Shown here piece by piece: positions 1 to 64,000 of a stretch of DNA of 64,000 bases. The notes under the pieces were generated by a model. It had not been told where the DNA came from, did no database searches, and saw nothing but the letters and a program-made list of their open reading frames with translations. Within the stretch, counting starts at the first letter, position 1. Each line of letters begins with the position of its first letter. The stretch is from Dipteris shenzhenensis (taxonomy: Eukaryota), in assembly GCA_047967505.1 (NCBI GenBank), contig CM106538.1. One strand, written 5' to 3'. The position numbers and the translations under genes are program-made.

Positions 1-1899
1 TTGCCCCTAAAGGGGGCCCCTCAAGGGCCATAACATCAATTGCATTTTCTGAAAGTTAATTGTATTTTTCTAGATGTATCTCCATGCAACCACAACGGTG
101 GGGTCATTGGAGTTATTTTAGCGCTATTTTGGTCATAAACCAAGGAAATTGTAGTCCTTCTTTCTTGGTGTGTTAGTCTTTGTTGCAGTAAATATAAATG
201 ATGGCAAAAGTACAATTTATCAAGTGAAAATAGAGAAAAAGAGATTACAATGTACATTTATGTCCAACAACAGGTTATATAAAAATTATCAACTTAAACC
301 GATAAAAAATTGAACAGAGGATCTTATATTTATAAAAACTCGGCAATTGCTAAGAGCTTTAAACAAAAGATTGCAGGTAGCAGCCATAACCATTCAAATA
401 CAAATATAAAAGTTAACAATAGTGCATATTGAGAGCCTAATTTCTGCTTCCAAACTTACTTACTAAGGACTTTTTGGTATCTATCAAATTAAGTAAGAAA
501 TCCTTAATTAATGGACAATGAGAAGAATATTGATCATCTATTTAAAAGTATTAAATTTTTAAATTTTATACATTTGTATTCATTTGCATTCTTAAATCAA
601 ATCAAGGTTAAATCATCATTTATGAAATTTCACATTTTATAGTAGTGATGTCTTCAGTAAAACTCTCTTGGACTATGATATTGTCAAAAATTGAAAGTCT
701 TTGAATTTTCAAGTTTAATGATCTTTAAAGTCATGCAAATCTATTTTGAAGATTGAAACCATGTATCTTACCCTTACACAACAATTTACAAGATGTTGGC
801 AAGTTTTTGACACAAATTTTGATGCAATTTGTGAAGAAATAATTTTGCTCCTAGCTGGGGAAACATCAGCATTGATTTCAATATTTAGGACCATCAATAT
901 AAATGTCAGTTCTTGATGCCATGTTAACAAATACCTCGTTGGTATTAATCTTCCATCAACATTAAATGCTTTGAGCACAGTAGTAGAGAACAAAGGTTGA
1001 AGGTACAGCATAGGTCATGGCTTGAAAACCCAAGAACATGTTCTATGTACAAGGCTCACATTAGGAGGCGGCATGGCAGATCAAGGAGCTAAAGCTAAAG
1101 GACTTAATAAAAGCATAAGTTATAGTAAAAGCATGGGAGTTTACCAATAAGAACCCTTAATCAAGAAATAAGATAACTTCAAGATAAGGGAAGGGCATAA
1201 ACTGAAAAAGAATATCTTCTTCCTAAAGGTGCAAATAAGGAGTACTAGTGTCGTCCCCATGACAAAATAAATAACAACAAAACAATTAGCTCTATGCCTG
1301 AACTAATTGCCAAGATCCAAAACAATGCTTAATACAAGATCTTTACATTACACGCACCTTTATTAGTGTGTGTGTGGGGGGGGGGGCAAGGGGAGCGCGT
1401 GAATGCACAGGTAAGAGTGCGTGAACGCACAAGTAAGTGCATGCATGTGTGTGTGCATGGGCACATGAGTGTATGTTAAGTTTATCCTAAAATGTAAATA
1501 AAATTACTTTACGTTCAGATTGGATATAAATAGGTGGTATCAAAGAACCCAAAAAGATACAATTGGGAACATCACTTGTTGATGATAGCATGGGTTCTTC
1601 TTTTTTAATGAGAATTTTCCATACAAAGTTTAGGTTAAATCCACTTGATACATAAAAATAGAAACAAAATTGCAATTGCTTACCTTAAAAGAAGTTTATT
1701 TGCACTAAAAAATGTAGAGGTGTTATCCAAGTGACTATTATGTAAGTTACAGGCTTTATTAGCACTTCCGAGGGGAAGCTCTAGCAAATACTTCTTAGTG
1801 CGATTTTATAACATTATTAAGGACTGCTTATGTTAAACTAAAACACAGAGTGCTACACAGCAAATGTGCTCCCTTGTTTAGTGCGAGTGCATTACATGT

Positions 1900-3233
1900 T
1901 CAAACTGCTTGCACTATTTGGCTCTGAATGTTGGCATGCTGTGACCACCATTGCTCAATGCCGTGCGCTTTGGAGACTGAACGAACAACAACGTGCAAGT
2001 GAGCACAAGGGATGAGATGGAAAGGTTGGGACCCCGTCTTCTGTAAGATGGAGGCTACCAGGGCTCGCAAACTGTGGGGTGGCACTAATCGTCGAGAAGT
2101 AGCTACATGCGGAGCCATAAGCCCTGCTATCCCGCCCAAAATGGTGTCCCCGAGATGGGAGTTGCCGAAGTAGCCGATATAAGAAGAACATATCGGATCC
2201 TTTTTGTTTACGTAAAGATGCGGCTGCCAGTTCTTCAAAGCCAGGAAGTCGTCTTGTGTCTTCTTTAACCTTTCTTCCTTGTCGTGTAGCAGGCCCGCGA
2301 TGAGCTCCACGACCGCCCTGTGCATAGCTTTCATTACGAAGTTGTCGTAGGCCAAGAAAGAGGGGAATGGCGGATTGAAGACGTGAGCATGGATGTAGAG
2401 TCCACGTTGCGCTAAATCCCGCCCTGCGAGTAAGATTATCGCAGCTCCCAGCGAGTGTCCTGTGACCCACGCTTGGCGCACACCATACTTCTTTATAGCT
2501 TGCTCGATTCCCATGAGAGAAGCCAAGTATCTGGGCTTGGTGTGGAGTTCCATCATTATCAAGAAGGCATCGTCTCTAAGATCGGAAATGTCGTTCAGGT
2601 TTGTTCCTCTGAATGCTACGACCACCTCCGGAGCTGCTGGAGGCCTCGGCACAGGTGCATCCCTCGTCCATTCGAAGACTGCTCCCACGATATGCTGCTC
2701 CCACCATATAATCTCGGCCCGGCGATAATGGAACGGATACAACCAGTGATCACAAGTTAATGGGATGGAGTCCGCCAGTAGCAGGCGGGCATCCTTAGCC
2801 AGGTCATAAACGGCTTGGACAAAGTAAGCCATGGCTGCAGAAATACAATTGGGACGGGACCTGCAGAAACAACGTGAATTGTGATTTCTGACGTCGAATT
2901 GGATGAAATACTTTCGTGTACACACAATGCACGTAATAACAATGATAAGTAGTATAATGTTAAGCCTGTCGTCGCAAGGACGACAAAACATAAGCGACAG
3001 AGGTGGCTGCGAGCAGCATCAAAAGACGTAAATACAACAGAATTGGCTACAGCCTCCAATAATTGAAGAAAGACACTATATTATCGTAGATGTATTTCGC
3101 CCGTAAAGATGAGACACACTAGAGTTTGTGAGTCTGTATGAGTGCAGCGCTCAAGAAGGCAAGGAAATTATGCGAGCCGAGTTCTGGAAGTGAAATATCA
3201 CCACGGCGGCAAAGATTCTGCGGAGGTCGACAT
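1900..3233 (-). CDS. Class-3 lipase / alpha-beta hydrolase (At4g10955-like), two exons: 3202-3233 and 1900-2860
   Basis: ORF 1900-2991 has VVVAFRGT, the nucleophile elbow VTGHSLG, HVFNPPF, LYVNKKDPICSSYI and C-terminal AHGIEQWW. An acceptor TTTCTGCAG ends at 2861. An upstream ATG at 3233 (MSTSAESLPP) with a GT donor at 3201 rebuilds a split TG|G Trp codon 14 aa before VQAVY, matching the W-x13-VQGVY spacing I recall for this family. Exon 1 is inferred. Confidence 0.85.
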
Positions 3234-3334
3234 TCTGACAACAGTGCTCGATCCAACCGCCACCCAACAAATGCCGAAGGCCTAAGGTAGCTTGCCGACT
3301 GCGCCTGTGCCTTCAACATCTACATTTCACCTCG

Positions 3335-3342
3335 TATATATA
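3335..3342 (-). promoter_or_regulatory. Candidate TATA box of the lipase gene
   Basis: TATATATA about 100 nt upstream of the inferred ATG at 3233; positional evidence only. Confidence 0.3.
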
Positions 3343-3549
3343 GCACAAACAAACAATATTATTGTCCGGAGCGCGGCAGGTGCTCACACAACGATGGAGC
3401 AGTGCCAGCACTTGTTAAGGGTCCCATCACATGAGTGGACATCGGATGGGATGAAGAGTAATTTCACGTGTTTCCTCGGGTAGGATTAAACAAACTAAGT
3501 ACACAATGCGCATTGCAAACGCATTCTAATCCTCTCAAGTCGTCTCCTT

Positions 3550-4432
3550 AATTTTTAGGAATCAAGATCCTCTCAACCCTCTCACTTCCGAATCTGCAAA
3601 TGAAACTTCCCAACTTCCAAGTTGCTATTAAGTCAGAATGTCAAGCTGGCCTCTTAATGTAAGTCCGATATTATTGTCCTCACCCTCCTACTGATTTCAA
3701 TAATCAAGGAAAGCTCGTGGGGTTGACCCTTTCCAATATCAAAGAGGCTCAATATTGCCACCTCCGGGAAGAGCCTCCCAAGGACATTTCCCTCCACTCA
3801 TTTTACGTAGTGCATGTGCTAAAAGCTCTCTTTTCAATCAATAGTTTCCATACATTCAAGAGGTTTGAAAACATAAAGACTATAGGAGGGAAGGCATTTA
3901 CAATTAAAGAGCAACCCACCTTCCAAGCTCCAAGCTTAGTGTTTGAAAACATAAAGACTATAGGAGGGAAGGCATTTACAATTAAAAAGCAACCCACCTT
4001 TCAAGCTCCAAGCTTAGTGGTATGGATATGGAATCTTGACAATAATTGAGCTTTTCTTATCACTATGCCTTAGCCAACCCACGAGGGTTCCCAAGAATAA
4101 ACTCTCTCATCATCAACTCTCTATCAAAACGAGTACATTCCTCATATCATTTTGATTCTCATTAGCATGTACAATAAGTGTATTATGAGTCAAGTCTATG
4201 TATTGAGTATAAAGAAGATGTCTAGGAGGAAAGCTTCCTCCAAAGGTGTAGTAAAAATGGGGTCCATTAAAAATAATCCATAAATATAGTACGTTCATTT
4301 AGCAAAGGGGATTTTTTAAAACGGAACTTTAAAGAACGATGCTTAAAATAGATTAAAGAGGGGACTTTTAAATGTATTTTTAATAACTTTTTTGTATCTT
4401 GGTTCTTTCTAGGGATTGACCAACCTCTAATA
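3550..4432 (+). mobile_element. Highly degenerate Ty1/copia, 5' part (decayed PBS and gag), continuing at 16928
   Basis: PBS-like TAGGAATCAAGATCC near 3558; gag-like remnants (SINSFHTFKRF, LVVWIWNLDNN*AFLITM); colinear with knuckle/protease remnants after 16928. Confidence 0.4.
3863..4018 (+). repeat. 78-bp tandem duplication
   Basis: GTTTGAAAACATAAAGACTATAGGAGGG...CCAAGCTTAGT at 3863 and 3941, near-identical. Confidence 0.95.
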
Positions 4433-4670
4433 TCATACTAGTACTTAATGTATCCATCTCCACATCAAGATTGTACAAAGAAAATAAGAATGTAAAATGC
4501 TCAATTACATAAAGAGACCATTGTAGTTTGCATTAATGCATTAGTCTACATTATTTGATTTGATTTTTGCATCTTGCTTCATATAAGAAACTTGTGCAGC
4601 TAAGTCTTGTGATAAACATCATACCAAGATAGATTTTTATAGATCCTTTCTCTCTTACTTCACCATTAAA

Positions 4671-5360
4671 AAGGGGGATGAGGGGAGGGGATGCATGCAC
4701 GGGGGGTGCGCGCAAGGGGGGGTGGGGGGGTGCACATTCACACAAGGGCAGTTGTGGGGGGGGGGGGGGGCATGTACACAAGAGGGATGAGGGAAGGGGG
4801 GGCAGGGGGTGCGCATGGGCGCAAGGGGGGATGAGGAGGGGGGGTGCGCATGTGCACAAGGGGGGGTGTTGGGGGCGGGGGGGACGCATATGCACAAGGG
4901 GGCTGAGGGAAGGGAGGTGGTTGTGCACACACACAAGGGGGGGTGTTGGGGGCGAGGGGGGCGCATGCACACAACGAGGATGAGGGAAGGGGGGGTTGCA
5001 CGCGCACAAGGGGGGATGAGGGGGGGTGCACATGCGCACAAGGTGAGATGAGGGGGGGTTGTGAACGTGCACAAGCGGGGGCGGGGGGGGTGCGCACGCG
5101 CACAAGTTGGGATGAGGGGGGGTTTGCACAGGCGCACAAGGTGGGATGAGGGGGGGGTTGCGCATCCGCACAAGGGGGATGAGGGAAGGGGGGGGGTGCA
5201 AGGTTGGGGACTGGGTTGTGCCCATGCACGCAAGGGCAAGGGGAGGTGTGGTGTGTCCGCATGCACAAGAAGGGGGGCATGCAGGTGTGCATGCACATGC
5301 AAGGGGGAATGGGGGGTGCACGCGTTCATGGGAGAGGGTGCGCGTGCAAAGGGTTGGGAG
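4671..5360 (+). repeat. G-rich minisatellite block 1 (TGCACAAG-Gn / GATGAG-Gn motifs)
   Basis: Dozens of G4-G15 runs on the + strand, separated by GTGCACA/GCGCAC motifs. Confidence 0.95.
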
Positions 5361-6621
5361 GTGCCACTTAGTCTTGTGATAAACATCATACCAAGATGGA
5401 TTTTCATAGGTGCTTTCTCTCTTATTTCACCATTAAATAGTCATATTTACCTAATGAAAGACTACATGAAACGTTAAACCTTACATGTACCCCATTGATG
5501 CAGGAAGATTATGTATTCTTTTAAGGCAGTGGATAATGTGCATGCAAATCCCTTCCAAAAAGTGCATTGCACGAATAAGTATGGACTAAGAGTGTATTAA
5601 AAAGTTAATATCCACTTTGGATATGCATTCCATTTGAAGATATAATAGGGATAGTGTTCAAAGGGGCTTGAAAAAACTAAGACTATATAGAGTATCTAGA
5701 AAGGTTGATGTGAACTCTTACCTAAACAGTATGGTCCTTGATGACCATGACAAATATGCAAGGAATATATGGATATAAAGCATTTGTACTATAAGGAACA
5801 TTGCAATCTGTACATTTTGTAACCTACATGGCTGACTATAATCATGCTATATTCTCCATCAAAGCTTCCTAAGGAACTTGCGCACATTCCAATTTTTAAA
5901 AAATGTCCATATAAAGTCAAGAAGTGTCACATTGATCTGTTGTCAAATATCCATGCCATATATGCTTACTTCTTTATGAAATGATTTGCTACATATATTG
6001 ATTAAGTTGATCACTGATCACCATCTATTTTATGCCCAAAAGTGACTTAACTAAGGAGGGAGAGAATATAAGGGGCATCGTTTCAATACCTCAAAGTGTT
6101 CATAAGATGGTTGTTTAAAAAATAACACATGAAATATAAGCCACAATGGCCAAATATCAATTTTAAAGCCAAAGATCCATGGGATTAAGTTTGATTTAGT
6201 TAATTTTTTATCCATGTAAATACTATTTTGCTAAAAAGTTTAAAGCATTGCCAAGATTCACATCTTTTTGAAGAAAACATACAAAATTATATTATGTTTT
6301 GTTGATAATGTCAAACTAAAATGACGAGCTTGTTAAAAGTTTTCATTTTTATTGTATATATTATATACATTCATTTTCATGACATGCTAGGATTATAGTC
6401 CTCAATACCTTCCCTCAAGATAGGCATAATCATGTTGGCATTCATTTAAGAAGCTAACTTGAGTGGTTTAAGACCGATTGACTATTAGTAACATCATTTT
6501 GTAGTGGATGACCCATCTACTACCTAAAAGACATCTCAACCAAGTCACACACTTGCCACTGAACTAGTGTGCTAGCTAGCGAGTTGAGGATCATAACTCT
6601 TTTAATGCAAAGGGCACAAAA

Positions 6622-7230
6622 GAGGGGGGGGGGGGCATGTACACAAGGGGGATGAGGGAAGGGGGGGCGAGGGGTTGTGCATGGATGCAAGGGGGGATGA
6701 GGAGGGGGGGTGCACATGCGCACAAGGGGGGGTATTTGGGGTGAGGTGGGCGCATACACACAAGGGGGCTGAGGGAAGGGGGGTGGTTGTGCACACACAC
6801 AAGGGGGGTGTTGGGGGCAAGGGGGGCGCATGCGCACAACGAGGATGAGGGAAGGGGGGGTTGTGCATGCACACAAGGGGGGATGAGGGGGGGTGCACAT
6901 GCGCACAAGGGGGGATGGGGGGGGGTTGTGCACGTGCACAAGGGGGGGTGAGGGGGGTGCGCACACACACAAGTTGGGATGAGGGGGGGTTTGCACAGGC
7001 ACACAAGGTGGGATGAGGGGGGGGTTGCAGAGGCGCACAAGGAGGGAAAGGGGGGGGGAGGGTGCAAGGTTGGGGGGTGGGTTGTGCCCATGCATGCAAG
7101 GGCAAGGGGAGGTGTGGTGTGTCCACATGCACAAGAAGGGGGGCATGCAGGTGTGCACACACATGCAAGGGGGAATGGGGGGTGCACGCGTTCATGGGAA
7201 AGGGTGTGTGTGCAAAGGGTTGGGAGGTGC
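6622..7230 (+). repeat. G-rich minisatellite block 2
   Basis: Colinear copy of block 1. Confidence 0.95.
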
Positions 7231-7350
7231 CACTAAGTCTTGTGATAAACATCATACCAAGATGGATTTTCATAGGTGCTCTCTCTCTTATTTCACCATT
7301 AAATAGTCATATTTACCTAATGAAAGACTACATGAAACGTTAAAGCTTAC

Positions 7351-8750
7351 ACATCAAGATACCCCTGACCAAAATATCATTGGTATGTCTAGGAGCTCTG
7401 AAAATATCAAAGACCTGCACTCCTCTCCATAATATATGTAACTCCTCTATCAAAGGTGCCATGTACACGTCCATATTTTTTGCCTTGTACTTTCCTAGCA
7501 CAAGTAGTGCAAGCATGAGGTGTCCCTTTTTTATTGTTAGCCATGGTGGGATATTGTAATTCACCACGAATATGGGCCATGACCAAGATGTCGAGCGTAA
7601 CTCGAAAGGATTCACGCCGTCGATGGCGAGCCCAAGATGTAAGTTGCGTGGCTCCCTCGCAAAGTCCAACCACTGATTATCTATGTGCTTGCAAGCTGCA
7701 CAATCTGTGGAAATCCTCAATGTGTCATTGTTGGACCAATGAGATGCATGCTATGTCATCAACTCCGCTATGGATTTGCATCGGAACATGTGTTGTATTC
7801 TTGCAATGATGGGAAAGTGTCTCAAGACCTTTACTGGTATCCGCTCACCGTGTAAGTCATCTCTATATCATTGTTCCCCACACTTTGGACAACTAGCCAA
7901 ATCTCCATGCTCACGAAGAAAGAGAATACAATCATTATGGCAAGCATGGATGGTATCATAATCCATACCCACTGTTGTTAGCATCTTTTTCGCTTCATCT
8001 CTTGATGCAGGCATGGTATTTGGTGCAGGCAACATCTTCTAGAGCAACCTATGACAATTCAAACATACATAGGCTTCGAACAATGATGATTCGGTATACA
8101 CTATCCAAATGATGATTCTCAAAACAAACAATATCCAAATAATGAGTCAAATTAAAGCAAGAAGAGCTAACCTCATTAAGGCTGAGACACTTGTATCCGA
8201 CCACCCATACTTTACTTACAGATTCAAGATTGAGAGACAAGCACGTAGTTTAGACATCCTAGCACCCTCGTACAATTGTGTTGATTGCAACTCTCGCATT
8301 TTGATCTCAGACTCTGACATCACGTGTACATGGGATGTAGTGCCCCTAAAAATAGAATCCATCATGTCAACCATACCCTCGTCATCATCCGGGAGACTAT
8401 AGTCTTGCTCAAATTGTGAAGGTATATGCGTATCCTTGTCAGCCTCCTCATCCTGTTTTAAGATTTCATGTAAATATAAGATCTTGTATTTCCTGGTATC
8501 CAATAAGACTGCGAACTTAAATAGCTTTGACTTACCAATAGTCCATCAACACGTGCAACACCAATGATGGGTATTGGTTCGGGCTCCTCTCGATACATCT
8601 ACAAGTGGCACATGATAATATGACGTTGATGTCGTACTTCTCGCTTGCAATGAGTGCAATGATAGTATAACCTCTCCGTAAGCCACTTTGTGCTCTCGAG
8701 CATTGGTGCATCATCGGACGAGCTTCCACTCTCGTCCCTTCCATCTACAC
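7351..8750 (-). pseudogene. CACTA transposase (Transposase_21/TnpD) N-terminal half
   Basis: IHACHNDCILF...CPKCG; KHIDNQWLDFAREPRNLHLGLAIDGVNPF; NYNIPPW; MDVYMAPLIEEL; stops and frameshifts. Confidence 0.85.
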
Positions 8751-9438
8751 TTATAAAATCACAACATAAGTTGCAAGAAAATATATTAACAGTTATAAAA
8801 TAGCATCTATGAGCTTCCCTTCAACTTAGAACAAAAAGTGTCTTAAAGCGTCGCTATTTGCTCTGTTCTGTCGTTATATAGCGATGCTGTGGGTTAAAAC
8901 CGAAACCCGATGCTACGCGCGGTGCTTTCTTTAGCACTCTCTAATCTTTCAAGTAAGCAAGGCAATCTCTCCTCCCACCTGTTTCCGATGACCTCCCACC
9001 TATTTTCGACAACCTCCCACTCTATTCTCCACTCCTCACCCTTCTCCTAGCTCTTGTGCTCCCTCTCCACCCTTCTCCGCCTTTGGTTTCTTGAAAGGAA
9101 GTTTTTCAAGAGGTGAGTCTGTTTCAACAATGTAGGTTATAAATGTCTGTTAGCTTTAGTTTTGTGAGTGCTTTTCCTTGTATTGCTAAACCTGTAAACT
9201 AGTTTTCATGCTTGTTTTCAAAGGATTGAAACAAAAAACGAGATTTCAAGAAAGAAAGAAGACTCACCTCTTCTTTCCCTTTTTTTTATTTCTCTTCCTT
9301 CTCTTTCTCCTTGTCTCCTCAATCTCCTCCTTTCAAGAAGTTACTTTTGTAATCTCCTCCTTCCTCTAACATCTTATTGCTTTTATGACTCTCTTTTGCA
9401 TGCATGTCTTATACTAACACATTCATGGACATGTGCAG

Positions 9439-11630
9439 GACTTGTTACAAGTGGGTACCATGCTTGTCCTATTTGTGGACCGGGTTTGAAATCGCTTGCA
9501 TGCTACTCCAAACATATGAGGAAAAATGTTTATGAAGGTCATGCTCGATACCTTCCGCTCGACCATCTCGCACGTGGAGGTCAGCTTGATCCACCACCAT
9601 CATATTTGAAGGCAAGTGACTAGATTCAAGCTTGGAAGGTGAATGGAGAGGAATTTCCTCTTGGTATGAAGAGGCTATCGATCTTTCACGAGCTTCCTTA
9701 TTAGGGTCAGTTACAAATCAATCATCTCTTGGATCCCATGCATATCTTCAAGAATGTGGGGGCTACTATTTGGGCACACTTGATTGGTTCCAAAGACTCG
9801 AGAGGAGTGCGAGAAGACTTGCGTGCTATGAATATGATGTCTCGTTTGTGGCCCCAAGTGCATACTTCGAGAAAAGTTGTCCTCCCGAAAGCAACATGGA
9901 TCCTCTCTACGAGGGAGGAGGCGACGATCAAGGTAGACATTGCCTTTTTTCAAACACCGATAGGGTACATGCGTTGCATGAAAGGAGCATTTTCAAAGGA
10001 CAATAAGCTTAGTGGGCTCAAGTCCCATGATTGGCAAAAGGTCTTATAGGTATTCTAAGTATAATTAGTGTACCGATAATCGTGATGCATTAGCATAATT
10101 ATGATTATGTTATATTGTTGACATGACTTCTTTGTTGCTTTGATAGTTCATCCTCCCAATTACAATAAAAGGGTGCTTACAAGAAGATGTTAGAAATGCT
10201 ATATTCAAGATATGTGGTATTGTGAGGTATGCTTACTATCAAATCGCATTGATTGCATTTTCTTCAATTTAAGTTGATTAATCTGTAGACTGATTATGAA
10301 AATATCTTACATGGATATGTGAAATAGGTGGATATCTCAAAAAGAGATCTCCATATCGAGCATCGAGAAGGCTAGGGTGGAATCCATCGAAGCCGTATGC
10401 TTGCTTGAGAAGCACTTTCCCTCGAGCATTACGACAACTCAAGTCCACTTGCTTGTGCACATAGTTGATGAGGTGGCTATTGCAGGTACCATTCATAGTC
10501 GATGGATGTTTTTTCTCGAGCGGTTTATGAAAACTTTAAAAGGATTTGTAAGACAAAGAGAAGGACCAGAAGCAAGCATGGCAAAGGGATGGCTTGTGCA
10601 AGAGTCATTAGTATATATCACAGAGTTTCTTGCATCCACAGATCCCGATATGCCACAAGCTTGGCATAACAAGGATGATGATCGCATCATTGGCGAGGCG
10701 AAGAGAAAATGGAGAAATTACAGTACAAAAAGTACAATGCATTATGGTCATATGGATGACATTTTTGCATGGAACGCATCGATTCAAAGAGAGTCACGTA
10801 TGATTGTGGAGTCATGGCTAACTTCACACAAGATAGCCGAGCAAGTGCTTCGGATACCAATCTTCTCTCCTCATAGTTGGATTATTGTGGAACCATACGC
10901 GACATTTATGAAGTTGATTTCAAATGATTTAGTATTTTCATTCTTGATGTAAAATGGTATAGAACTATTTACAACGGTCCCCATGCGACAGTGAGAAAAG
11001 ATAGTAGCGGTTTCTTTGCAATAGATTCCACTAAACATTAGACCGATGAAAGTGATACTTTTGTTCTTCCCGAGCACTGTGAGCAGGTGCATACTAATGA
11101 TTTAATTAATCAAAGATTTCATTTTTAAAGATCCATTGATACATGTACTTGAGCATAATTTCATATATATAATTGACGACATTCGGCACCCATCTTCAAT
11201 ATAGGTGGTTTTTCATCCGGATCATTTTGATCCAAGATGGTGGTACGTGATCCAAGTTGCACCACGAAGTAAGAAAATTTTTGAAGATAGAGATGTGGAT
11301 ATGGAGATGCCACTACCAATGCCGGATCCAATTGATCCTGATGAATCTAGCGAAGAAGATGAAGATCAAAATATGAGCCAAGAGGAAGATGCGCATAATG
11401 ACATCGCACAGGAGGAAGATGGAGATCACGATATTGAGAAAGAAGACAACGATCATCAAGAATCACCACACTTTATTAAAGAATATGATCAAGTACTTTT
11501 CGGTGAACATACGATGCTAGAGTACGATGATGATATAGGAGATTAACTCAGTATAGAGTTGGAGATAGACTTGTTTGGCACCTTAGACTTGGCTCAAGAT
11601 GAATTAGTTGATGTAAATGCTCTTAATTGA
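9439..11630 (+). pseudogene. CACTA transposase C-terminal half (DUF4218/DUF4216-like), with introns
   Basis: GYHACPICG, DPMHIFKNV, GLKSHDW, QVHLLVHIVDEV...RWMFFLERFMKTLKG...PEASMAKG, acidic tail; GT..AG introns visible. Confidence 0.85.
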
Positions 11631-12412
11631 TTTTTTTCATCTCAAACTTGGACATGAATATATGAGCTTCAAAGGCTTGATGTACATGCTCTCATATTTT
11701 TATTCTCTATGAGATCAAACATGAATGAAAATTAAAAAAAATGTCATTGGAAAAAACTAAATTTTAAGGCCTATATGAGTAAAAAACCTCTCTAGAAAAT
11801 GTCGCTATAAAATAGTATCTCAGTGTCGCTATATAGTGACACTCATAAGTCGCTATATAGCAATGTTTATCTAATGTTGCTATATAGCGACGCTTTATGG
11901 GACATGCTTTTCATATCGACGATTAGCACCCCGCGCACGCTAAACGTCGGTACGTGAACGTCATAATAGGATCCATGTGTAGTAGTGCATGACAAATATG
12001 CAAGGAATATATGGATATAGAGCATTTGTACTATAAGGAACATTGCAATCTGTACATTTTCTAACCTACATGGCTGACTATAATCATGCTATATTCTCCA
12101 TCAAAGCTTCCCAAGGAACTTGCGCACATTCCAATTTTTAAAAAATGTCTATATAAAGTCAAGATGTGTCACATTGATCTATTGTCAAATATCCATGCCA
12201 TGTCAAATATAGGCATAATCATGTTGGCATTCACTTAAGAAGCTAACTTGAGTGGTTTAAGACCGATTCACTATTAGTAACATCATTTTGTAGTGGATGA
12301 CCCATCTACTGCCTAAAAGACATCTCAGCCAAGTCACACACTTGCCACAGAACTAGTGTGCTAGCTAGCAAGTTGAGGATAACTCTTTTTTTATGAAAGG
12401 GGCACAAAAGCG

Positions 12413-13065
12413 AGGGATGCGCGCAAGGGGGTTGGGGGGGTGCACATTCACACGAGGGCGGTTGTTGGTGGGGGGGGGGGGGGGGGATGTACACAAGGGG
12501 GATGAGGGAAGGGGGGGCAGGGGGTTGCGCATGGGAGAAAGAGGGGATGAGGAGGGGGGGTGCACATACGCACAAGGGGGGGTGTTGGGGGTGGGGGGGG
12601 TGCATATGCACAAGGGGGTTGAGGGAAGGGGGGTGGTTGTGCATGCACACAAGGGGGGGTGTTGGGGGCAAGGGGGGTGCATGCGCACAACGAGGATGAG
12701 GGAAGGGGGGAGTTGCACATGCGCACAAGGGGGGATGAGGGGGGGTGCACATGCGCACAAGGTGGGATGACGGGGGGGTTGTGCACGTGCACAAGGGGGG
12801 GTGCGCATGCGCACAAGTTGGGATGAGGGGGGGTTTGCACAGGCGCACAAGGTGGGATGAGGGGGGGGGTTGTGCATGCACACAAGGGGGATGAGGGAAA
12901 GGGGGGGGAGGGTGCAAGGTTGGGGGATGGGTTGTGCCCATGCACGCAAGGGCAGGTGTGGTGTGTCCGCATGCGCAAGAAGGGTGGTGTGCAGGTGTGT
13001 ACACACATGCAAGGGGGAATGGGGGGTTCGCGCATACATGGGAGAGGTTGCGCGTGCAAAGGGAC
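12413..13065 (+). repeat. G-rich minisatellite block 3
   Basis: Colinear copy of blocks 1 and 2. Confidence 0.95.
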
Positions 13066-13485
13066 GTGCCACTAAGTCTTGTGATAAACATCATATCAAG
13101 ATGGATTTTCATAGGTGATTTCTCTTCGCCATTAAATAGTCATATTTACCTAATGAAAGACTACATGAAATGTTAAACCTTACATGTACCCCATTAATGC
13201 ATGAAGATTATGTATTCTTTTAAGGCAGTGGATAATGTGCATGAAATCCCTTCCAAAAAGTGCATTGCACCAATAAGTATGGACTAAGAGTGTATTAAAA
13301 AGTTAATATTCACTTTGGATATGCATTGCATTTGAAGATATAATAGGGATAGTGTTCAAAGGGGCTTGAAAAAACTAAAACTATATAGAGTATCTAGAAA
13401 GGTTGATGTGAACTCTTACCTAAATAGTATGGTCCTTGATGACCATGACAAATATTCAAGGAATATATGGATATAAAGCATTTGT

Positions 13486-16089
13486 TGACAAATCAGGGGA
13501 TCGAGCTCTCCTAGTCATGAGACAACATCCTAATACAACACTAATCTAAGGAGGATGCAACCTAAGTGCAAACATGATGAAGAGAGTGCTCATGACATGT
13601 ACCTCAAGTCAATTAGGTTCCAAGCTAGATTAGCTTTGACTCATAAAGAGAATCTTGAGATAGTGCAAAGTGCTTGATTGATATAACTTCAAATGAACCT
13701 CCCTTTTATAGGTGAGGGTACTTACATCCATATGCTTGCTCACATGTGGGATATCTCCTCCATGCCATGTGGCAGCTTGCTCTTTACTCATACCTTTGCT
13801 CTATATGTGCTCATGGCACCACAACTCTCAACATCTCCCCTTGGTGCCATGATCCTTTGGCTACTGCAAGGTGGTCATATGTGAGTTAGAAGATCAAATC
13901 CTCCCTTGGGTGCTTACATGGCTACTCTCAGGTGGTCAGGTTTGATTTACAAAATATAGGCAAGGTTGGCAAGAATTTTGCTTTTCAATGCTTCATGTCA
14001 ATTGTGTTCGCTTCTTCTCTTAACGTAGCTTGATGCATGATGCTTTGTTGTGCCTTGATGCTTTCTGTGTGGATGCCATGCTTTGTGCTATGGTCATCTC
14101 ATGCACTTGAGCTTTTGGCATGCTTATGACAATGATGTGTGCATCCATGCTTTGATTTATCATTTGTTGCAAAGGTCTTACCAATTGATTTCTTTCAATA
14201 TTGGCAGTGTCTAATTGCTAACAATGATTCTTATCTAACAAGCGCATAGAGCTCAAAAAGGCAATCACTTTTCCTTTTTGGAGCATGTGCAAATTCCTCC
14301 TAGATTGCAAGTTACGGCTTGTCGAAATTTTTGTGAAGAAGAGGTGGCCTTTGATGATGTGGCTTGGCTGTTCACATGCTACTTGCAAGATTGTGCTTGG
14401 CAAGGGCTATATGCTTAGGTGGCACTTAACTAACCCTGAACCTAAGCCTAACCATGGTTTCTTTTGGGTTGCTTGACCATTGACCAAGGTTGAACTAACC
14501 CTAGTGACTAGAGACAACCATAGTTACATCTTATCCTATGCCACATGGCATTTTTCTCGTACCTTAGAAAGAAACCTTTGATCCTACAGAGATCTTGGGC
14601 GACGACAGCGTCACGGTTTCAGAGGCCTGTGGCATGATGGAAGGTCGCAAGGAGCTCGATGGAGGCACTTGAGACTGAGCATGGGAGTGTAACTATGCTT
14701 TTGCATGACTCATGAGAGGAGAGGCTATGAGCAGAGCATCACGACTGGCTGGAGTTTTCTTAGTTGATGGAGCTTGGAGCTGCTATGAGCGATGTAGTTG
14801 GAGGCAGTGCTTGCTTTGGAGCTATTTGGTTGCACAGTTGCTGCTTTTGTTTTTTATTTCCCACAGCTGTATAGCTAGGCAAGGCTTGTTGGGTTGACAA
14901 TCACGGAGCTATCGGCTCATTGGACCGATGTGGGCTAGTCAGCAAGGATCATTTGGAGGATGGCATTGGAGGGATCCCATGAGCGACACTGCTGGAGAAT
15001 GGTTTTTTTGACTGTGCAGAGAGGAGCGAGCTATTGATGGAAGTAGCAGTGTAGGTGATGTAGATGTGCTATTGTGTAGATGCCAAATCCGTGGACATTT
15101 GGCAATTGTTGGACGAGTCACTCGGTGTAGAAGTCAGAGGTTGATGGGCTTGGACTGGCGAGGTATACGTGGTGTTGCTTTGGCATTGCTCACTGAACGT
15201 TTGTCAAAGGCATGTAGGGAGGCTTTATATGCCATTGCTTTGGCATTGCTCACTGAACGTTTGTCAAAGGCATGTAGGGAGGCTTTATATGCCATTGCTT
15301 GGCATAGGAGGCTAGGTGGTCTCTCGATGCTAGATCTCTTGTGGGCGACTAGTGATGCTAGAGGCTTAGGAGGAAGAACACTACAAATAACTTACAAGAG
15401 CCAACCGAGCTATGATTTCAAACGAATAAACAAAGGCTATGTTCTTGTCTAGGAACCTGAAAATACTCGGGCTACTGCAAATAGATATCTTCTTTGATGT
15501 CGCCATACAGAGACAACCGTTGGAGATCGTAGGAGATGGAGTCAGCTGTTTGGCTGCTTGCAAGCTTTGGGGCTGCTCCACAAGCTCTTGCTTTCTTTCT
15601 AAAATAATCTTACTAAAAACACACTCAAACAAAATGGACCTAAACCTCTTTCTAAGGAGAAGACAAATCTCTCAACAAAAATCTCTCAAGACTTTGAAGA
15701 ACCTTAAACTAATCTGGACTTATTAGCTAAACCTGCTCTAATACCATGACAAATCGGTGGATCGAGCTCTCCTAGTCATGAGACAATATCCTAATACAAC
15801 ACTAATCTAAGGAGGATGCAACCTAAGTGCAAACATGATGAAGAGAGTGCTCATGACATGTACCTCAAGTCAATTAGGTTCCAAGATAGATTAGCCTCAT
15901 AAAGAGAATCTTGAGATAGTGCAAAGTGCTTGATTGATATTACTTCAAATGAACCTCCCTTTTATAGGTATGGGTACTTCCATCCATATGCTTGCTCACA
16001 TGTGGGATATCTCCTCCATGCCATGTGGTAGCTTGCCCTTTACTCATACCTTTGCTCTACATGTGCTCATGGCACCACAACTCTCAACA
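13486..16089 (-). mobile_element. Non-autonomous LTR retrotransposon (TRIM/LARD-like, 2.6 kb)
   Basis: LTRs TGACAAATC...CTCTCAACA at 13486-13833 and 15747-16089; TSD TTTGT (13481-13485, 16090-16094); PBS TGGTATTAGAGC (tRNA-iMet type) at 15735-15746; PPT AAGGGGAGA at 13834-13842; no recognisable gag/pol inside. Confidence 0.93.
15175..15300 (+). repeat. 60-bp perfect tandem duplication inside the LTR element
   Basis: TTGCTTTGGCATTGCTCACTGAACG...GCTTTATATGCCA occurs twice. Confidence 0.95.
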
Positions 16090-16927
16090 TTTGTACTATA
16101 AGGAACATTGCAATCTGTACATTTTCTAACCTACATGGCTGAGTATAATCATGCTATATTCTCCATCAAAGCTTCCCAAGGAACTTGCACACATTCCAAT
16201 TTTTAAAAAATGTCTATATAAAGTCAAGAAGTGTCACATTGATCTATTGTCAAATATCCATGCCATATATGCTTACTTCTCTATGAAATGATTTGCTACA
16301 TATATTGATTAAGTTGATCACTGATCACCATCTATTTTACGCCCAAAAGTGACTTAACTAAGGAGGTAGATAATATAAGGGGCATCATTTCAATACCTCA
16401 AAGTGTTCATAAGATGGTTGTTTAAAAAATAACACATGAAATATAAGCCACAATGGCCAAATATCAATTTTAAAGCCAAAGATCCATGGGACTAAGTTTG
16501 ATTTAGTTAATTTTTTATCCATGTAAATACTATTTTGCTAAAAAGTTTAAAGCATTGCCAAGATTCACATCTTTTTGAAGAAAACATACAAAATTATATT
16601 ATGTTTTGTTAATAATGTCAAACTAAAATGACTAGCTTGTTAAAAGTTTTCATTTTTGTTGTATATATTATATACATTCATTTTCATGACATGCTAGGTT
16701 TATAGTCCTCAATACCTTCCCTCAAGATAGGCATAATCATGTTGGCATTCACTTAAGAAGCTAACTTGAGTGGTTTAAGACCGATTGACTATTAGTAACA
16801 TCATTTTGTAGTGGATAACCCATCAGCCAAGTCACACACTTGCCACTAAACTAGTGTGCTAGCTAACAAGTTGAGGATCATAACTCTTTTTTTATGCAAA
16901 GGGCACAAAAGGTGGGCATAGAGCTAG

Positions 16928-17586
16928 TCATGCCTTTGGTGTTCCACCACATGAACATGGATTATTTGCCATCTAGGATCTCAACAAACATCAAAGAAGT
17001 GTAAATTTCTTACACAAATATAATGCATAGGAAGCCCTTATTATCCACCTCGATCCCCAATGAGTCAGCCTATTGTAGAATCAAAAAGTGAATGTAGTCA
17101 CCATGTCAATAGCATAAAATAATATGGTCAAGATCCATGGTATATTGATAGTGGTGTATCATAAGACAAGCCATAAGGAATGGTTTTAAAAAATGCTACC
17201 TTTGGAAGGATCTAAAATTGGGATATATACACCTAATAATACACCAACTCCTATCCATGAAAAAGGTATAGTACTTATGGATAATTTTATAAGACAAAAA
17301 GGATTGGAAAATTATGTACTGATCTTTGTTCCAAAATTCCAAATATTCTCTTGTTAGCTGGAAAAAGGATAGAGAGAATTTATAGAGTTATTTTCATGCA
17401 ATGAATGCATGATTAAAGACCAATACAAAGGTTATCAACTTGTTGGAAATTCAATAAAAGGCGGTAGATTCTATATAATGCTAGCATCAGTACTACATCA
17501 TCATTCAATGTTATCAATCTATGTCAGGAGGTCGCAAATGAGCTTTCAAAATTATGGCATAAAAGATATGGACATGCCAACTTCAA
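16928..17586 (+). mobile_element. Degenerate Ty1/copia: zinc knuckle, protease, GAG-pre-integrase remnants
   Basis: SCLWC, DPWYIDSG (~17131-17156), KLWHKRYGHANF (~17550-17585). Confidence 0.75.
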
Positions 17587-18043
17587 CTAGATTGCTTGGC
17601 CAGCTGGGCTGTTGATGAATACTTTTCTCTTTTGCTATCTTGTTGAGGTTCACATGAGTCACGTTGTCAGAAATGATGCAGAAGATTGATGTTCAATTGC
17701 ATGCAACCTTTTGTAGAGATTTCGTTATCATCCAGTCCTGCTTGCACTTGATGTTGTTCATGTCGACAATAAAACGTAGTTTTTCTTTTTTTCGGAGGAA
17801 GACAAATTCTTATTCTTTGCACTGTAAGCAAATCTATTGTCATTCCACTTCGAGCGAACGACGGGGAGATGTATTTCAGAAATGTATAAATAATAAATCA
17901 AAACCAAATTGAGACATAAGCATGCAACTGTGATAGGAATAATCCAAACCCAAAGCTGCATTGCATGTACGACAAAAGTTCCAGCACCATTTGCAACTTC
18001 ATTGGATCCCTTTTTTTGAAGGCACAAATGTTTATTTTTTGGG

Positions 18044-18443
18044 TCAAATTATGTTCCTACGCTTTAGGAAATAGTACTTCCGCGCTCTAGCCGGATGGCC
18101 CTCGAGCATGTTGTAACCTAATGGACCTACTGTGTTGTGGCTCCTTATGTAGTATTGCTCTAAAGTTTGTGCTTTGTCTACAGTGTCTGTTGTTTCCAAA
18201 ACTTTGATTTCAAAATTTTCTTTGAAGGGCTTGTAACGCTGCAAGTCCTCTTTCATTTTCGCCGGTGGTTTTTTATTGTGCTGTTTGATCCTCCGCGGCA
18301 GGTCCGTCGTGCTCCCTATGTATTTTCTGTTGTTGGGCTTGCACGTGATGCAGTAGACGACGAGGCTCGCACGATTCCCTTGCGCGGGCGCTTCAGTGGA
18401 GGCTCTTCCTTCATCTCGAGGCTCGCGTCTTTCAATGTCGTAC
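18044..18443 (-). CDS. GIY-YIG endonuclease domain, probable terminal exon of the HLE2 element
   Basis: The reading frame extends upstream of the listed ORF: LVVYCITCKPNNRKYIGSTTDLPRRIKQH...AQTLEQYYIRSHNTVGPLGYN (VVY/YIG, catalytic R, E, N). It is preceded by branch point GACTAAC and acceptor TTTACGCAG at 18444. Confidence 0.85.
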
Positions 18444-18466
18444 CTGCGTAAACATTGACAATTACG

Positions 18467-19370
18467 TTAGTCATCGAGGTTTTCGGTCTTTTTTTTTTCG
18501 TTTGAGGTCCATAATAGAATGCATTTATTTACTTGCCCTGGTTTTTCTCTGTTGGCGTTAAAGGATCGTTTCCAATACCGAAGCGCTCCTCGTATAAGTC
18601 CCTGTTGAAAATATACAAGCTTCTCTATTATCATCACCGCGTGCGTCGCGTCGTGCGTCCCTCCAAATTGTTCCATGAATTGTTCGAGTATAGCCGTTCC
18701 TTGATCGCGCGTCGTGTCCCTCAGCAACTCCAAGGATACGTTGTACCCGTAATGCAGTAGCTCGCATGCATACGCTGTGATCCCTTTCGTCTTCGTGTCT
18801 AGTAGCTTCTGCCCCTCCAAACTTTCCATCATCCTATCGGTCTCATCGAACTCAATGTCAAGCTCGACAAGGATCTCTTTGAGGAGTCCTACAGGAGAAG
18901 TGCAATCCATGATGAGTTTGTTGTTCTTGCAACTCGTTAATTCTTTTTCTCAATTGTTGCGTTTTTTTTTAATTTTCGGAAGCATTACGTACCATTTGCG
19001 AATCTCAAGCCTCCCGGCTCTCTTTTAGCTGGCAAACGCCTATTGCAGTTGTCAATGAAGTCGCGTAGTTCCGCATACGTGTTGAAGCCGTTGATGTAAG
19101 CTCCCGGACGTTCTCCTGCATTGTTTGCTAGCCGGAATTGCTTTGTGGTTAGGAAGAACCTCCTCTTTGCTGGTGGAGGTTTTGTTGCCTTCGCGTTGCT
19201 TTTGTATAGCTCAAATAGCTGCTTGCAAGCACGACTTTTTACACCATCTTTTCAAATGAGCTGTCTTTTTAAATCTTCAAGAATAAAAGATTCTTTCATG
19301 CTGGTGGAATTTACCTTGTCTGCGTCCATGTCTTATGCTACAATGTCCCGAGCTTTCTGATCCTCTGCAC
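18467..19370 (-). pseudogene. Probable internal exons of unknown function between helicase and GIY-YIG
   Basis: Long frames ~19370-18992 (two stops explicable as C>T; ends at donor G|GTACGT) and 18910-18467 (147 aa); no domain recognised. Confidence 0.5.
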
Positions 19371-19480
19371 CTGTTCTCGACAACAGACAAGATATTAAAA
19401 CCATTTTCCTTGCACGCATGTTTGACGTAACATATTCATGACTTGTCTCTGCCTTTTTCAATCTCTGGTAGTGAATACCT

Positions 19481-22400
19481 TTATGCACGTGGTTGTGTTG
19501 TCGGTTGTGAGAACTCTCGTGGAATTGGTCTGAATATGTCTGGATGTGGGCAATGTAGTATGCGCAGCCTCGTTCTCTCAGTCACTCTGGACAATTCTCT
19601 CAGTCACTCTGGACAACATCACGTATGCTAGGCCAGGGGCAAACACTCCTCGAAATATGAGCAGCGCTTTGTTGGATATGGTTGCGCCTTGGGATTTGTG
19701 TCCCGTGATAGCGTATGCTAGGGTTAGTGGAAATGTGGACTTGTGGAACCATTTTCCATTTATTGCCTTTCGCTGATGCTTCGAGCGTCGTAATGTGAGC
19801 ACGGCCGCTGTTGTGTCCACGACGACAGTGATACCGTTGATTTCTCCCCTGCTAGTTGCATCGATGCTCTTGATTTTGCACATTGCTCCATTTGCGGCAC
19901 CTATTGTGAGGTCGATGTTTTCCGTTATCATTGCCTTCGCCCCCACGCAAAATTTTCCTATCTCGTTGAAGCTTTTGTCCTCCAACCATTCTTTGAGAGC
20001 TGGTTCGCTCGCGGTGTTACTGTGTATTTGAACATGCACAATCATCTCAGGAGTGTTGAATTTCTCCACAAGCTCATCGTTGAAGGTAGCGACATCGGCT
20101 CTGTGCGTGCAAATGATGGTTGTTTCGGCATCGATGAAGTGGCATGCACCTTCCTTGTCGACAATGCACTGCCCCAAACAGTCGGAAATCTCGTCAGTTG
20201 TGGGCGTCCTGAGTCTTATGGTATGCAAGAATGCCAGGAACGGCATGTCTCGTGCATGTCGCACCGAGAATTGCATGTGGTACATTTTCGCTTGAGCCCA
20301 GTGCGCGGAGGACGTGATGTGGCACGGCTCGCAGAGATCCTCGCGGTGTTTGCAGAATGGCGGTAATTGCGCCAGGTCACCAAAAATTATGAGCACACAG
20401 ACAACGTGCAGCCCCGAGCTTGTTGAAGCTAGGCTTTAGAAGACTCTTTGTTGTTCTACTGTCAATGCGGCATTGGCGACGGTGCGAAACTTGGCCATTT
20501 TTTCCAACATCCTCGCACGTGTTGGCCCTTCGACGGTTTGCTGGTCGATGTTAGGCACTTCCATCGGGTAGTCTCGGATGATCGCAACCTTTTGCAATAT
20601 CATATTGATCAACTGGTCTGTGTGGTCAGTCGCTAGCAAGTTCCTTTGCGTGTATTCGGTCACATACATCTCGAGGTCCTCGTTGCTCAATATGAGGCCG
20701 CGCATTTGGCATTCGACAAAGTAGGATCCAGCTGTGTTGGCAGGTGATATGAGCTCCGTTTCATTCCTGAAGCTGAGTTTTCGCAAGAGCACGTTGTAGA
20801 AGTACCCCTCTGGTTGATGTCCTGGGTGGTAGTCAGTGAATCTGACTACTCGCTCACATTTTGCGATCCTGTTGCCTAAGAGGTCAAGACCGCCGACCGT
20901 TCCACGTTGCGTTTCCTTGGGCTTTCGGATCACATATTGCCTATGGTAATCGTAGAACGTGCTATCCTCGATGACGCTCAGTCTCCCGCAGTATATGTCG
21001 ATCGGGTGCAGGGTGACGTTGTTGTTTCGCGAGATGATGCGCTGTCTTAGAGATGGTGGCGAGGAGTCGACATAGTGAACGCTCTCGCTCCTTGTGATTG
21101 TTGGTATCTGCATGATCTGCATGCAGTTTAGCGCGGCCTCTATTGGAGAGGTTGGTTTTGATCTCGGGGGGGTCACTCATCATATGTAACCCTATCACGT
21201 GAGTTCAACAAAAGGATATTTTTTATTTCTGAAATTTACAGAAATAAATATACATAAGGGACTATTTAAAATAGTTTTGGAAAAAATTTACAGATTTGTA
21301 TAGAAAAGGGGTACATTTTATTAATGAAAAATTTACACAAATAAGGGATTTTAGAAATATGCCTTGAATGCACGTGGTATAGAGGGTTTATACATAGTGA
21401 CCCCCCCGAGGTTTTGATAGGAGGCTTGCGGCGAAGAGTTTCAGCTTTACTTCGTCGAGATGTTGCAACCCCAAACGTGAGGCGTCTTCTGAACGGATGT
21501 TCAGTTTGCCCATTGGTTCAGATTTCATCGTATACTTGAGGAGGTAGTGAGAGATTGAAGAATTTGTCACCTGCTGTATGTTCATGTGTGCACCCCACAA
21601 CAGTAACACAGAAGGGTGGTAAGGGATGACGTTTCGGTGCTCATCTCCCGGCCGGTAATACAACCAACATTGCGTTAGAGGGTCGAGGATGGGTTCATAT
21701 TCTGGCTGTGTTGCAAAAGGGAAGCCGTGCTTGCAACTGTGGTGTGACGGTCCGATGTAGCACGCTTTCCTGCATACGTGCAATGGCTTCCTGAGAACTA
21801 GTTCTCGCAGCCTTGTGTTTCGAGGATCCAGGGCCTCGTCCCTAGGGACGTAAGCCGCAATCTCATTTGCAATTCGCTGACGGTCATCATGGTGGACCCA
21901 CAATATGACATGGGCGTGTAGGGAGCCCCTGTTTTGTATCTCATAACGAATGACATGGTGTTGTATTCGGCCAAGCAGACCATCGGATGAAAGCAAATGC
22001 TTGCGCATGAACATGTGGAAGCGTGCGTGGAAAAGTGCCACGCATTCAATAGGACAGTCCTTCCAAGTGAATTGCGCATTATTATAATGTGTTGCGATGC
22101 TCTCGATCACATTAATTTCTTGCCACCGTGTATCGGTGACCTCGTCTGCAGTGAATGTCAGAAAGAAATCTGGTAGGCCCCAAGCATCGACCATCGTTAT
22201 GAGGTCCTTCAGTTGCCGTCGATGCCACGATGGGGACCCCGGCATTGTTGATGGCATGCTGTAGCGAAGCACGTGTCTCATTGCGTCTTCATCGGTCGTG
22301 GCAGGGTTGGCTTTCCTATATTGGTCGATGTCTCGTTGCAAGCATGTAGAGTTGCTTGAATTGGCAATCATCACTGCCTGTTTTAACTGGAACATGATCA

Positions 22401-23378
22401 ACAAGTACGGCTTGTAGAGTGTGTAGATAGAGAATAAGGTGCATATTCTCATTTTCACATAGTTGCTGAACTGTATGCAGCCATCATAGTAGCCCCGTCC
22501 GAAAGGAAACAGGAAGGGGAACACTGCTGACTCCATGGTTATGTCAGCGCACGCACTGCCAGCTGCTGGTACTCCGTCGACGTGGAATGAAGCGACCCTC
22601 TCTGAAAGCATTTCTGTACCCCGTAGCTGTATGGAGGCAAACTCATACTTGTCCCTTGCATTAAAGGCGCGACGGTTCGCAGGGTCCACCATGTTTTGCA
22701 AAAGCAGGAGCTCAGGCTGAGATTCCGCTATTGACATTAACTCAAAGGGAGCTGTCTCATCGTGTAGTTCCAAGATACCTGCAATGGTTTGAGGACTCAA
22801 GATGCACATACCCATCTTGATGTCCGCACGCTCTGCTAAAGAATTGTACTTGCGCAATATTGGATTGTTCTTGATGTTGTATGCGAGCACACCTGACAGC
22901 TCGTTCGTCACGATTTCTTGAGCTGAGCTTAGTGGGACGTTTCGCCAAGATATCAGAGGATTGTCTAGAAGTGACCTTCGATCGAGTGTGCCACGAGCAA
23001 TCGCATTTGAAGTCGTGGTAGCTGAAATGGATATATCTATGATGCTTAGCAGTTGCGTGTGGAGGTGGTTTGTTTTAAGCAACTGCCGAGAGTACTGTGG
23101 CATCAACCGCACAATGTATCTGCTCCGCTGGGCATCTCGTGTGCAGCTTTGGCACTTCCAGTAAGTCACTCACATGCCCATATTCTCGCAGGCATCCAAA
23201 AGTATCATGTTTCCGAGTGCGGCGCTGTGGCTCGAGATGCCTATGCCTTGCGAAGAAACGATCCTTTGGTTTGCAGACAGTAGCATGGTTATGCCACAGA
23301 CACCGCAGATTTGAAGGCTAGAGAAAATAGCCACGCAATTACTAACCCATTGCTTGTATCTATCTGCGATGGTCAACC
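19481..23378 (-). pseudogene. RepHel transposase (CxxC..CxxC, HUH Rep, PIF1 helicase), disrupted
   Basis: ICGVCG/KCQSC; FPFLFPFGRG; PGSPSW; GLPDFFLTFT; EIQNRGSLHAHVILW; YLLKYTMK; FGDLAQLPP; FPLTLAYAITGHKSQGATI; AYVMLSRV. The pieces join in one frame once the MITE and a 22-bp duplication are removed; stops at 23170 and 20436. Confidence 0.93.
21163..21410. mobile_element. 248-bp MITE with 15-bp perfect TIRs and 8-bp TSD
   Basis: TIR CTCGGGGGGGTCACT (21163-21177) / AGTGACCCCCCCGAG (21396-21410); TSD GTTTTGAT at 21155-21162 and 21411-21418; AT-rich interior. Confidence 0.95.
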
Positions 23379-23379
23379 A

Positions 23380-25879
23380 TGATGATGCCTCGTACTCCAG
23401 AGCAAAATCCAGTTGCAGAAAAGATGAACCGTACCATTCAAGAAAGGTTCCAATGCATGCTTTCCAATGCAAGTCTTTCTGGTGGTTTACGGGCTGAGGC
23501 AATGAAGCCTGCAGTGCATGTGATCAATAGATCACCTAGTAAGAGTTTGGATGGTGGTATTCCTGAAGAGGCATGGAGTGGCAAGAAGCCCTCTTACTCT
23601 CATTTGCGTATATTTGGGTATGAGGCATATGCACATGTGCCAAAAGAGCTTCGAAAGAAGCTAGATCCTAAGTCTAGGAAATGCATCTTTCTGGGTTATG
23701 GTGAAAGTGGAGAGATGAGCTATCGTCTCTGGGATCCAGAAGCAAAGAAGATCATACGCAGCCATGATGTGGTCTTCAATGAGAAAAAGATGCATAAGGC
23801 ACCCATGAGGGATGTGGAAATGAGAAAAATAACTTTCCAGGATGTGAATCCACCTACACATGTTGATAGACAGCAAGCTGTCCATGCACCAAGTGTGCAA
23901 GAAATGGTACCACCAAGTACTCCCATAGGTACACAATCAAGGGTAGATGATGGATCATCTATTGGTGGAAATGATGAGCCAAATGTGGCTGATATGTAAG
24001 AGGGACAGCAAGCTGAAATGCCCTTGAGAAGATCATCTAGAGTGTCTAGACCGCCTGATAGGTTTGCTCCAGGGGTAGACTATGTGATGCTTACTGATTG
24101 TGGGGAGCCTTCTTGCTATAGAGAGGCTATGATGCGTGAGGATCAACGCAAGTGGGAGTATGCTATGCAATCAGAGATGAGTTCACTTATGACGAATAAG
24201 ACTTGGGACTTGGTTTCTTTGCCACATGGAAAGAAAGCATTGCCATGTAAATGGGTCTACAAAATGAAGGTCACAGGTGATGATGTGCCTAGGTACAAGG
24301 CCCGTTTGGTTGCTAAAGGGTTCAAGCAAGAGAAGGGTGTGGACTTTGATGAGATATTCTCTCCGGTTGTGAAGATGACCACACTTAGATGCATGCTTGG
24401 ACTAGTGGCATCAGAGGATATGGAGCTTATGCAGATGGATGTCAAGACAGCTTTCTTGCATGGGGATTTGCATGAGGAAATTTACATGGTGCAGCCGGAA
24501 GGCTTTGAAGAAAAGGGCAAAGAGCATTTAGTTTGCAAGCTGAAGAAGAGTCTCTATGGTCTTAAGCAAGCGCCTAGAGAATGGTATCAGAAGTTTGATG
24601 CTTTCATTCGGTCCCAGGGTTTTAGAAGGAGTGAAATTGATCACTGCCTCTACACTAAAAGGGCTAAGGATAATAGCCTCATAATCCTGGCACTATATGT
24701 GGATGATATGCTATTGGCTAGCAAGAATACTTATGAGCTAGATGCATTGAAGGCCAAGTTGCATGAGGCCTTTGATATGAAGGATTTGGGATTTGCAGGT
24801 CATATTCTTGGTATGCGCCATCACGCGTGATCGGAGTAGGAAACTCCTTTGGCTTTCACAAAAAGAGTATGTTACAAAAGTATTGCAGCGTTTCAATATG
24901 GAGGGGGGGAAGGCAGTGAGTACTCCATTGCCTCCATATGTGAAACTGAGTCATTTAGATAGTCCCAAATCAGATGAGGAAAGGGCCATGATGGCTAAGG
25001 TTCCTTATGCATCAGCAATTGGGAGTCTTATGTATGCTATGATAGCTACTAGACTAGACATTGCATTTGCAGTGGGAGTTGTTAGCCGGTATATGGCTAA
25101 TCGAGGAAAGAGGCATTGGGAGGCAGTTAAGTGCATCATGACGTACATGAAGGGTACCAAGGAGATGTGCATTTGCTTTGGTAGAGGAGACATGCGTGTA
25201 CTTGGGTACACAGATTCAGACTATGCAGGGCATGTGGATAGTAGGAGATCCACTTCTGGTTATGTGTTCACCTTTGCAGGTGGTGCAGTGTTGTGGATGT
25301 CTCGCGCATAGAAGTGCGTTGCTTTGTCTACCACAGAGGCTGAGTATGTTGCAGCCATAGAGGGTTGCAAGGAGGCTATATGGCTTGATCGGCTAGTGGG
25401 AGATTTGGGGATTCATACAGGTGTACCGACATTGCATAGTGATTCCATGAGTGCTATTCAACTAGCACGGAATCCGGTCTTTCATGCAAAGACCAAACAC
25501 ATTGAGGTCAGGTACCATTTCATCAGGGAGGTACTTGAGGACAAGCGCATAGAGCTTGTCAAGGTTCATACAGATGATAACCCTGTAGATATGCTGATGA
25601 AGAGTCTACCTAGTCAGCGGTTTGAGTATTGTCGTGTATTGATGGGCATTGGATAGTATGCTCACTGGTTGTTCTCCCTTAAAGGCACATTGTCCTTTAT
25701 GTGGGAGGTTGTGGGGGTTAAAGGTCACTGTGCCTTAAGCCTGGTTATGTAAAATACTCAAACACATATATAAATGAATGAAAAAGAAGATTAGGGTGGT
25801 TCTGCACCCACCAAACTTGTGTGGCTCTCTGTCTCTCTCTCTCCTTCTTCCGTTCTTGCTTCCGTTGAGAGCACTCATA
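23380..25879 (+). mobile_element. Ty1/copia, 3' half (copy A): partial integrase, RT, RNase H, PPT, 3' LTR 25710-25879
   Basis: TPEQNPVAEKMNRT, KLDPKSRKCIFLGY, YKARLVAKG, QMDVKTAFLHG, LYVDDML, YTDSDYAG, KHIEVRYHF; PPT GTGGGAGGT; 170-bp LTR followed by GGTCC; stops and a +1 frameshift near 24818. Confidence 0.95.
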
Positions 25880-26650
25880 GGTCCTAATATTACAATTCAA
25901 TCAAGGGTCTTAATATTCCAATTCAATCAAGAAGACCTCTACAAAAGAAAGCACAAGTGCCTATACCTCCGAGCCCAAGCAATGAACAACCAAGCTCATC
26001 CACATCAGCTTCTGATCCTCAAATAAAAGAAGCTCCATATCCTAATGCAAAAATGGAGGAGGATCGATTTCAAGCACTTCAACAATGGGTGCAAAAAGAA
26101 CAAGCTCAATTCGAGGCTGAGAAGCAAACACAAGATCCAATCCCTAACTTGGCGAGGGCCCCAGCAAGTATCGACATTGTCCTCGAGCCTTTGTTCCAGC
26201 AAACAATAAGATCCACAACATAATGTACCAGCATGCCAACTTGAAGGTGCCACACCCTCTAGCATTCTAAGTTGCCCAGTGTCAATTCCCATTGGGATCC
26301 TCTTATGAAATTGTTCCAATCTCTGGGAGAGTTTCAAAGGATGGATTGAATTAGTAAATCCCCCTCTACCTATGGAATACATAGAAGATATCCCTGTGCA
26401 GATGCGTGAGAGAGATGACATACACAACATCACCATGTCTTTGATCCATAAAGCATATGATGCAGTCCATGCCATAGTGGATGGTGGTGCAGTTGTTAAT
26501 GTCATATCCAAGGAGCTCTATGATGAATGGGGTCTCCCACCAATGCAAAATGCTAACTTCAACACATGCCTTGCAGATGATTCACGTGCAAAGCCCTTGG
26601 GAATAGTGAATGGACTGTCAACAAAAGTCACAGGAGTCCACTTTTCTCTA
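25880..26650 (+). mobile_element. Ty3/gypsy gag-protease fragment (inverted part of the element at 30339-38807)
   Basis: Aspartic protease-like AIVDGGAVVNVISKELYDEWGL...LADDSRAKPLGIV. Confidence 0.75.
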
Positions 26651-26892
26651 GTCTTGGATTCCAATTTTTATACTCTTAGAAATCAAATTGAAGTTAAACT
26701 CTTAGACATTCACAAGTCTTCGATTCTAATTTCCATATTTTGATTTCTAAGTTGTGTTAGATTTTTACTTGGCCAGCACTAGGACGTTTTTTCAAATTCT
26801 GAAATCCTGTGCTTCCACATGGCACAATATACACCCTTAGATTTTTTTAATTCTGAAAGCCCAAAAGCTTTTGAAAAGCTGCGTAAAAAGCC

Positions 26893-27141
26893 AAGGCAAA
26901 ACCTTTAAATATAGGTGAAAGGCAAAACCTTTAAATATAGGTGAAACGGACATGTGCAGTCCGCTTAACAAGAGAAAGCAAGCCCACGAATGCAGAACGA
27001 GGCCTCTAGAGAAAAAGTCCCCGCTTGTTCTCTTCCCCGAGCGCCTTGCCCTTGTCCCCGTCTTCAGGCACCTTTGAGGAGGAAGGTTGCTTCTTATCCT
27101 GTCTTCAGGCACCTTTGAGGAGGAAGGTTGCTTCTTATCCT
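26893..27141 (+). repeat. Two short tandem duplications (about 27 bp and 41 bp)
   Basis: AAGGCAAAACCTTTAAATATAGGTGAA twice from 26893; GTCTTCAGGCACCTTTGAGGAGGAAGGTTGCTTCTTATCCT twice from 27060. Confidence 0.9.
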
Positions 27142-27410
27142 GCCAGTGTTTCGGCCTCGGAGAAGAGAATACGTATTTTTGTTCCCCTCTTTCTTGTTGT
27201 TTTTCTATCTTGTTTCGCAAGCCCTCTTCCCCTATTGTTGCCCCCTAGCCCGAGTCATCAAAGCCTTCTCCAGATTGAACCGGAGTTTAGATATAGAGCT
27301 CTAGGACCAAGCGTAGCCAAGAAAACCGCCAAACGCTTTCCCGTAAGTCGAGCGGCGATGTTGCTTGCTCCACGGCGCGGGTGGGCCGAGGGGAAAGCCG
27401 TGGCTTTCGC

Positions 27411-30338
27411 TATTGCAACAACATGATCAAATACCCCTGATACATGTAAGGGATACAAAGTCCCACACTTGGCACCCCTGGCCAAAAGCATAGAGCCCTT
27501 CTGAATTTTCCAACTCTGAAAGCCAAAAGTGGTGTGAAAACCAGCATCATCTAGCTGACCCACTGAAATAAGACTCTTGGTCAGCTTAGGCACATGTCTC
27601 ACATGTTTCAAAACAAATGTAGACCCATTTGCAAAAGAAAACTTTATGTCACCTGCTCCCACTATGTCACATGCATAGTCATTTCCAAGATGCACACAAC
27701 CTATCTTTCCACTATCATAAGTGGAGAACCATTCCCTATGGGGAGTAACATGGAATGAAGTACCAGAATCCAAAATCCAATCCTGGGAATATGCATCATC
27801 TGAAGTGGTAAGCAACTCTGTAGATAAAGTAGACATGAAGAGAACATCATTGTCACTATCATGTGTGACTGCATTGATCTCCTCGATCTTCACTTTTCCT
27901 TTGTCCTCCCTTGGACTCTCTTCCTTTTGATATGCACCCCAATTTGCATTCTTTTTCTTATCCTTTTGCTCTCTTTTCAACTTGTAGCAATCCTTTTTCA
28001 TATGGCCCTTCTTGCCACAATGGTAACACTCAATGTTCCATGCCTTGGATTTGCTACGAGACTTCCCTCTTTCTTGGGACTTCCCCCTGAACTGTGATCT
28101 GCCCCTTTGCACATTTAAGGCTGCATCCTACTTGTTGCCATACATAGACTTCCGTCTAATCTCCTCGGCCAACAAGCTACCCACAACATCATCAAATTTC
28201 AGTACTCCACCAGGTGCAGAGTTACTGACAGCTGTACGGAAGGTATCCCATGAGGATGGCAATGAACATAAGAGAAATATTGCCTTAGTCTCCGCATCAA
28301 AATTCATTTTTTGAGCCTGAAGTTGGCTGAAAATAATATTGAATTCATTCAAATGAGAAGCAATGGAGACCCCTTCCTTCATCTGCAGCTCAAACAACCT
28401 CTTCATGAGGTAAACTTTATTAGAGGCAGTTTCCTTCTCATAAGTGGCACACAGTTTCTTCCACAAATCTTCTGTAGTCTGCTCATTTACTACTATGAAA
28501 TAAACTGACTTTGCAAGATGAAGTCTAATAGTAGACTTTGCTAATGCATCCAACTCATTCCAATCATCCTCAGACATATTTGCAGGCTTAGCTTCGATCC
28601 CTGCCAAGGGTTTAATCTGCTTCTTTTGAATAAGCACATCACTTATTTGTTCTTTCCACAAAGAAAAGTTTGTCCCATCAAACTTTTTAATGTTGAAAAA
28701 CTCCTTTTCAGACATGGAAGAGGATGCCATGATGCAAATAAAGCAAAATCCCAAATGCTAGTGCCTGCAAGAGAGAATCACACCAAATACCAGGTGCACC
28801 CAAATGTGTATGCCACAATAGTGTGAAATATCACCAAAACTCAAAGCTCAAAGCATCAAAAGATGCATCTGACTCATGTGCATATACTATGCATCCATAT
28901 GAGCAAATCTGGCTCAAAAGAAAATGCCAATAAGTGCCAAATGACTCAAGCATAAACACCGTCCACTAGCATATGCATCAATAATATCTCATCCAAGAGA
29001 GCATAGCACTATTAGTGCATCACCTGCAATGTGTCAAAGCTATCCCTCAGCATAAAATAGCATCCATGTGCAAAGCGTCCATAAAAAAATAACATCCCAC
29101 AAGGCAATTTGGGCCTATCAACGCATCCAACAAGGACCGCAATGCATCCAAATGGCCTATAAATCATCCACTGCAACCCAATGCATACCACGAATGAGCG
29201 CACACTGCTCAAACTGCAACCAGAGTGATCTGCATAAGGTATGCTCAAGAAATCATAGTCCCACAGTAATGAGCGCTACTGAAAATAGAACCTGAGATGC
29301 TTCAAAACATGGGCGCCATTGCATAATCGGACTCAGCAAGAAAATCTGCAAATATCTCTCTTCTGCCAAAACTCCAAAATCCCAACCGATGAGTGAGAAA
29401 TGGGAGTCAACACTTATCCACTGCATGGCATAAATCTAAGGTTTCAAAACCTTAGTATGAAAAATGCATAACAGAGAGACGAAATCGAATACACAAAGAT
29501 TTATAACTCTGAAAATCCTCCACCGAATCACGCAAGAACTGATAGGTAGGGGTTTTTGGGCGTCCGGAACGCAATGGGACAGACGGTTTTGGAAACAGTG
29601 GTCTCAATCACTGGGTCCAACACACGGACTAAAAAACGTTTTTTGAAACAGAGCTGTTTGTAAACTCCACCGGAGTGTGAATGATGAGCAACATAGAAGT
29701 TTTAGGACCTCCTAAGTCCACCGGAACTGACAGATCTACAAATGGTTGCTCCAAACTTGAGTTCCAACACCTGGGCAAAAAACGCAGGAACTGACACAAT
29801 GAATCAGAAATCCAATGAAATGATCCCAGATTCAAGAATGAAGGTGTTTCCAAGCTCCTGAAGTAATGTGGACACCAAAAGCAAGCAATAGTTGCCTCTA
29901 CAAGTCAATACGGAGTCTCTATCATCGAACGGAACAGGGAAAAGCTCAAAAAACGACTTTTTCTTTGAAACCACTTAACAGGCTCTCAAAACCACTTTGC
30001 AAAGCCAAAGTGACTTTTCCAAAGGTTCCTCCAAGGTCTCTGCACACTCGGATGCAAGTAAAGTCACCCACAAAGCTTCCCACAGAGCTTCTCCTTCCTC
30101 CCACAAAGCTGCTGAGCTTCCAAGCATTCACGCATGCTCAGCTAGATCACCCGGGCTCTGATACCAGTTGTGAGTGCTCTCAACGGAAGAAAGAACGGAA
30201 GAAGGAGAGAGAGAGACAGAGAGCCACACAAGTTTGGTGGGTGCAGAACCACCCTAATCTTCTTTTTCATTCATTTATATATGTGTTTGAGTATTGTACA
30301 TAACCGGGGTTAAGACACAGTGACCTTTAACCCCCACA
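27411..30338 (-). mobile_element. Ty1/copia, 5' half (copy B): 5' LTR 30169-30338, PBS, long leader, gag, protease
   Basis: PBS TGGTATCAGAGC at 30155-30166; gag KKFDGTNFSLWK, knuckle CYHCGKKGHMKKDC, protease WILDSGTSFH; LTR flanked by GGACC (= GGTCC in element orientation). Confidence 0.95.
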
Positions 30339-33300
30339 GGACCCTTGGCATGTAATTACATTCACGGGTTATGATAATATGCTTGCCGGTCCTAGACTTT
30401 GATGGTCGATCCCAATAATGTTGATTGGGACATCAAGCTTAGCCTCATTTTGTTGTGGGACCTTATTTTTCATGGGGCAATCCATACAGGCATGTCCAAT
30501 GCCACAATCTCTATAGAGTGGTTGAAAAGTAGTAAGGCTACCACGATGAGGACACTATGTGATCTGATGATTCTCTCCAAATAGCAGCACTTGATTGGCA
30601 CTCGATATTTGTTGGGCCAAACTTGATTTACATAGACAGGTATTAAACCTTCCGCTCCTTCCACATAGTACACTGGGTACTCAACTTCATACTCGAATTG
30701 CGAATCCACCTCCTCCGGCTTGAAGTTGTTGTATTGGAGCCATCAGAGGAGTTGGATTTGGTGCTCATGGATATGGTCATGGATTTGTATTCCTGAGTAA
30801 TTGTGGGACTTGGGTCTGAACAGGAACATGATTCAGTCTTGGAGCTGGGGGTGCTTGTGAAAGATGCAACTATTTTCATCATCCCCACCGACTATGTAGA
30901 TGTGACACCACCACCTTGGTGGTGGATTGGCTTGTGCATTTATCATGGCTCTTAGGAGGAGGCATTCATTTGTTATATGATTGGCCATGCAGTGTGGACA
31001 CCATACATTTTCTCGCCGTGGATAAGTCTGAGGTAGCAGCTAAGACATGTGAAGCTTTTGTTCCATGACCTGCATCATTTCTTCTCTTAGCTTCATGGTC
31101 ATGGCCTCTAGGCGATCTTCATTATATCTTTCTATAGTGGACTTGGATTTTTCCTTTTTAGAGCGCTTATCTCATGCATTGGCTCTTCCATCATCACTGC
31201 TGGTGTCAAAGTCTATCATGCCATCCTCGATGTCAATGGTTGTCGCATGAGCAGCACTGAATGTTTCGTAACTGCTAATCTTTTTTATGTCTTTACAGAT
31301 TTTCTTCCTTAGGCTTGCAATGAACCAGGCCGTGAGGTACTTATCATTGGGGTGTGGTTCACATTTGGCAATTAAGCATTTCATCTTGCCCAGGTACGTG
31401 CGTACATCTTCTCTCGCTGACCCTGTTTGAGCTTTCTTAATTGGAGAGTGGAATCATCTTGTAGTCTCTTCATTTGAAAGTGCCTCTTGAATTCAGTTTG
31501 TAGCAGGTCCTATATGGCTCTTTCTTCCACTAGGAGATCTAAGTACCATTCTGAGGCTTCATCGGTTAAGCATGCGACCTTGGTTTCATGGGGATTTATC
31601 TCCTCCAGCTCGGCATGCAGCATCAAAATGCCAGAGGAATCTTATTGGATCACCCCATCCATTGTATTTGGAAAGTTGGAGTTTGCCCAAGGGTTGCCTA
31701 CCTTGATTGTTATTATTGTGGCCAAAATTGTTGCGAGGGTTAAAGAAACTGTCGACATATGCCTCCTGGTCAATGTCACCATCATCGCGACGACAATCCC
31801 CTTTTTGTGTCTTGGAGGAGTCAAAGGGATTGGCTGAATTTCAAGGGGAGAATTTGGAGCAGAGGGTTGTCGAGGGCATTGGCCAGAGCATAGCTGCATG
31901 CAGATTTGTCAAGAGGTGGAGCGGGTGCCTCTTTCACAAATGCGGGTGTTGATGTAGGTGTGTTAGGGAGGTTAGAGATGCACTAGTGTGGTAGGAACCA
32001 TTGTGTTAATAATGTGCCTAGGATGGTCCCATGTGAGTACGAAAATGTGCATGTGTAGACGAATCATCAATCGGAGGTCATGGTGGAAATTTATGAGCAA
32101 ATTAGTGCAAAAGGGGACCCACACAGGGATACAAATCAACAAGTGCTAGGGATGATGAAATGGGGTAAAATGGACTGAAAAAATGCCCTGTAGTGTGATG
32201 TTTCCATGTGCAAAACAACGGTTCAAATTGGGTTCAATTCAACCGCCAAAAACAAGTGAGTTATGGAGGGTCAAATGTGGGTCAAAATGAGGCCTTTTTT
32301 TGGGATGGGGGGATCCTTTGGCCAAAAGTGTGGTGTGAATGGGCCTAATATTTGAGGGAACTGGACTAGGGTAGTCAAACTGGCTAGTTACCCTAAGTAT
32401 CCAGTTACTTTAACTAGCCAATTACTATAATTATTGGTTAGAGTAACTATTAGTTAGAGTAGCCGTTAGTTAGAGTAACTGTCTATTATTGTAACCTAAC
32501 TTAGTCTAACCTAACCTATCTATCAGTTACACTAACCTAATGACAACTAAGCTAGTTAACCTAACCTAATAGCAATTAGCCTAACCTAGCAATAGTTAAT
32601 CTAGCCTAGTAGCAGTTAACCTAACTAGTGGCAATTAACCTAGCTAGTGGCAGTTAACCTAATCTAGTGGCAATTAACTTCACTAGAGTTAGTGGTTAGG
32701 TTAGGGTTAACACCTCTCTTTTTTTTAAAGGTGTGTGGTTTTGGAGGGAGTGGTGGTTGTTGGTGGGTGGGTGGATGGCTAGGTTATCGCTACGAGAAGC
32801 ACTAGAAGCAATTCGACGATGAGGATGGGAGTAGGATGGTGGTCAATGGAGAGGGATGAGGGTCTTCGATAGGGCTCAAAATGAGAAAGAGGATCGAGGC
32901 TAGATGTGAAAGAAGAAGAATGAGGGGATGGAGTGGGTTTTTATAGGAATGGAGGAGGGAGGGGTTTAGGGTTTGGTATAAACCCTAGAACATTCCCGTA
33001 CCATGACTTTTGATGGTTTGCTCGGATCGCTCTTCTATAAAAAGGTAAAATGCTTGAAATTGTGAGCTCTATAGATTGGTGTCCATTAGATAACCTGATT
33101 TTTTCTTCAAGTGGTTTCTTTTTTAGAAATAAAATTTTTATAAAGATAATAACCCAAGGTTGATGCTTGGGTTTGATACTTTTGGAAAAATTTTCACTCT
33201 CCTAGCCCTTGAGTAATATGACTGTGATAGTTCGAGGTAGTTTGCCCTTTACACATACTTGTGTATGCTTACTCATTACTTAAAATGCTAGTCTCCTCGG

Positions 33301-36300
33301 CAACAGTGCCAAATGTTATCTTTTCCATGGCTTTCATAGGAAGAGTAGGGTATTCTTAGCATGCGGGGTTCCAAGGCTTTTTGTCACCTACAGATATATC
33401 AGTGTCATTGGACCTTGGGTCGTATTCCAATGAAAGATGTAAGCTTAAATGTGGTAAGGAAACATCCCGCATGTTTGTATGAAAGGAACATGCATCATCA
33501 TGGTTGGGGTGATGAAGGCTTTTGCCTCCACTGGGGGTTTAAAGGTTTAGAAAGAGTTTAAGGGTTAGACGAAGGTTCAAGGTTTAGAAGAGGTTCTAGG
33601 GTTTAGAAGGGGTTTCAGGATTTAGAGAGGTTCCAAGGTTCAAAAGGAGTTTAACGGTTAGAAGAAGGATCCAAGGTTCAGAGTAGAATATAAGGCAAAG
33701 CATCCGTTCCTTATAGATCATGGAGGTCAAAGGTTAAGGGACTAAGGGTTTAGGGGGAGCATAGGAGTGGGAGATGAAGAAGGTGTAAGTGAGAGTGCTC
33801 TCAACGAAAGCAAGAACGGAAGAGGGAGAGAGAGAAATAGAGAGCCACACAAGTTTTGGTGGGTGCAGAACCACCCTAATCTTCTTTTTCATTCATTTAT
33901 ATATGTGTTTGAGTATTGTACATAACCGGGGTAAAGGCACAGTGACCTTTAACCCCCACAACCTCCCACTTAAAAGACAATATGCCTTTAAGGGAGAACA
34001 ACCAGTGAGCATACTATCCAATACCCATCAATACACGACAATACTCAAACTGCTGACTAGGTAGACTCTTCGTCAGCATATCTGTAGGGTTATCATCTGT
34101 ATGAACCTTGACAAGCTCTAGGCGCTTGTCCTCAAGTACCTCCCTGATGAAATGGTACCTGACCTCAATGTGTTTGGTCTTTGCATGAAAGACCGGATTC
34201 CGTGCTAGCTGAATAGCACTCATGGAATCACTATGCAATGTCGGTACACTTGTATGAATCCCCAAATCTCCCACTAGCCGATCAAGCCATATAGCCTCCT
34301 TGCAACCCTCTGTGGCTGCAACATACTCAGCCTCTGTGGTAGACAAAGCAATGCACTTCTGTGCGCGAGACATCCATGACACTGCACCACCTGCAAAGGT
34401 GAACACATAACCAGAAGTGGATCTCCTACTATCCACATGCCTTGCATAGTCTGAATCTGTGTACCCAAGTACACGCATGTCTCCTCTACCAAAGTAGATG
34501 CACATCTCCTTGGTACCCTTCATGTACCTCATGATGCACTTAACTACCTCCCAATGCCTCTTTCCTAAATTAGCCATATACCGGCTAACAACTCCCACTG
34601 CAAATGCAATGTCTGGTCTAGTAGCTATCATAGCATACATAAGACTCCCAACTGCTGATGCATAAGGAACCTTGGCCATCATGGCCCTTTCCTCATCTAA
34701 TTTGGGACTATCTATATGACTCAGTTTCACATATGGAGGCAATGGAGTACTCACTGCCTCCCCCCCCTCCATATTGAAACGCTGCAATACTTTTGTAACA
34801 TACTCTTTTTGTGAAAGCCAAAGGAGTTTCCTACTCCGATCACGCGTGATGCGCATACCAAGAATATGACCTGCAAATCCCAAATCCTTCATATCAAAGG
34901 CCTCATGCAACTTGGCCTTTAATGCATCTAGCTCATAAGTATTCTTGCTAGCCAATAGAATATCATCCACATATAGTGCCAAGATTATCAGGCTATTATC
35001 CTTAGCCCTTTTAGTGTAGAGGCAGTGATCAATTTCACTCCTTCTAAAACCCTGGGACTGAATGAAAGCATCAAACTTCTGATACCATTCTCTAGGCGCT
35101 TGCTTAAGACCATAGAGACTCTTCTTCAGCTTGCAAACTAAATGCTCTTTGCCCTTTTCTTTAAAGACAACCAAGGACAGCCATTTCTGAAATACCTAGA
35201 ACACATCACTCTTCCGAGCCATAGCATATGCCCACACTTTCCTAGTTGCATCATCAATGAATGTCACATAGTATTCAGCCCTGCCTAATGACCGTGTAGG
35301 CATGGGACCACATACGTCTGAATGCACCAAGTCAAGCTTTTCAAACTCTTTCTTTCCCCTTCTTTTATGGGCTGATTTAGTCTGCTTCCCATAGAGACAA
35401 TGCTCACAAAATTCAAAATCAGAGAAACTCAAATGCGGTACATAACCCAAATGGCATAAGAGTTTCATTCCATTCTGGCTCATGTGCCCCAACCTGTAAT
35501 GCAACAAAGAAGTGCTTGGCTACTCAGTTATTGCAACAACATGATCAAATACCTGTGATACATGTAAGGGATACAAAGTCCCACACTTGGCACCCCTGGC
35601 CAAAAGCATAGAGCCCTTTTGAATTTTCCAACTCTGAAAGCCAAAAGTGGTGTGAAAACCAGCATCATCTAGCTGACCCACTGAAATAAGACTCTTGGTC
35701 AACTTAGGCACATGTCTCACATGTTTCAAAATAAATTCAGACCCATTTGCAAAAGAAAACTTTATGTCACCTACTCCCACTATGTCACATGCATAGTCAT
35801 TTCCAAGATGCACACAACCTGTCTTTCCACTGTCATAAGTGGAGAACCATTCCCTATGGGGAGTAACATGGAATGAAGCACCAGAATCCAAAATCCAATC
35901 CTGGGAATATGCATCATCTGAAGTGGTAAGCAACTCTACAGATAAACTAGACATGAAGAGAATGTCATTGTCACTATCATGTGTGACTACATTGATCTCC
36001 TCAATCTTCACTTTTCCTTTGTCCTCCCTTGAGATCTCTTCCTTTTGATTTGCACCCCAATTTGCATTCTTTTTCTTATCCTTTTGCTCTCTTTTCAACT
36101 TGTAGTAATCCTTTTTCATATGGCCCTTCTTGCCACAGTGGTAACACTCAATGTTCTGTGCCCTGGATTTGCTACGAGACTTCCCTCTTTCTTGGGACTT
36201 CCCCCTGAACTATGATCTGCCCCTTTGCACATTTAAGGCTGCATCCTGCTTGTTGCCGTCCATAGACTTCTGTCTAATCTCCTCGGCCAACAAGCTATCC

Positions 36301-38807
36301 ACAACATCATCAAATTTCAGTACTCCACTAGGTGCAGAGTTACTGACAGCTGTACGGAAGGTATCCCATGAGGATGGCAATGAACATAAGAGAAATATTG
36401 CCTTAGTCTCCGCATCAAAATTCATCTTCTGAGCCTGAAGCTGGCTGAAAATAATATTGAATTCATTCAAGTGAGAAGCAATGGAGACCCCTTCCTTCAT
36501 CTGTAGCTCAAACAACCTCTTCATGAGGTAAACTTTATTAGACGCAGTTTCCTTTTCATAAGTGGCACACAGTTTCTTCCACAAATCTTTCGTAGTCTGC
36601 TCATTTACTACTGTGAAATAAACTGACTCTGCAAGATGAAGTCTAATAGTAGATTTTGCTAATGCATCCAACTCATTCCAATCATCCTCAGGCATATTTG
36701 TAGGCTTAGCTTCAATCCCTGCCAAGGGTTTAATCTACTTCTTTTGAATAAGCACATCCCTTATTTGTTCTTTCCACAAGAAAAGTTTGTCCCATTAAAC
36801 TTTTTAATGCTGAAAAACTCCTTTTCAAACATGGAAGAGGATGCCATGATGCAAATAAAGCAAAATCCCAAATGCTAGTGCCTATAAGAGAGAATCACAC
36901 CAAATACCAGGTGCACCCAAATGTGTATGCCACAATAGAGTGAAATATCACCAAAACTCAAAGCTCAAAGCATCAAAAGATGCATTTGACTCATGTGCAT
37001 ATACTATGCATCCATATGAGCAAATCTGGCCCAAAAGAAAATGCCAACTGCAATGGCAATCCAAAATGCCAATAAGTGCCAAATGACTCAAGCATAAACA
37101 CCGTCCACTAGCATATGCATCAATAATATCTCATCCAAGAGAGCATAGCACTATCAGTGCATCACCTGCAATGTGTCAAAGCTGTCCCTCAGCATAAAAT
37201 AGCATCCATGTGCAAAGCGTCCATAAAAAAAATAGCATCCCATAAGGCAATTCGGGCCCATCAGCGCATCCAATAAGGACCGCAATGCATCCAAATGACC
37301 TATAAATCATCCACTGCAACCCAATGCACAACAGGAATGAGCGCACACTACTCACTACAACCAGAGTGATCTACATAAGGTATGCTCAAGAAATCATGGT
37401 CCCACAGTAATGACCGCTACTGAAAATAGAACCTGAGATGCCTCAAAACATGGGCACCATTGCATAATCGAACTCAGCAAGAAAATCTGCAAATATCTCT
37501 CTTTTGCCGAAACTCCAAAATCCCAACCGATGAGTGAGAAATGGGAGTCAACACTTATCCATTGCCATGTGGCATAAATCTAAGGTTTCAAAACCTTAGA
37601 ATGAAAAATGCATAACAGAGAGACAAAATCGAATACACAGAGATCTATAACTCTGAAAATACTCCATCAAATCGCGCAAGAACTAATAGGTAGGGGTTTT
37701 TGGGCATCCGGAACGCAACGGGATAGACGGTTTTGGAAACTGTGGTCTCAATCACTGGGTCCAACACACGGGCTGAAAAAAGTTTTTTGAAATAGAGCTG
37801 TTTGTAAACTCCATCGGAGTGCGAATTATGAGCAACATAGAAGTTTTAGGACCTCCTGAGTCCACCGGAATTGACAGATCTGCAAATGGTTGCTCCAAAC
37901 TTGAGTTCCAACACCTAGGCAGAAAAAGGCAGAAATTGACTCAGTGAGTCAGAAATCCAATGAAATGATCCCAGATTCAAGAATGAAGGTGTTTCCAAGC
38001 TCCTGAAGTGAAGTGGACACTAAAAGCAAGCAATAGTTGCCTCTACAAGTTAATACGAAGTCTCTGTCATCAAACGGAACAGGGAAAAGCTCAAAAAACG
38101 ACTTTTTCTTTGAAAACACTTAACAGGCTCTCAAAACCACTTTGCAAAGCCAAAGTGACTTTTCCAAAGATTTCTCCAAGGTCTCTGCACACTCGGATGC
38201 AAGTAAAGTCACCCACAAAGCTTCCCACAGAGCTTCTCCTTCCTCCCACAAAGCTGCTGACTTCAAGCATTCACGCACGCTCAGCTAGATCACCCAGGCT
38301 CTAATACCAGTTGAGAGTGCTCTCAATGGAAGCAAGAACAGAAGAGGGAGAGAGAGAAACAGAGAGCCACACATGTTTTGGTGGGTGTAGAACCACCCTA
38401 ATCTTCTTTTTCATTAATTTATATATGTGTTTGAGTATTGTACATAACCGGGGTAAAGGCACAGTGACCTTTAACCCCCACAGTAAGAGCATGGGAGAGG
38501 AGTAGAGAGGAGGAGGGAGGAGGAGAGGGAGGAGGATGCCTTTCCATTTAACCATAAGGCTTGGAGATACAACTAGAGCAAATGTAGTGTTTGATGGTGA
38601 ATCAAAGGGGACCTGATTTATGACTTGAACTATTTGGCTCTAAGAGTTGTGGGGAGGAGGGCTTATTAGGGGCAAGATCAACCTCAAAATGTGATTAGTG
38701 CAAGGGGGGAAAAGGGTGGGGATTTTTGGGATCCCAAAGGGCAAGGTTTTGGGGGGGAAATTGAAGTAAGAAAGCATTCTCCTATTATGCTATGCTCCGT
38801 TCCACCA
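30339..38807 (-). mobile_element. Degenerate Athila-like Ty3/gypsy: 5' LTR from 33314 (interrupted by copia C; far end approximate), PBS, long leader, gag
   Basis: PBS TGGCACTGTTGCCGAGGA (~33294-33311) resembles the tRNA-Asp type TGGCGCCGTTGCCGGGGA; gag remnants (AWFIASLRKKI, WCPHCMANHITNEC). Confidence 0.65.
33790..38482 (-). mobile_element. Ty1/copia copy C, both LTRs present, internal deletion of most of integrase and the RT start
   Basis: 171-bp LTRs 33790-33960 and 38312-38482 (7 differences by eye); TSD GTAAG; PBS 38298-38309; PPT 33961-33969; gag, PR, HHCC and LVHSDVCGP; deletion junction near 35165; RT/RNase H ORF 34014-35174. Same family as A/B. Confidence 0.97.
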
Positions 38808-41800
38808 CCAAGAATCTAATCTACTCTTCTTCTCCATCTTCTCCAAGGCTGCTCAATTTATCTAAGGTTCTATTCTATCCTCTCTAAGGCCTTTTTATCC
38901 TCTCCACAATCTTGTCTATAAGCTGCTCTCTGCTCTCTTGTTGTTGTTGGTTGCCCACAACTACCTTCTTTTGGAATTGAACTCAATTTTAGGTGTTGAT
39001 GTCGTCTATGGAGATGTCATAGTAGCTAGTTTATGCTATACTTCATAAGAGTTTTGGTTTTCAACCTTGTAGATGACACCATCATTGTTTTAGATCATGA
39101 CTTTCTGCTGGTTGTTGCATGTAGACTTCCTCGTGTAGATAACCATTGAGAAAAGCATTTTTGACATTGAGCTGATACATATTTCATATGCTGAGTGTCG
39201 CTAGTGATATCAAGAACCATATGGAATCCATCTTTGCTACTGGAGCATAAATCTCATCATAATCACGACCATATTGCTGTACGAATCCTTTTGCAACTAG
39301 TCTAGCATTGCATCTTTCAATGCTTCCATTTGGATTATACTTCACTTTGTATACCCATTTGTTTGCTATGGCCTTCTTTCTTGATGGAAGGTCGCATAAT
39401 TCCCAAGTATTATTCTTGTACAAATCTTCCATTTCTTCGTTCATAGCAGTTTGCCATTTTAGCTTGTCAACTGCGTCTTTGAAGTACACTGGCCCTTCTG
39501 TAGCCATGACGGTAGTCATAAGAGCGTAATTGGTGGTTTCAACCTGAATTGCTTTGCCTTTTGGAGCATATGTCAATCTAGCTGGAGGTCTACTTTCCCT
39601 AGTAGACTGCCTGAGTTGCTATGGTTCTTCTTGGGGTGCTTCTGGCAATTCTTTGTATTCATCAACATTTTTTGTAGATGACTGTGTAATCGGTGCATCT
39701 ATCTCCTATGTATTTGAGGTTTTCCATTCTGATTCCTCATCAAAGATTACATCTCTGGAGATAATGACCTTTCGGTTGATGGGATCATACAACTTGTATG
39801 TTTTGCTTTCTTCACTGTAGCCAACCATGATGCATTTGCATGACTTTGCATTTAATTTTCTGTGATGATCATCATGTATGTGGGCATATGCTATGTAACC
39901 AAATATATGGAGATGCCCAATGGGTGGCTTGTCCTACCTTGAATTGGATCGGTAGGGAGCCAATTAAGCAAGTAGTTTGTAGTGGCTATTGCTTTTGCCC
40001 AATACTAATTCGGAAGATGCTTCTCACTGAGCATTGCTCTAGCATTGTTTGCTAAAATACCATTCTTCCTTTCAGCTCTTGCATTCTACTGAGGAGTATC
40101 TGCACAAGTGAGTTGTCTTCGAATGTCGTGACTTCTGTAAAAAGTTCATGAATGCTGAAGACATGTGAATATTCACCTCCTCTATCTAATCTCATGACTT
40201 TGATCTTTCTTCCTGTCTGATTTTCTACCATGGCTTTGAATTCTTGAAATCTGGAAAAGACTTCAGATTTGTCTTTTAGAAAGTAGACCCAACAATATTT
40301 GTTCTAGTCATCGATGAAAGTAAAGTAGTAAAGTGAAGCATTGATGCTACGGGTTTGGGCATAACCCCATACATCAGTATGTATCAAATCAAGAATACCT
40401 CATGCTCGAAAGGTGCTTCTGCCAAAGTTGGTTCACTTTTGTTTGCCAAAGCAACATGCTTCACAAACTTTTCCAAGAAACTAAAGTTTTGGAATTCCAT
40501 TTGCCATATTTTGATTCTTCAGCTCTATCACGCTTTTAAAATTAACATGTCCATATCTCTTGTGCCATTTTGCGGATAGTGGCATTTGTTGCGGTTGAGC
40601 TTACATGGCATGCAAATCTGGTACTGTTGCTAGCTTTCTGAACAAGCGTCCTTCCTTGACTGATTTTCCTACTAGCTGATATCCTCTGGATTTGTCTCTA
40701 ATAGTTCATTCATCTCCATCAAAGATGACTCGGTAGTTGTGTTCCGTCATTTGACCTACTGACAAAAGGTTCTCTCTAAGCTTCAGAACATAGAGTACAT
40801 CTTTCACCAATCCTTTTGTACTAGTGAAATTAATCATAGGGACAATGCCTTTCCCTTGAACTAGATGCGGTGTCTTATCTGTTGTGTAGATGACATTTTT
40901 CTGACCTTCTAATGGTTTCATCTTTGTCAACCATTCCTAATGCTTTGTCATATGTGATGATGCACCGCTATCGATGTACCAAGGATCTTGATCTACTAGG
41001 TTGACTTGATAGCTGAAAATCCTCTTTTGAATTGCAATTTGTGTCAAGATACACTGTATTAGTCTTCTGCATTTCCTTGCTTTTGCAAGAAACATGTTCT
41101 CAGGTTCATTTGCATAATGACTATGAGTAGAATGTCCACCACGATGATTTCCTCTTCCTTAGAAATTCCCTCAATTGCTACTGGATTGAATGCCTTGATT
41201 GTACTGCATCTTGTGGTGGCAATCTTTTTCATGGTGTCCAAACTTATTGACAGTAGTTGCACCGAATGTTTGACATGATGGTGGACGCATTCCCTCGTCC
41301 TTGGAATCATCCTCGATTGGAGTGATTTCTTCTTTGCTGATGCTAATGTTGCTGAGGATGATGATGATGCTGATTCCGACCTTGATGTTGATTTTGTTGT
41401 TGCTAATGATGACCACTTTGCTGGAATGATCTACCTCTAACTCTGCCTTTGCCTCTACTTCTATCTAAAGCTGTGAATGCTGGAATGACCTTTACGTGCA
41501 TGAATGGGTTGAGTCCTAATTTCTTTACCAAGTAAAACTGATCTTCTAGTGTCAAAATTTGCCATAAAGGACGGCAACACTCTGGACTAAATTCTCGTAT
41601 CCCTTTCCTAGTCCATTCAGGATGACTTTGAACCATTTCTGCTGGATTCATGGTCTCTCATGCTACTGCGAGTTGATTGTTGTAATCCTTGATCTTGAGT
41701 ACATAAGCATGACTGGTTTCGCTGCTGTTGTGAAAACTCTGTCCCTTTCCCAGTCCATTTAGGATGACTTGAACCATTTCTACTAGATTCATGGTCTATC

Positions 41801-42099
41801 CTGCTGCTGTGAGTTGATTGTTGTAATCCTTGATCCTAAGTACATAAGCATGACCGGTTTCGCTGCTGTTGTGGAGACTCTAGTTGATTCGTTTTCTCAA
41901 TGTGAGAATCTTGGAAGTATTCTTGGACTTCTAGGGAGCTGCAAACATATCCCATGCTTCTTTTGATTTCTTGACTGTGTTGAGCTATCCTAGCATGACA
42001 TCTTGCACATTCTACTTGATCAGATGATTTGCATACTTGTCTCACATTTATCTTGCCTCTTGCTATGTCAAGGATACATCTAGTCACATAGTTTCTCAT

Positions 42100-44438
42100 G
42101 CCATCTCATGGTGGTAACACATATCATCTCATGGTGGTCAAGGATAAATCTATGGCTAGGATCTCATGCTAGCAAAGGTGCCCAAGGGTCAAGGTTTACA
42201 AAAATGGGATAGACCAAACACATATCACATGGCCTACATCATATGGTGACCAAAGGTGATTTACAAAAGACAAAACACATAACATTCTTTTTGGAGTACT
42301 ACTCCAGGCAGGGAACCTCAAAATTTGACCAAGTGATGATAAACAAAATTTCAAAGTCAAAGTGCTCAAAAGGCATAGTCCTTGTCTTCTACCACAAAGT
42401 TTGATTCTTCATTTGTCGATGGAGTTCTCTCTTCAACTAGATTTGTCATATTTTTCTTCTTCTCATTACAAAACTTCTCTGAATGATTGTTCTTGCCACA
42501 ATAAGTGCAAGGGTTGATTTTATAACAATCCTTCTCAAGATGATTATTTTTCCCACAATGCTTGCATGCCTTGTACTTGCTCTTTAATGAAAACTTTACT
42601 GCAAGTGCCTCTGTGTGCACTTTACCCATTCTTGAAGTGTTCTTTCTTTCCTCCTCTTGGAAAGCACTGATAATGCACTCCAGTGTGGGTTGGGGAAGAT
42701 TCTTCAAAGTAGTCACAACATAATCATAGTCTTGAGGCATACTGTTCAAGAGCACAGTCATAGCATCATCTTCAATAACTGGAGAGTTGATTGAGGCCAT
42801 TTGTGTCATAAGACTTCTCAAAGTATTAACATGAGCTGCAACATTGTCTCCATCCATCTTAAGTTCAAAGAACCTAATTTTCAAATTCAATTTAGAAGTA
42901 TGAGAGCTAGCACCAAATAATACATCTAACTTATGCCATGACTCAAAAGGGGATTCCAAATCTGAAATGTGATGCACATAATCATCTCCCAAACCTAATG
43001 CAATTATTGCATAAGCTTTCTCTATCCTTTTAGCATCTGCAGGTGTAGTTGAAGAAGAGTCACTTGCCTTCCCTTTACCTTTGGTTGTGGCTGATTCACC
43101 TTCTTGAGATGATTGAGTCCCTGACTTGACCAAGTCCCACAAATTCTCTTTCATAAGCACAAACTTGATCTTCATTTGCCAAGTGTGTGAAAGCCTTGGC
43201 CATTGAACTTGCCAATCTTAAAGGTAGCCATGAGAGGGTCTTATCTTTATCACGCAATGTCTACTCTCTTACAAAATGACTAATCTTGTTGAAGAAAGAA
43301 ATCTCCCTCACCATATAAATGTAGATTGCTAGAGATAAACTCAGAAAAGCCTAGTTATTTAGCATATGCATACCTAGTTGGCTTCTCCCAAAGCTTTTTA
43401 GCCGGGGTCTTCTTGAACTTTATCCTTCTTGTAGTCTTCTTCAAGTGCTTAGCATTGGAAGAGCATTGAGAGCTTGGCATTTTGACAAGAGATCAATCCC
43501 AACTGAGCTTCAAACTGAAATTGCATTCTCTAAACTGTAGTTTAGCACCACTTCATACCTCAAGCATCATCTTAGCATTTACTTTAGCATCAAATTTCAA
43601 AAAATTGTAAAAAATGCTTGCAAGAAAACAGAGTTACTTGGAGGCTTGATATGTCACTCCACATAACTTCAAATTTGGGAGTTTGTGAGTTGGAATGAAG
43701 TCTTTATGTTAGAGAGTAAGCATAGCAGAGGAGGGGCGAAAAAGTGTGCCACATTGGTCACGCCAAAGTCGACTGTTCTTTTGCTAAATTCTCTATAACC
43801 ACTAGACCATATGGGCTCATATTTCACCCAGCAGTAGCAAGCTCTAGGCATTGCCTAACTTGTGCTTGAAGGGTAGGTCATTATCTGCTCTGTAGACACA
43901 CAATTTAGCTAGCAGTCAACGCATAGAGTTCGGGTTGGCATGGGCGACAGAGATAACATCATGGAGAATGCTTTGAGCCAAAGGTGCACCCTAGGGGGTC
44001 GAAGCTTCAGTTAAGAGGTTTTGGCAAATGGCGCAAGGGATGAAGAGGATGGAGCTTAGCAAATTTTGAAGAGAAAGGAAGAGAGAGCTTCAAAAATGGA
44101 GGTGGTGGAGAAGATGATCAGGTGGCACCTTCAAAGTGGATTCTCTAGAACTTATAAGCTTTGATACCAAATTAAGAGGTGAGTGGGATAGAAGAGGTGC
44201 ATAATGACACAAAGAGAGAGCTCAAGTGAGGCAAAATCAAAGTGTATTGAAATAAAGGAATTATAGAGTGGAGAGGAAGGTGTCCTAGATCATAAGCACC
44301 TCCCCTACATCAGTGGCAATAAGCCCCTACATCATAAGAACTGGCTAAATCAAAGGAACCTCCCATGTGGGGGCCTTTGTACTTACATCATCACTTATGT
44401 CATGGTCTAGACACCTCATAGCACTAGGTGTGCTTCTA

Positions 44439-44480
<42 letters not shown>

Positions 44481-44540
44481 GACTCCCCTAGATGCACACA
44501 TGCACCTTAGAGCAAGCCCTTAATGACATTTATCCCAACA
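42100..44540 (-). mobile_element. Ty1/copia E, 5' part only (LTR ~44173-44540, PBS, gag with two zinc knuckles)
   Basis: LTR starts TGTTGGG at 44540; PBS TGGTATCAAAGC ~44158-44169; gag ORF 42366-43175 with CKHCGKNNHLEKDC and CTYCGKNNHSEKFC. Confidence 0.85.
44441..44477 (+). repeat. (AC)n microsatellite in the LTR of copia E
   Basis: Direct reading. Confidence 0.95.
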
Positions 44541-45439
44541 CATTCGGTATTTCCTTGTGCCGTAATTGGAGTTGTCTAGCTTAGCAGATGCCTCTAGATT
44601 GAGGTTGCTAGTCGTAGACATGGTGCAAGAAATGCACTCAAATTGTCTGTGAAATCACTGTTTGAATCAATTGCAAAACACTGTATCAACTAAAATCTGA
44701 ACTGTCGGTGAAGATATTATTGCAATATATAATCCAATCTGTTACAAGGCTTGTGGCAAATGATGTCACAAATAGCCAAGAGGCTTTAAAAGGTTTGAAT
44801 AAAGTGAACAATGTCGGAAAATAGGCAAATAGGCTAAATGATGGCATGTGTGTGTGAAATCAAATCATGTGCTATCTGCTCTGTGATTTGTCAATCAATA
44901 TCTCTAAACACTCTGAAATCTGCTCACTAAATTGACGAACGTCAGGTTTCAGGTAATGCGATGATGCGAAATTGCATGTGAGCGCTGGGAGGACTGACTC
45001 CGAGTAGGAACTATTTTAGGAATTTTTCGGCATGGCTTCGATAAGCCGCTTTGGATTTCTCTCCGGTATGGATGATCTAATCTACTCTGAACTAGATCTA
45101 GACCAATTGTCGAGCGATGAAAAAGCAACACATAATTCATTTTCTTTGTTCGGTTGGGGTCAAATGCGTCGATGTAGAGGTTGATGTGCGTGAAGGAAGC
45201 GGATTTGTCGGCGAGGCTCAAAAGTGAGTGATACTTGCATCAAAATATGCGCGTCATGTGACGAGTCCGTAGAGCATAAAAAATTGAGCAATTTTTCTTT
45301 TTGGAGCGCCCTCAAATTCTTCGTGGATCAAGAGATACGGCTTGATCTAGGTGGAGGGGCAAAAAGGGTGCAAATGAGGTGGTAGGTGGGTTCACATGCA
45401 ATGTGAACAGTGTGCCTGTAGAGGGGTCAAAGTGCCTGG

Positions 45440-46750
45440 CAAGGGACAGTGCTGAGCTGGACACTACTGATGTGGTTGGATAGTCCACGTGGTAGCTTTG
45501 ACTTAGTCAATGATGATGTGGCACTTTGACTTGGTCAACAAATGATGTGGCACTTTGACTTGGTCAACGAATGATGTGGCATGCTAATGGGATTGTTGAT
45601 GTGTCAGACGATGATTACGTGACTTGATGACATGTCACTAGATAAGGTTGATATGGCAGGCGCTAGTTGGTGATGATGTGGACCCTATGGATACGTTGCC
45701 ACGTGTCACAAGGTAGACCTTACATGCTATGATGACATGGTCGATAGGAGGGCCACGTGTCACAATTGTGGCCAGTCCTTGGGATGGTTGGGTGACCGGC
45801 CATGTGTCACCATAGTGAGCCCCCCTTGCTGGAATCTTAGAGATGTTGTCGGAACCTCCTGGAGATTTCGTTGACGGGCATCTTTCTGTTGCAGCTACAG
45901 CTCGTCACTGGAGCTTGCCTTTGTTGCGTGTTGGAGTCCATCGGGTGAAGAAGGCTTTTCCATCAGCTGTCTGTGGAGTGGTGGAGGCTCTGGTGTACGT
46001 AGATGCTGGCCGGGTGTGTAAGCGTTGTTTGGAGGTTCGAGTTGAGGACGAAGGGTAGCGCGTGTGCTGGAGAGGCGATGCAAACCGTGGAGCCAACAGA
46101 AGTTCAAAGAGCCTGTTGCATGCAGATGGAGGTAGTCAGGCAAAAGCGGGTGGATGAGCATTAGAGGCAACTGCATGGGCTACGTGGCAGATGAGCGCCG
46201 TGGAGCGTTTGACAGTGGCTCGAGAGGCTACGTCTAGGTCACCGATGGAGGTGTGGAGTAGAGTTGTAGGAAACAAGTCGCGGGTCTTTGTATTGCAGTC
46301 CCGTTCGTTGAAGGCCCGTTGTTTTGGATCAGCCCGTTGCTTTGGACGCTGCTCGCTTGTCAGGCTTGATGGCGTGGCAGCTTTGAGCTGCTGGAGCTCG
46401 TGCAACGCCTCCCTTTATTTGACAGTCTACACACTGCTAACTAGCCCACAAATCAATGTGAACTAACATACAGTAATTGCAGGCCAGTCCCACAGTTAAT
46501 TGCAAACCAGTTGACAGCGAATAAGCATCTAGGTACATAACAAGTGGCTTCACCCACTTTGCCTTGATAAGAAAAACAACGTGTCACATATCTGTCAATA
46601 TGTTTCTTTATCTTTTGACAAAAAAAATCACGTTTTACGATTTCATGTCTTCTTGACACCTATATTTAACAGTGCAACACCAAGTCACGCCTTCATCCCC
46701 AGCTTCCACAATATCTGTCATTCCTTGGAGCTATTTATATACTCACTATG
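45440..46750 (-). mobile_element. Probable 3' end of another LTR retrotransposon (gypsy integrase zinc-finger remnant, PPT, LTR-like repeats)
   Basis: EIVKRDFFCQKIKKHIDRYVTRC resembles the H2C2 region; AAGGGGGG PPT-like tract ~45820-45827; tandem GATGTGGCACTTTGACTTGGTCAA motifs at 45495-45580. Confidence 0.4.
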
Positions 46751-47280
46751 TGGCCGCATTTAATGTCAAATACCAAACAATCGACAAGAACAAGAGGAAC
46801 AATGCCTTGTTAACACAAAAGCATATTTTGAAGAAGATGGAGGACATGTCAAAGCGACCATACGATGGTGGACTATTTGATTCAACATGTTGTCATTGTG
46901 GCAACTTTGAAAGAATGCCACGATGTGTGGTGCATGTGCCTGGTGTGTGAAAAACTTCAAACCAACCTGACCAAGGCGTGTAGAAGGCAGAAGCATATAT
47001 AAAGATGAAATATGTGCACTTAAAAATCATTTAATCAAACATCCAACATGTAATCGAACAATGAAAGGAGGATTCGAGGATCGATCCAGATGCCCCACAA
47101 CATGTAAATGGCATCAAGCCCTGGCCACTTGTAGAGATGACAGAGATGCACCCAAGCCAACGTTGGTCACTTTTCCAGATATGTGCTGTGTCACAGAATA
47201 GTATCTAGCGGTGGATGTAGCTGGCCTTGAACTGTGGCAGAAGCCTTTTGGATATATCTTGTTTTGTTACTCATAATATT

Positions 47281-49923
47281 TCACCTGGCAGCTTCAACAA
47301 AGATGTTTGACAGATTCACATATGGCACATGATTTGCAGGATCCAATTCAAACACATGGTTTGCAGCACGTTGTCCTTGTTTGACATTAGTCTGATATCT
47401 GCATGCACCAAGAACAGACAAAAATGAAATGGCTGTAGGTTGAAAAGGCATTTCCTCAGTTAAAGCTTCAGCCTCATTCACATGTCCTGCCCTCCCTAAT
47501 ATGTTGATCATGCAAATATAGTGATCAATGGTAGGTAAGATGCCATAATCATGTTTCATCGAAGCAAAACAGCAACGACCCTCTTCTACCAAACCAGCAT
47601 GGCTACAAGCACCTAGTATACTGACAAAAGTGACCTTGTCTGGTATTATTTTTTCTCTTTGCATTGAGTCAAAAAGGTTGAGGACCTCCTTTCCCAGCCC
47701 ATGCTGGGCATGCACTGCAATGATTGCATTCCATGAAACTCTATTCCGTGTAGGCATATTGTCAAACATCTTCCTGGCACCTCCAAGGCTGCCACATTTG
47801 CCGTACATGGTGACAAGGGCAGTCCCTACTACAACATCAAGCTCAAATCCACTGAAATAGATACAGGCATGGACCCGCTCACCTTCCACTAATGCTGCAT
47901 GGCTTGCACATGCATCTAGAATGCTGACAAAAGTGATCTTGTCTGGCATCACTCCCTTTTGTTGCATTTGCTCATAAAGTTCAAGGGCCTTACTGGTCTG
48001 TCTATGCCAGGAATAGACTGAAATCATGATATTCCATGACGCTACATGCCACTCTGGCATTTTGTCATGTACCCTCTGAGCATCTACCAGGCTACCACAT
48101 CTGCCATACATACTGATAAGTGCAGTCCCTGTGACGACATCTGTTTCTAATCCCTTCTTTACCATATAGGCGTGCACCCACACCCCAGCATATAACGCTG
48201 AATCACAGGCGCATGCATGAAGTATGGTCATGAAGGTGACCCCATCTGGGATAGTCCCATCGTCCTGCATCTGATGAAAAAGTTGAAGAGCCTCCTGGAT
48301 GAGCCCATGCTGAGCATATACTGCAATCATGGAATTCCACAAAACCACATCTCGCTCAGGCATTTTGTCAAACAACCTTTCTGCATCTTCCAAGCTTCCA
48401 CATTTCAAATACATATTGATGAGGGCAGTGTTTACAACCATATCTATCTCCAACCCACTGTCAATGATGACAGCATGCAGACACTTGCCGTCATCCAGTG
48501 CAGCATGACTTGAAAATGTGTTCAGAAGACTGAGGAATGTGACCTTATTCGGAGATATTCCAGATTGCAGCATCTTGACAAAGAGGTAGTGAGTCTCCTT
48601 GCCATAGCCCTGCTGGGCATAAATGGCAATAACTGCAGTCCAAGAAACCACATTCTTCTCAGGCATTCTGTCAAACACCTTACGTGCCTCCCCCAAGCTG
48701 CCACATTTTCCGTACATGTTGATAAGAGCATTCGACAAAGAAACATCTGACTGGAGTCTGCTGTCCAGAATACACTTGTGTATTTGCTCACCTTCAGCTA
48801 GCATTCCACCACTGGCACATGCGGTAAGGCAGCTGACATAGGTGGACTTGTTTGGCTGTACTCCCTTCCCTTGCATTTGATTAAAGACTTGGATGGCTTT
48901 TTTGCCCTGCCCATGCTGAGCATAAACTGCAATCATGGCATTCCATGCAATCTTATCCCGCTCAGGCATCTTATTAAATGTTGCCCATGCATTCTCCAGG
49001 CTGCCACACTTGCCATACATGTTAACAAGGGCAGTCTCCACCACCACGTCAGGTACAAATTCTGTTACAAGGACACGGGCATGAATCTGCTTGCCTTGAG
49101 ATAGTAAGTCTTGGCTGGCACATGCATCCAGGACACTTACAAAAGTGACCTTATTTGGCATTATTCCCTCACCTTGCATTTGGTCAAATAGTCTCAAGGC
49201 TGTCATTTCCTGGCCATGTTGAGCAAAAACTGCAATCATTGCAGTCCATGCCACCACATCATGCTCGTGCATTGTCTCAAAGATTTCTGATGCACCCTTC
49301 ACACTCCCACACTTGCCATACATATGAATAAAGCTGCTCCCCATGTTGACATCCAGCCTACATCCTTCTACGATACGTGCATGTGTTCGCTGACCATCAG
49401 CAAGTGCTGCCTGGCTGACGAATGCAGCAAGAACAACAATAAAAGTAACTTTATTTGGTGCTATTCCTTCCTCTTGCATTTGGTGAAAGAGCTGGACAGC
49501 CACCTGGTGGAACCCTTGTCGGGCCTGTTCTCTTATAAGTGAATTCCATGAGGCAACCTCCTTAAATTGCATCTTGGAAAACGATTCCATTGCGTTCACC
49601 AAAGCTCCACACCTACTATACATTTGCACAACTCGGCTCCCTAAAAAAGAATTTTTCTCAAGTCCAATTCTGATGATGTGCTCATGCACACGCTTGCCAT
49701 CCAACAAGGCCTTTGTATTGCTACACCACCACAGTAGACAAGCGTAAGTAGCAGAATCAATCCGACCACCAGTCCTATCCATCCTATCCAAAGCATCCGT
49801 CTGATTCCAGTTCTTTAAATGTGTGTCTTCAACAGTACGTCTTATGGTCCCCGAAAAATTGCTATACGATAACCTGTAATTCAGAGCTTCCTTCGATCCC
49901 AATAGCATTCCTTCTAACGTCAT
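47281..49923 (-). CDS. PLS-class pentatricopeptide repeat protein with E-type C-terminus, no DYW (putative organellar RNA-editing factor)
   Basis: Uninterrupted 880-aa ORF of ~101-aa P-L-S triplets (WNAMIAVYAQHG, TFVSVLDACA, ALVNMYGKCG), then ACSHAGLVEEG, HYICMINILGRAG, MPFQP, YVNLSNIF. Confidence 0.95.
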   Translation of the reverse strand: MTLEGMLLGSKEALNYRLSYSNFSGTIRRTVEDTHLKNWNQTDALDRMDRTGGRIDSATYACLLWWCSNTKALLDGKRVHEHIIRIGLEKNSFLGSRVVQMYSRCGALVNAMESFSKMQFKEVASWNSLIREQARQGFHQVAVQLFHQMQEEGIAPNKVTFIVVLAAFVSQAALADGQRTHARIVEGCRLDVNMGSSFIHMYGKCGSVKGASEIFETMHEHDVVAWTAMIAVFAQHGQEMTALRLFDQMQGEGIMPNKVTFVSVLDACASQDLLSQGKQIHARVLVTEFVPDVVVETALVNMYGKCGSLENAWATFNKMPERDKIAWNAMIAVYAQHGQGKKAIQVFNQMQGKGVQPNKSTYVSCLTACASGGMLAEGEQIHKCILDSRLQSDVSLSNALINMYGKCGSLGEARKVFDRMPEKNVVSWTAVIAIYAQQGYGKETHYLFVKMLQSGISPNKVTFLSLLNTFSSHAALDDGKCLHAVIIDSGLEIDMVVNTALINMYLKCGSLEDAERLFDKMPERDVVLWNSMIAVYAQHGLIQEALQLFHQMQDDGTIPDGVTFMTILHACACDSALYAGVWVHAYMVKKGLETDVVTGTALISMYGRCGSLVDAQRVHDKMPEWHVASWNIMISVYSWHRQTSKALELYEQMQQKGVMPDKITFVSILDACASHAALVEGERVHACIYFSGFELDVVVGTALVTMYGKCGSLGGARKMFDNMPTRNRVSWNAIIAVHAQHGLGKEVLNLFDSMQREKIIPDKVTFVSILGACSHAGLVEEGRCCFASMKHDYGILPTIDHYICMINILGRAGHVNEAEALTEEMPFQPTAISFLSVLGACRYQTNVKQGQRAANHVFELDPANHVPYVNLSNIFVEAAR

Positions 49924-50954
49924 CCGCCCTTCCAGAAATTTGATTCAATCCGTTCATCGAGCATTCGTGCCCAATGTTCGAGTAATGCTGTTCACACTGA
50001 TATTCAAAGATCCATGAAACCAAGCTGACACTCGTGCCTTCGTAATTTCTACAGAGAAACCCAGCCAATGCCTGCTAGTCACCTCAGCCACTTTATCCGT
50101 TCTAAGCAAAACTTTATTCTTCTTCCCCAAAGCTCTTGGCTATGGAAAACGCATAGAAGTCTGTGTTTCTGCAAGGAAGACAGCTTAGCCTTTCCTCTTG
50201 CAGCACTGATCATTCTCACAGATGATCGTGGAGCTGAAACGTGAAGACTTGTAATGTGGACTTAAAACAAGAGATCGCACCGAGGGGAAGGGTTCATCCC
50301 AGTGTTCGTAGAAAACATTTTTCTCAACAAATAAGGTTTTAAGAATTTGTTGATCTTTTAGCTTAATTATAACTAAATTGCCTAAAATTTTGCAGATTTT
50401 ACAAAATTGAGAAAATGTTTTTTACGGGTGAAAATGATAATGTTACAAGTTCATTGTATATGGTTTACAGGTTTTCGGTGAACACTGGTTCATCCTACTA
50501 GCTCATCCATTAGTTGTGCCTAATGACCAATTAGACTCCTTTGTTCCCTCGATGAGACCATGCAACATATAGAGATAGAGAGAAAGATCCTAAGGCACTT
50601 GGACAGCCTAGCTAATCCTTTTCCAGGATCAAAGCTTACCGGTGAGAATACTTTGCAAAAGCATTGGGAAAGAACACACAATAGCTTCTGCTGAAACTTT
50701 TGAAAACAAGATGAATGAGCTCAGTTACACACTGCCTGACGCCCGCCCAAGCGAGAGAATGGATGGGCGAGGGTTGGGTTACACACCAAGAGGACACGTC
50801 AAATAAAAGAAAGACTCCTCCATTTTTTACACAAGTAGCAGGACTCGTCTACGACGGATTAGAGACTCGCTCTGTTGGGTCTAAAAGTTGGGATGGTTTA
50901 AAGAAATAGAATATAATGTTTCATTTATAAATCTCAAGCTTTGAGAAATTTTAA

Positions 50955-50957
<3 letters not shown>

Positions 50958-50994
<37 letters not shown>
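50958..50994 (+). repeat. (TC)n microsatellite
   Basis: Direct reading; shorter CT and GT runs continue to ~51145. Confidence 0.95.
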
Positions 50995-51000
<6 letters not shown>

Positions 51001-51586
51001 CATCTCTCTCTAAAACACATGCGTGTGCATGTGTGCATACTCTCTCTCTTTCTCTCTCTCCCTATGCGTTAGCAGTGTGTCAGCTGCATTTACTCTCCCT
51101 AGCCAGCTGTATCTACTCGCCCTTCATGTGTGTGTGTGTGTGCATGCGTGCGTGCATGTGCGTCCCAATATTTGATCAATATTTTACATGATAGTTTTCT
51201 ACCCATTGAGAGTAGACCTATTTTTCCCAACCCTTTTTCCATATATAATAGTAGGAAACCATGTTAATACCCTTATACACATACTCGCATGTGTCATAAT
51301 GTATTTGAGCGATTGAAAGCGTCCAAATTGTTCAATTCACAAAAATTTGACTATGTAATTAAAAGAAAAATTTAACTATATTTCTCTTAAGGAAAAAAGA
51401 CCAAAAGCACATTGTTTTTAAAGACATCATGATAATAAGTATAATATTGATTTTTCAAACAATAGTAAAAAAACACTTAATTAAAGGAATAACTTTGCCT
51501 ATTCAAACTTTACTTAGTGCCTTACATGTTTAAAAATTCTTACCTTACCCTTTAATGATCACCCAACCTAAATCTAGGTTTGATTA

Positions 51587-52042
51587 TGTTTACATTACGC
51601 TATATAAATACCACATGCTCTAAGCTTACCTTAATGTACTTGATTCAACACTATCTTTAAGAACTCAAATATAAATATGTTTACATTAGAAAGGTATGAC
51701 GCTACTTGTTCAATGCCACAAATCATAGTACATTTATCCCCACGATGCATGCCACCAAAACCCCATATGACACCGCTAGCCAATGCTTGTGCTTAGGGTC
51801 AAAAATGTTTACACTACCTTATATAAATACCACACAGTCTAAGCTTACCTAAATGTACTTGAATTACATTGGACACTATCTTTAAGAACTCAAATATAAA
51901 TATGTTTACATTACAAAGGTATGTCTCAACCCATCGTAGATATGTGATGCTACTTGTTCAATGCCACAAAGCATAGCACATTTATCCCCATGATGCATGC
52001 CACCAAAACCCCATATGACATCGCTAGCCAGTGCTTGTGCTT
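51587..52042 (+). repeat. ~210-240-bp diverged tandem duplication
   Basis: ATGTTTACA..TATATAAATACCACA..CTAAGCTTACC...GCTTGTGCTT at ~51587 and ~51805; copy 2 has small insertions. Confidence 0.85.
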
Positions 52043-52280
52043 GATCATCACTAGTTGGTACCTCTCAAAGTATTGTTGCAAATTTGCTTTGGTTAAGATC
52101 CTTGCAAGATTCCCAAGATGATGTATAGGTAAATGACACCTTCTTTGATGCACATATAGTCTCAAGGAACTTGTTTGTTCTATGCAAATCGAAAAGCCAT
52201 CATTACTTGAACATTGTGCATAAAATTTAAGGAAAGGATCAAGCAGAGGTTGATCTTACAATCCACCGAACCAGAAATAT

Positions 52281-54900
52281 TGTAAGCTTGTTGACCAACT
52301 ATCTTGTCCTTGACTGTGCAAATCATTAGATCAACCCTCACTCTAATAGCCCACTTTGAAGCAGCACTTCGAGGCTCTCGTCAATCAAAGCGCAAAATGC
52401 TTGTCCTCATATATCATATTTATGTCAAGCGAGCTGCTATAAGAGCTACCTTTGTGTAGCGCTAAGAGAGGCCTTGGCGAGGCCTCTCTTCTCTCTCTCT
52501 CTCTCTCTCTCTCAACATTCAATATATAAAGAGAGATTGCTTGTAAACATTCAATCATTAATAAAATGCATATTTTTGGGTTTTCTTTGTTTGTCTTCTA
52601 TGTTCTCACACTAGTTTAACATGGTATTAGAGCATTTCTATCTTTGCAAGCCTTGATTGCTCTTGATTGCTCCTACCTTCACAAGTCTTGATCAATCTTG
52701 ATTGCTCCTACCTTCACAAAGTCTTGATCGATCTTTTCAACACAGTTGACTTCAATATTTTAAAGGCACTTCAAAACTCCTCAAGTAGATTATACTCTAA
52801 AGCATTGACATGAACGAGTCCAACATCTCAGATCACTATAAATCACCCAACAGCTTCCATCTTTGAGGTTCCATCATTACTGCACAAGGGCGACACCTGT
52901 TCTTGGTCTTGTAAGTCCGATCGGAAGTTCAACTCTTCTTCTAAGATGCGATCCGTGTATGGTGTTAAATAATGACAAGTTTGATTGGGGATCATCCAAA
53001 CAATCCCAACCTAAGCAATCTAGCTTTTGAAGCTTAATGGTAAATTAGAGTATATAAGAGGTGCTAGAGTGAATACTTTAATGCACTTTGCTACATACAG
53101 GTTTGAAGAAATATGAACTTGATTGATTTCACTTTAAATTCAGATGGGGCTTCACCCTAAAAGCTAATTTCCATTACTAAAGGTTGAGATACTATTTCCA
53201 TCAAAGTTGTATGCGGACCAGCCTTCAATCACATACTTCAATCACATAGTAGTCACCATTATGCTGGTTTTAAGTGCAAGGTCTCTCCTTGCAATACCAA
53301 TAGTATGTGTGACATTGACAATTGGGTTTTAAATCCTAGTTTGCTATACGGAATCCCAAGTTGCAATTTACCTATCTTCAAAGTCTAATATTAACAATGA
53401 CTTTAGAGTTATTACCTTGTTAATTGCAATTTAAGTTATTAACCCTTTAGAATTGGAAAGTACATAAAGTGTATTGGTATTTCTTTTTACAAGAAAAATG
53501 CAATGGCAAAGCAACACACCATCTCTTTCAAAGGTCTCACTGGGAGAAAAACTTTGTACATGTTCCAAGGGACCATATATTGTGCATGGAAGACAAAGAT
53601 GAAGTGGGTCCTTCAAAGTGACAAGCCTTTAAACATTATTAAATTCAAAATTCACCATCCTGTACATCCAATTAATGAAAATGAAGATCCAATTGGAGCC
53701 AAAGAAATTTACACTGCATGGATAAAAGTGGCTACAGAGTGGGATGACAAAGATCAAGCCACTTAAGGCTTAATTTTATATTCTTTGAAAGATTCAATAT
53801 TAATGGATTTTGAAAGTTTAGAGCAGTCACATGAGGTTTGGGATTATTTAAGAAAAAACATTCCTTAAAAGACCTACTCAAGAAGTGCTTCATCTTTGAA
53901 ATTCTCTTTCTAATTTAGATTATAAGATTACTAATTCTTTTGAAGAGCACATTGAAAACTTCAAGTCTATTTTGAAGTAGATGTCTACTATAGGTGCTCT
54001 TGTTCTGAAGGATAAACACATTGCTGATGCTTTTAGAGACTATGAAAGCATTAGAATTCAATACAATTGTTACAGTATTGGAAATAAAGATAATGAAAAT
54101 TTTGAAGGAGTATGTGATTCTTGAAGGATGTTACTCGCAAACTCAAAGAAACGGTACACCTTGAAGAGAAAGCATTGGTTGTGAGTAAAAAATGTTTGTT
54201 TAACTCTTTCTCAAATAATGAGCAAGTTTTATACGTAACACCTAAGTACTTTTGTGATTTTAATATTATAGATGCGGATATTATCAAGCTAGGTAGAAAC
54301 CAAGCTTTTGGTAATTGTCAAGATGGTCATGGAAACCAAGCTTTTGTAAATTAAGCTAGTCGACATGGAGACCAAGCTTTTGAAAATTATCAAGTTGGTT
54401 GTGGAAACCAAACTTTTGGAAATTATCAAACTGATTGTGGAAACCATGCTAGATGCACTTAAATAAATTTATAATGTATGATTTTTATGGAAATCCTAGC
54501 CATGATGAAGATTCTTGTTACTGCAAAATATATATCAAGTTGAAGGCCACTCATGATGCTCGCAATAATGCTTATCTCATTCATGAGAATAGTGATGGTA
54601 ATAATTCCAAAAGAGAGGAACTTCATAATGTGACTACTTCTTGTGAATATGATTACATGGCAAAGAATAAAATTTCTTTAACAGTGGATTTTGGAGCTAC
54701 TTAACATATGACACAACACCATCAATGGCTGGCCAATTTTTGTTTGCTTCAAGTGAGAAAGCTTGTTTAATTCTTCCTATCTTGTTAAAGATATTGGAGA
54801 CCTAAAGATACTACATCAGGTATGCACATCCTACATGGAGTTTTCTATGTTTCAAGGTCACATAGATATTGGATTTTTCGTATTCTTTTATTAGCATGTT
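52281..54900 (+). mobile_element. Degenerate Ty1/copia, 5' part (LTR to 52621, PBS, gag, protease)
   Basis: TTTAACA|TGGTATTAGAGC at 52615-52633; FQGTIYCAWKTKMKWVL; decayed knuckle YDFYGNPSHDEDSC; VDFGAT*HMT. LTR start is approximate. Confidence 0.7.
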
Positions 54901-55199
54901 TGCTTATTTATCAAGCAAGGTTGTATTCTTGGGGTGGTACCAAGAAAAGGAAATTTATATGAGTTGACGTTGACAATATGTGCATATCTATAATAATATG
55001 GGTTGATGTTGAGTTCACTAAGAAAAGGAAAATTATATGAGTTGATGTTGAGAACTAAGTTTATATACAAAATCCTCAGATAATTGCTATCTACCTAGAG
55101 TGTGGATCAGTGAATAACCAAATTCTTGAAAGAGTGTGGATCACTAAATAATCAAATTCTTTCAAGAGAAGGATCCATCTAGCTAGCCTTCCAAATAGG

Positions 55200-55890
55200 T
55201 GTTGCTTATCTGCCAAATAGATTAATGCCTAATGATCAACATGAAAAATCACTTTGTTTCCAAGAAGATAATGTGAAAATTTGAAAAGGGAATATTTCAT
55301 CCTAAGGCTTCACGTCCTATGGCTAAATAATTTTGCTTTATCTTGCTCATCATTCTACTTGCATAGTACATTAGTTTGTACCAATTCTTTATATGGATCT
55401 GCATCAAAGCTGCTCCAACTACAATGTTGGAGGGATCCACAAAAACATGAAATGGAAGCTCCCAATTTGGAGAGAAAAGAATTGGTGCAACAATGAGAAT
55501 TTCTTTCAATAAAGAGAAGGCCTTTTGCTAGTTTTTGGACCAAATATATAGTGCATCTTTTTGAGTTAGACTTGTCATCGCTTGACATACATTGGATAAA
55601 TACCCCAAACATCTATTATGCCACTTAATTTGACCAATGAATCTACCAAGTTGTTTTAGATTTTTGAGTGTTGGGCATTTTGAATGGCTTCTATATTTTG
55701 AAGATCTATAGTCATACCTTCTTCTAATATTATATGCCCTTGTAAGACTCCTCTTTTGACCCCAAATGCACATTTGTATGGAATTAAATTGAGCCTTGTT
55801 GAGTGTGATTTCCCAAAATAGTGCATGAAATGTTGAAGACGTTTTGATTTTTTGCCAAAGACACTGAAGTCATCTAAGAACACCTCATAG
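55200..55890 (-). pseudogene. Ty3/gypsy RT-RNase H fragment
   Basis: FLDDFSVFG; LKQLGRFIGQIKW; PFHVFVDPSNIVVGAALMQ...YYASR; frameshifted. Confidence 0.8.
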
Positions 55891-56329
55891 GACTAGTAAG
55901 GAATGGAGCAAATACAATTGAAAATCTCCATAAGGAAACTGTAGAAGACATGCAATTAATTAATGCTACCATTGTTTGCTTGCCACTCCTATGACTCATA
56001 CACTCTCAAGGCAATGCTAACCTACTAGTATCTTTTTCAAAGAGTGTCACCAATCACGTCACAATGTAGGCCTTCAAAAAAATTGGCTCTTGTTTAGGCA
56101 CAATCATACACTAGTGCGGCATGCCTAAACTACACCCCTTGAGATAGCTACCATCCATTGCTTTGCTAAGAGGCAGGGTGGTATCTAGCTTCCAAAGAGG
56201 GTTACCGCTCGTGCCACAATGCAATGCTTAAAAAATAGTGTGACATACCCAACCTGCAACTTGTTTTGAACTTCCAAAACATAAAACTCCTATCAAAGAT
56301 GTTAAGTCATCTAAGAACACTCTCATAGA

Positions 56330-56900
56330 ACTAGTAAGGAATGGAACAAATACTTGCTAACTACATTTCCTAATGGTAGGTGGTGCATTCCTGAGACCAA
56401 ATGTCATTACATTGCTAGCAAAGATACCCAATTCCATGATGATGTAGTCTTGTTTTTATCTAAGTGGGCTTATGAAGAGCAAATGAAAAAATGTTCTAGA
56501 TTCAAAGAAAATGAAGTGAAAGGATTTAGGGGAAAATCAGAGGTTTTAATGGGCAAAATTTTGAATGGCAAGCAGAATAGGCAATGACTTGTCAAATGAG
56601 AGGACTCAGAAGGGAATGCAAAAGAGGTGGGGGGGGATGTGACTTTGGTGTGAAAGGGTGACAAGTTACAAGACTTGAATTTAGGTTCATAGGAATCTCC
56701 AAAAATGGTCAAAATCAGTGTGCATATAAATGTCTCAAAGATCAACTAAAGGCTTTATTGCTCGAATTTAAAGACATATTTGCATGGCATTACACATACA
56801 TGAAAGAGTAGAGCCAAAATTCCATTAGCACAAGATCAATCTGAAGGAGGATGCAATTCCAATTATGCAACAAGATATGGGATGAATCCCAACTATGCAA
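56330..56900 (+). pseudogene. Ty3/gypsy pol fragment (linker and start of RT)
   Basis: LLLEFKDIFAWHY..MK; HKINLKEDAIPI; MNPNYA. Confidence 0.6.
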
Positions 56901-56959
56901 AATTGGCCACATAATAAATTGCTATTTGTTTCTCTGTTATAAGTAGTCCAATTGTTAGA

Positions 56960-57470
56960 ACTAAGGTGGTATTGTTGGTTTAGTACTAAATTGTCCTCTT
57001 GTAGTACTATGGATTTCCATGTTCAAAGTGGTGAGCATTTGGGGCATGGTATGAAATAGAATGTCTGCCTTGGTCTTGGGTGATTTGTAGACATTAAGTA
57101 TAGCTATGGGTGGAGTTTCTTCTAAGGCCTTGTGTTCTAGAAATGCATTGGAAGTCAAGGAGGCATGTGTAAGTATAGTTATGGGGGGAGTTTTTCAAGA
57201 GAAAAATATAAAAAATAAGCATTCAATGCCATCTTGGAAGCTATAGTACTCTCTCATACATTGGAGTTCATTTTTGTAATATGTCGCACTTCCAAGTCCT
57301 TGTGTTCTAGAAATGGATTGGAAGTCAAGGAGGCATGTGTTGTGTGTTAGAGCAACATACATTTCTTGTAAATAGAGGAATTTTTCTATGTGAATGATTT
57401 TACTAAAGAGGATGTGTGGATTTTGTGCAACAAATGACACAGTATTGAGAGATTGGAATGTCTACTCATA
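56960..57470 (-). pseudogene. Possible AP-endonuclease (EEP) remnant of a Helentron or LINE
   Basis: SLNTVSF...FLYLQE...ILNVYKSP follows EEP motif order; very degenerate. Confidence 0.35.
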
Positions 57471-57564
57471 GTGCTTCCATGCAAAGAAGTCAATCTAGTC
57501 TAGTGACCAAAGAGATTGTGATTTTTGCCACTTGATTTCCTGAAGACTATCAACTCAACCTTAG

Positions 57565-58573
57565 CAAGCTTGTGTATATTCATTTCATACACATTACATG
57601 ATACATCCTGCACAACATGACACCACATGATTAGAAAAAGGTCTTGTTGGAAAAACTAGAACCTTGGCTAGTTTCTCCATGTAGAGGAAATAGTAGAGAG
57701 AAGGGAATGGTCTAATTCAAAACTTCAACTTTATGTGCCCACAAAATAGAACTCACAAGCAAAAAACTTAGGATATAGACAATAGTAGAACAATTCAAAA
57801 ATGTCTCAAGAATATATTGTACAAATATGAACCAAACAATCTTATAGATGACTTAACCAAAGATCCCAAAACATGCAACAATCTATTGCCCTTGATGCTA
57901 TATGATGAGCACAAACTCTACTCCTACTTTGTCCTTACCTTTGGTTGCATGCTCGCAATTTAATAAGCCAAATATTTAGGGTTCATAAGGAACTCACAAA
58001 TGCTTTAAAGGCAAGCTTGTGTATAGTCGTTTCATACACGTAGCATCCTGTACAAGATTCCATCACATGATAATAAATTATTAGTCAAGGTAGCAACAAG
58101 ATCTTGTTAGAATAATTAGACCCTTGGCTAGTTTCTCTACATAGTAAAAACAACAAATGGATAAGGTGTGTGCATGAGAAAAATCTTAGAGTGAAGGGAA
58201 CATTGTAATTCAAGACTTCAACTTATGTGTCCATAAGATAGAATGCACAAGCACCAAACTTAGGAGATAGACAACAGTAACAATTCAAAAATTCCTTAAG
58301 AATATATTGCACAGATATGAGCCAAACAGTCTTACATAAGGATTCACCAAATTTCCCAAAATATGAAAAAATCTACTGCCTTAGATGCTCTATGGTGAGC
58401 ACAAACTATGCTCCTTGCTCGCATTGGTTGCATGCTTCTTCATGAGCTTTAGTAACCTTTTTTAGTGCAAGCTCCATGCTTCTTCATGAGCTTTAGTAAC
58501 CTTTTTAAGTGCAAGCTCCTTGCATGCTTCTTCATGAGCTTTAGTAACCTTTTTTAGTGCAAGCTCCTTGCAC
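57565..58573 (+). repeat. Diverged ~445-bp tandem duplication followed by three ~46-bp tandem units
   Basis: GCAAGCTTGTGTATA..TTTCATACAC at ~57563 and ~58011; CATGCTTCTTCATGAGCTTTAGTAACCTTTTT.AGTGCAAGCTC three times from 58431. Confidence 0.85.
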
Positions 58574-61500
58574 AACACCCTCTTATAGACATGTTCGCTG
58601 CTACTGGCTATAGGTATGCACCAAGATCTAAGTGCTACTTATATTCTAAACTATGTGTTAGAACTACTACTATTGCACTCATCCAATAGGTTAATAAGCT
58701 ACACACTAAAGTACAATGGACTAGGGATGAAATTATCTTCTGCCCCCAAAATGGGGCCTTTAATAGAGGGATGGGAAGCCTCCTGATTAGATGAATTGGT
58801 CTGTAAGCCCACTGACCAATCTAGAGCCAATCTGTAAATAAATTGACATATGCCACAAGCCAACTGAGTTGGTCTCTACAGCTATAGACCTGTTGTTGGA
58901 TCTTCCTTCTATGTTATAAGATGTCTCCTATAGGCAAGTTTTGTGGCTATCTTCCAATCCACCCGACCTTTCCCAAAGCCTATCTAGGCCTTTCCAATAG
59001 CTATAATTCTACTATGATTCCTTGGTGTGTGGTCTCTACTAGCTTCATTTGTAGCAGCCTACTACTAGCTCTTTCCTTAACACCTCCAACACAGTCCTGC
59101 ATAGTAGCCACAAAAATAATCCACACACCTTGTGAAGCTCAAAGAGGTCCTACAAATGTCACCATATAGCTTGAGACTCATGTACTACATGCTATTCACA
59201 GGTTTTCTTTCTTGTTGATCTTCTTCCCCCCTCTAATAGTGGACCATGTGGTAGCCCACATGGCAACCTAGAATGCTGCCCACGTGACTAACTTATGGAT
59301 GATCCCTTCCACCAAGATCAGCCCATGTGGCATCCAAACTTGATGCAAGCATCATAGACTCAAAATGGCCCAATTTTACAATGGTACCATGTCCTTGTGC
59401 TCTCTTGATATGGGGGCCTATGTTGCTACTCATCCATTTAAAGGAGTTTGGGACTAATGATATTTCCCCAACCATAATCTACTACTATTAGGCTAGGTGT
59501 AGGTTAGAATGTCCCTTGCTATGCCAGAGCATCTCTTTAAAAACGTTTAAGGTAGGTAGGTGCAGCAGATCATGGCACCATGATATCCTATTCAGAGGTG
59601 TGAGGCATAGTAAAGCACAGGCAGTAGGGTGGGCTATTTGTATGAAAAAACTCGTAGGTTGATAGCCTCTAGATTAGGTTGGTAGCATTTGGAGTAGCTT
59701 AAAGAGGCTAACATCATGGTGGACCAGCATAGAATAGGTCAATAGGAGTTTGAACAAGTGGAATAGGTTGGTAGTAGCTAGGGAAGTTGTAAGGAGCCAA
59801 AATAGGCCCAAGAGCTGATTGGGTCTATTATAGACCCTTAGAACTGGGATCATACCTTATTAGATCTCTATTACAGACCAATAGACTTGACCAGGTCAGT
59901 TCCAAACCAAGTTGGCAAAAAGGGTAGGGTGTAGCCTATAATAGAGGCCCTTGGCCCCCATGAAAACAATTTACCAAGTGCATACATATGTTCTACCATA
60001 GGTTACCTTGTCCTATGGGTAGTAGTTCAGCCTCACAAAGCTAGGCGCTTGCCTTAACCTTCACAATAAGTGGATCAACTACTTAGAGCAGTGATTTGAT
60101 GCGTTATAGGAGCGATTTGGTCAGTATAACAAGTATAAAGCATGTAGTCAGAAGAGCCATTCCCCTCCCACCTCAGAGTCCTTAGATTCTTGCCTAGAAA
60201 GTTCAGGAAGGCTTTGTTTTGTGGTACATGTACAATCAAGAAACACAACTATATCTCCATGTGATGAGCAGCTACTAAGAGAGATAATATAATGGACTCT
60301 GCATAGACCCTTGTGTGCCTCTTAGCTTCCATATGCCCCTATCCAAAAAGCATTATGATTGATTAGGGAGCTTGCATTGGCACACTATGCTTCTCCTCCA
60401 TTGACTACACAAGACATTGAGAGACCATGTCACTCATGTCTCAAAGTTCTTGTGTGGGTGGTAGTTCAATTTGCAATAGGAAATGAGAACCATGTGCACT
60501 TGTATCTCTTAATAGTGGTTTTCTATTATATAATGTTGTATCCTCTTCTTAATGTCACAAGCTCCTACACATGAGGTGCAACTTGGTTCTATGCTATGCA
60601 TTCCACTTTTGTGCAATGTTGTACTTCGAAGGGGGGCTTGGTGGCATGTGAAATGCTATGTAGAAGATATATTACATTCCTTGATGCCCCCATTCCTAAA
60701 TTGGATCACTACTAGCCACCTTGCATTGAATCAATCAACTTTCTCTTATGCACTATCTAAGAGGCAATTTCCTTGCTTTGAGGATTACATGGTTCAGTAC
60801 AAAATCTCTAATCCACCTCCCTTATCATACCCCTATCTCTAAGTGCTCATGAAACATCAAATGGGCACAATAATTCCAATGATATAAAAGTATAAATTAG
60901 CCATTCATGAGGTCAAAATTCAACAATATTTTTAGCTATAAGATTTGGTCCTAGAAGCAACTTGCTACCCTAGAAGATAGCCAAAAAATGAAGAATTTTG
61001 AGCTCTTTGATCCCTACAATAGCCACCTCCCTTTTGCTGCATGTGTCTGCTCCAATAAATGAAGTTGAGAGATGCTCTTTGTAACTCCAACCTGCTTCAA
61101 ATTTTATGTAGGAATGAACTCCCAAAGGACTCTTTTTATAGGGGCCTATAGCCCAAAATTTGGTAAACCCAATAGCCTAGAATGGTCGTCGAAGTGGCCC
61201 CACCCACTTGACATATTGGTATGTGGGGGCCAACTTGGTTGGATGGCCCTGACTTGCATTTGCTAACCCACTTGGCCATGTAGCTAGTTACGAATGTCCC
61301 AACCCATATCACCTTCTGGCTTTTTTGCTGGCCTGGGACTGTTAACCTAATAGTTGCATATTTCCCTTAGCATCTCTACATACTTCTCAACTTGTTCCAA
61401 CCTTGAAATTACTACTCCATCTCCATCTAGTATTGCTACAAGCACTGGTACAAATTATTATGTAGGTGCCTACAATCCCAAATAGTTCTTGATCATCCCA

Positions 61501-62071
61501 ATTTACTACATCTAAATTTATCTACTCCAAAATGTCAGCCTCTTGATCTCCTCTAGATTGCTTCAACCAGTCCATACTTGGCCACTTTTCTACTTTGAAC
61601 CAAATCTCTCCACTAGGACCTCTACTCATGGCAAGGTATTCTTTTGATTATAGCACCCACATGGCAACCTTATGTGCTACCCATGTGGTAGCCCGTTTTC
61701 TTGTGTTTTCTTTATCTATATGCTTCCCACATGATAACAAATGTGTTGTCCATGTGGTAGCTCTATATTCCATGTCAGATCCACCCATGTGGCATCCCAA
61801 AACAATGCCCACATGTCATCTAACATACACAAGTATGCCTACCCTTTGATATCCTCTATTTGGGGATGATAGATGGGGAGGTGACCACACACACTCTAAC
61901 AAGACCTACCATAAGGTAGGTTGGTAGCTTGATCAGTTGTTTAATAGAACTTTGGTAAGCTAGCCTTTGAGGCCTAGAGGGCCAGACTTGGACGGAGTAC
62001 TTGTGTCAGGTTCTCTTGCACGAGATTGATTGCTCATTGCATGAGGTCTGAGTGTCCTTGGGAGTAACACA

Positions 62072-64000
62072 TGTTAGAGACTCACTGTTCCCACCTATGA
62101 GCCCCCATTTTGTGGGGACAAGGGGCAGTGAGGGTAAGATGGGATGGGAAAAGAGAGACTCAGCAAACAGTAGCATTTTGGGGGGGCTCCATGCCTACCT
62201 AGAAGCAAAGGACTGGCTGCATAGGGCGCCCTTTTATAGGGCCCTATTGCAGGACCAGTCAGTCCCAACCAGGGCCACCGACCAGGGCCCGTTTTATTGA
62301 CTGACCTGGTCAGTCCCCAGTCAGGGAACCGACCCTGCTGGTCGGCGGTCAGACCAACAGGCCTGGGCAGTGCCTATAAAAGGCCCTCACTTCCCTTCAT
62401 TTCAGTCATCTAGTGCAGGACAGAAAGCCTATAATTTGGGCTGTGCTGTGCACTCAGACTTGGCATCTTCTGACAGAGAGAATTTCTACAGTTTGTCTCA
62501 GCACTTGGCTGAGTTTTGTATTGCTCTCCTGGAGCCAGTTTTCTGCCCACCATCCGGTGGATGAATATATTCTCTCTCTGCCTAAGTTTTCTCTGAGTGA
62601 GTATTGTATCTGTGATCAGTTATCTGAGTTGAGTGTTGCTAGAGTGGGAGAGGTCTTGGCTGGAGGTTAGAGTGATTCTTTCCTTTCTGTTTTTTAACAT
62701 GGTATCAGAGCCATAGGCTCCCGACTCTTCCTCATCAATATCACTCTCTGAAGGAAGGAGTTCCTTGGCTGTAAGGCAACTCTGTTTTCAGCTCAGTTCA
62801 GTACAGAAGGTCAGTTCATTTATTTCTGTTTCAGTTTTTCAAGTTCTGAAGCTATTCACCGAGATGGATCAGCGATCAAAAGCCTCTACATCCATTGCTC
62901 GTCCTTCCTCCTTCTCCAGTCATCTTCCTTCTTCATTTATCCCTAATTTCAGTGAAGCTAGAAAGCTTGATGGTACAAACTTTCCAATCTGGAAAGTCAA
63001 GATTCAAAGCCATCTGTTGGCACGGAAGTTGTGGAAGATTGTCAATGGTAATGAAGAAAAGCCGGAGGATATTGTGGACAAGAGAGGTGAAGTTCTAGCT
63101 GAAGCAGATGCAGATGAACTCTGTGCATGGGAGGAGAGGGATGCTCAGGCCTTAGCAATGCTTATAGGCACGACAGCAAATTCTGTTATTCCTCATATCC
63201 AGTTGGCAGAAACGTCTTCAGAGGCGTGGACCATACTGAAGGAGTTGTATGAAACCGATAATACAGCTCATATCATCACATTGCAGCATCAGCTTTATAA
63301 CCTTGATATGAATGAGGGTGACAGTGTTCATGATCATCTGACGAAGGTGAAAGTTGTGCGGGACCAACTCGCAGCGGTTGGTCAGAAGGTGGACTCGAGT
63401 CAATTAGCATTACTCACACTCCACAAGTTGCCACGGAGTTTCAAAAGTTTTGTGACTATGGTCACTGCGGGTCAACGGACGAAGCCAATCAACTTTGAGG
63501 AGCTCTGTCCACTCCTACTTCAGGAGGAGGCCCGAGAGAAACTCTTTACGCAAAATGACAAAAAGGCATTGGTTGCCAAAGACAAGCCTGGCAAAGGCAA
63601 GTCAAAGAATTCCAAGAAATCAGAGGACGCTGAACGTAAGAAGAAAATGAAGTGCTTTTACTATGAAAAGCTTGGCCACTCTGCCAAAGAATGCCGGAAG
63701 AAGAAGGCGGATCAAAAGCGGAAAAGAGAAGCCAAAAACAAAGAAGAGCCTAAGAGTGATTCTGCCAATGTGACAACTGGTCAGTTATTCTTACTCAGTG
63801 AACATTGTTCAGCTTATGCAGTTAGTGAAGGAAAAGAAGGTTGGTATGTTGACAGTGGTGCTTCTAAGCACATGTCCAACAGAAGGACGTGGTTCAAAAC
63901 CATGGACAGTACACACCCGGATTCCAAAGTTTCTATTGGGGATAGCCGGACATGTCCTGTGAAGGGCATAGGTAGCATTCCTTTCATTACCACGGCAGGT
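62072..64000 (+). mobile_element. Young Ty1/copia F: 5' LTR 62072-62699, PBS, gag-pol running off the window
   Basis: TGTTA...TAACA LTR ends; TATAAAA at ~62375; perfect PBS TGGTATCAGAGC at 62700-62711. Confidence 0.9.
62864..64000 (+). CDS. Copia gag-pol polyprotein, 3'-partial (not in the ORF track because there is no stop in the window)
   Basis: Open for 379 codons: KLDGTNFPIWKVKI, knuckle CFYYEKLGHSAKEC (second Cys replaced by Tyr), protease WYVDSGASKHMS. Confidence 0.9.
   Translation, partial: MDQRSKASTSIARPSSFSSHLPSSFIPNFSEARKLDGTNFPIWKVKIQSHLLARKLWKIVNGNEEKPEDIVDKRGEVLAEADADELCAWEERDAQALAMLIGTTANSVIPHIQLAETSSEAWTILKELYETDNTAHIITLQHQLYNLDMNEGDSVHDHLTKVKVVRDQLAAVGQKVDSSQLALLTLHKLPRSFKSFVTMVTAGQRTKPINFEELCPLLLQEEAREKLFTQNDKKALVAKDKPGKGKSKNSKKSEDAERKKKMKCFYYEKLGHSAKECRKKKADQKRKREAKNKEEPKSDSANVTTGQLFLLSEHCSAYAVSEGKEGWYVDSGASKHMSNRRTWFKTMDSTHPDSKVSIGDSRTCPVKGIGSIPFITTAG

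Follow-up and report, generated by a model that had tools for sequence, protein, structure and literature searches.

Helitron transposases unite a Rep, which nicks and joins single strands, with a helicase that peels off the transposon strand. Helentrons go back to Poulter 2003. In the accounts of Thomas et al. (2014, PMC4067079) that concern these elements, Helentrons bear an AP endonuclease fused to the RepHel C-terminus, and the proto-Helentron of the oomycete Phytophthora infestans, an element roughly 14 kb long that carries SET among other genes and inserts between A and T, ends in CTAG at its 3' side and has no endonuclease fused to RepHel. Helitron2 elements of Chlamydomonas reinhardtii and Selaginella are described as having a hairpin at either end and terminal inverted repeats that are asymmetric (Bao and Jurka 2013, PMC3627910). 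In its passages on HLE2, HELIANO (NAR 2024, PMC11417382) places these elements in land plants, calls DUF6570 an HLE2 marker and presents the HLE2 family HelenSM92 from Sphagnum magellanicum, in which terminal inverted repeats are short, insertion is at TT and a GIY-YIG was "captured and transposed". A Helitron-like element with a GIY-YIG is, on that account, not new in kind, the moss family being a precedent that disposes of the novelty considered in an earlier, sequence-only reading of the locus described here; the combination of GIY-YIG and RepHel, with that one earlier report, is now found in related elements as well. The same reading had mentioned GIY-YIG in some green-algal Helitron2 elements, a statement that finds no support in the relevant passages of Bao and Jurka (2013, PMC3627910), which describe GIY-YIG in a viral Mariner and none for Helitron2, or in those of Lopez-Cortegano (2023), where the sole mention is a domain abbreviation in a figure legend that is not tied to a Helitron.

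The locus lies in a stretch of 64,000 nucleotides from Dipteris shenzhenensis, referred to here as the window. Its minus strand holds, at 17585-23388, a rolling-circle RepHel transposon comprised of Rep, part of a helicase and a GIY-YIG (Table 1), a copy, truncated 5' and mutated, of an autonomous Helitron-like family that is very abundant in a land plant. At a likeness of at least 80%, contigs from all four public runs cover every bin of 17505-23524 and none covers 17204-17504, with loose contig ends at 17585 (one contig of X12, three of X18). Cover is unbroken from the helicase to the 3' end, and since the contigs join the full locus into a single repeat with an abrupt end at 17585, the GIY-YIG is internal to the element; contigs of four runs span both it and RepHel, which bears out their assignment to a single unit from the letters alone. 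On the right, homology to the Rep N-terminus reaches 23385-23388 (tblastn), where residues 27, 20 and 98 of the relatives P0001, P0002 and P0003 are aligned, so that both ends agree with the limits of 17587 and 23378 first proposed. Read on the minus strand, the 3' end consists of CCAGCTGG (17600-17607), a 9-nt spacer, CTAG (17587-17590) and TT (17585-17586). The CTAG followed by TT resembles the proto-Helentron end, a likeness by published description only, and with the short palindrome 9 nt upstream it is also CTRR-like in the manner of canonical plant Helitrons (HLE1). Helitron2 differs in its hairpins, there being no significant hairpin at this 3' end (z -0.07 for folding of the terminal 146 nt as DNA) and no 5' end to compare.

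Table 1. Features of the RepHel copy and its neighbour, in positions of the window
Feature	Position	Strand	Basis
3' terminus of the repeated unit	17585..17640	-	contig cover and loose ends
GIY-YIG nuclease ORF, 140 codons stop to stop	18044..18466	-	Pfam PF01541
160-codon open frame, in the GIY-YIG frame with one TAA between	18467..18949	-	ORF
88-codon open frame between helicase and 160-codon frame	18985..19251	-	ORF
22-bp tandem duplication at helicase end, frameshifting	19573..19616	-	units 19573-19594 and 19595-19616
Pif1-like SF1 helicase, C-terminal part, GD..QLPP motif to end	19578..20435	-	tblastn
Rep-helicase linker, clade-conserved, VRFTDYHP...FYN motif	20436..21176	-	tblastn, P0001 713-969, E 2.5e-29
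Secondary MITE insertion with target duplication	21155..21418	.	coordinates and contigs skipping it
Rep (HUH endonuclease) ORF, 593 codons	21388..23169	-	Pfam
Rep N-terminal extension with CxxC pairs	23170..23388	-	tblastn, read-through translation
Ty1/copia fragment, outside the element	23390..25656	+	Pfam SH3_retrovirus 7e-32, RVT_2 1e-70

The Rep is recognized by Pfam as Helitron_like_N (E 3e-24; 86.7 bits, cut-off 28.9) over residues 260-423 (21901-22392), which confirms the domain read from the letters, and HMMER against 1.84 billion representatives returns 2546 matches at E <= 1e-3, the best at 3.8e-121. Its HUH motif reads RGSLHAH (21910-21930), its Y-x3-Y pair (HYLLKY) aligns with two Tyr residues invariant in relatives of the clade, and the Cys pairs of the N-terminal extension are likewise invariant in the clade alignment. 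The linker matches 19 related loci at E < 1e-10. The Ser of the HUH motif, proposed at the outset to be typical of the clade, is indeed present in 21 of the 26 relatives retrieved by HMMER regardless of motif, whereas 11 of 14 HLE1 references have RGLPH[AV]H, the remaining three having failed to match the search pattern. HLE1 elements share the transposase architecture and rolling-circle logic of the window element but score 203 bits with Helitron_like_N where the window scores 87, and the RPA gene is absent from the window element.

Phylogenies place the RepHel in a distinct clade that, as judged from sequence comparison, stands outside the canonical Helitrons and lacks both an AP endonuclease and DUF6570. 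In two Rep trees, in which this clade comprises first 24 and then 42 rows, and in a helicase tree, where it comprises 12 rows, all built without Repbase Helitron2 sequences, the clade has a support of 99 and forms a third lineage, and the HLE1 references make up one side of a branch with support 100, by which HLE1 identity is ruled out. All named members are green algae, namely Edaphochlamys debaryana (twice) and Prasinocladus malaysianus, a likeness to Helitron2 that extends to a RepHel without AP endonuclease. Pfam finds no such enzyme in the window, and all 39 long relatives lack it, as do all 22 ORFs scanned from loci further removed. DUF6570 is absent from the window and from P0001-P0003 at E <= 1, and a profile comparison of the N-termini with those of DUF6570-bearing elements gives a probability of 7%. 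The metagenomic DUF6570-bearing HLE2 loci (L034-L063) have the same Rep-helicase layout and the same Rep motif, the latter being the criterion by which they were sought, but form a separate clade, with DUF6570 in 14 of 22 scanned ORFs and no GIY-YIG; an AU test neither supports nor rejects a grouping of the two clades (p 0.518). Of the Helentron/Helitron2 lineage named in the sequence-only reading, the position outside HLE1 holds, whereas neither strict membership nor the HLE2 label is demonstrated for this RepHel. With Helentrons the window element has in common a non-HLE1 RepHel, an RGS-H-type Rep motif and a second nuclease of putative role, but this nuclease is a separate small GIY-YIG gene rather than a fused AP endonuclease.

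The window copy is dead. Its 5' end is lost, together with the Rep start codon, 5' UTR and 5' terminus, and an in-frame TGA (23170-23172) severs the N-terminal extension from the main Rep ORF. The Rep frame is also split by a 248-bp MITE (21163-21410), whose terminal inverted repeats of 15 bp are perfect and whose insertion duplicated the 8-bp target GTTTTGAT (21155-21162 and 21411-21418); contigs of X1, X12 and X18 skip 256 nt here, joining 21153 to 21410, and P0001 runs on across the gap from residue 702 to 713 (tblastn). Rep, helicase and GIY-YIG were initially described in one orientation and do all lie on the minus strand, but only the C-terminal part of the helicase is present, aligned with residues 1083-1363 of P0001 (tblastn E 1e-48). 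Residues 970-1082 (about 113, Walker A to motif II) are without counterpart owing to a deletion at 20395|20396, and one X12 contig has 339 extra nt exactly between these positions. Pfam recognizes a PIF1 domain in P0001, a full-length relative, and gives no match to the window helicase ORF at E <= 0.01. A 22-bp duplication is a further lesion: 22 nt are missing at 19573 from a single contig of X18, and homology to P0003 picks up in another frame at 19523-19594 (tblastn).

The GIY-YIG domain is complete, as first read, and matches PF01541 at E 5.5e-16, with 59.1 bits where the cut-off is 22.6, over positions 3-74 of the 78 in the profile. It occupies about 18131-18361 and has the VVY, YIG, RR..QH, E and GYN motifs; the gene is not intact, its frame being devoid of an in-frame ATG, and upstream, one base out of frame, a frame that begins with ATG (18316-18528) contains a KRPRK stretch. 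The best solved relative in a profile search is the catalytic domain of I-TevI (1mk0; HMM E 4.6e-7), also the best fold match of an AF2 model (pLDDT 82.9; TM 0.68/0.76, rmsd 1.7 A, Foldseek E 5.6e-4). The nearest kin of the nuclease are I-TevI and the homing endonucleases of phages rather than those of Penelope-type elements. Of the two further open frames on the helicase side, that of 160 codons has no Pfam family, falls below the Atlas recognition threshold and is unlike the equivalent regions of L004, L006 and L020, and that of 88 codons has neither a Pfam family nor a homologue in related loci at E <= 1. The layout of the family runs from Rep (HUH, two Tyr) through the conserved linker to a Pif1-like helicase, followed by about 1 kb of open frames, the stand-alone GIY-YIG, some 460 bp and the 3' end CTAG(TT).

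Homologous GIY-YIG ORFs are found beside RepHel in four of five informative related metagenomic families: on the same strand 2.1 kb (L004) and 1.15 kb (L006) downstream, on the opposite strand 4.3 kb downstream (L020), and, in degenerate form, upstream (L026), those of L020 and L026 being known only as neighbours on the other strand, kilobases away. They match at E 4e-20 to 6e-8 by tblastn and 6e-7, 1e-10 and 4e-8 by Pfam, and the next best match of our own GIY-YIG HMM after these loci has E 0.37. The window, L004, L006 and L020 all share the catalytic Y, Y-x-G, R, H, E and N; with L026, these loci fall into different subclades of the Rep tree, and their divergence is comparable in GIY-YIG (31-38% identity) and Rep (26-38%). 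The fifth family (L018/L019, of the Edaphochlamys subclade) has no GIY-YIG, its copies ceasing to be alike about 500 bp past the helicase. The domain does not occur within the RepHel polypeptide of any of 39 long relatives, as is to be expected of a separate gene, so that the link to the element is carried only by the four loci and the window.

Helitrons are known to capture genes, and a fragment gained by this plant family alone as a passenger unrelated to element biology would also account for the absence of an intact GIY-YIG gene from the window copy. Such wording is used by HELIANO for the Sphagnum case, at least in the passage concerned (PMC11417382). The recurrence in four of five families argues instead for a retained accessory gene, since homologues with intact catalytic residues adjoin RepHel relatives of different subclades with Reps only 26-38% identical. 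A word-based search of 5.8 billion proteins finds among those of similar length no cellular plant gene as a source and just two similar proteins, both fragments of the same family; the closest database proteins, P0005 (92%) and P0006 (78%), are both damaged. A one-off capture is accordingly improbable.

A stronger rival, although still an unlikely one, is that a free-standing homing gene of the I-TevI/Seg type invaded the ancestral element, possibly repeatedly, and persists without serving transposition. Besides the kinship to I-TevI, there are matches to 92 phage records, among which homing endonuclease is a frequent annotation, near terminase, head, gyrase or ligase genes; those so annotated are 33-41% identical to the window GIY-YIG. 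Giant-virus GIY-YIG clusters, as language-model neighbours, provide no more than a lead. Position and strand of the gene differ among relatives, and the window GIY-YIG is about equally close to a cyanophage homologue (63 bits, raw score), L020 (65) and L006 (57), so that repeated acquisition of homing-type genes is possible. The four element-linked GIY-YIGs do form one side of a branch against nine phage homing endonucleases, with weak support (67/83). Against this, the catalytic residues are retained over deep divergence inside a transposon lineage, a eukaryotic context distinct from an intron or phage gene island. Moreover, the phage enzymes (190-330 aa) continue through a linker into a C-terminal DNA-binding domain, whereas the element-linked ORFs (about 105-130 residues) share with them the catalytic core and add a short basic tail, with no recognizable DNA-binding domain in the window protein, and thus do without the portion on which the site specificity of homing depends. 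We know of no homing sites in plant nuclear genomes.

EN+ Penelope-like elements (Dryads) are reported from some conifer genomes in the part of PMC9033089 that concerns them, and with nested transposons filling the window, and a MITE within the copy itself, the GIY-YIG might belong to such a retroelement or to some other element that has ends of its own. The chance of this is slight indeed, for no reverse transcriptase or other Pfam family occurs in the three open frames of 17658-19581 or in 12 further frames on both strands, the contig cover is unbroken, the same gene adjoins RepHel in unrelated contigs, and fold and sequence are nearest I-TevI. In the preferred reading the GIY-YIG is an accessory gene kept in the clade rather than a chance neighbour or a foreign element nested there. 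Taken with its layout and lineage, the copy is thus probably a damaged member of an abundant non-HLE1 family with a retained accessory GIY-YIG gene. By description it resembles HelenSM92 as a non-canonical land-plant element with a GIY-YIG besides RepHel, but it is 5'-truncated and its family is far more abundant in public runs.

It is plausible, and strengthened by the recurrence in relatives, that the clade recruited a different nicking nuclease. The GIY-YIG would nick double-stranded DNA, either at the target or at the donor, and the nick could serve as a loading point for the 5'-3' helicase and expose the single-stranded substrate needed by the HUH Rep. A nicking role of this kind, likewise only proposed for the Helentron AP endonuclease, is put forward tentatively, as scarcely likelier than a selfish homing-type passenger, and we only infer that the protein may open the target.

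The truncated 5' side of the copy abuts the Ty1/copia fragment, which retains the integrase end, an SH3-like domain, reverse transcriptase and the RNase H region. The 64-kb window as a whole is rich in nested transposons.

The element on the minus strand of the window (17585-23388) comprises a HUH Rep, a Pif1-like helicase and a GIY-YIG nuclease gene, in that order, co-mobilised as one repeat and with the intact catalytic set kept in relatives. Stop-to-stop frames were taken from the minus strand between 17.6 and 23.4 kb (see Table) and scanned with Pfam, which recognises Helitron_like_N in the 593-codon frame (E 3e-24; 86.7 bits against a cut-off of 28.9) and GIY-YIG in the 140-codon frame (E 5.5e-16; 59.1 bits against 22.6), the other four frames returning no family. 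The Pif1-like helicase follows the Rep in the same direction and is matched by tblastn in its C-terminal part (1e-48); Pfam is silent on this frame because only that part remains, and PIF1 is recognised in full-length relatives of the window Rep-helicase (RepHel). The observation made in the sequence-only reading is thereby confirmed for the Rep and the GIY-YIG domain by Pfam and for the helicase by tblastn, except that the PIF1 helicase it named retains its C-terminal part and lacks the part from Walker A to motif II. The HUH motif of the Rep reads RGSLHAH, and its HYLLKY aligns with the two invariant Tyr residues of its clade, so that both the HUH motif and the Tyr pair are in place.

The window copy is damaged throughout. 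A full-length relative (P0001; 1393 aa, 37% identical) maps onto it in three blocks. The Rep start, the 5' UTR and the 5' terminus are lost, with a plus-strand copia integrase fragment adjoining at ~23390, and since both the copia and the Helitron are cut there, the junction more probably arose by deletion or rearrangement than by a clean insertion. The Rep carries an in-frame TGA and is split by a 248-bp MITE bearing perfect 15-bp inverted repeats and an 8-bp target duplication. The terminal inverted repeats are CTCGGGGGGGTCACT, the span with target duplication is 21155-21418, and a duplication of 8 bp would suit a hAT-type element. Cover of the MITE is lower than that of the surrounding Helitron in X1, a public sequencing run, and higher in two RNA-labelled runs, which marks it as a separate repeat family. 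In the helicase, ~113 codons (ATPase motifs I-II) are deleted at 20395/20396 and a 22-bp tandem duplication shifts the end, while the GIY-YIG frame is without an in-frame start codon.

Table. Features of the element, of its neighbourhood in the window and of GIY-YIG genes at metagenomic loci encoding RepHel relatives (locus coordinates are those of the respective contig)
Feature	Coordinates	Strand	Remarks
Rep frame	21388-23169	-	593 codons, Helitron_like_N
HUH motif	21910-21930	-	RGSLHAH
TGA in Rep	23170-23172	-	in frame
MITE in Rep	21163-21410		248 bp
Frame between Rep and helicase	20436-21176	-	246 codons, no Pfam match
Helicase frame, C-terminal part	19578-20435	-	285 codons, no Pfam match
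Tandem duplication, helicase end	19573-19616		22 bp
88-codon frame	18985-19251	-	no Pfam match
160-codon frame	18467-18949	-	no Pfam match
GIY-YIG frame	18044-18466	-	140 codons, Pfam GIY-YIG
P0001 residues 27-702	23385-21427	-	homology block
P0001 residues 713-969	21140-20400	-	homology block
P0001 residues 1083-1363	20393-19596	-	homology block
L004 GIY-YIG	7124-7510	helicase strand	2.1 kb downstream; tblastn E 4e-20
L006 GIY-YIG	4495-4818	helicase strand	1.15 kb downstream; tblastn E 3e-12
L020 GIY-YIG	9719-10300	opposite helicase strand	4.3 kb downstream; tblastn E 6e-15
L026 GIY-YIG	5137-5328		degenerate, upstream of helicase; tblastn E 6e-8
Class-3 lipase-match frame	1900-3018	-	E 1e-6
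Triple-open places	4551-5440, 6520-7306, 12306-13139	-	three overlapping frames all open, 200-290 codons each
DUF4218 frame	10323-10952	+	typical of CACTA-type transposon genes; E 2e-23
Short tandem duplication	15145-15390		~20-residue stretch twice
Ty1/copia fragment	23390-25656	+	begins inside integrase, adjoins truncated Helitron
Copia-type gag, Pol beta-barrel, RT frames	27258-28757, 34014-36734, 42366-43217	-	broken by stops
PPR frame	47281-49944	-	uninterrupted, 887 codons; faint partial E-motif match at end, 31 bits, below cut-off (none passed 1e-3)

The extent of the repeat was drawn from contigs of four public runs aligned to 16000-25000 at a likeness of at least 80%, of which only cover, bridges and ends were used, contig depth being no measure of copy number and the lower depth over the nuclease region not being taken as evidence. 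Cover is zero in 17204-17504 and continuous over all bins from 17505 up to the copia. The repeat ends at 17585, because contigs of two runs have loose ends there, and the start at 17587 proposed from sequence was thus correct to within two bases. On the minus strand the 3' end reads ...CCAGCTGG, then 9 nt, CTAG and TT; shared sequence ending in TT would be compatible with a T-rich target, without amounting to proof, and the CTAG recalls the 3' end of the proto-Helentron. No 3' hairpin stands out in the last 146 nt, whose fold is no more stable than that of shuffled sequence (z -0.07), and convincing terminal inverted repeats were absent from L004, L006 and L020, three metagenomic loci whose ends may not be element ends. 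By blastn (word size 9), the 64-kb window contains no further copy of the element, whole or partial.

Part of the element stretch is present in 20 of the 24 public runs listed, with the best share (0.43) in the DNA run of a coded organism, and 15 of these 20 are labelled air metagenome, a label that pollen or spores shed by the host plant into the air could explain. A contig of another coded organism, 96-98% like the window, carries an additional 339 nt exactly at 20395/20396 and skips 256 nt, namely the MITE and one target copy; therefore, better copies of the element exist. Further contig joints, from 17689 to 22866, 18452 to 21414 and 20635 to 23100, have the appearance of derivatives with internal deletions, and the differences between contigs and window are mostly C>T and G>A transitions. 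In X1, 19,526 contigs match the 9-kb stretch, which includes part of the adjoining copia fragment, and the element family reaches extreme abundance in at least one plant. Contigs of X12 and X18, both RNA-labelled, span the element including the nuclease region; this is no evidence of transcription, as a multi-copy DNA repeat would look alike. In one X12 contig, window positions 18443-18991 (549 nt) are exchanged for 354 unlike nt, with breaks at GT (18992/18991) and just after AG (18444), which may mark a subfamily whose middle part differs or may hint at splicing; no in-frame splice pattern emerged from the damaged window copy.

Homologues of the window GIY-YIG frame were matched by tblastn in 4 of 65 loci encoding RepHel relatives, which a pattern scan of metagenome contigs had provided. 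Pfam confirms GIY-YIG in L004, L006 and L020, and an HMM of these three and the window sequence finds L026 (E 8e-10) and nothing further in any locus (next E 0.37). Several loci are the same place assembled repeatedly (L001-3, L009/L020, L026-28, L008/L012, L014/L015 and L030/31/33), and after collapsing, sequence of at least 1.1 kb past the helicase is present in five clade families: L004, L006, L020 (=L009), L026 (=L027/L028, assigned to the clade by protein similarity only) and L018/L019. The nuclease lies nearby in four of these five informative families and downstream in three; L018/L019 shows no GIY-YIG, and its copies cease to be alike ~500 bp past the helicase. The nuclease-linked Rep rows are spread over different subclades of the 42-row clade, and GIY-YIG identity across the four sequences (31-38%) is similar to that of the Rep (26-38%), with Y8, Y19, G21, R29, H33, E73 and N89 invariant in the alignment. 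Between the window and L004, L006 and L020, nothing downstream of the helicase is conserved except the GIY-YIG. The nuclease frame shares its reading frame with a longer upstream frame in L006 (3724-4818), L004 (5975-7510) and the window (18044-18949), a single stop separating the two in the window and L006; the upstream frames are unlike in sequence, and the 160-codon frame of the window has no recognisable family and is not conserved in relatives. This shared frame could be coincidental (about 1 in 27), or could reflect a larger protein produced via stop read-through or a short intron.

Compared with solved structures, the four-sequence profile finds its best match in the I-TevI catalytic domain (E 4.6e-7), with Slx1 and UPF0213 far behind, and its alignment to 1mk0 spans the catalytic positions. 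The AF2 model from the four sequences (pLDDT 82.9) has the strand-strand-helix-helix-strand-helix order of the GIY-YIG fold, and Foldseek places I-TevI at ranks 1-3 (TM 0.67-0.79; one match with TM 0.68/0.76 and rmsd 1.7 A), with UvrC and Slx1 ranking below. By tblastn, 92 phage records match (best E 7e-11), and of nine phage proteins retrieved, seven carry a homing or GIY-YIG endonuclease annotation, the other two being hypothetical proteins; several of the phage homologues adjoin terminase, head, gyrase or ligase genes. Whereas these phage proteins measure 190-330 aa, the element-linked ORFs approximate the catalytic core plus a short basic tail, ending 15-20 residues past the core, and show no separate DNA-binding domain as in homing endonucleases. 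A small tree sets the four element-linked sequences on one side of a branch and the nine phage sequences on the other (support 67/83); a single origin of the former is compatible and unproven, since a cyanophage protein is by raw score as close to the window GIY-YIG as L006 or L020. GIY-YIG domains have also been described in rotifer Terminons and in Penelope-like elements, those of plants included, with EN+ types, in which the domain sits C-terminal to a reverse transcriptase, present in conifers (PMC9033089); a separate Penelope-like element had been named as an alternative source. Neither a reverse transcriptase (RT) nor any other Pfam family is present in the 3 + 12 frames scanned around the nuclease, and the absence of RT removes this origin.

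The affinity of the nuclease to homing endonucleases and its many phage homologues speak for a selfish homing-type passenger; the reduction of the ORFs to little beyond the core and the catalytic residues kept through deep divergence speak against it. Such a passenger is considered nearly as probable as the nicking role set out below. Characterised Helitron transposases act by rolling-circle 'peel and paste', and by analogy the RepHel of the element would do likewise. The small nuclease, without a DNA-binding domain of its own, would nick duplex DNA at the target or the donor, thereby giving the 5'-3' helicase a place to load and the HUH Rep access to single-stranded DNA. Such a duplex-nicking role in transposition is put forward tentatively, as a possibility short of an even chance. 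The remaining probability falls to other roles of the nuclease, for example, the priming of second-strand synthesis or the resolution of intermediates.

A HMMER search with the Rep frame against 1.84 billion representatives gave 2546 matches at E <= 1e-3 and 162 at E <= 1e-30. Among the best 150, the 39 of at least 700 aa were scanned with Pfam: 37 have Helitron_like_N and 28 have PIF1 too, those without PIF1 being mostly shorter than 900 aa, with one lacking any family and one representing the helicase part only. GIY-YIG, DUF6570 (at E <= 1e-5) and AP endonuclease domains are found in the RepHel polypeptide of none of the 39, and an OTU domain in one. The named relatives are all green algae (Edaphochlamys debaryana twice and Prasinocladus malaysianus once), and the rest are metagenome or run contigs. 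Full-length relatives (P0007-P0045) recur on 6.6-9.5 kb contigs of independent assemblies, approximately the size of a whole element; such contigs could stem from the collapse of repeats or from copies that exist as free circles.

The references for the trees came from database searches, with 14 proteins related to P0004 for the canonical Helitrons (HLE1), including those from Quercus, Lotus, Ananas, Sphagnum, Mucor and Anopheles, and metagenomic RepHel ORFs as a DUF6570 set (DUF6570 in 14 of 22). The Rep trees resolve three groups, namely HLE1 (support 100), the window clade (99 with 24 rows and then with 42) and the DUF6570 group (core 99), joined by short and weakly supported links. When viral contigs were scanned with the RepHel alignment, 22 loci matched in the helicase part only, most of them labelled GVMAG (giant-virus bins) and none with a Rep; 11 of these, as giant-virus Pif1-like helicases, formed the outgroup of a helicase tree. 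The rooted tree contains one Helitron-like clade (99) with an open fork into the same three groups. HLE1 is set apart from the window clade at 100 in both Rep and helicase trees, contrary to a grouping of the RepHel with canonical Helitrons, and the window element is firmly not a canonical Helitron. Constraining the window clade and the DUF6570 group together is not rejected (AU p 0.518), and in the best quick tree the window clade pairs with HLE1 at a support of 36.

Motifs and accessory domains bear on the same question. The Ser of RGS-H is present in 21 of 26 relatives found by HMMER, blind to the motif (Thr in two, Ala in one, two outside the pattern), and 11 of 14 HLE1 references read RGLPH[AV]H, the other three lying outside the pattern; RGS-H in the DUF6570 loci is not independent evidence, because those loci were fetched with it. 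By this residue the window element bears the Rep signature of non-canonical elements. DUF6570 N-terminal to the Rep is the proposed marker of HLE2 (Helitron2 and Helentron) as defined in HELIANO, but is absent in the window clade: hmmscan gives no match at E <= 1 in the read-through window Rep and P0001-P0003, and hhalign of window-clade N-termini with DUF6570 regions gives a probability of 7%. Similarly, Helentrons have an AP endonuclease fused to the RepHel C-terminus, but Pfam detects no Exo_endo_phos domain in the window ORFs, the 39 long relatives or 22 ORFs of distant loci. The Helentron/Helitron2 placement of the sequence-only reading is thus supported in part, by the position outside HLE1 and the Ser of RGS-H; DUF6570 and an AP endonuclease are missing, and the trees neither support nor reject a grouping with the DUF6570 group, so that strict HLE2 membership is at most a candidate placement. 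A broader proposal, held to be unlikely, is that the element would represent a third deep Helitron-like lineage of the green lineage, from chlorophyte algae to land plants, coequal with HLE1 and DUF6570-type HLE2, whose hallmark would be an ancestral, selected, stand-alone I-TevI-like nickase derived from a viral homing-endonuclease gene, stripped of its DNA-binding domain and working with RepHel. If true, this would be a second independent gain of a duplex-nicking enzyme by a rolling-circle transposon, beside the Helentron AP endonuclease.

The published record places these results in context. The available text of the HELIANO report describes HLE2 in many land plants, gives counts in its Table S10 for Sequoiadendron (111,638), Taxus (3,367), Sphagnum (555), Allium cepa (442) and others, proposes DUF6570 as an HLE2 marker without stating there that every HLE2 has it, and presents HelenSM92, an HLE2 family of Sphagnum magellanicum, with a GIY-YIG 'captured and transposed' (PMC11417382). 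A GIY-YIG in a land-plant Helitron-like element is therefore not new, as the earlier reading had allowed it might be, and since the basic combination is published, the present analysis adds comparative depth and no new kind of element. GIY-YIG has likewise been reported in viral Mariner (Bao & Jurka 2013; PMC3627910), and in the available portion of Lopez-Cortegano 2023 it figures only in a figure-legend list of domain abbreviations. What is added is a further, very abundant land-plant family with a GIY-YIG, set beside HelenSM92 by description only; a nuclease gene of orthologous appearance that recurs next to divergent relatives of the RepHel; the affinity of this nuclease to homing endonucleases; and a RepHel clade without DUF6570 that is joined securely to neither major group. 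No function has ever been assigned to the Helentron AP endonuclease (Heringer & Kuhn 2021), and the retention of a second, unrelated nuclease beside RepHel through deep divergence argues for the usefulness of duplex nicking in rolling-circle transposition, for which the GIY-YIG protein, at ~110-130 residues, offers a much smaller test protein. The abundance of the family makes it matter for the annotation of large plant genomes, in which software geared to canonical Helitrons would overlook it.

The surroundings of the element are those of a land-plant nuclear genome. The PPR frame resembles an intact gene of the organelle RNA-editing type, and no other feature points as clearly to a land-plant host. 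Decayed retrotransposons, nested in one another, fill the window; the broken copia-type frames belong to them, and the window also holds the lipase-match and DUF4218 frames. At the three triple-open places, no Pfam family was matched by the one frame tested per place, and a strong skew of G over C (0.21-0.28) accompanies them; they may be repeated, compositionally biased sequence. In the short tandem duplication, the repeated stretch appears in two frames of translation.
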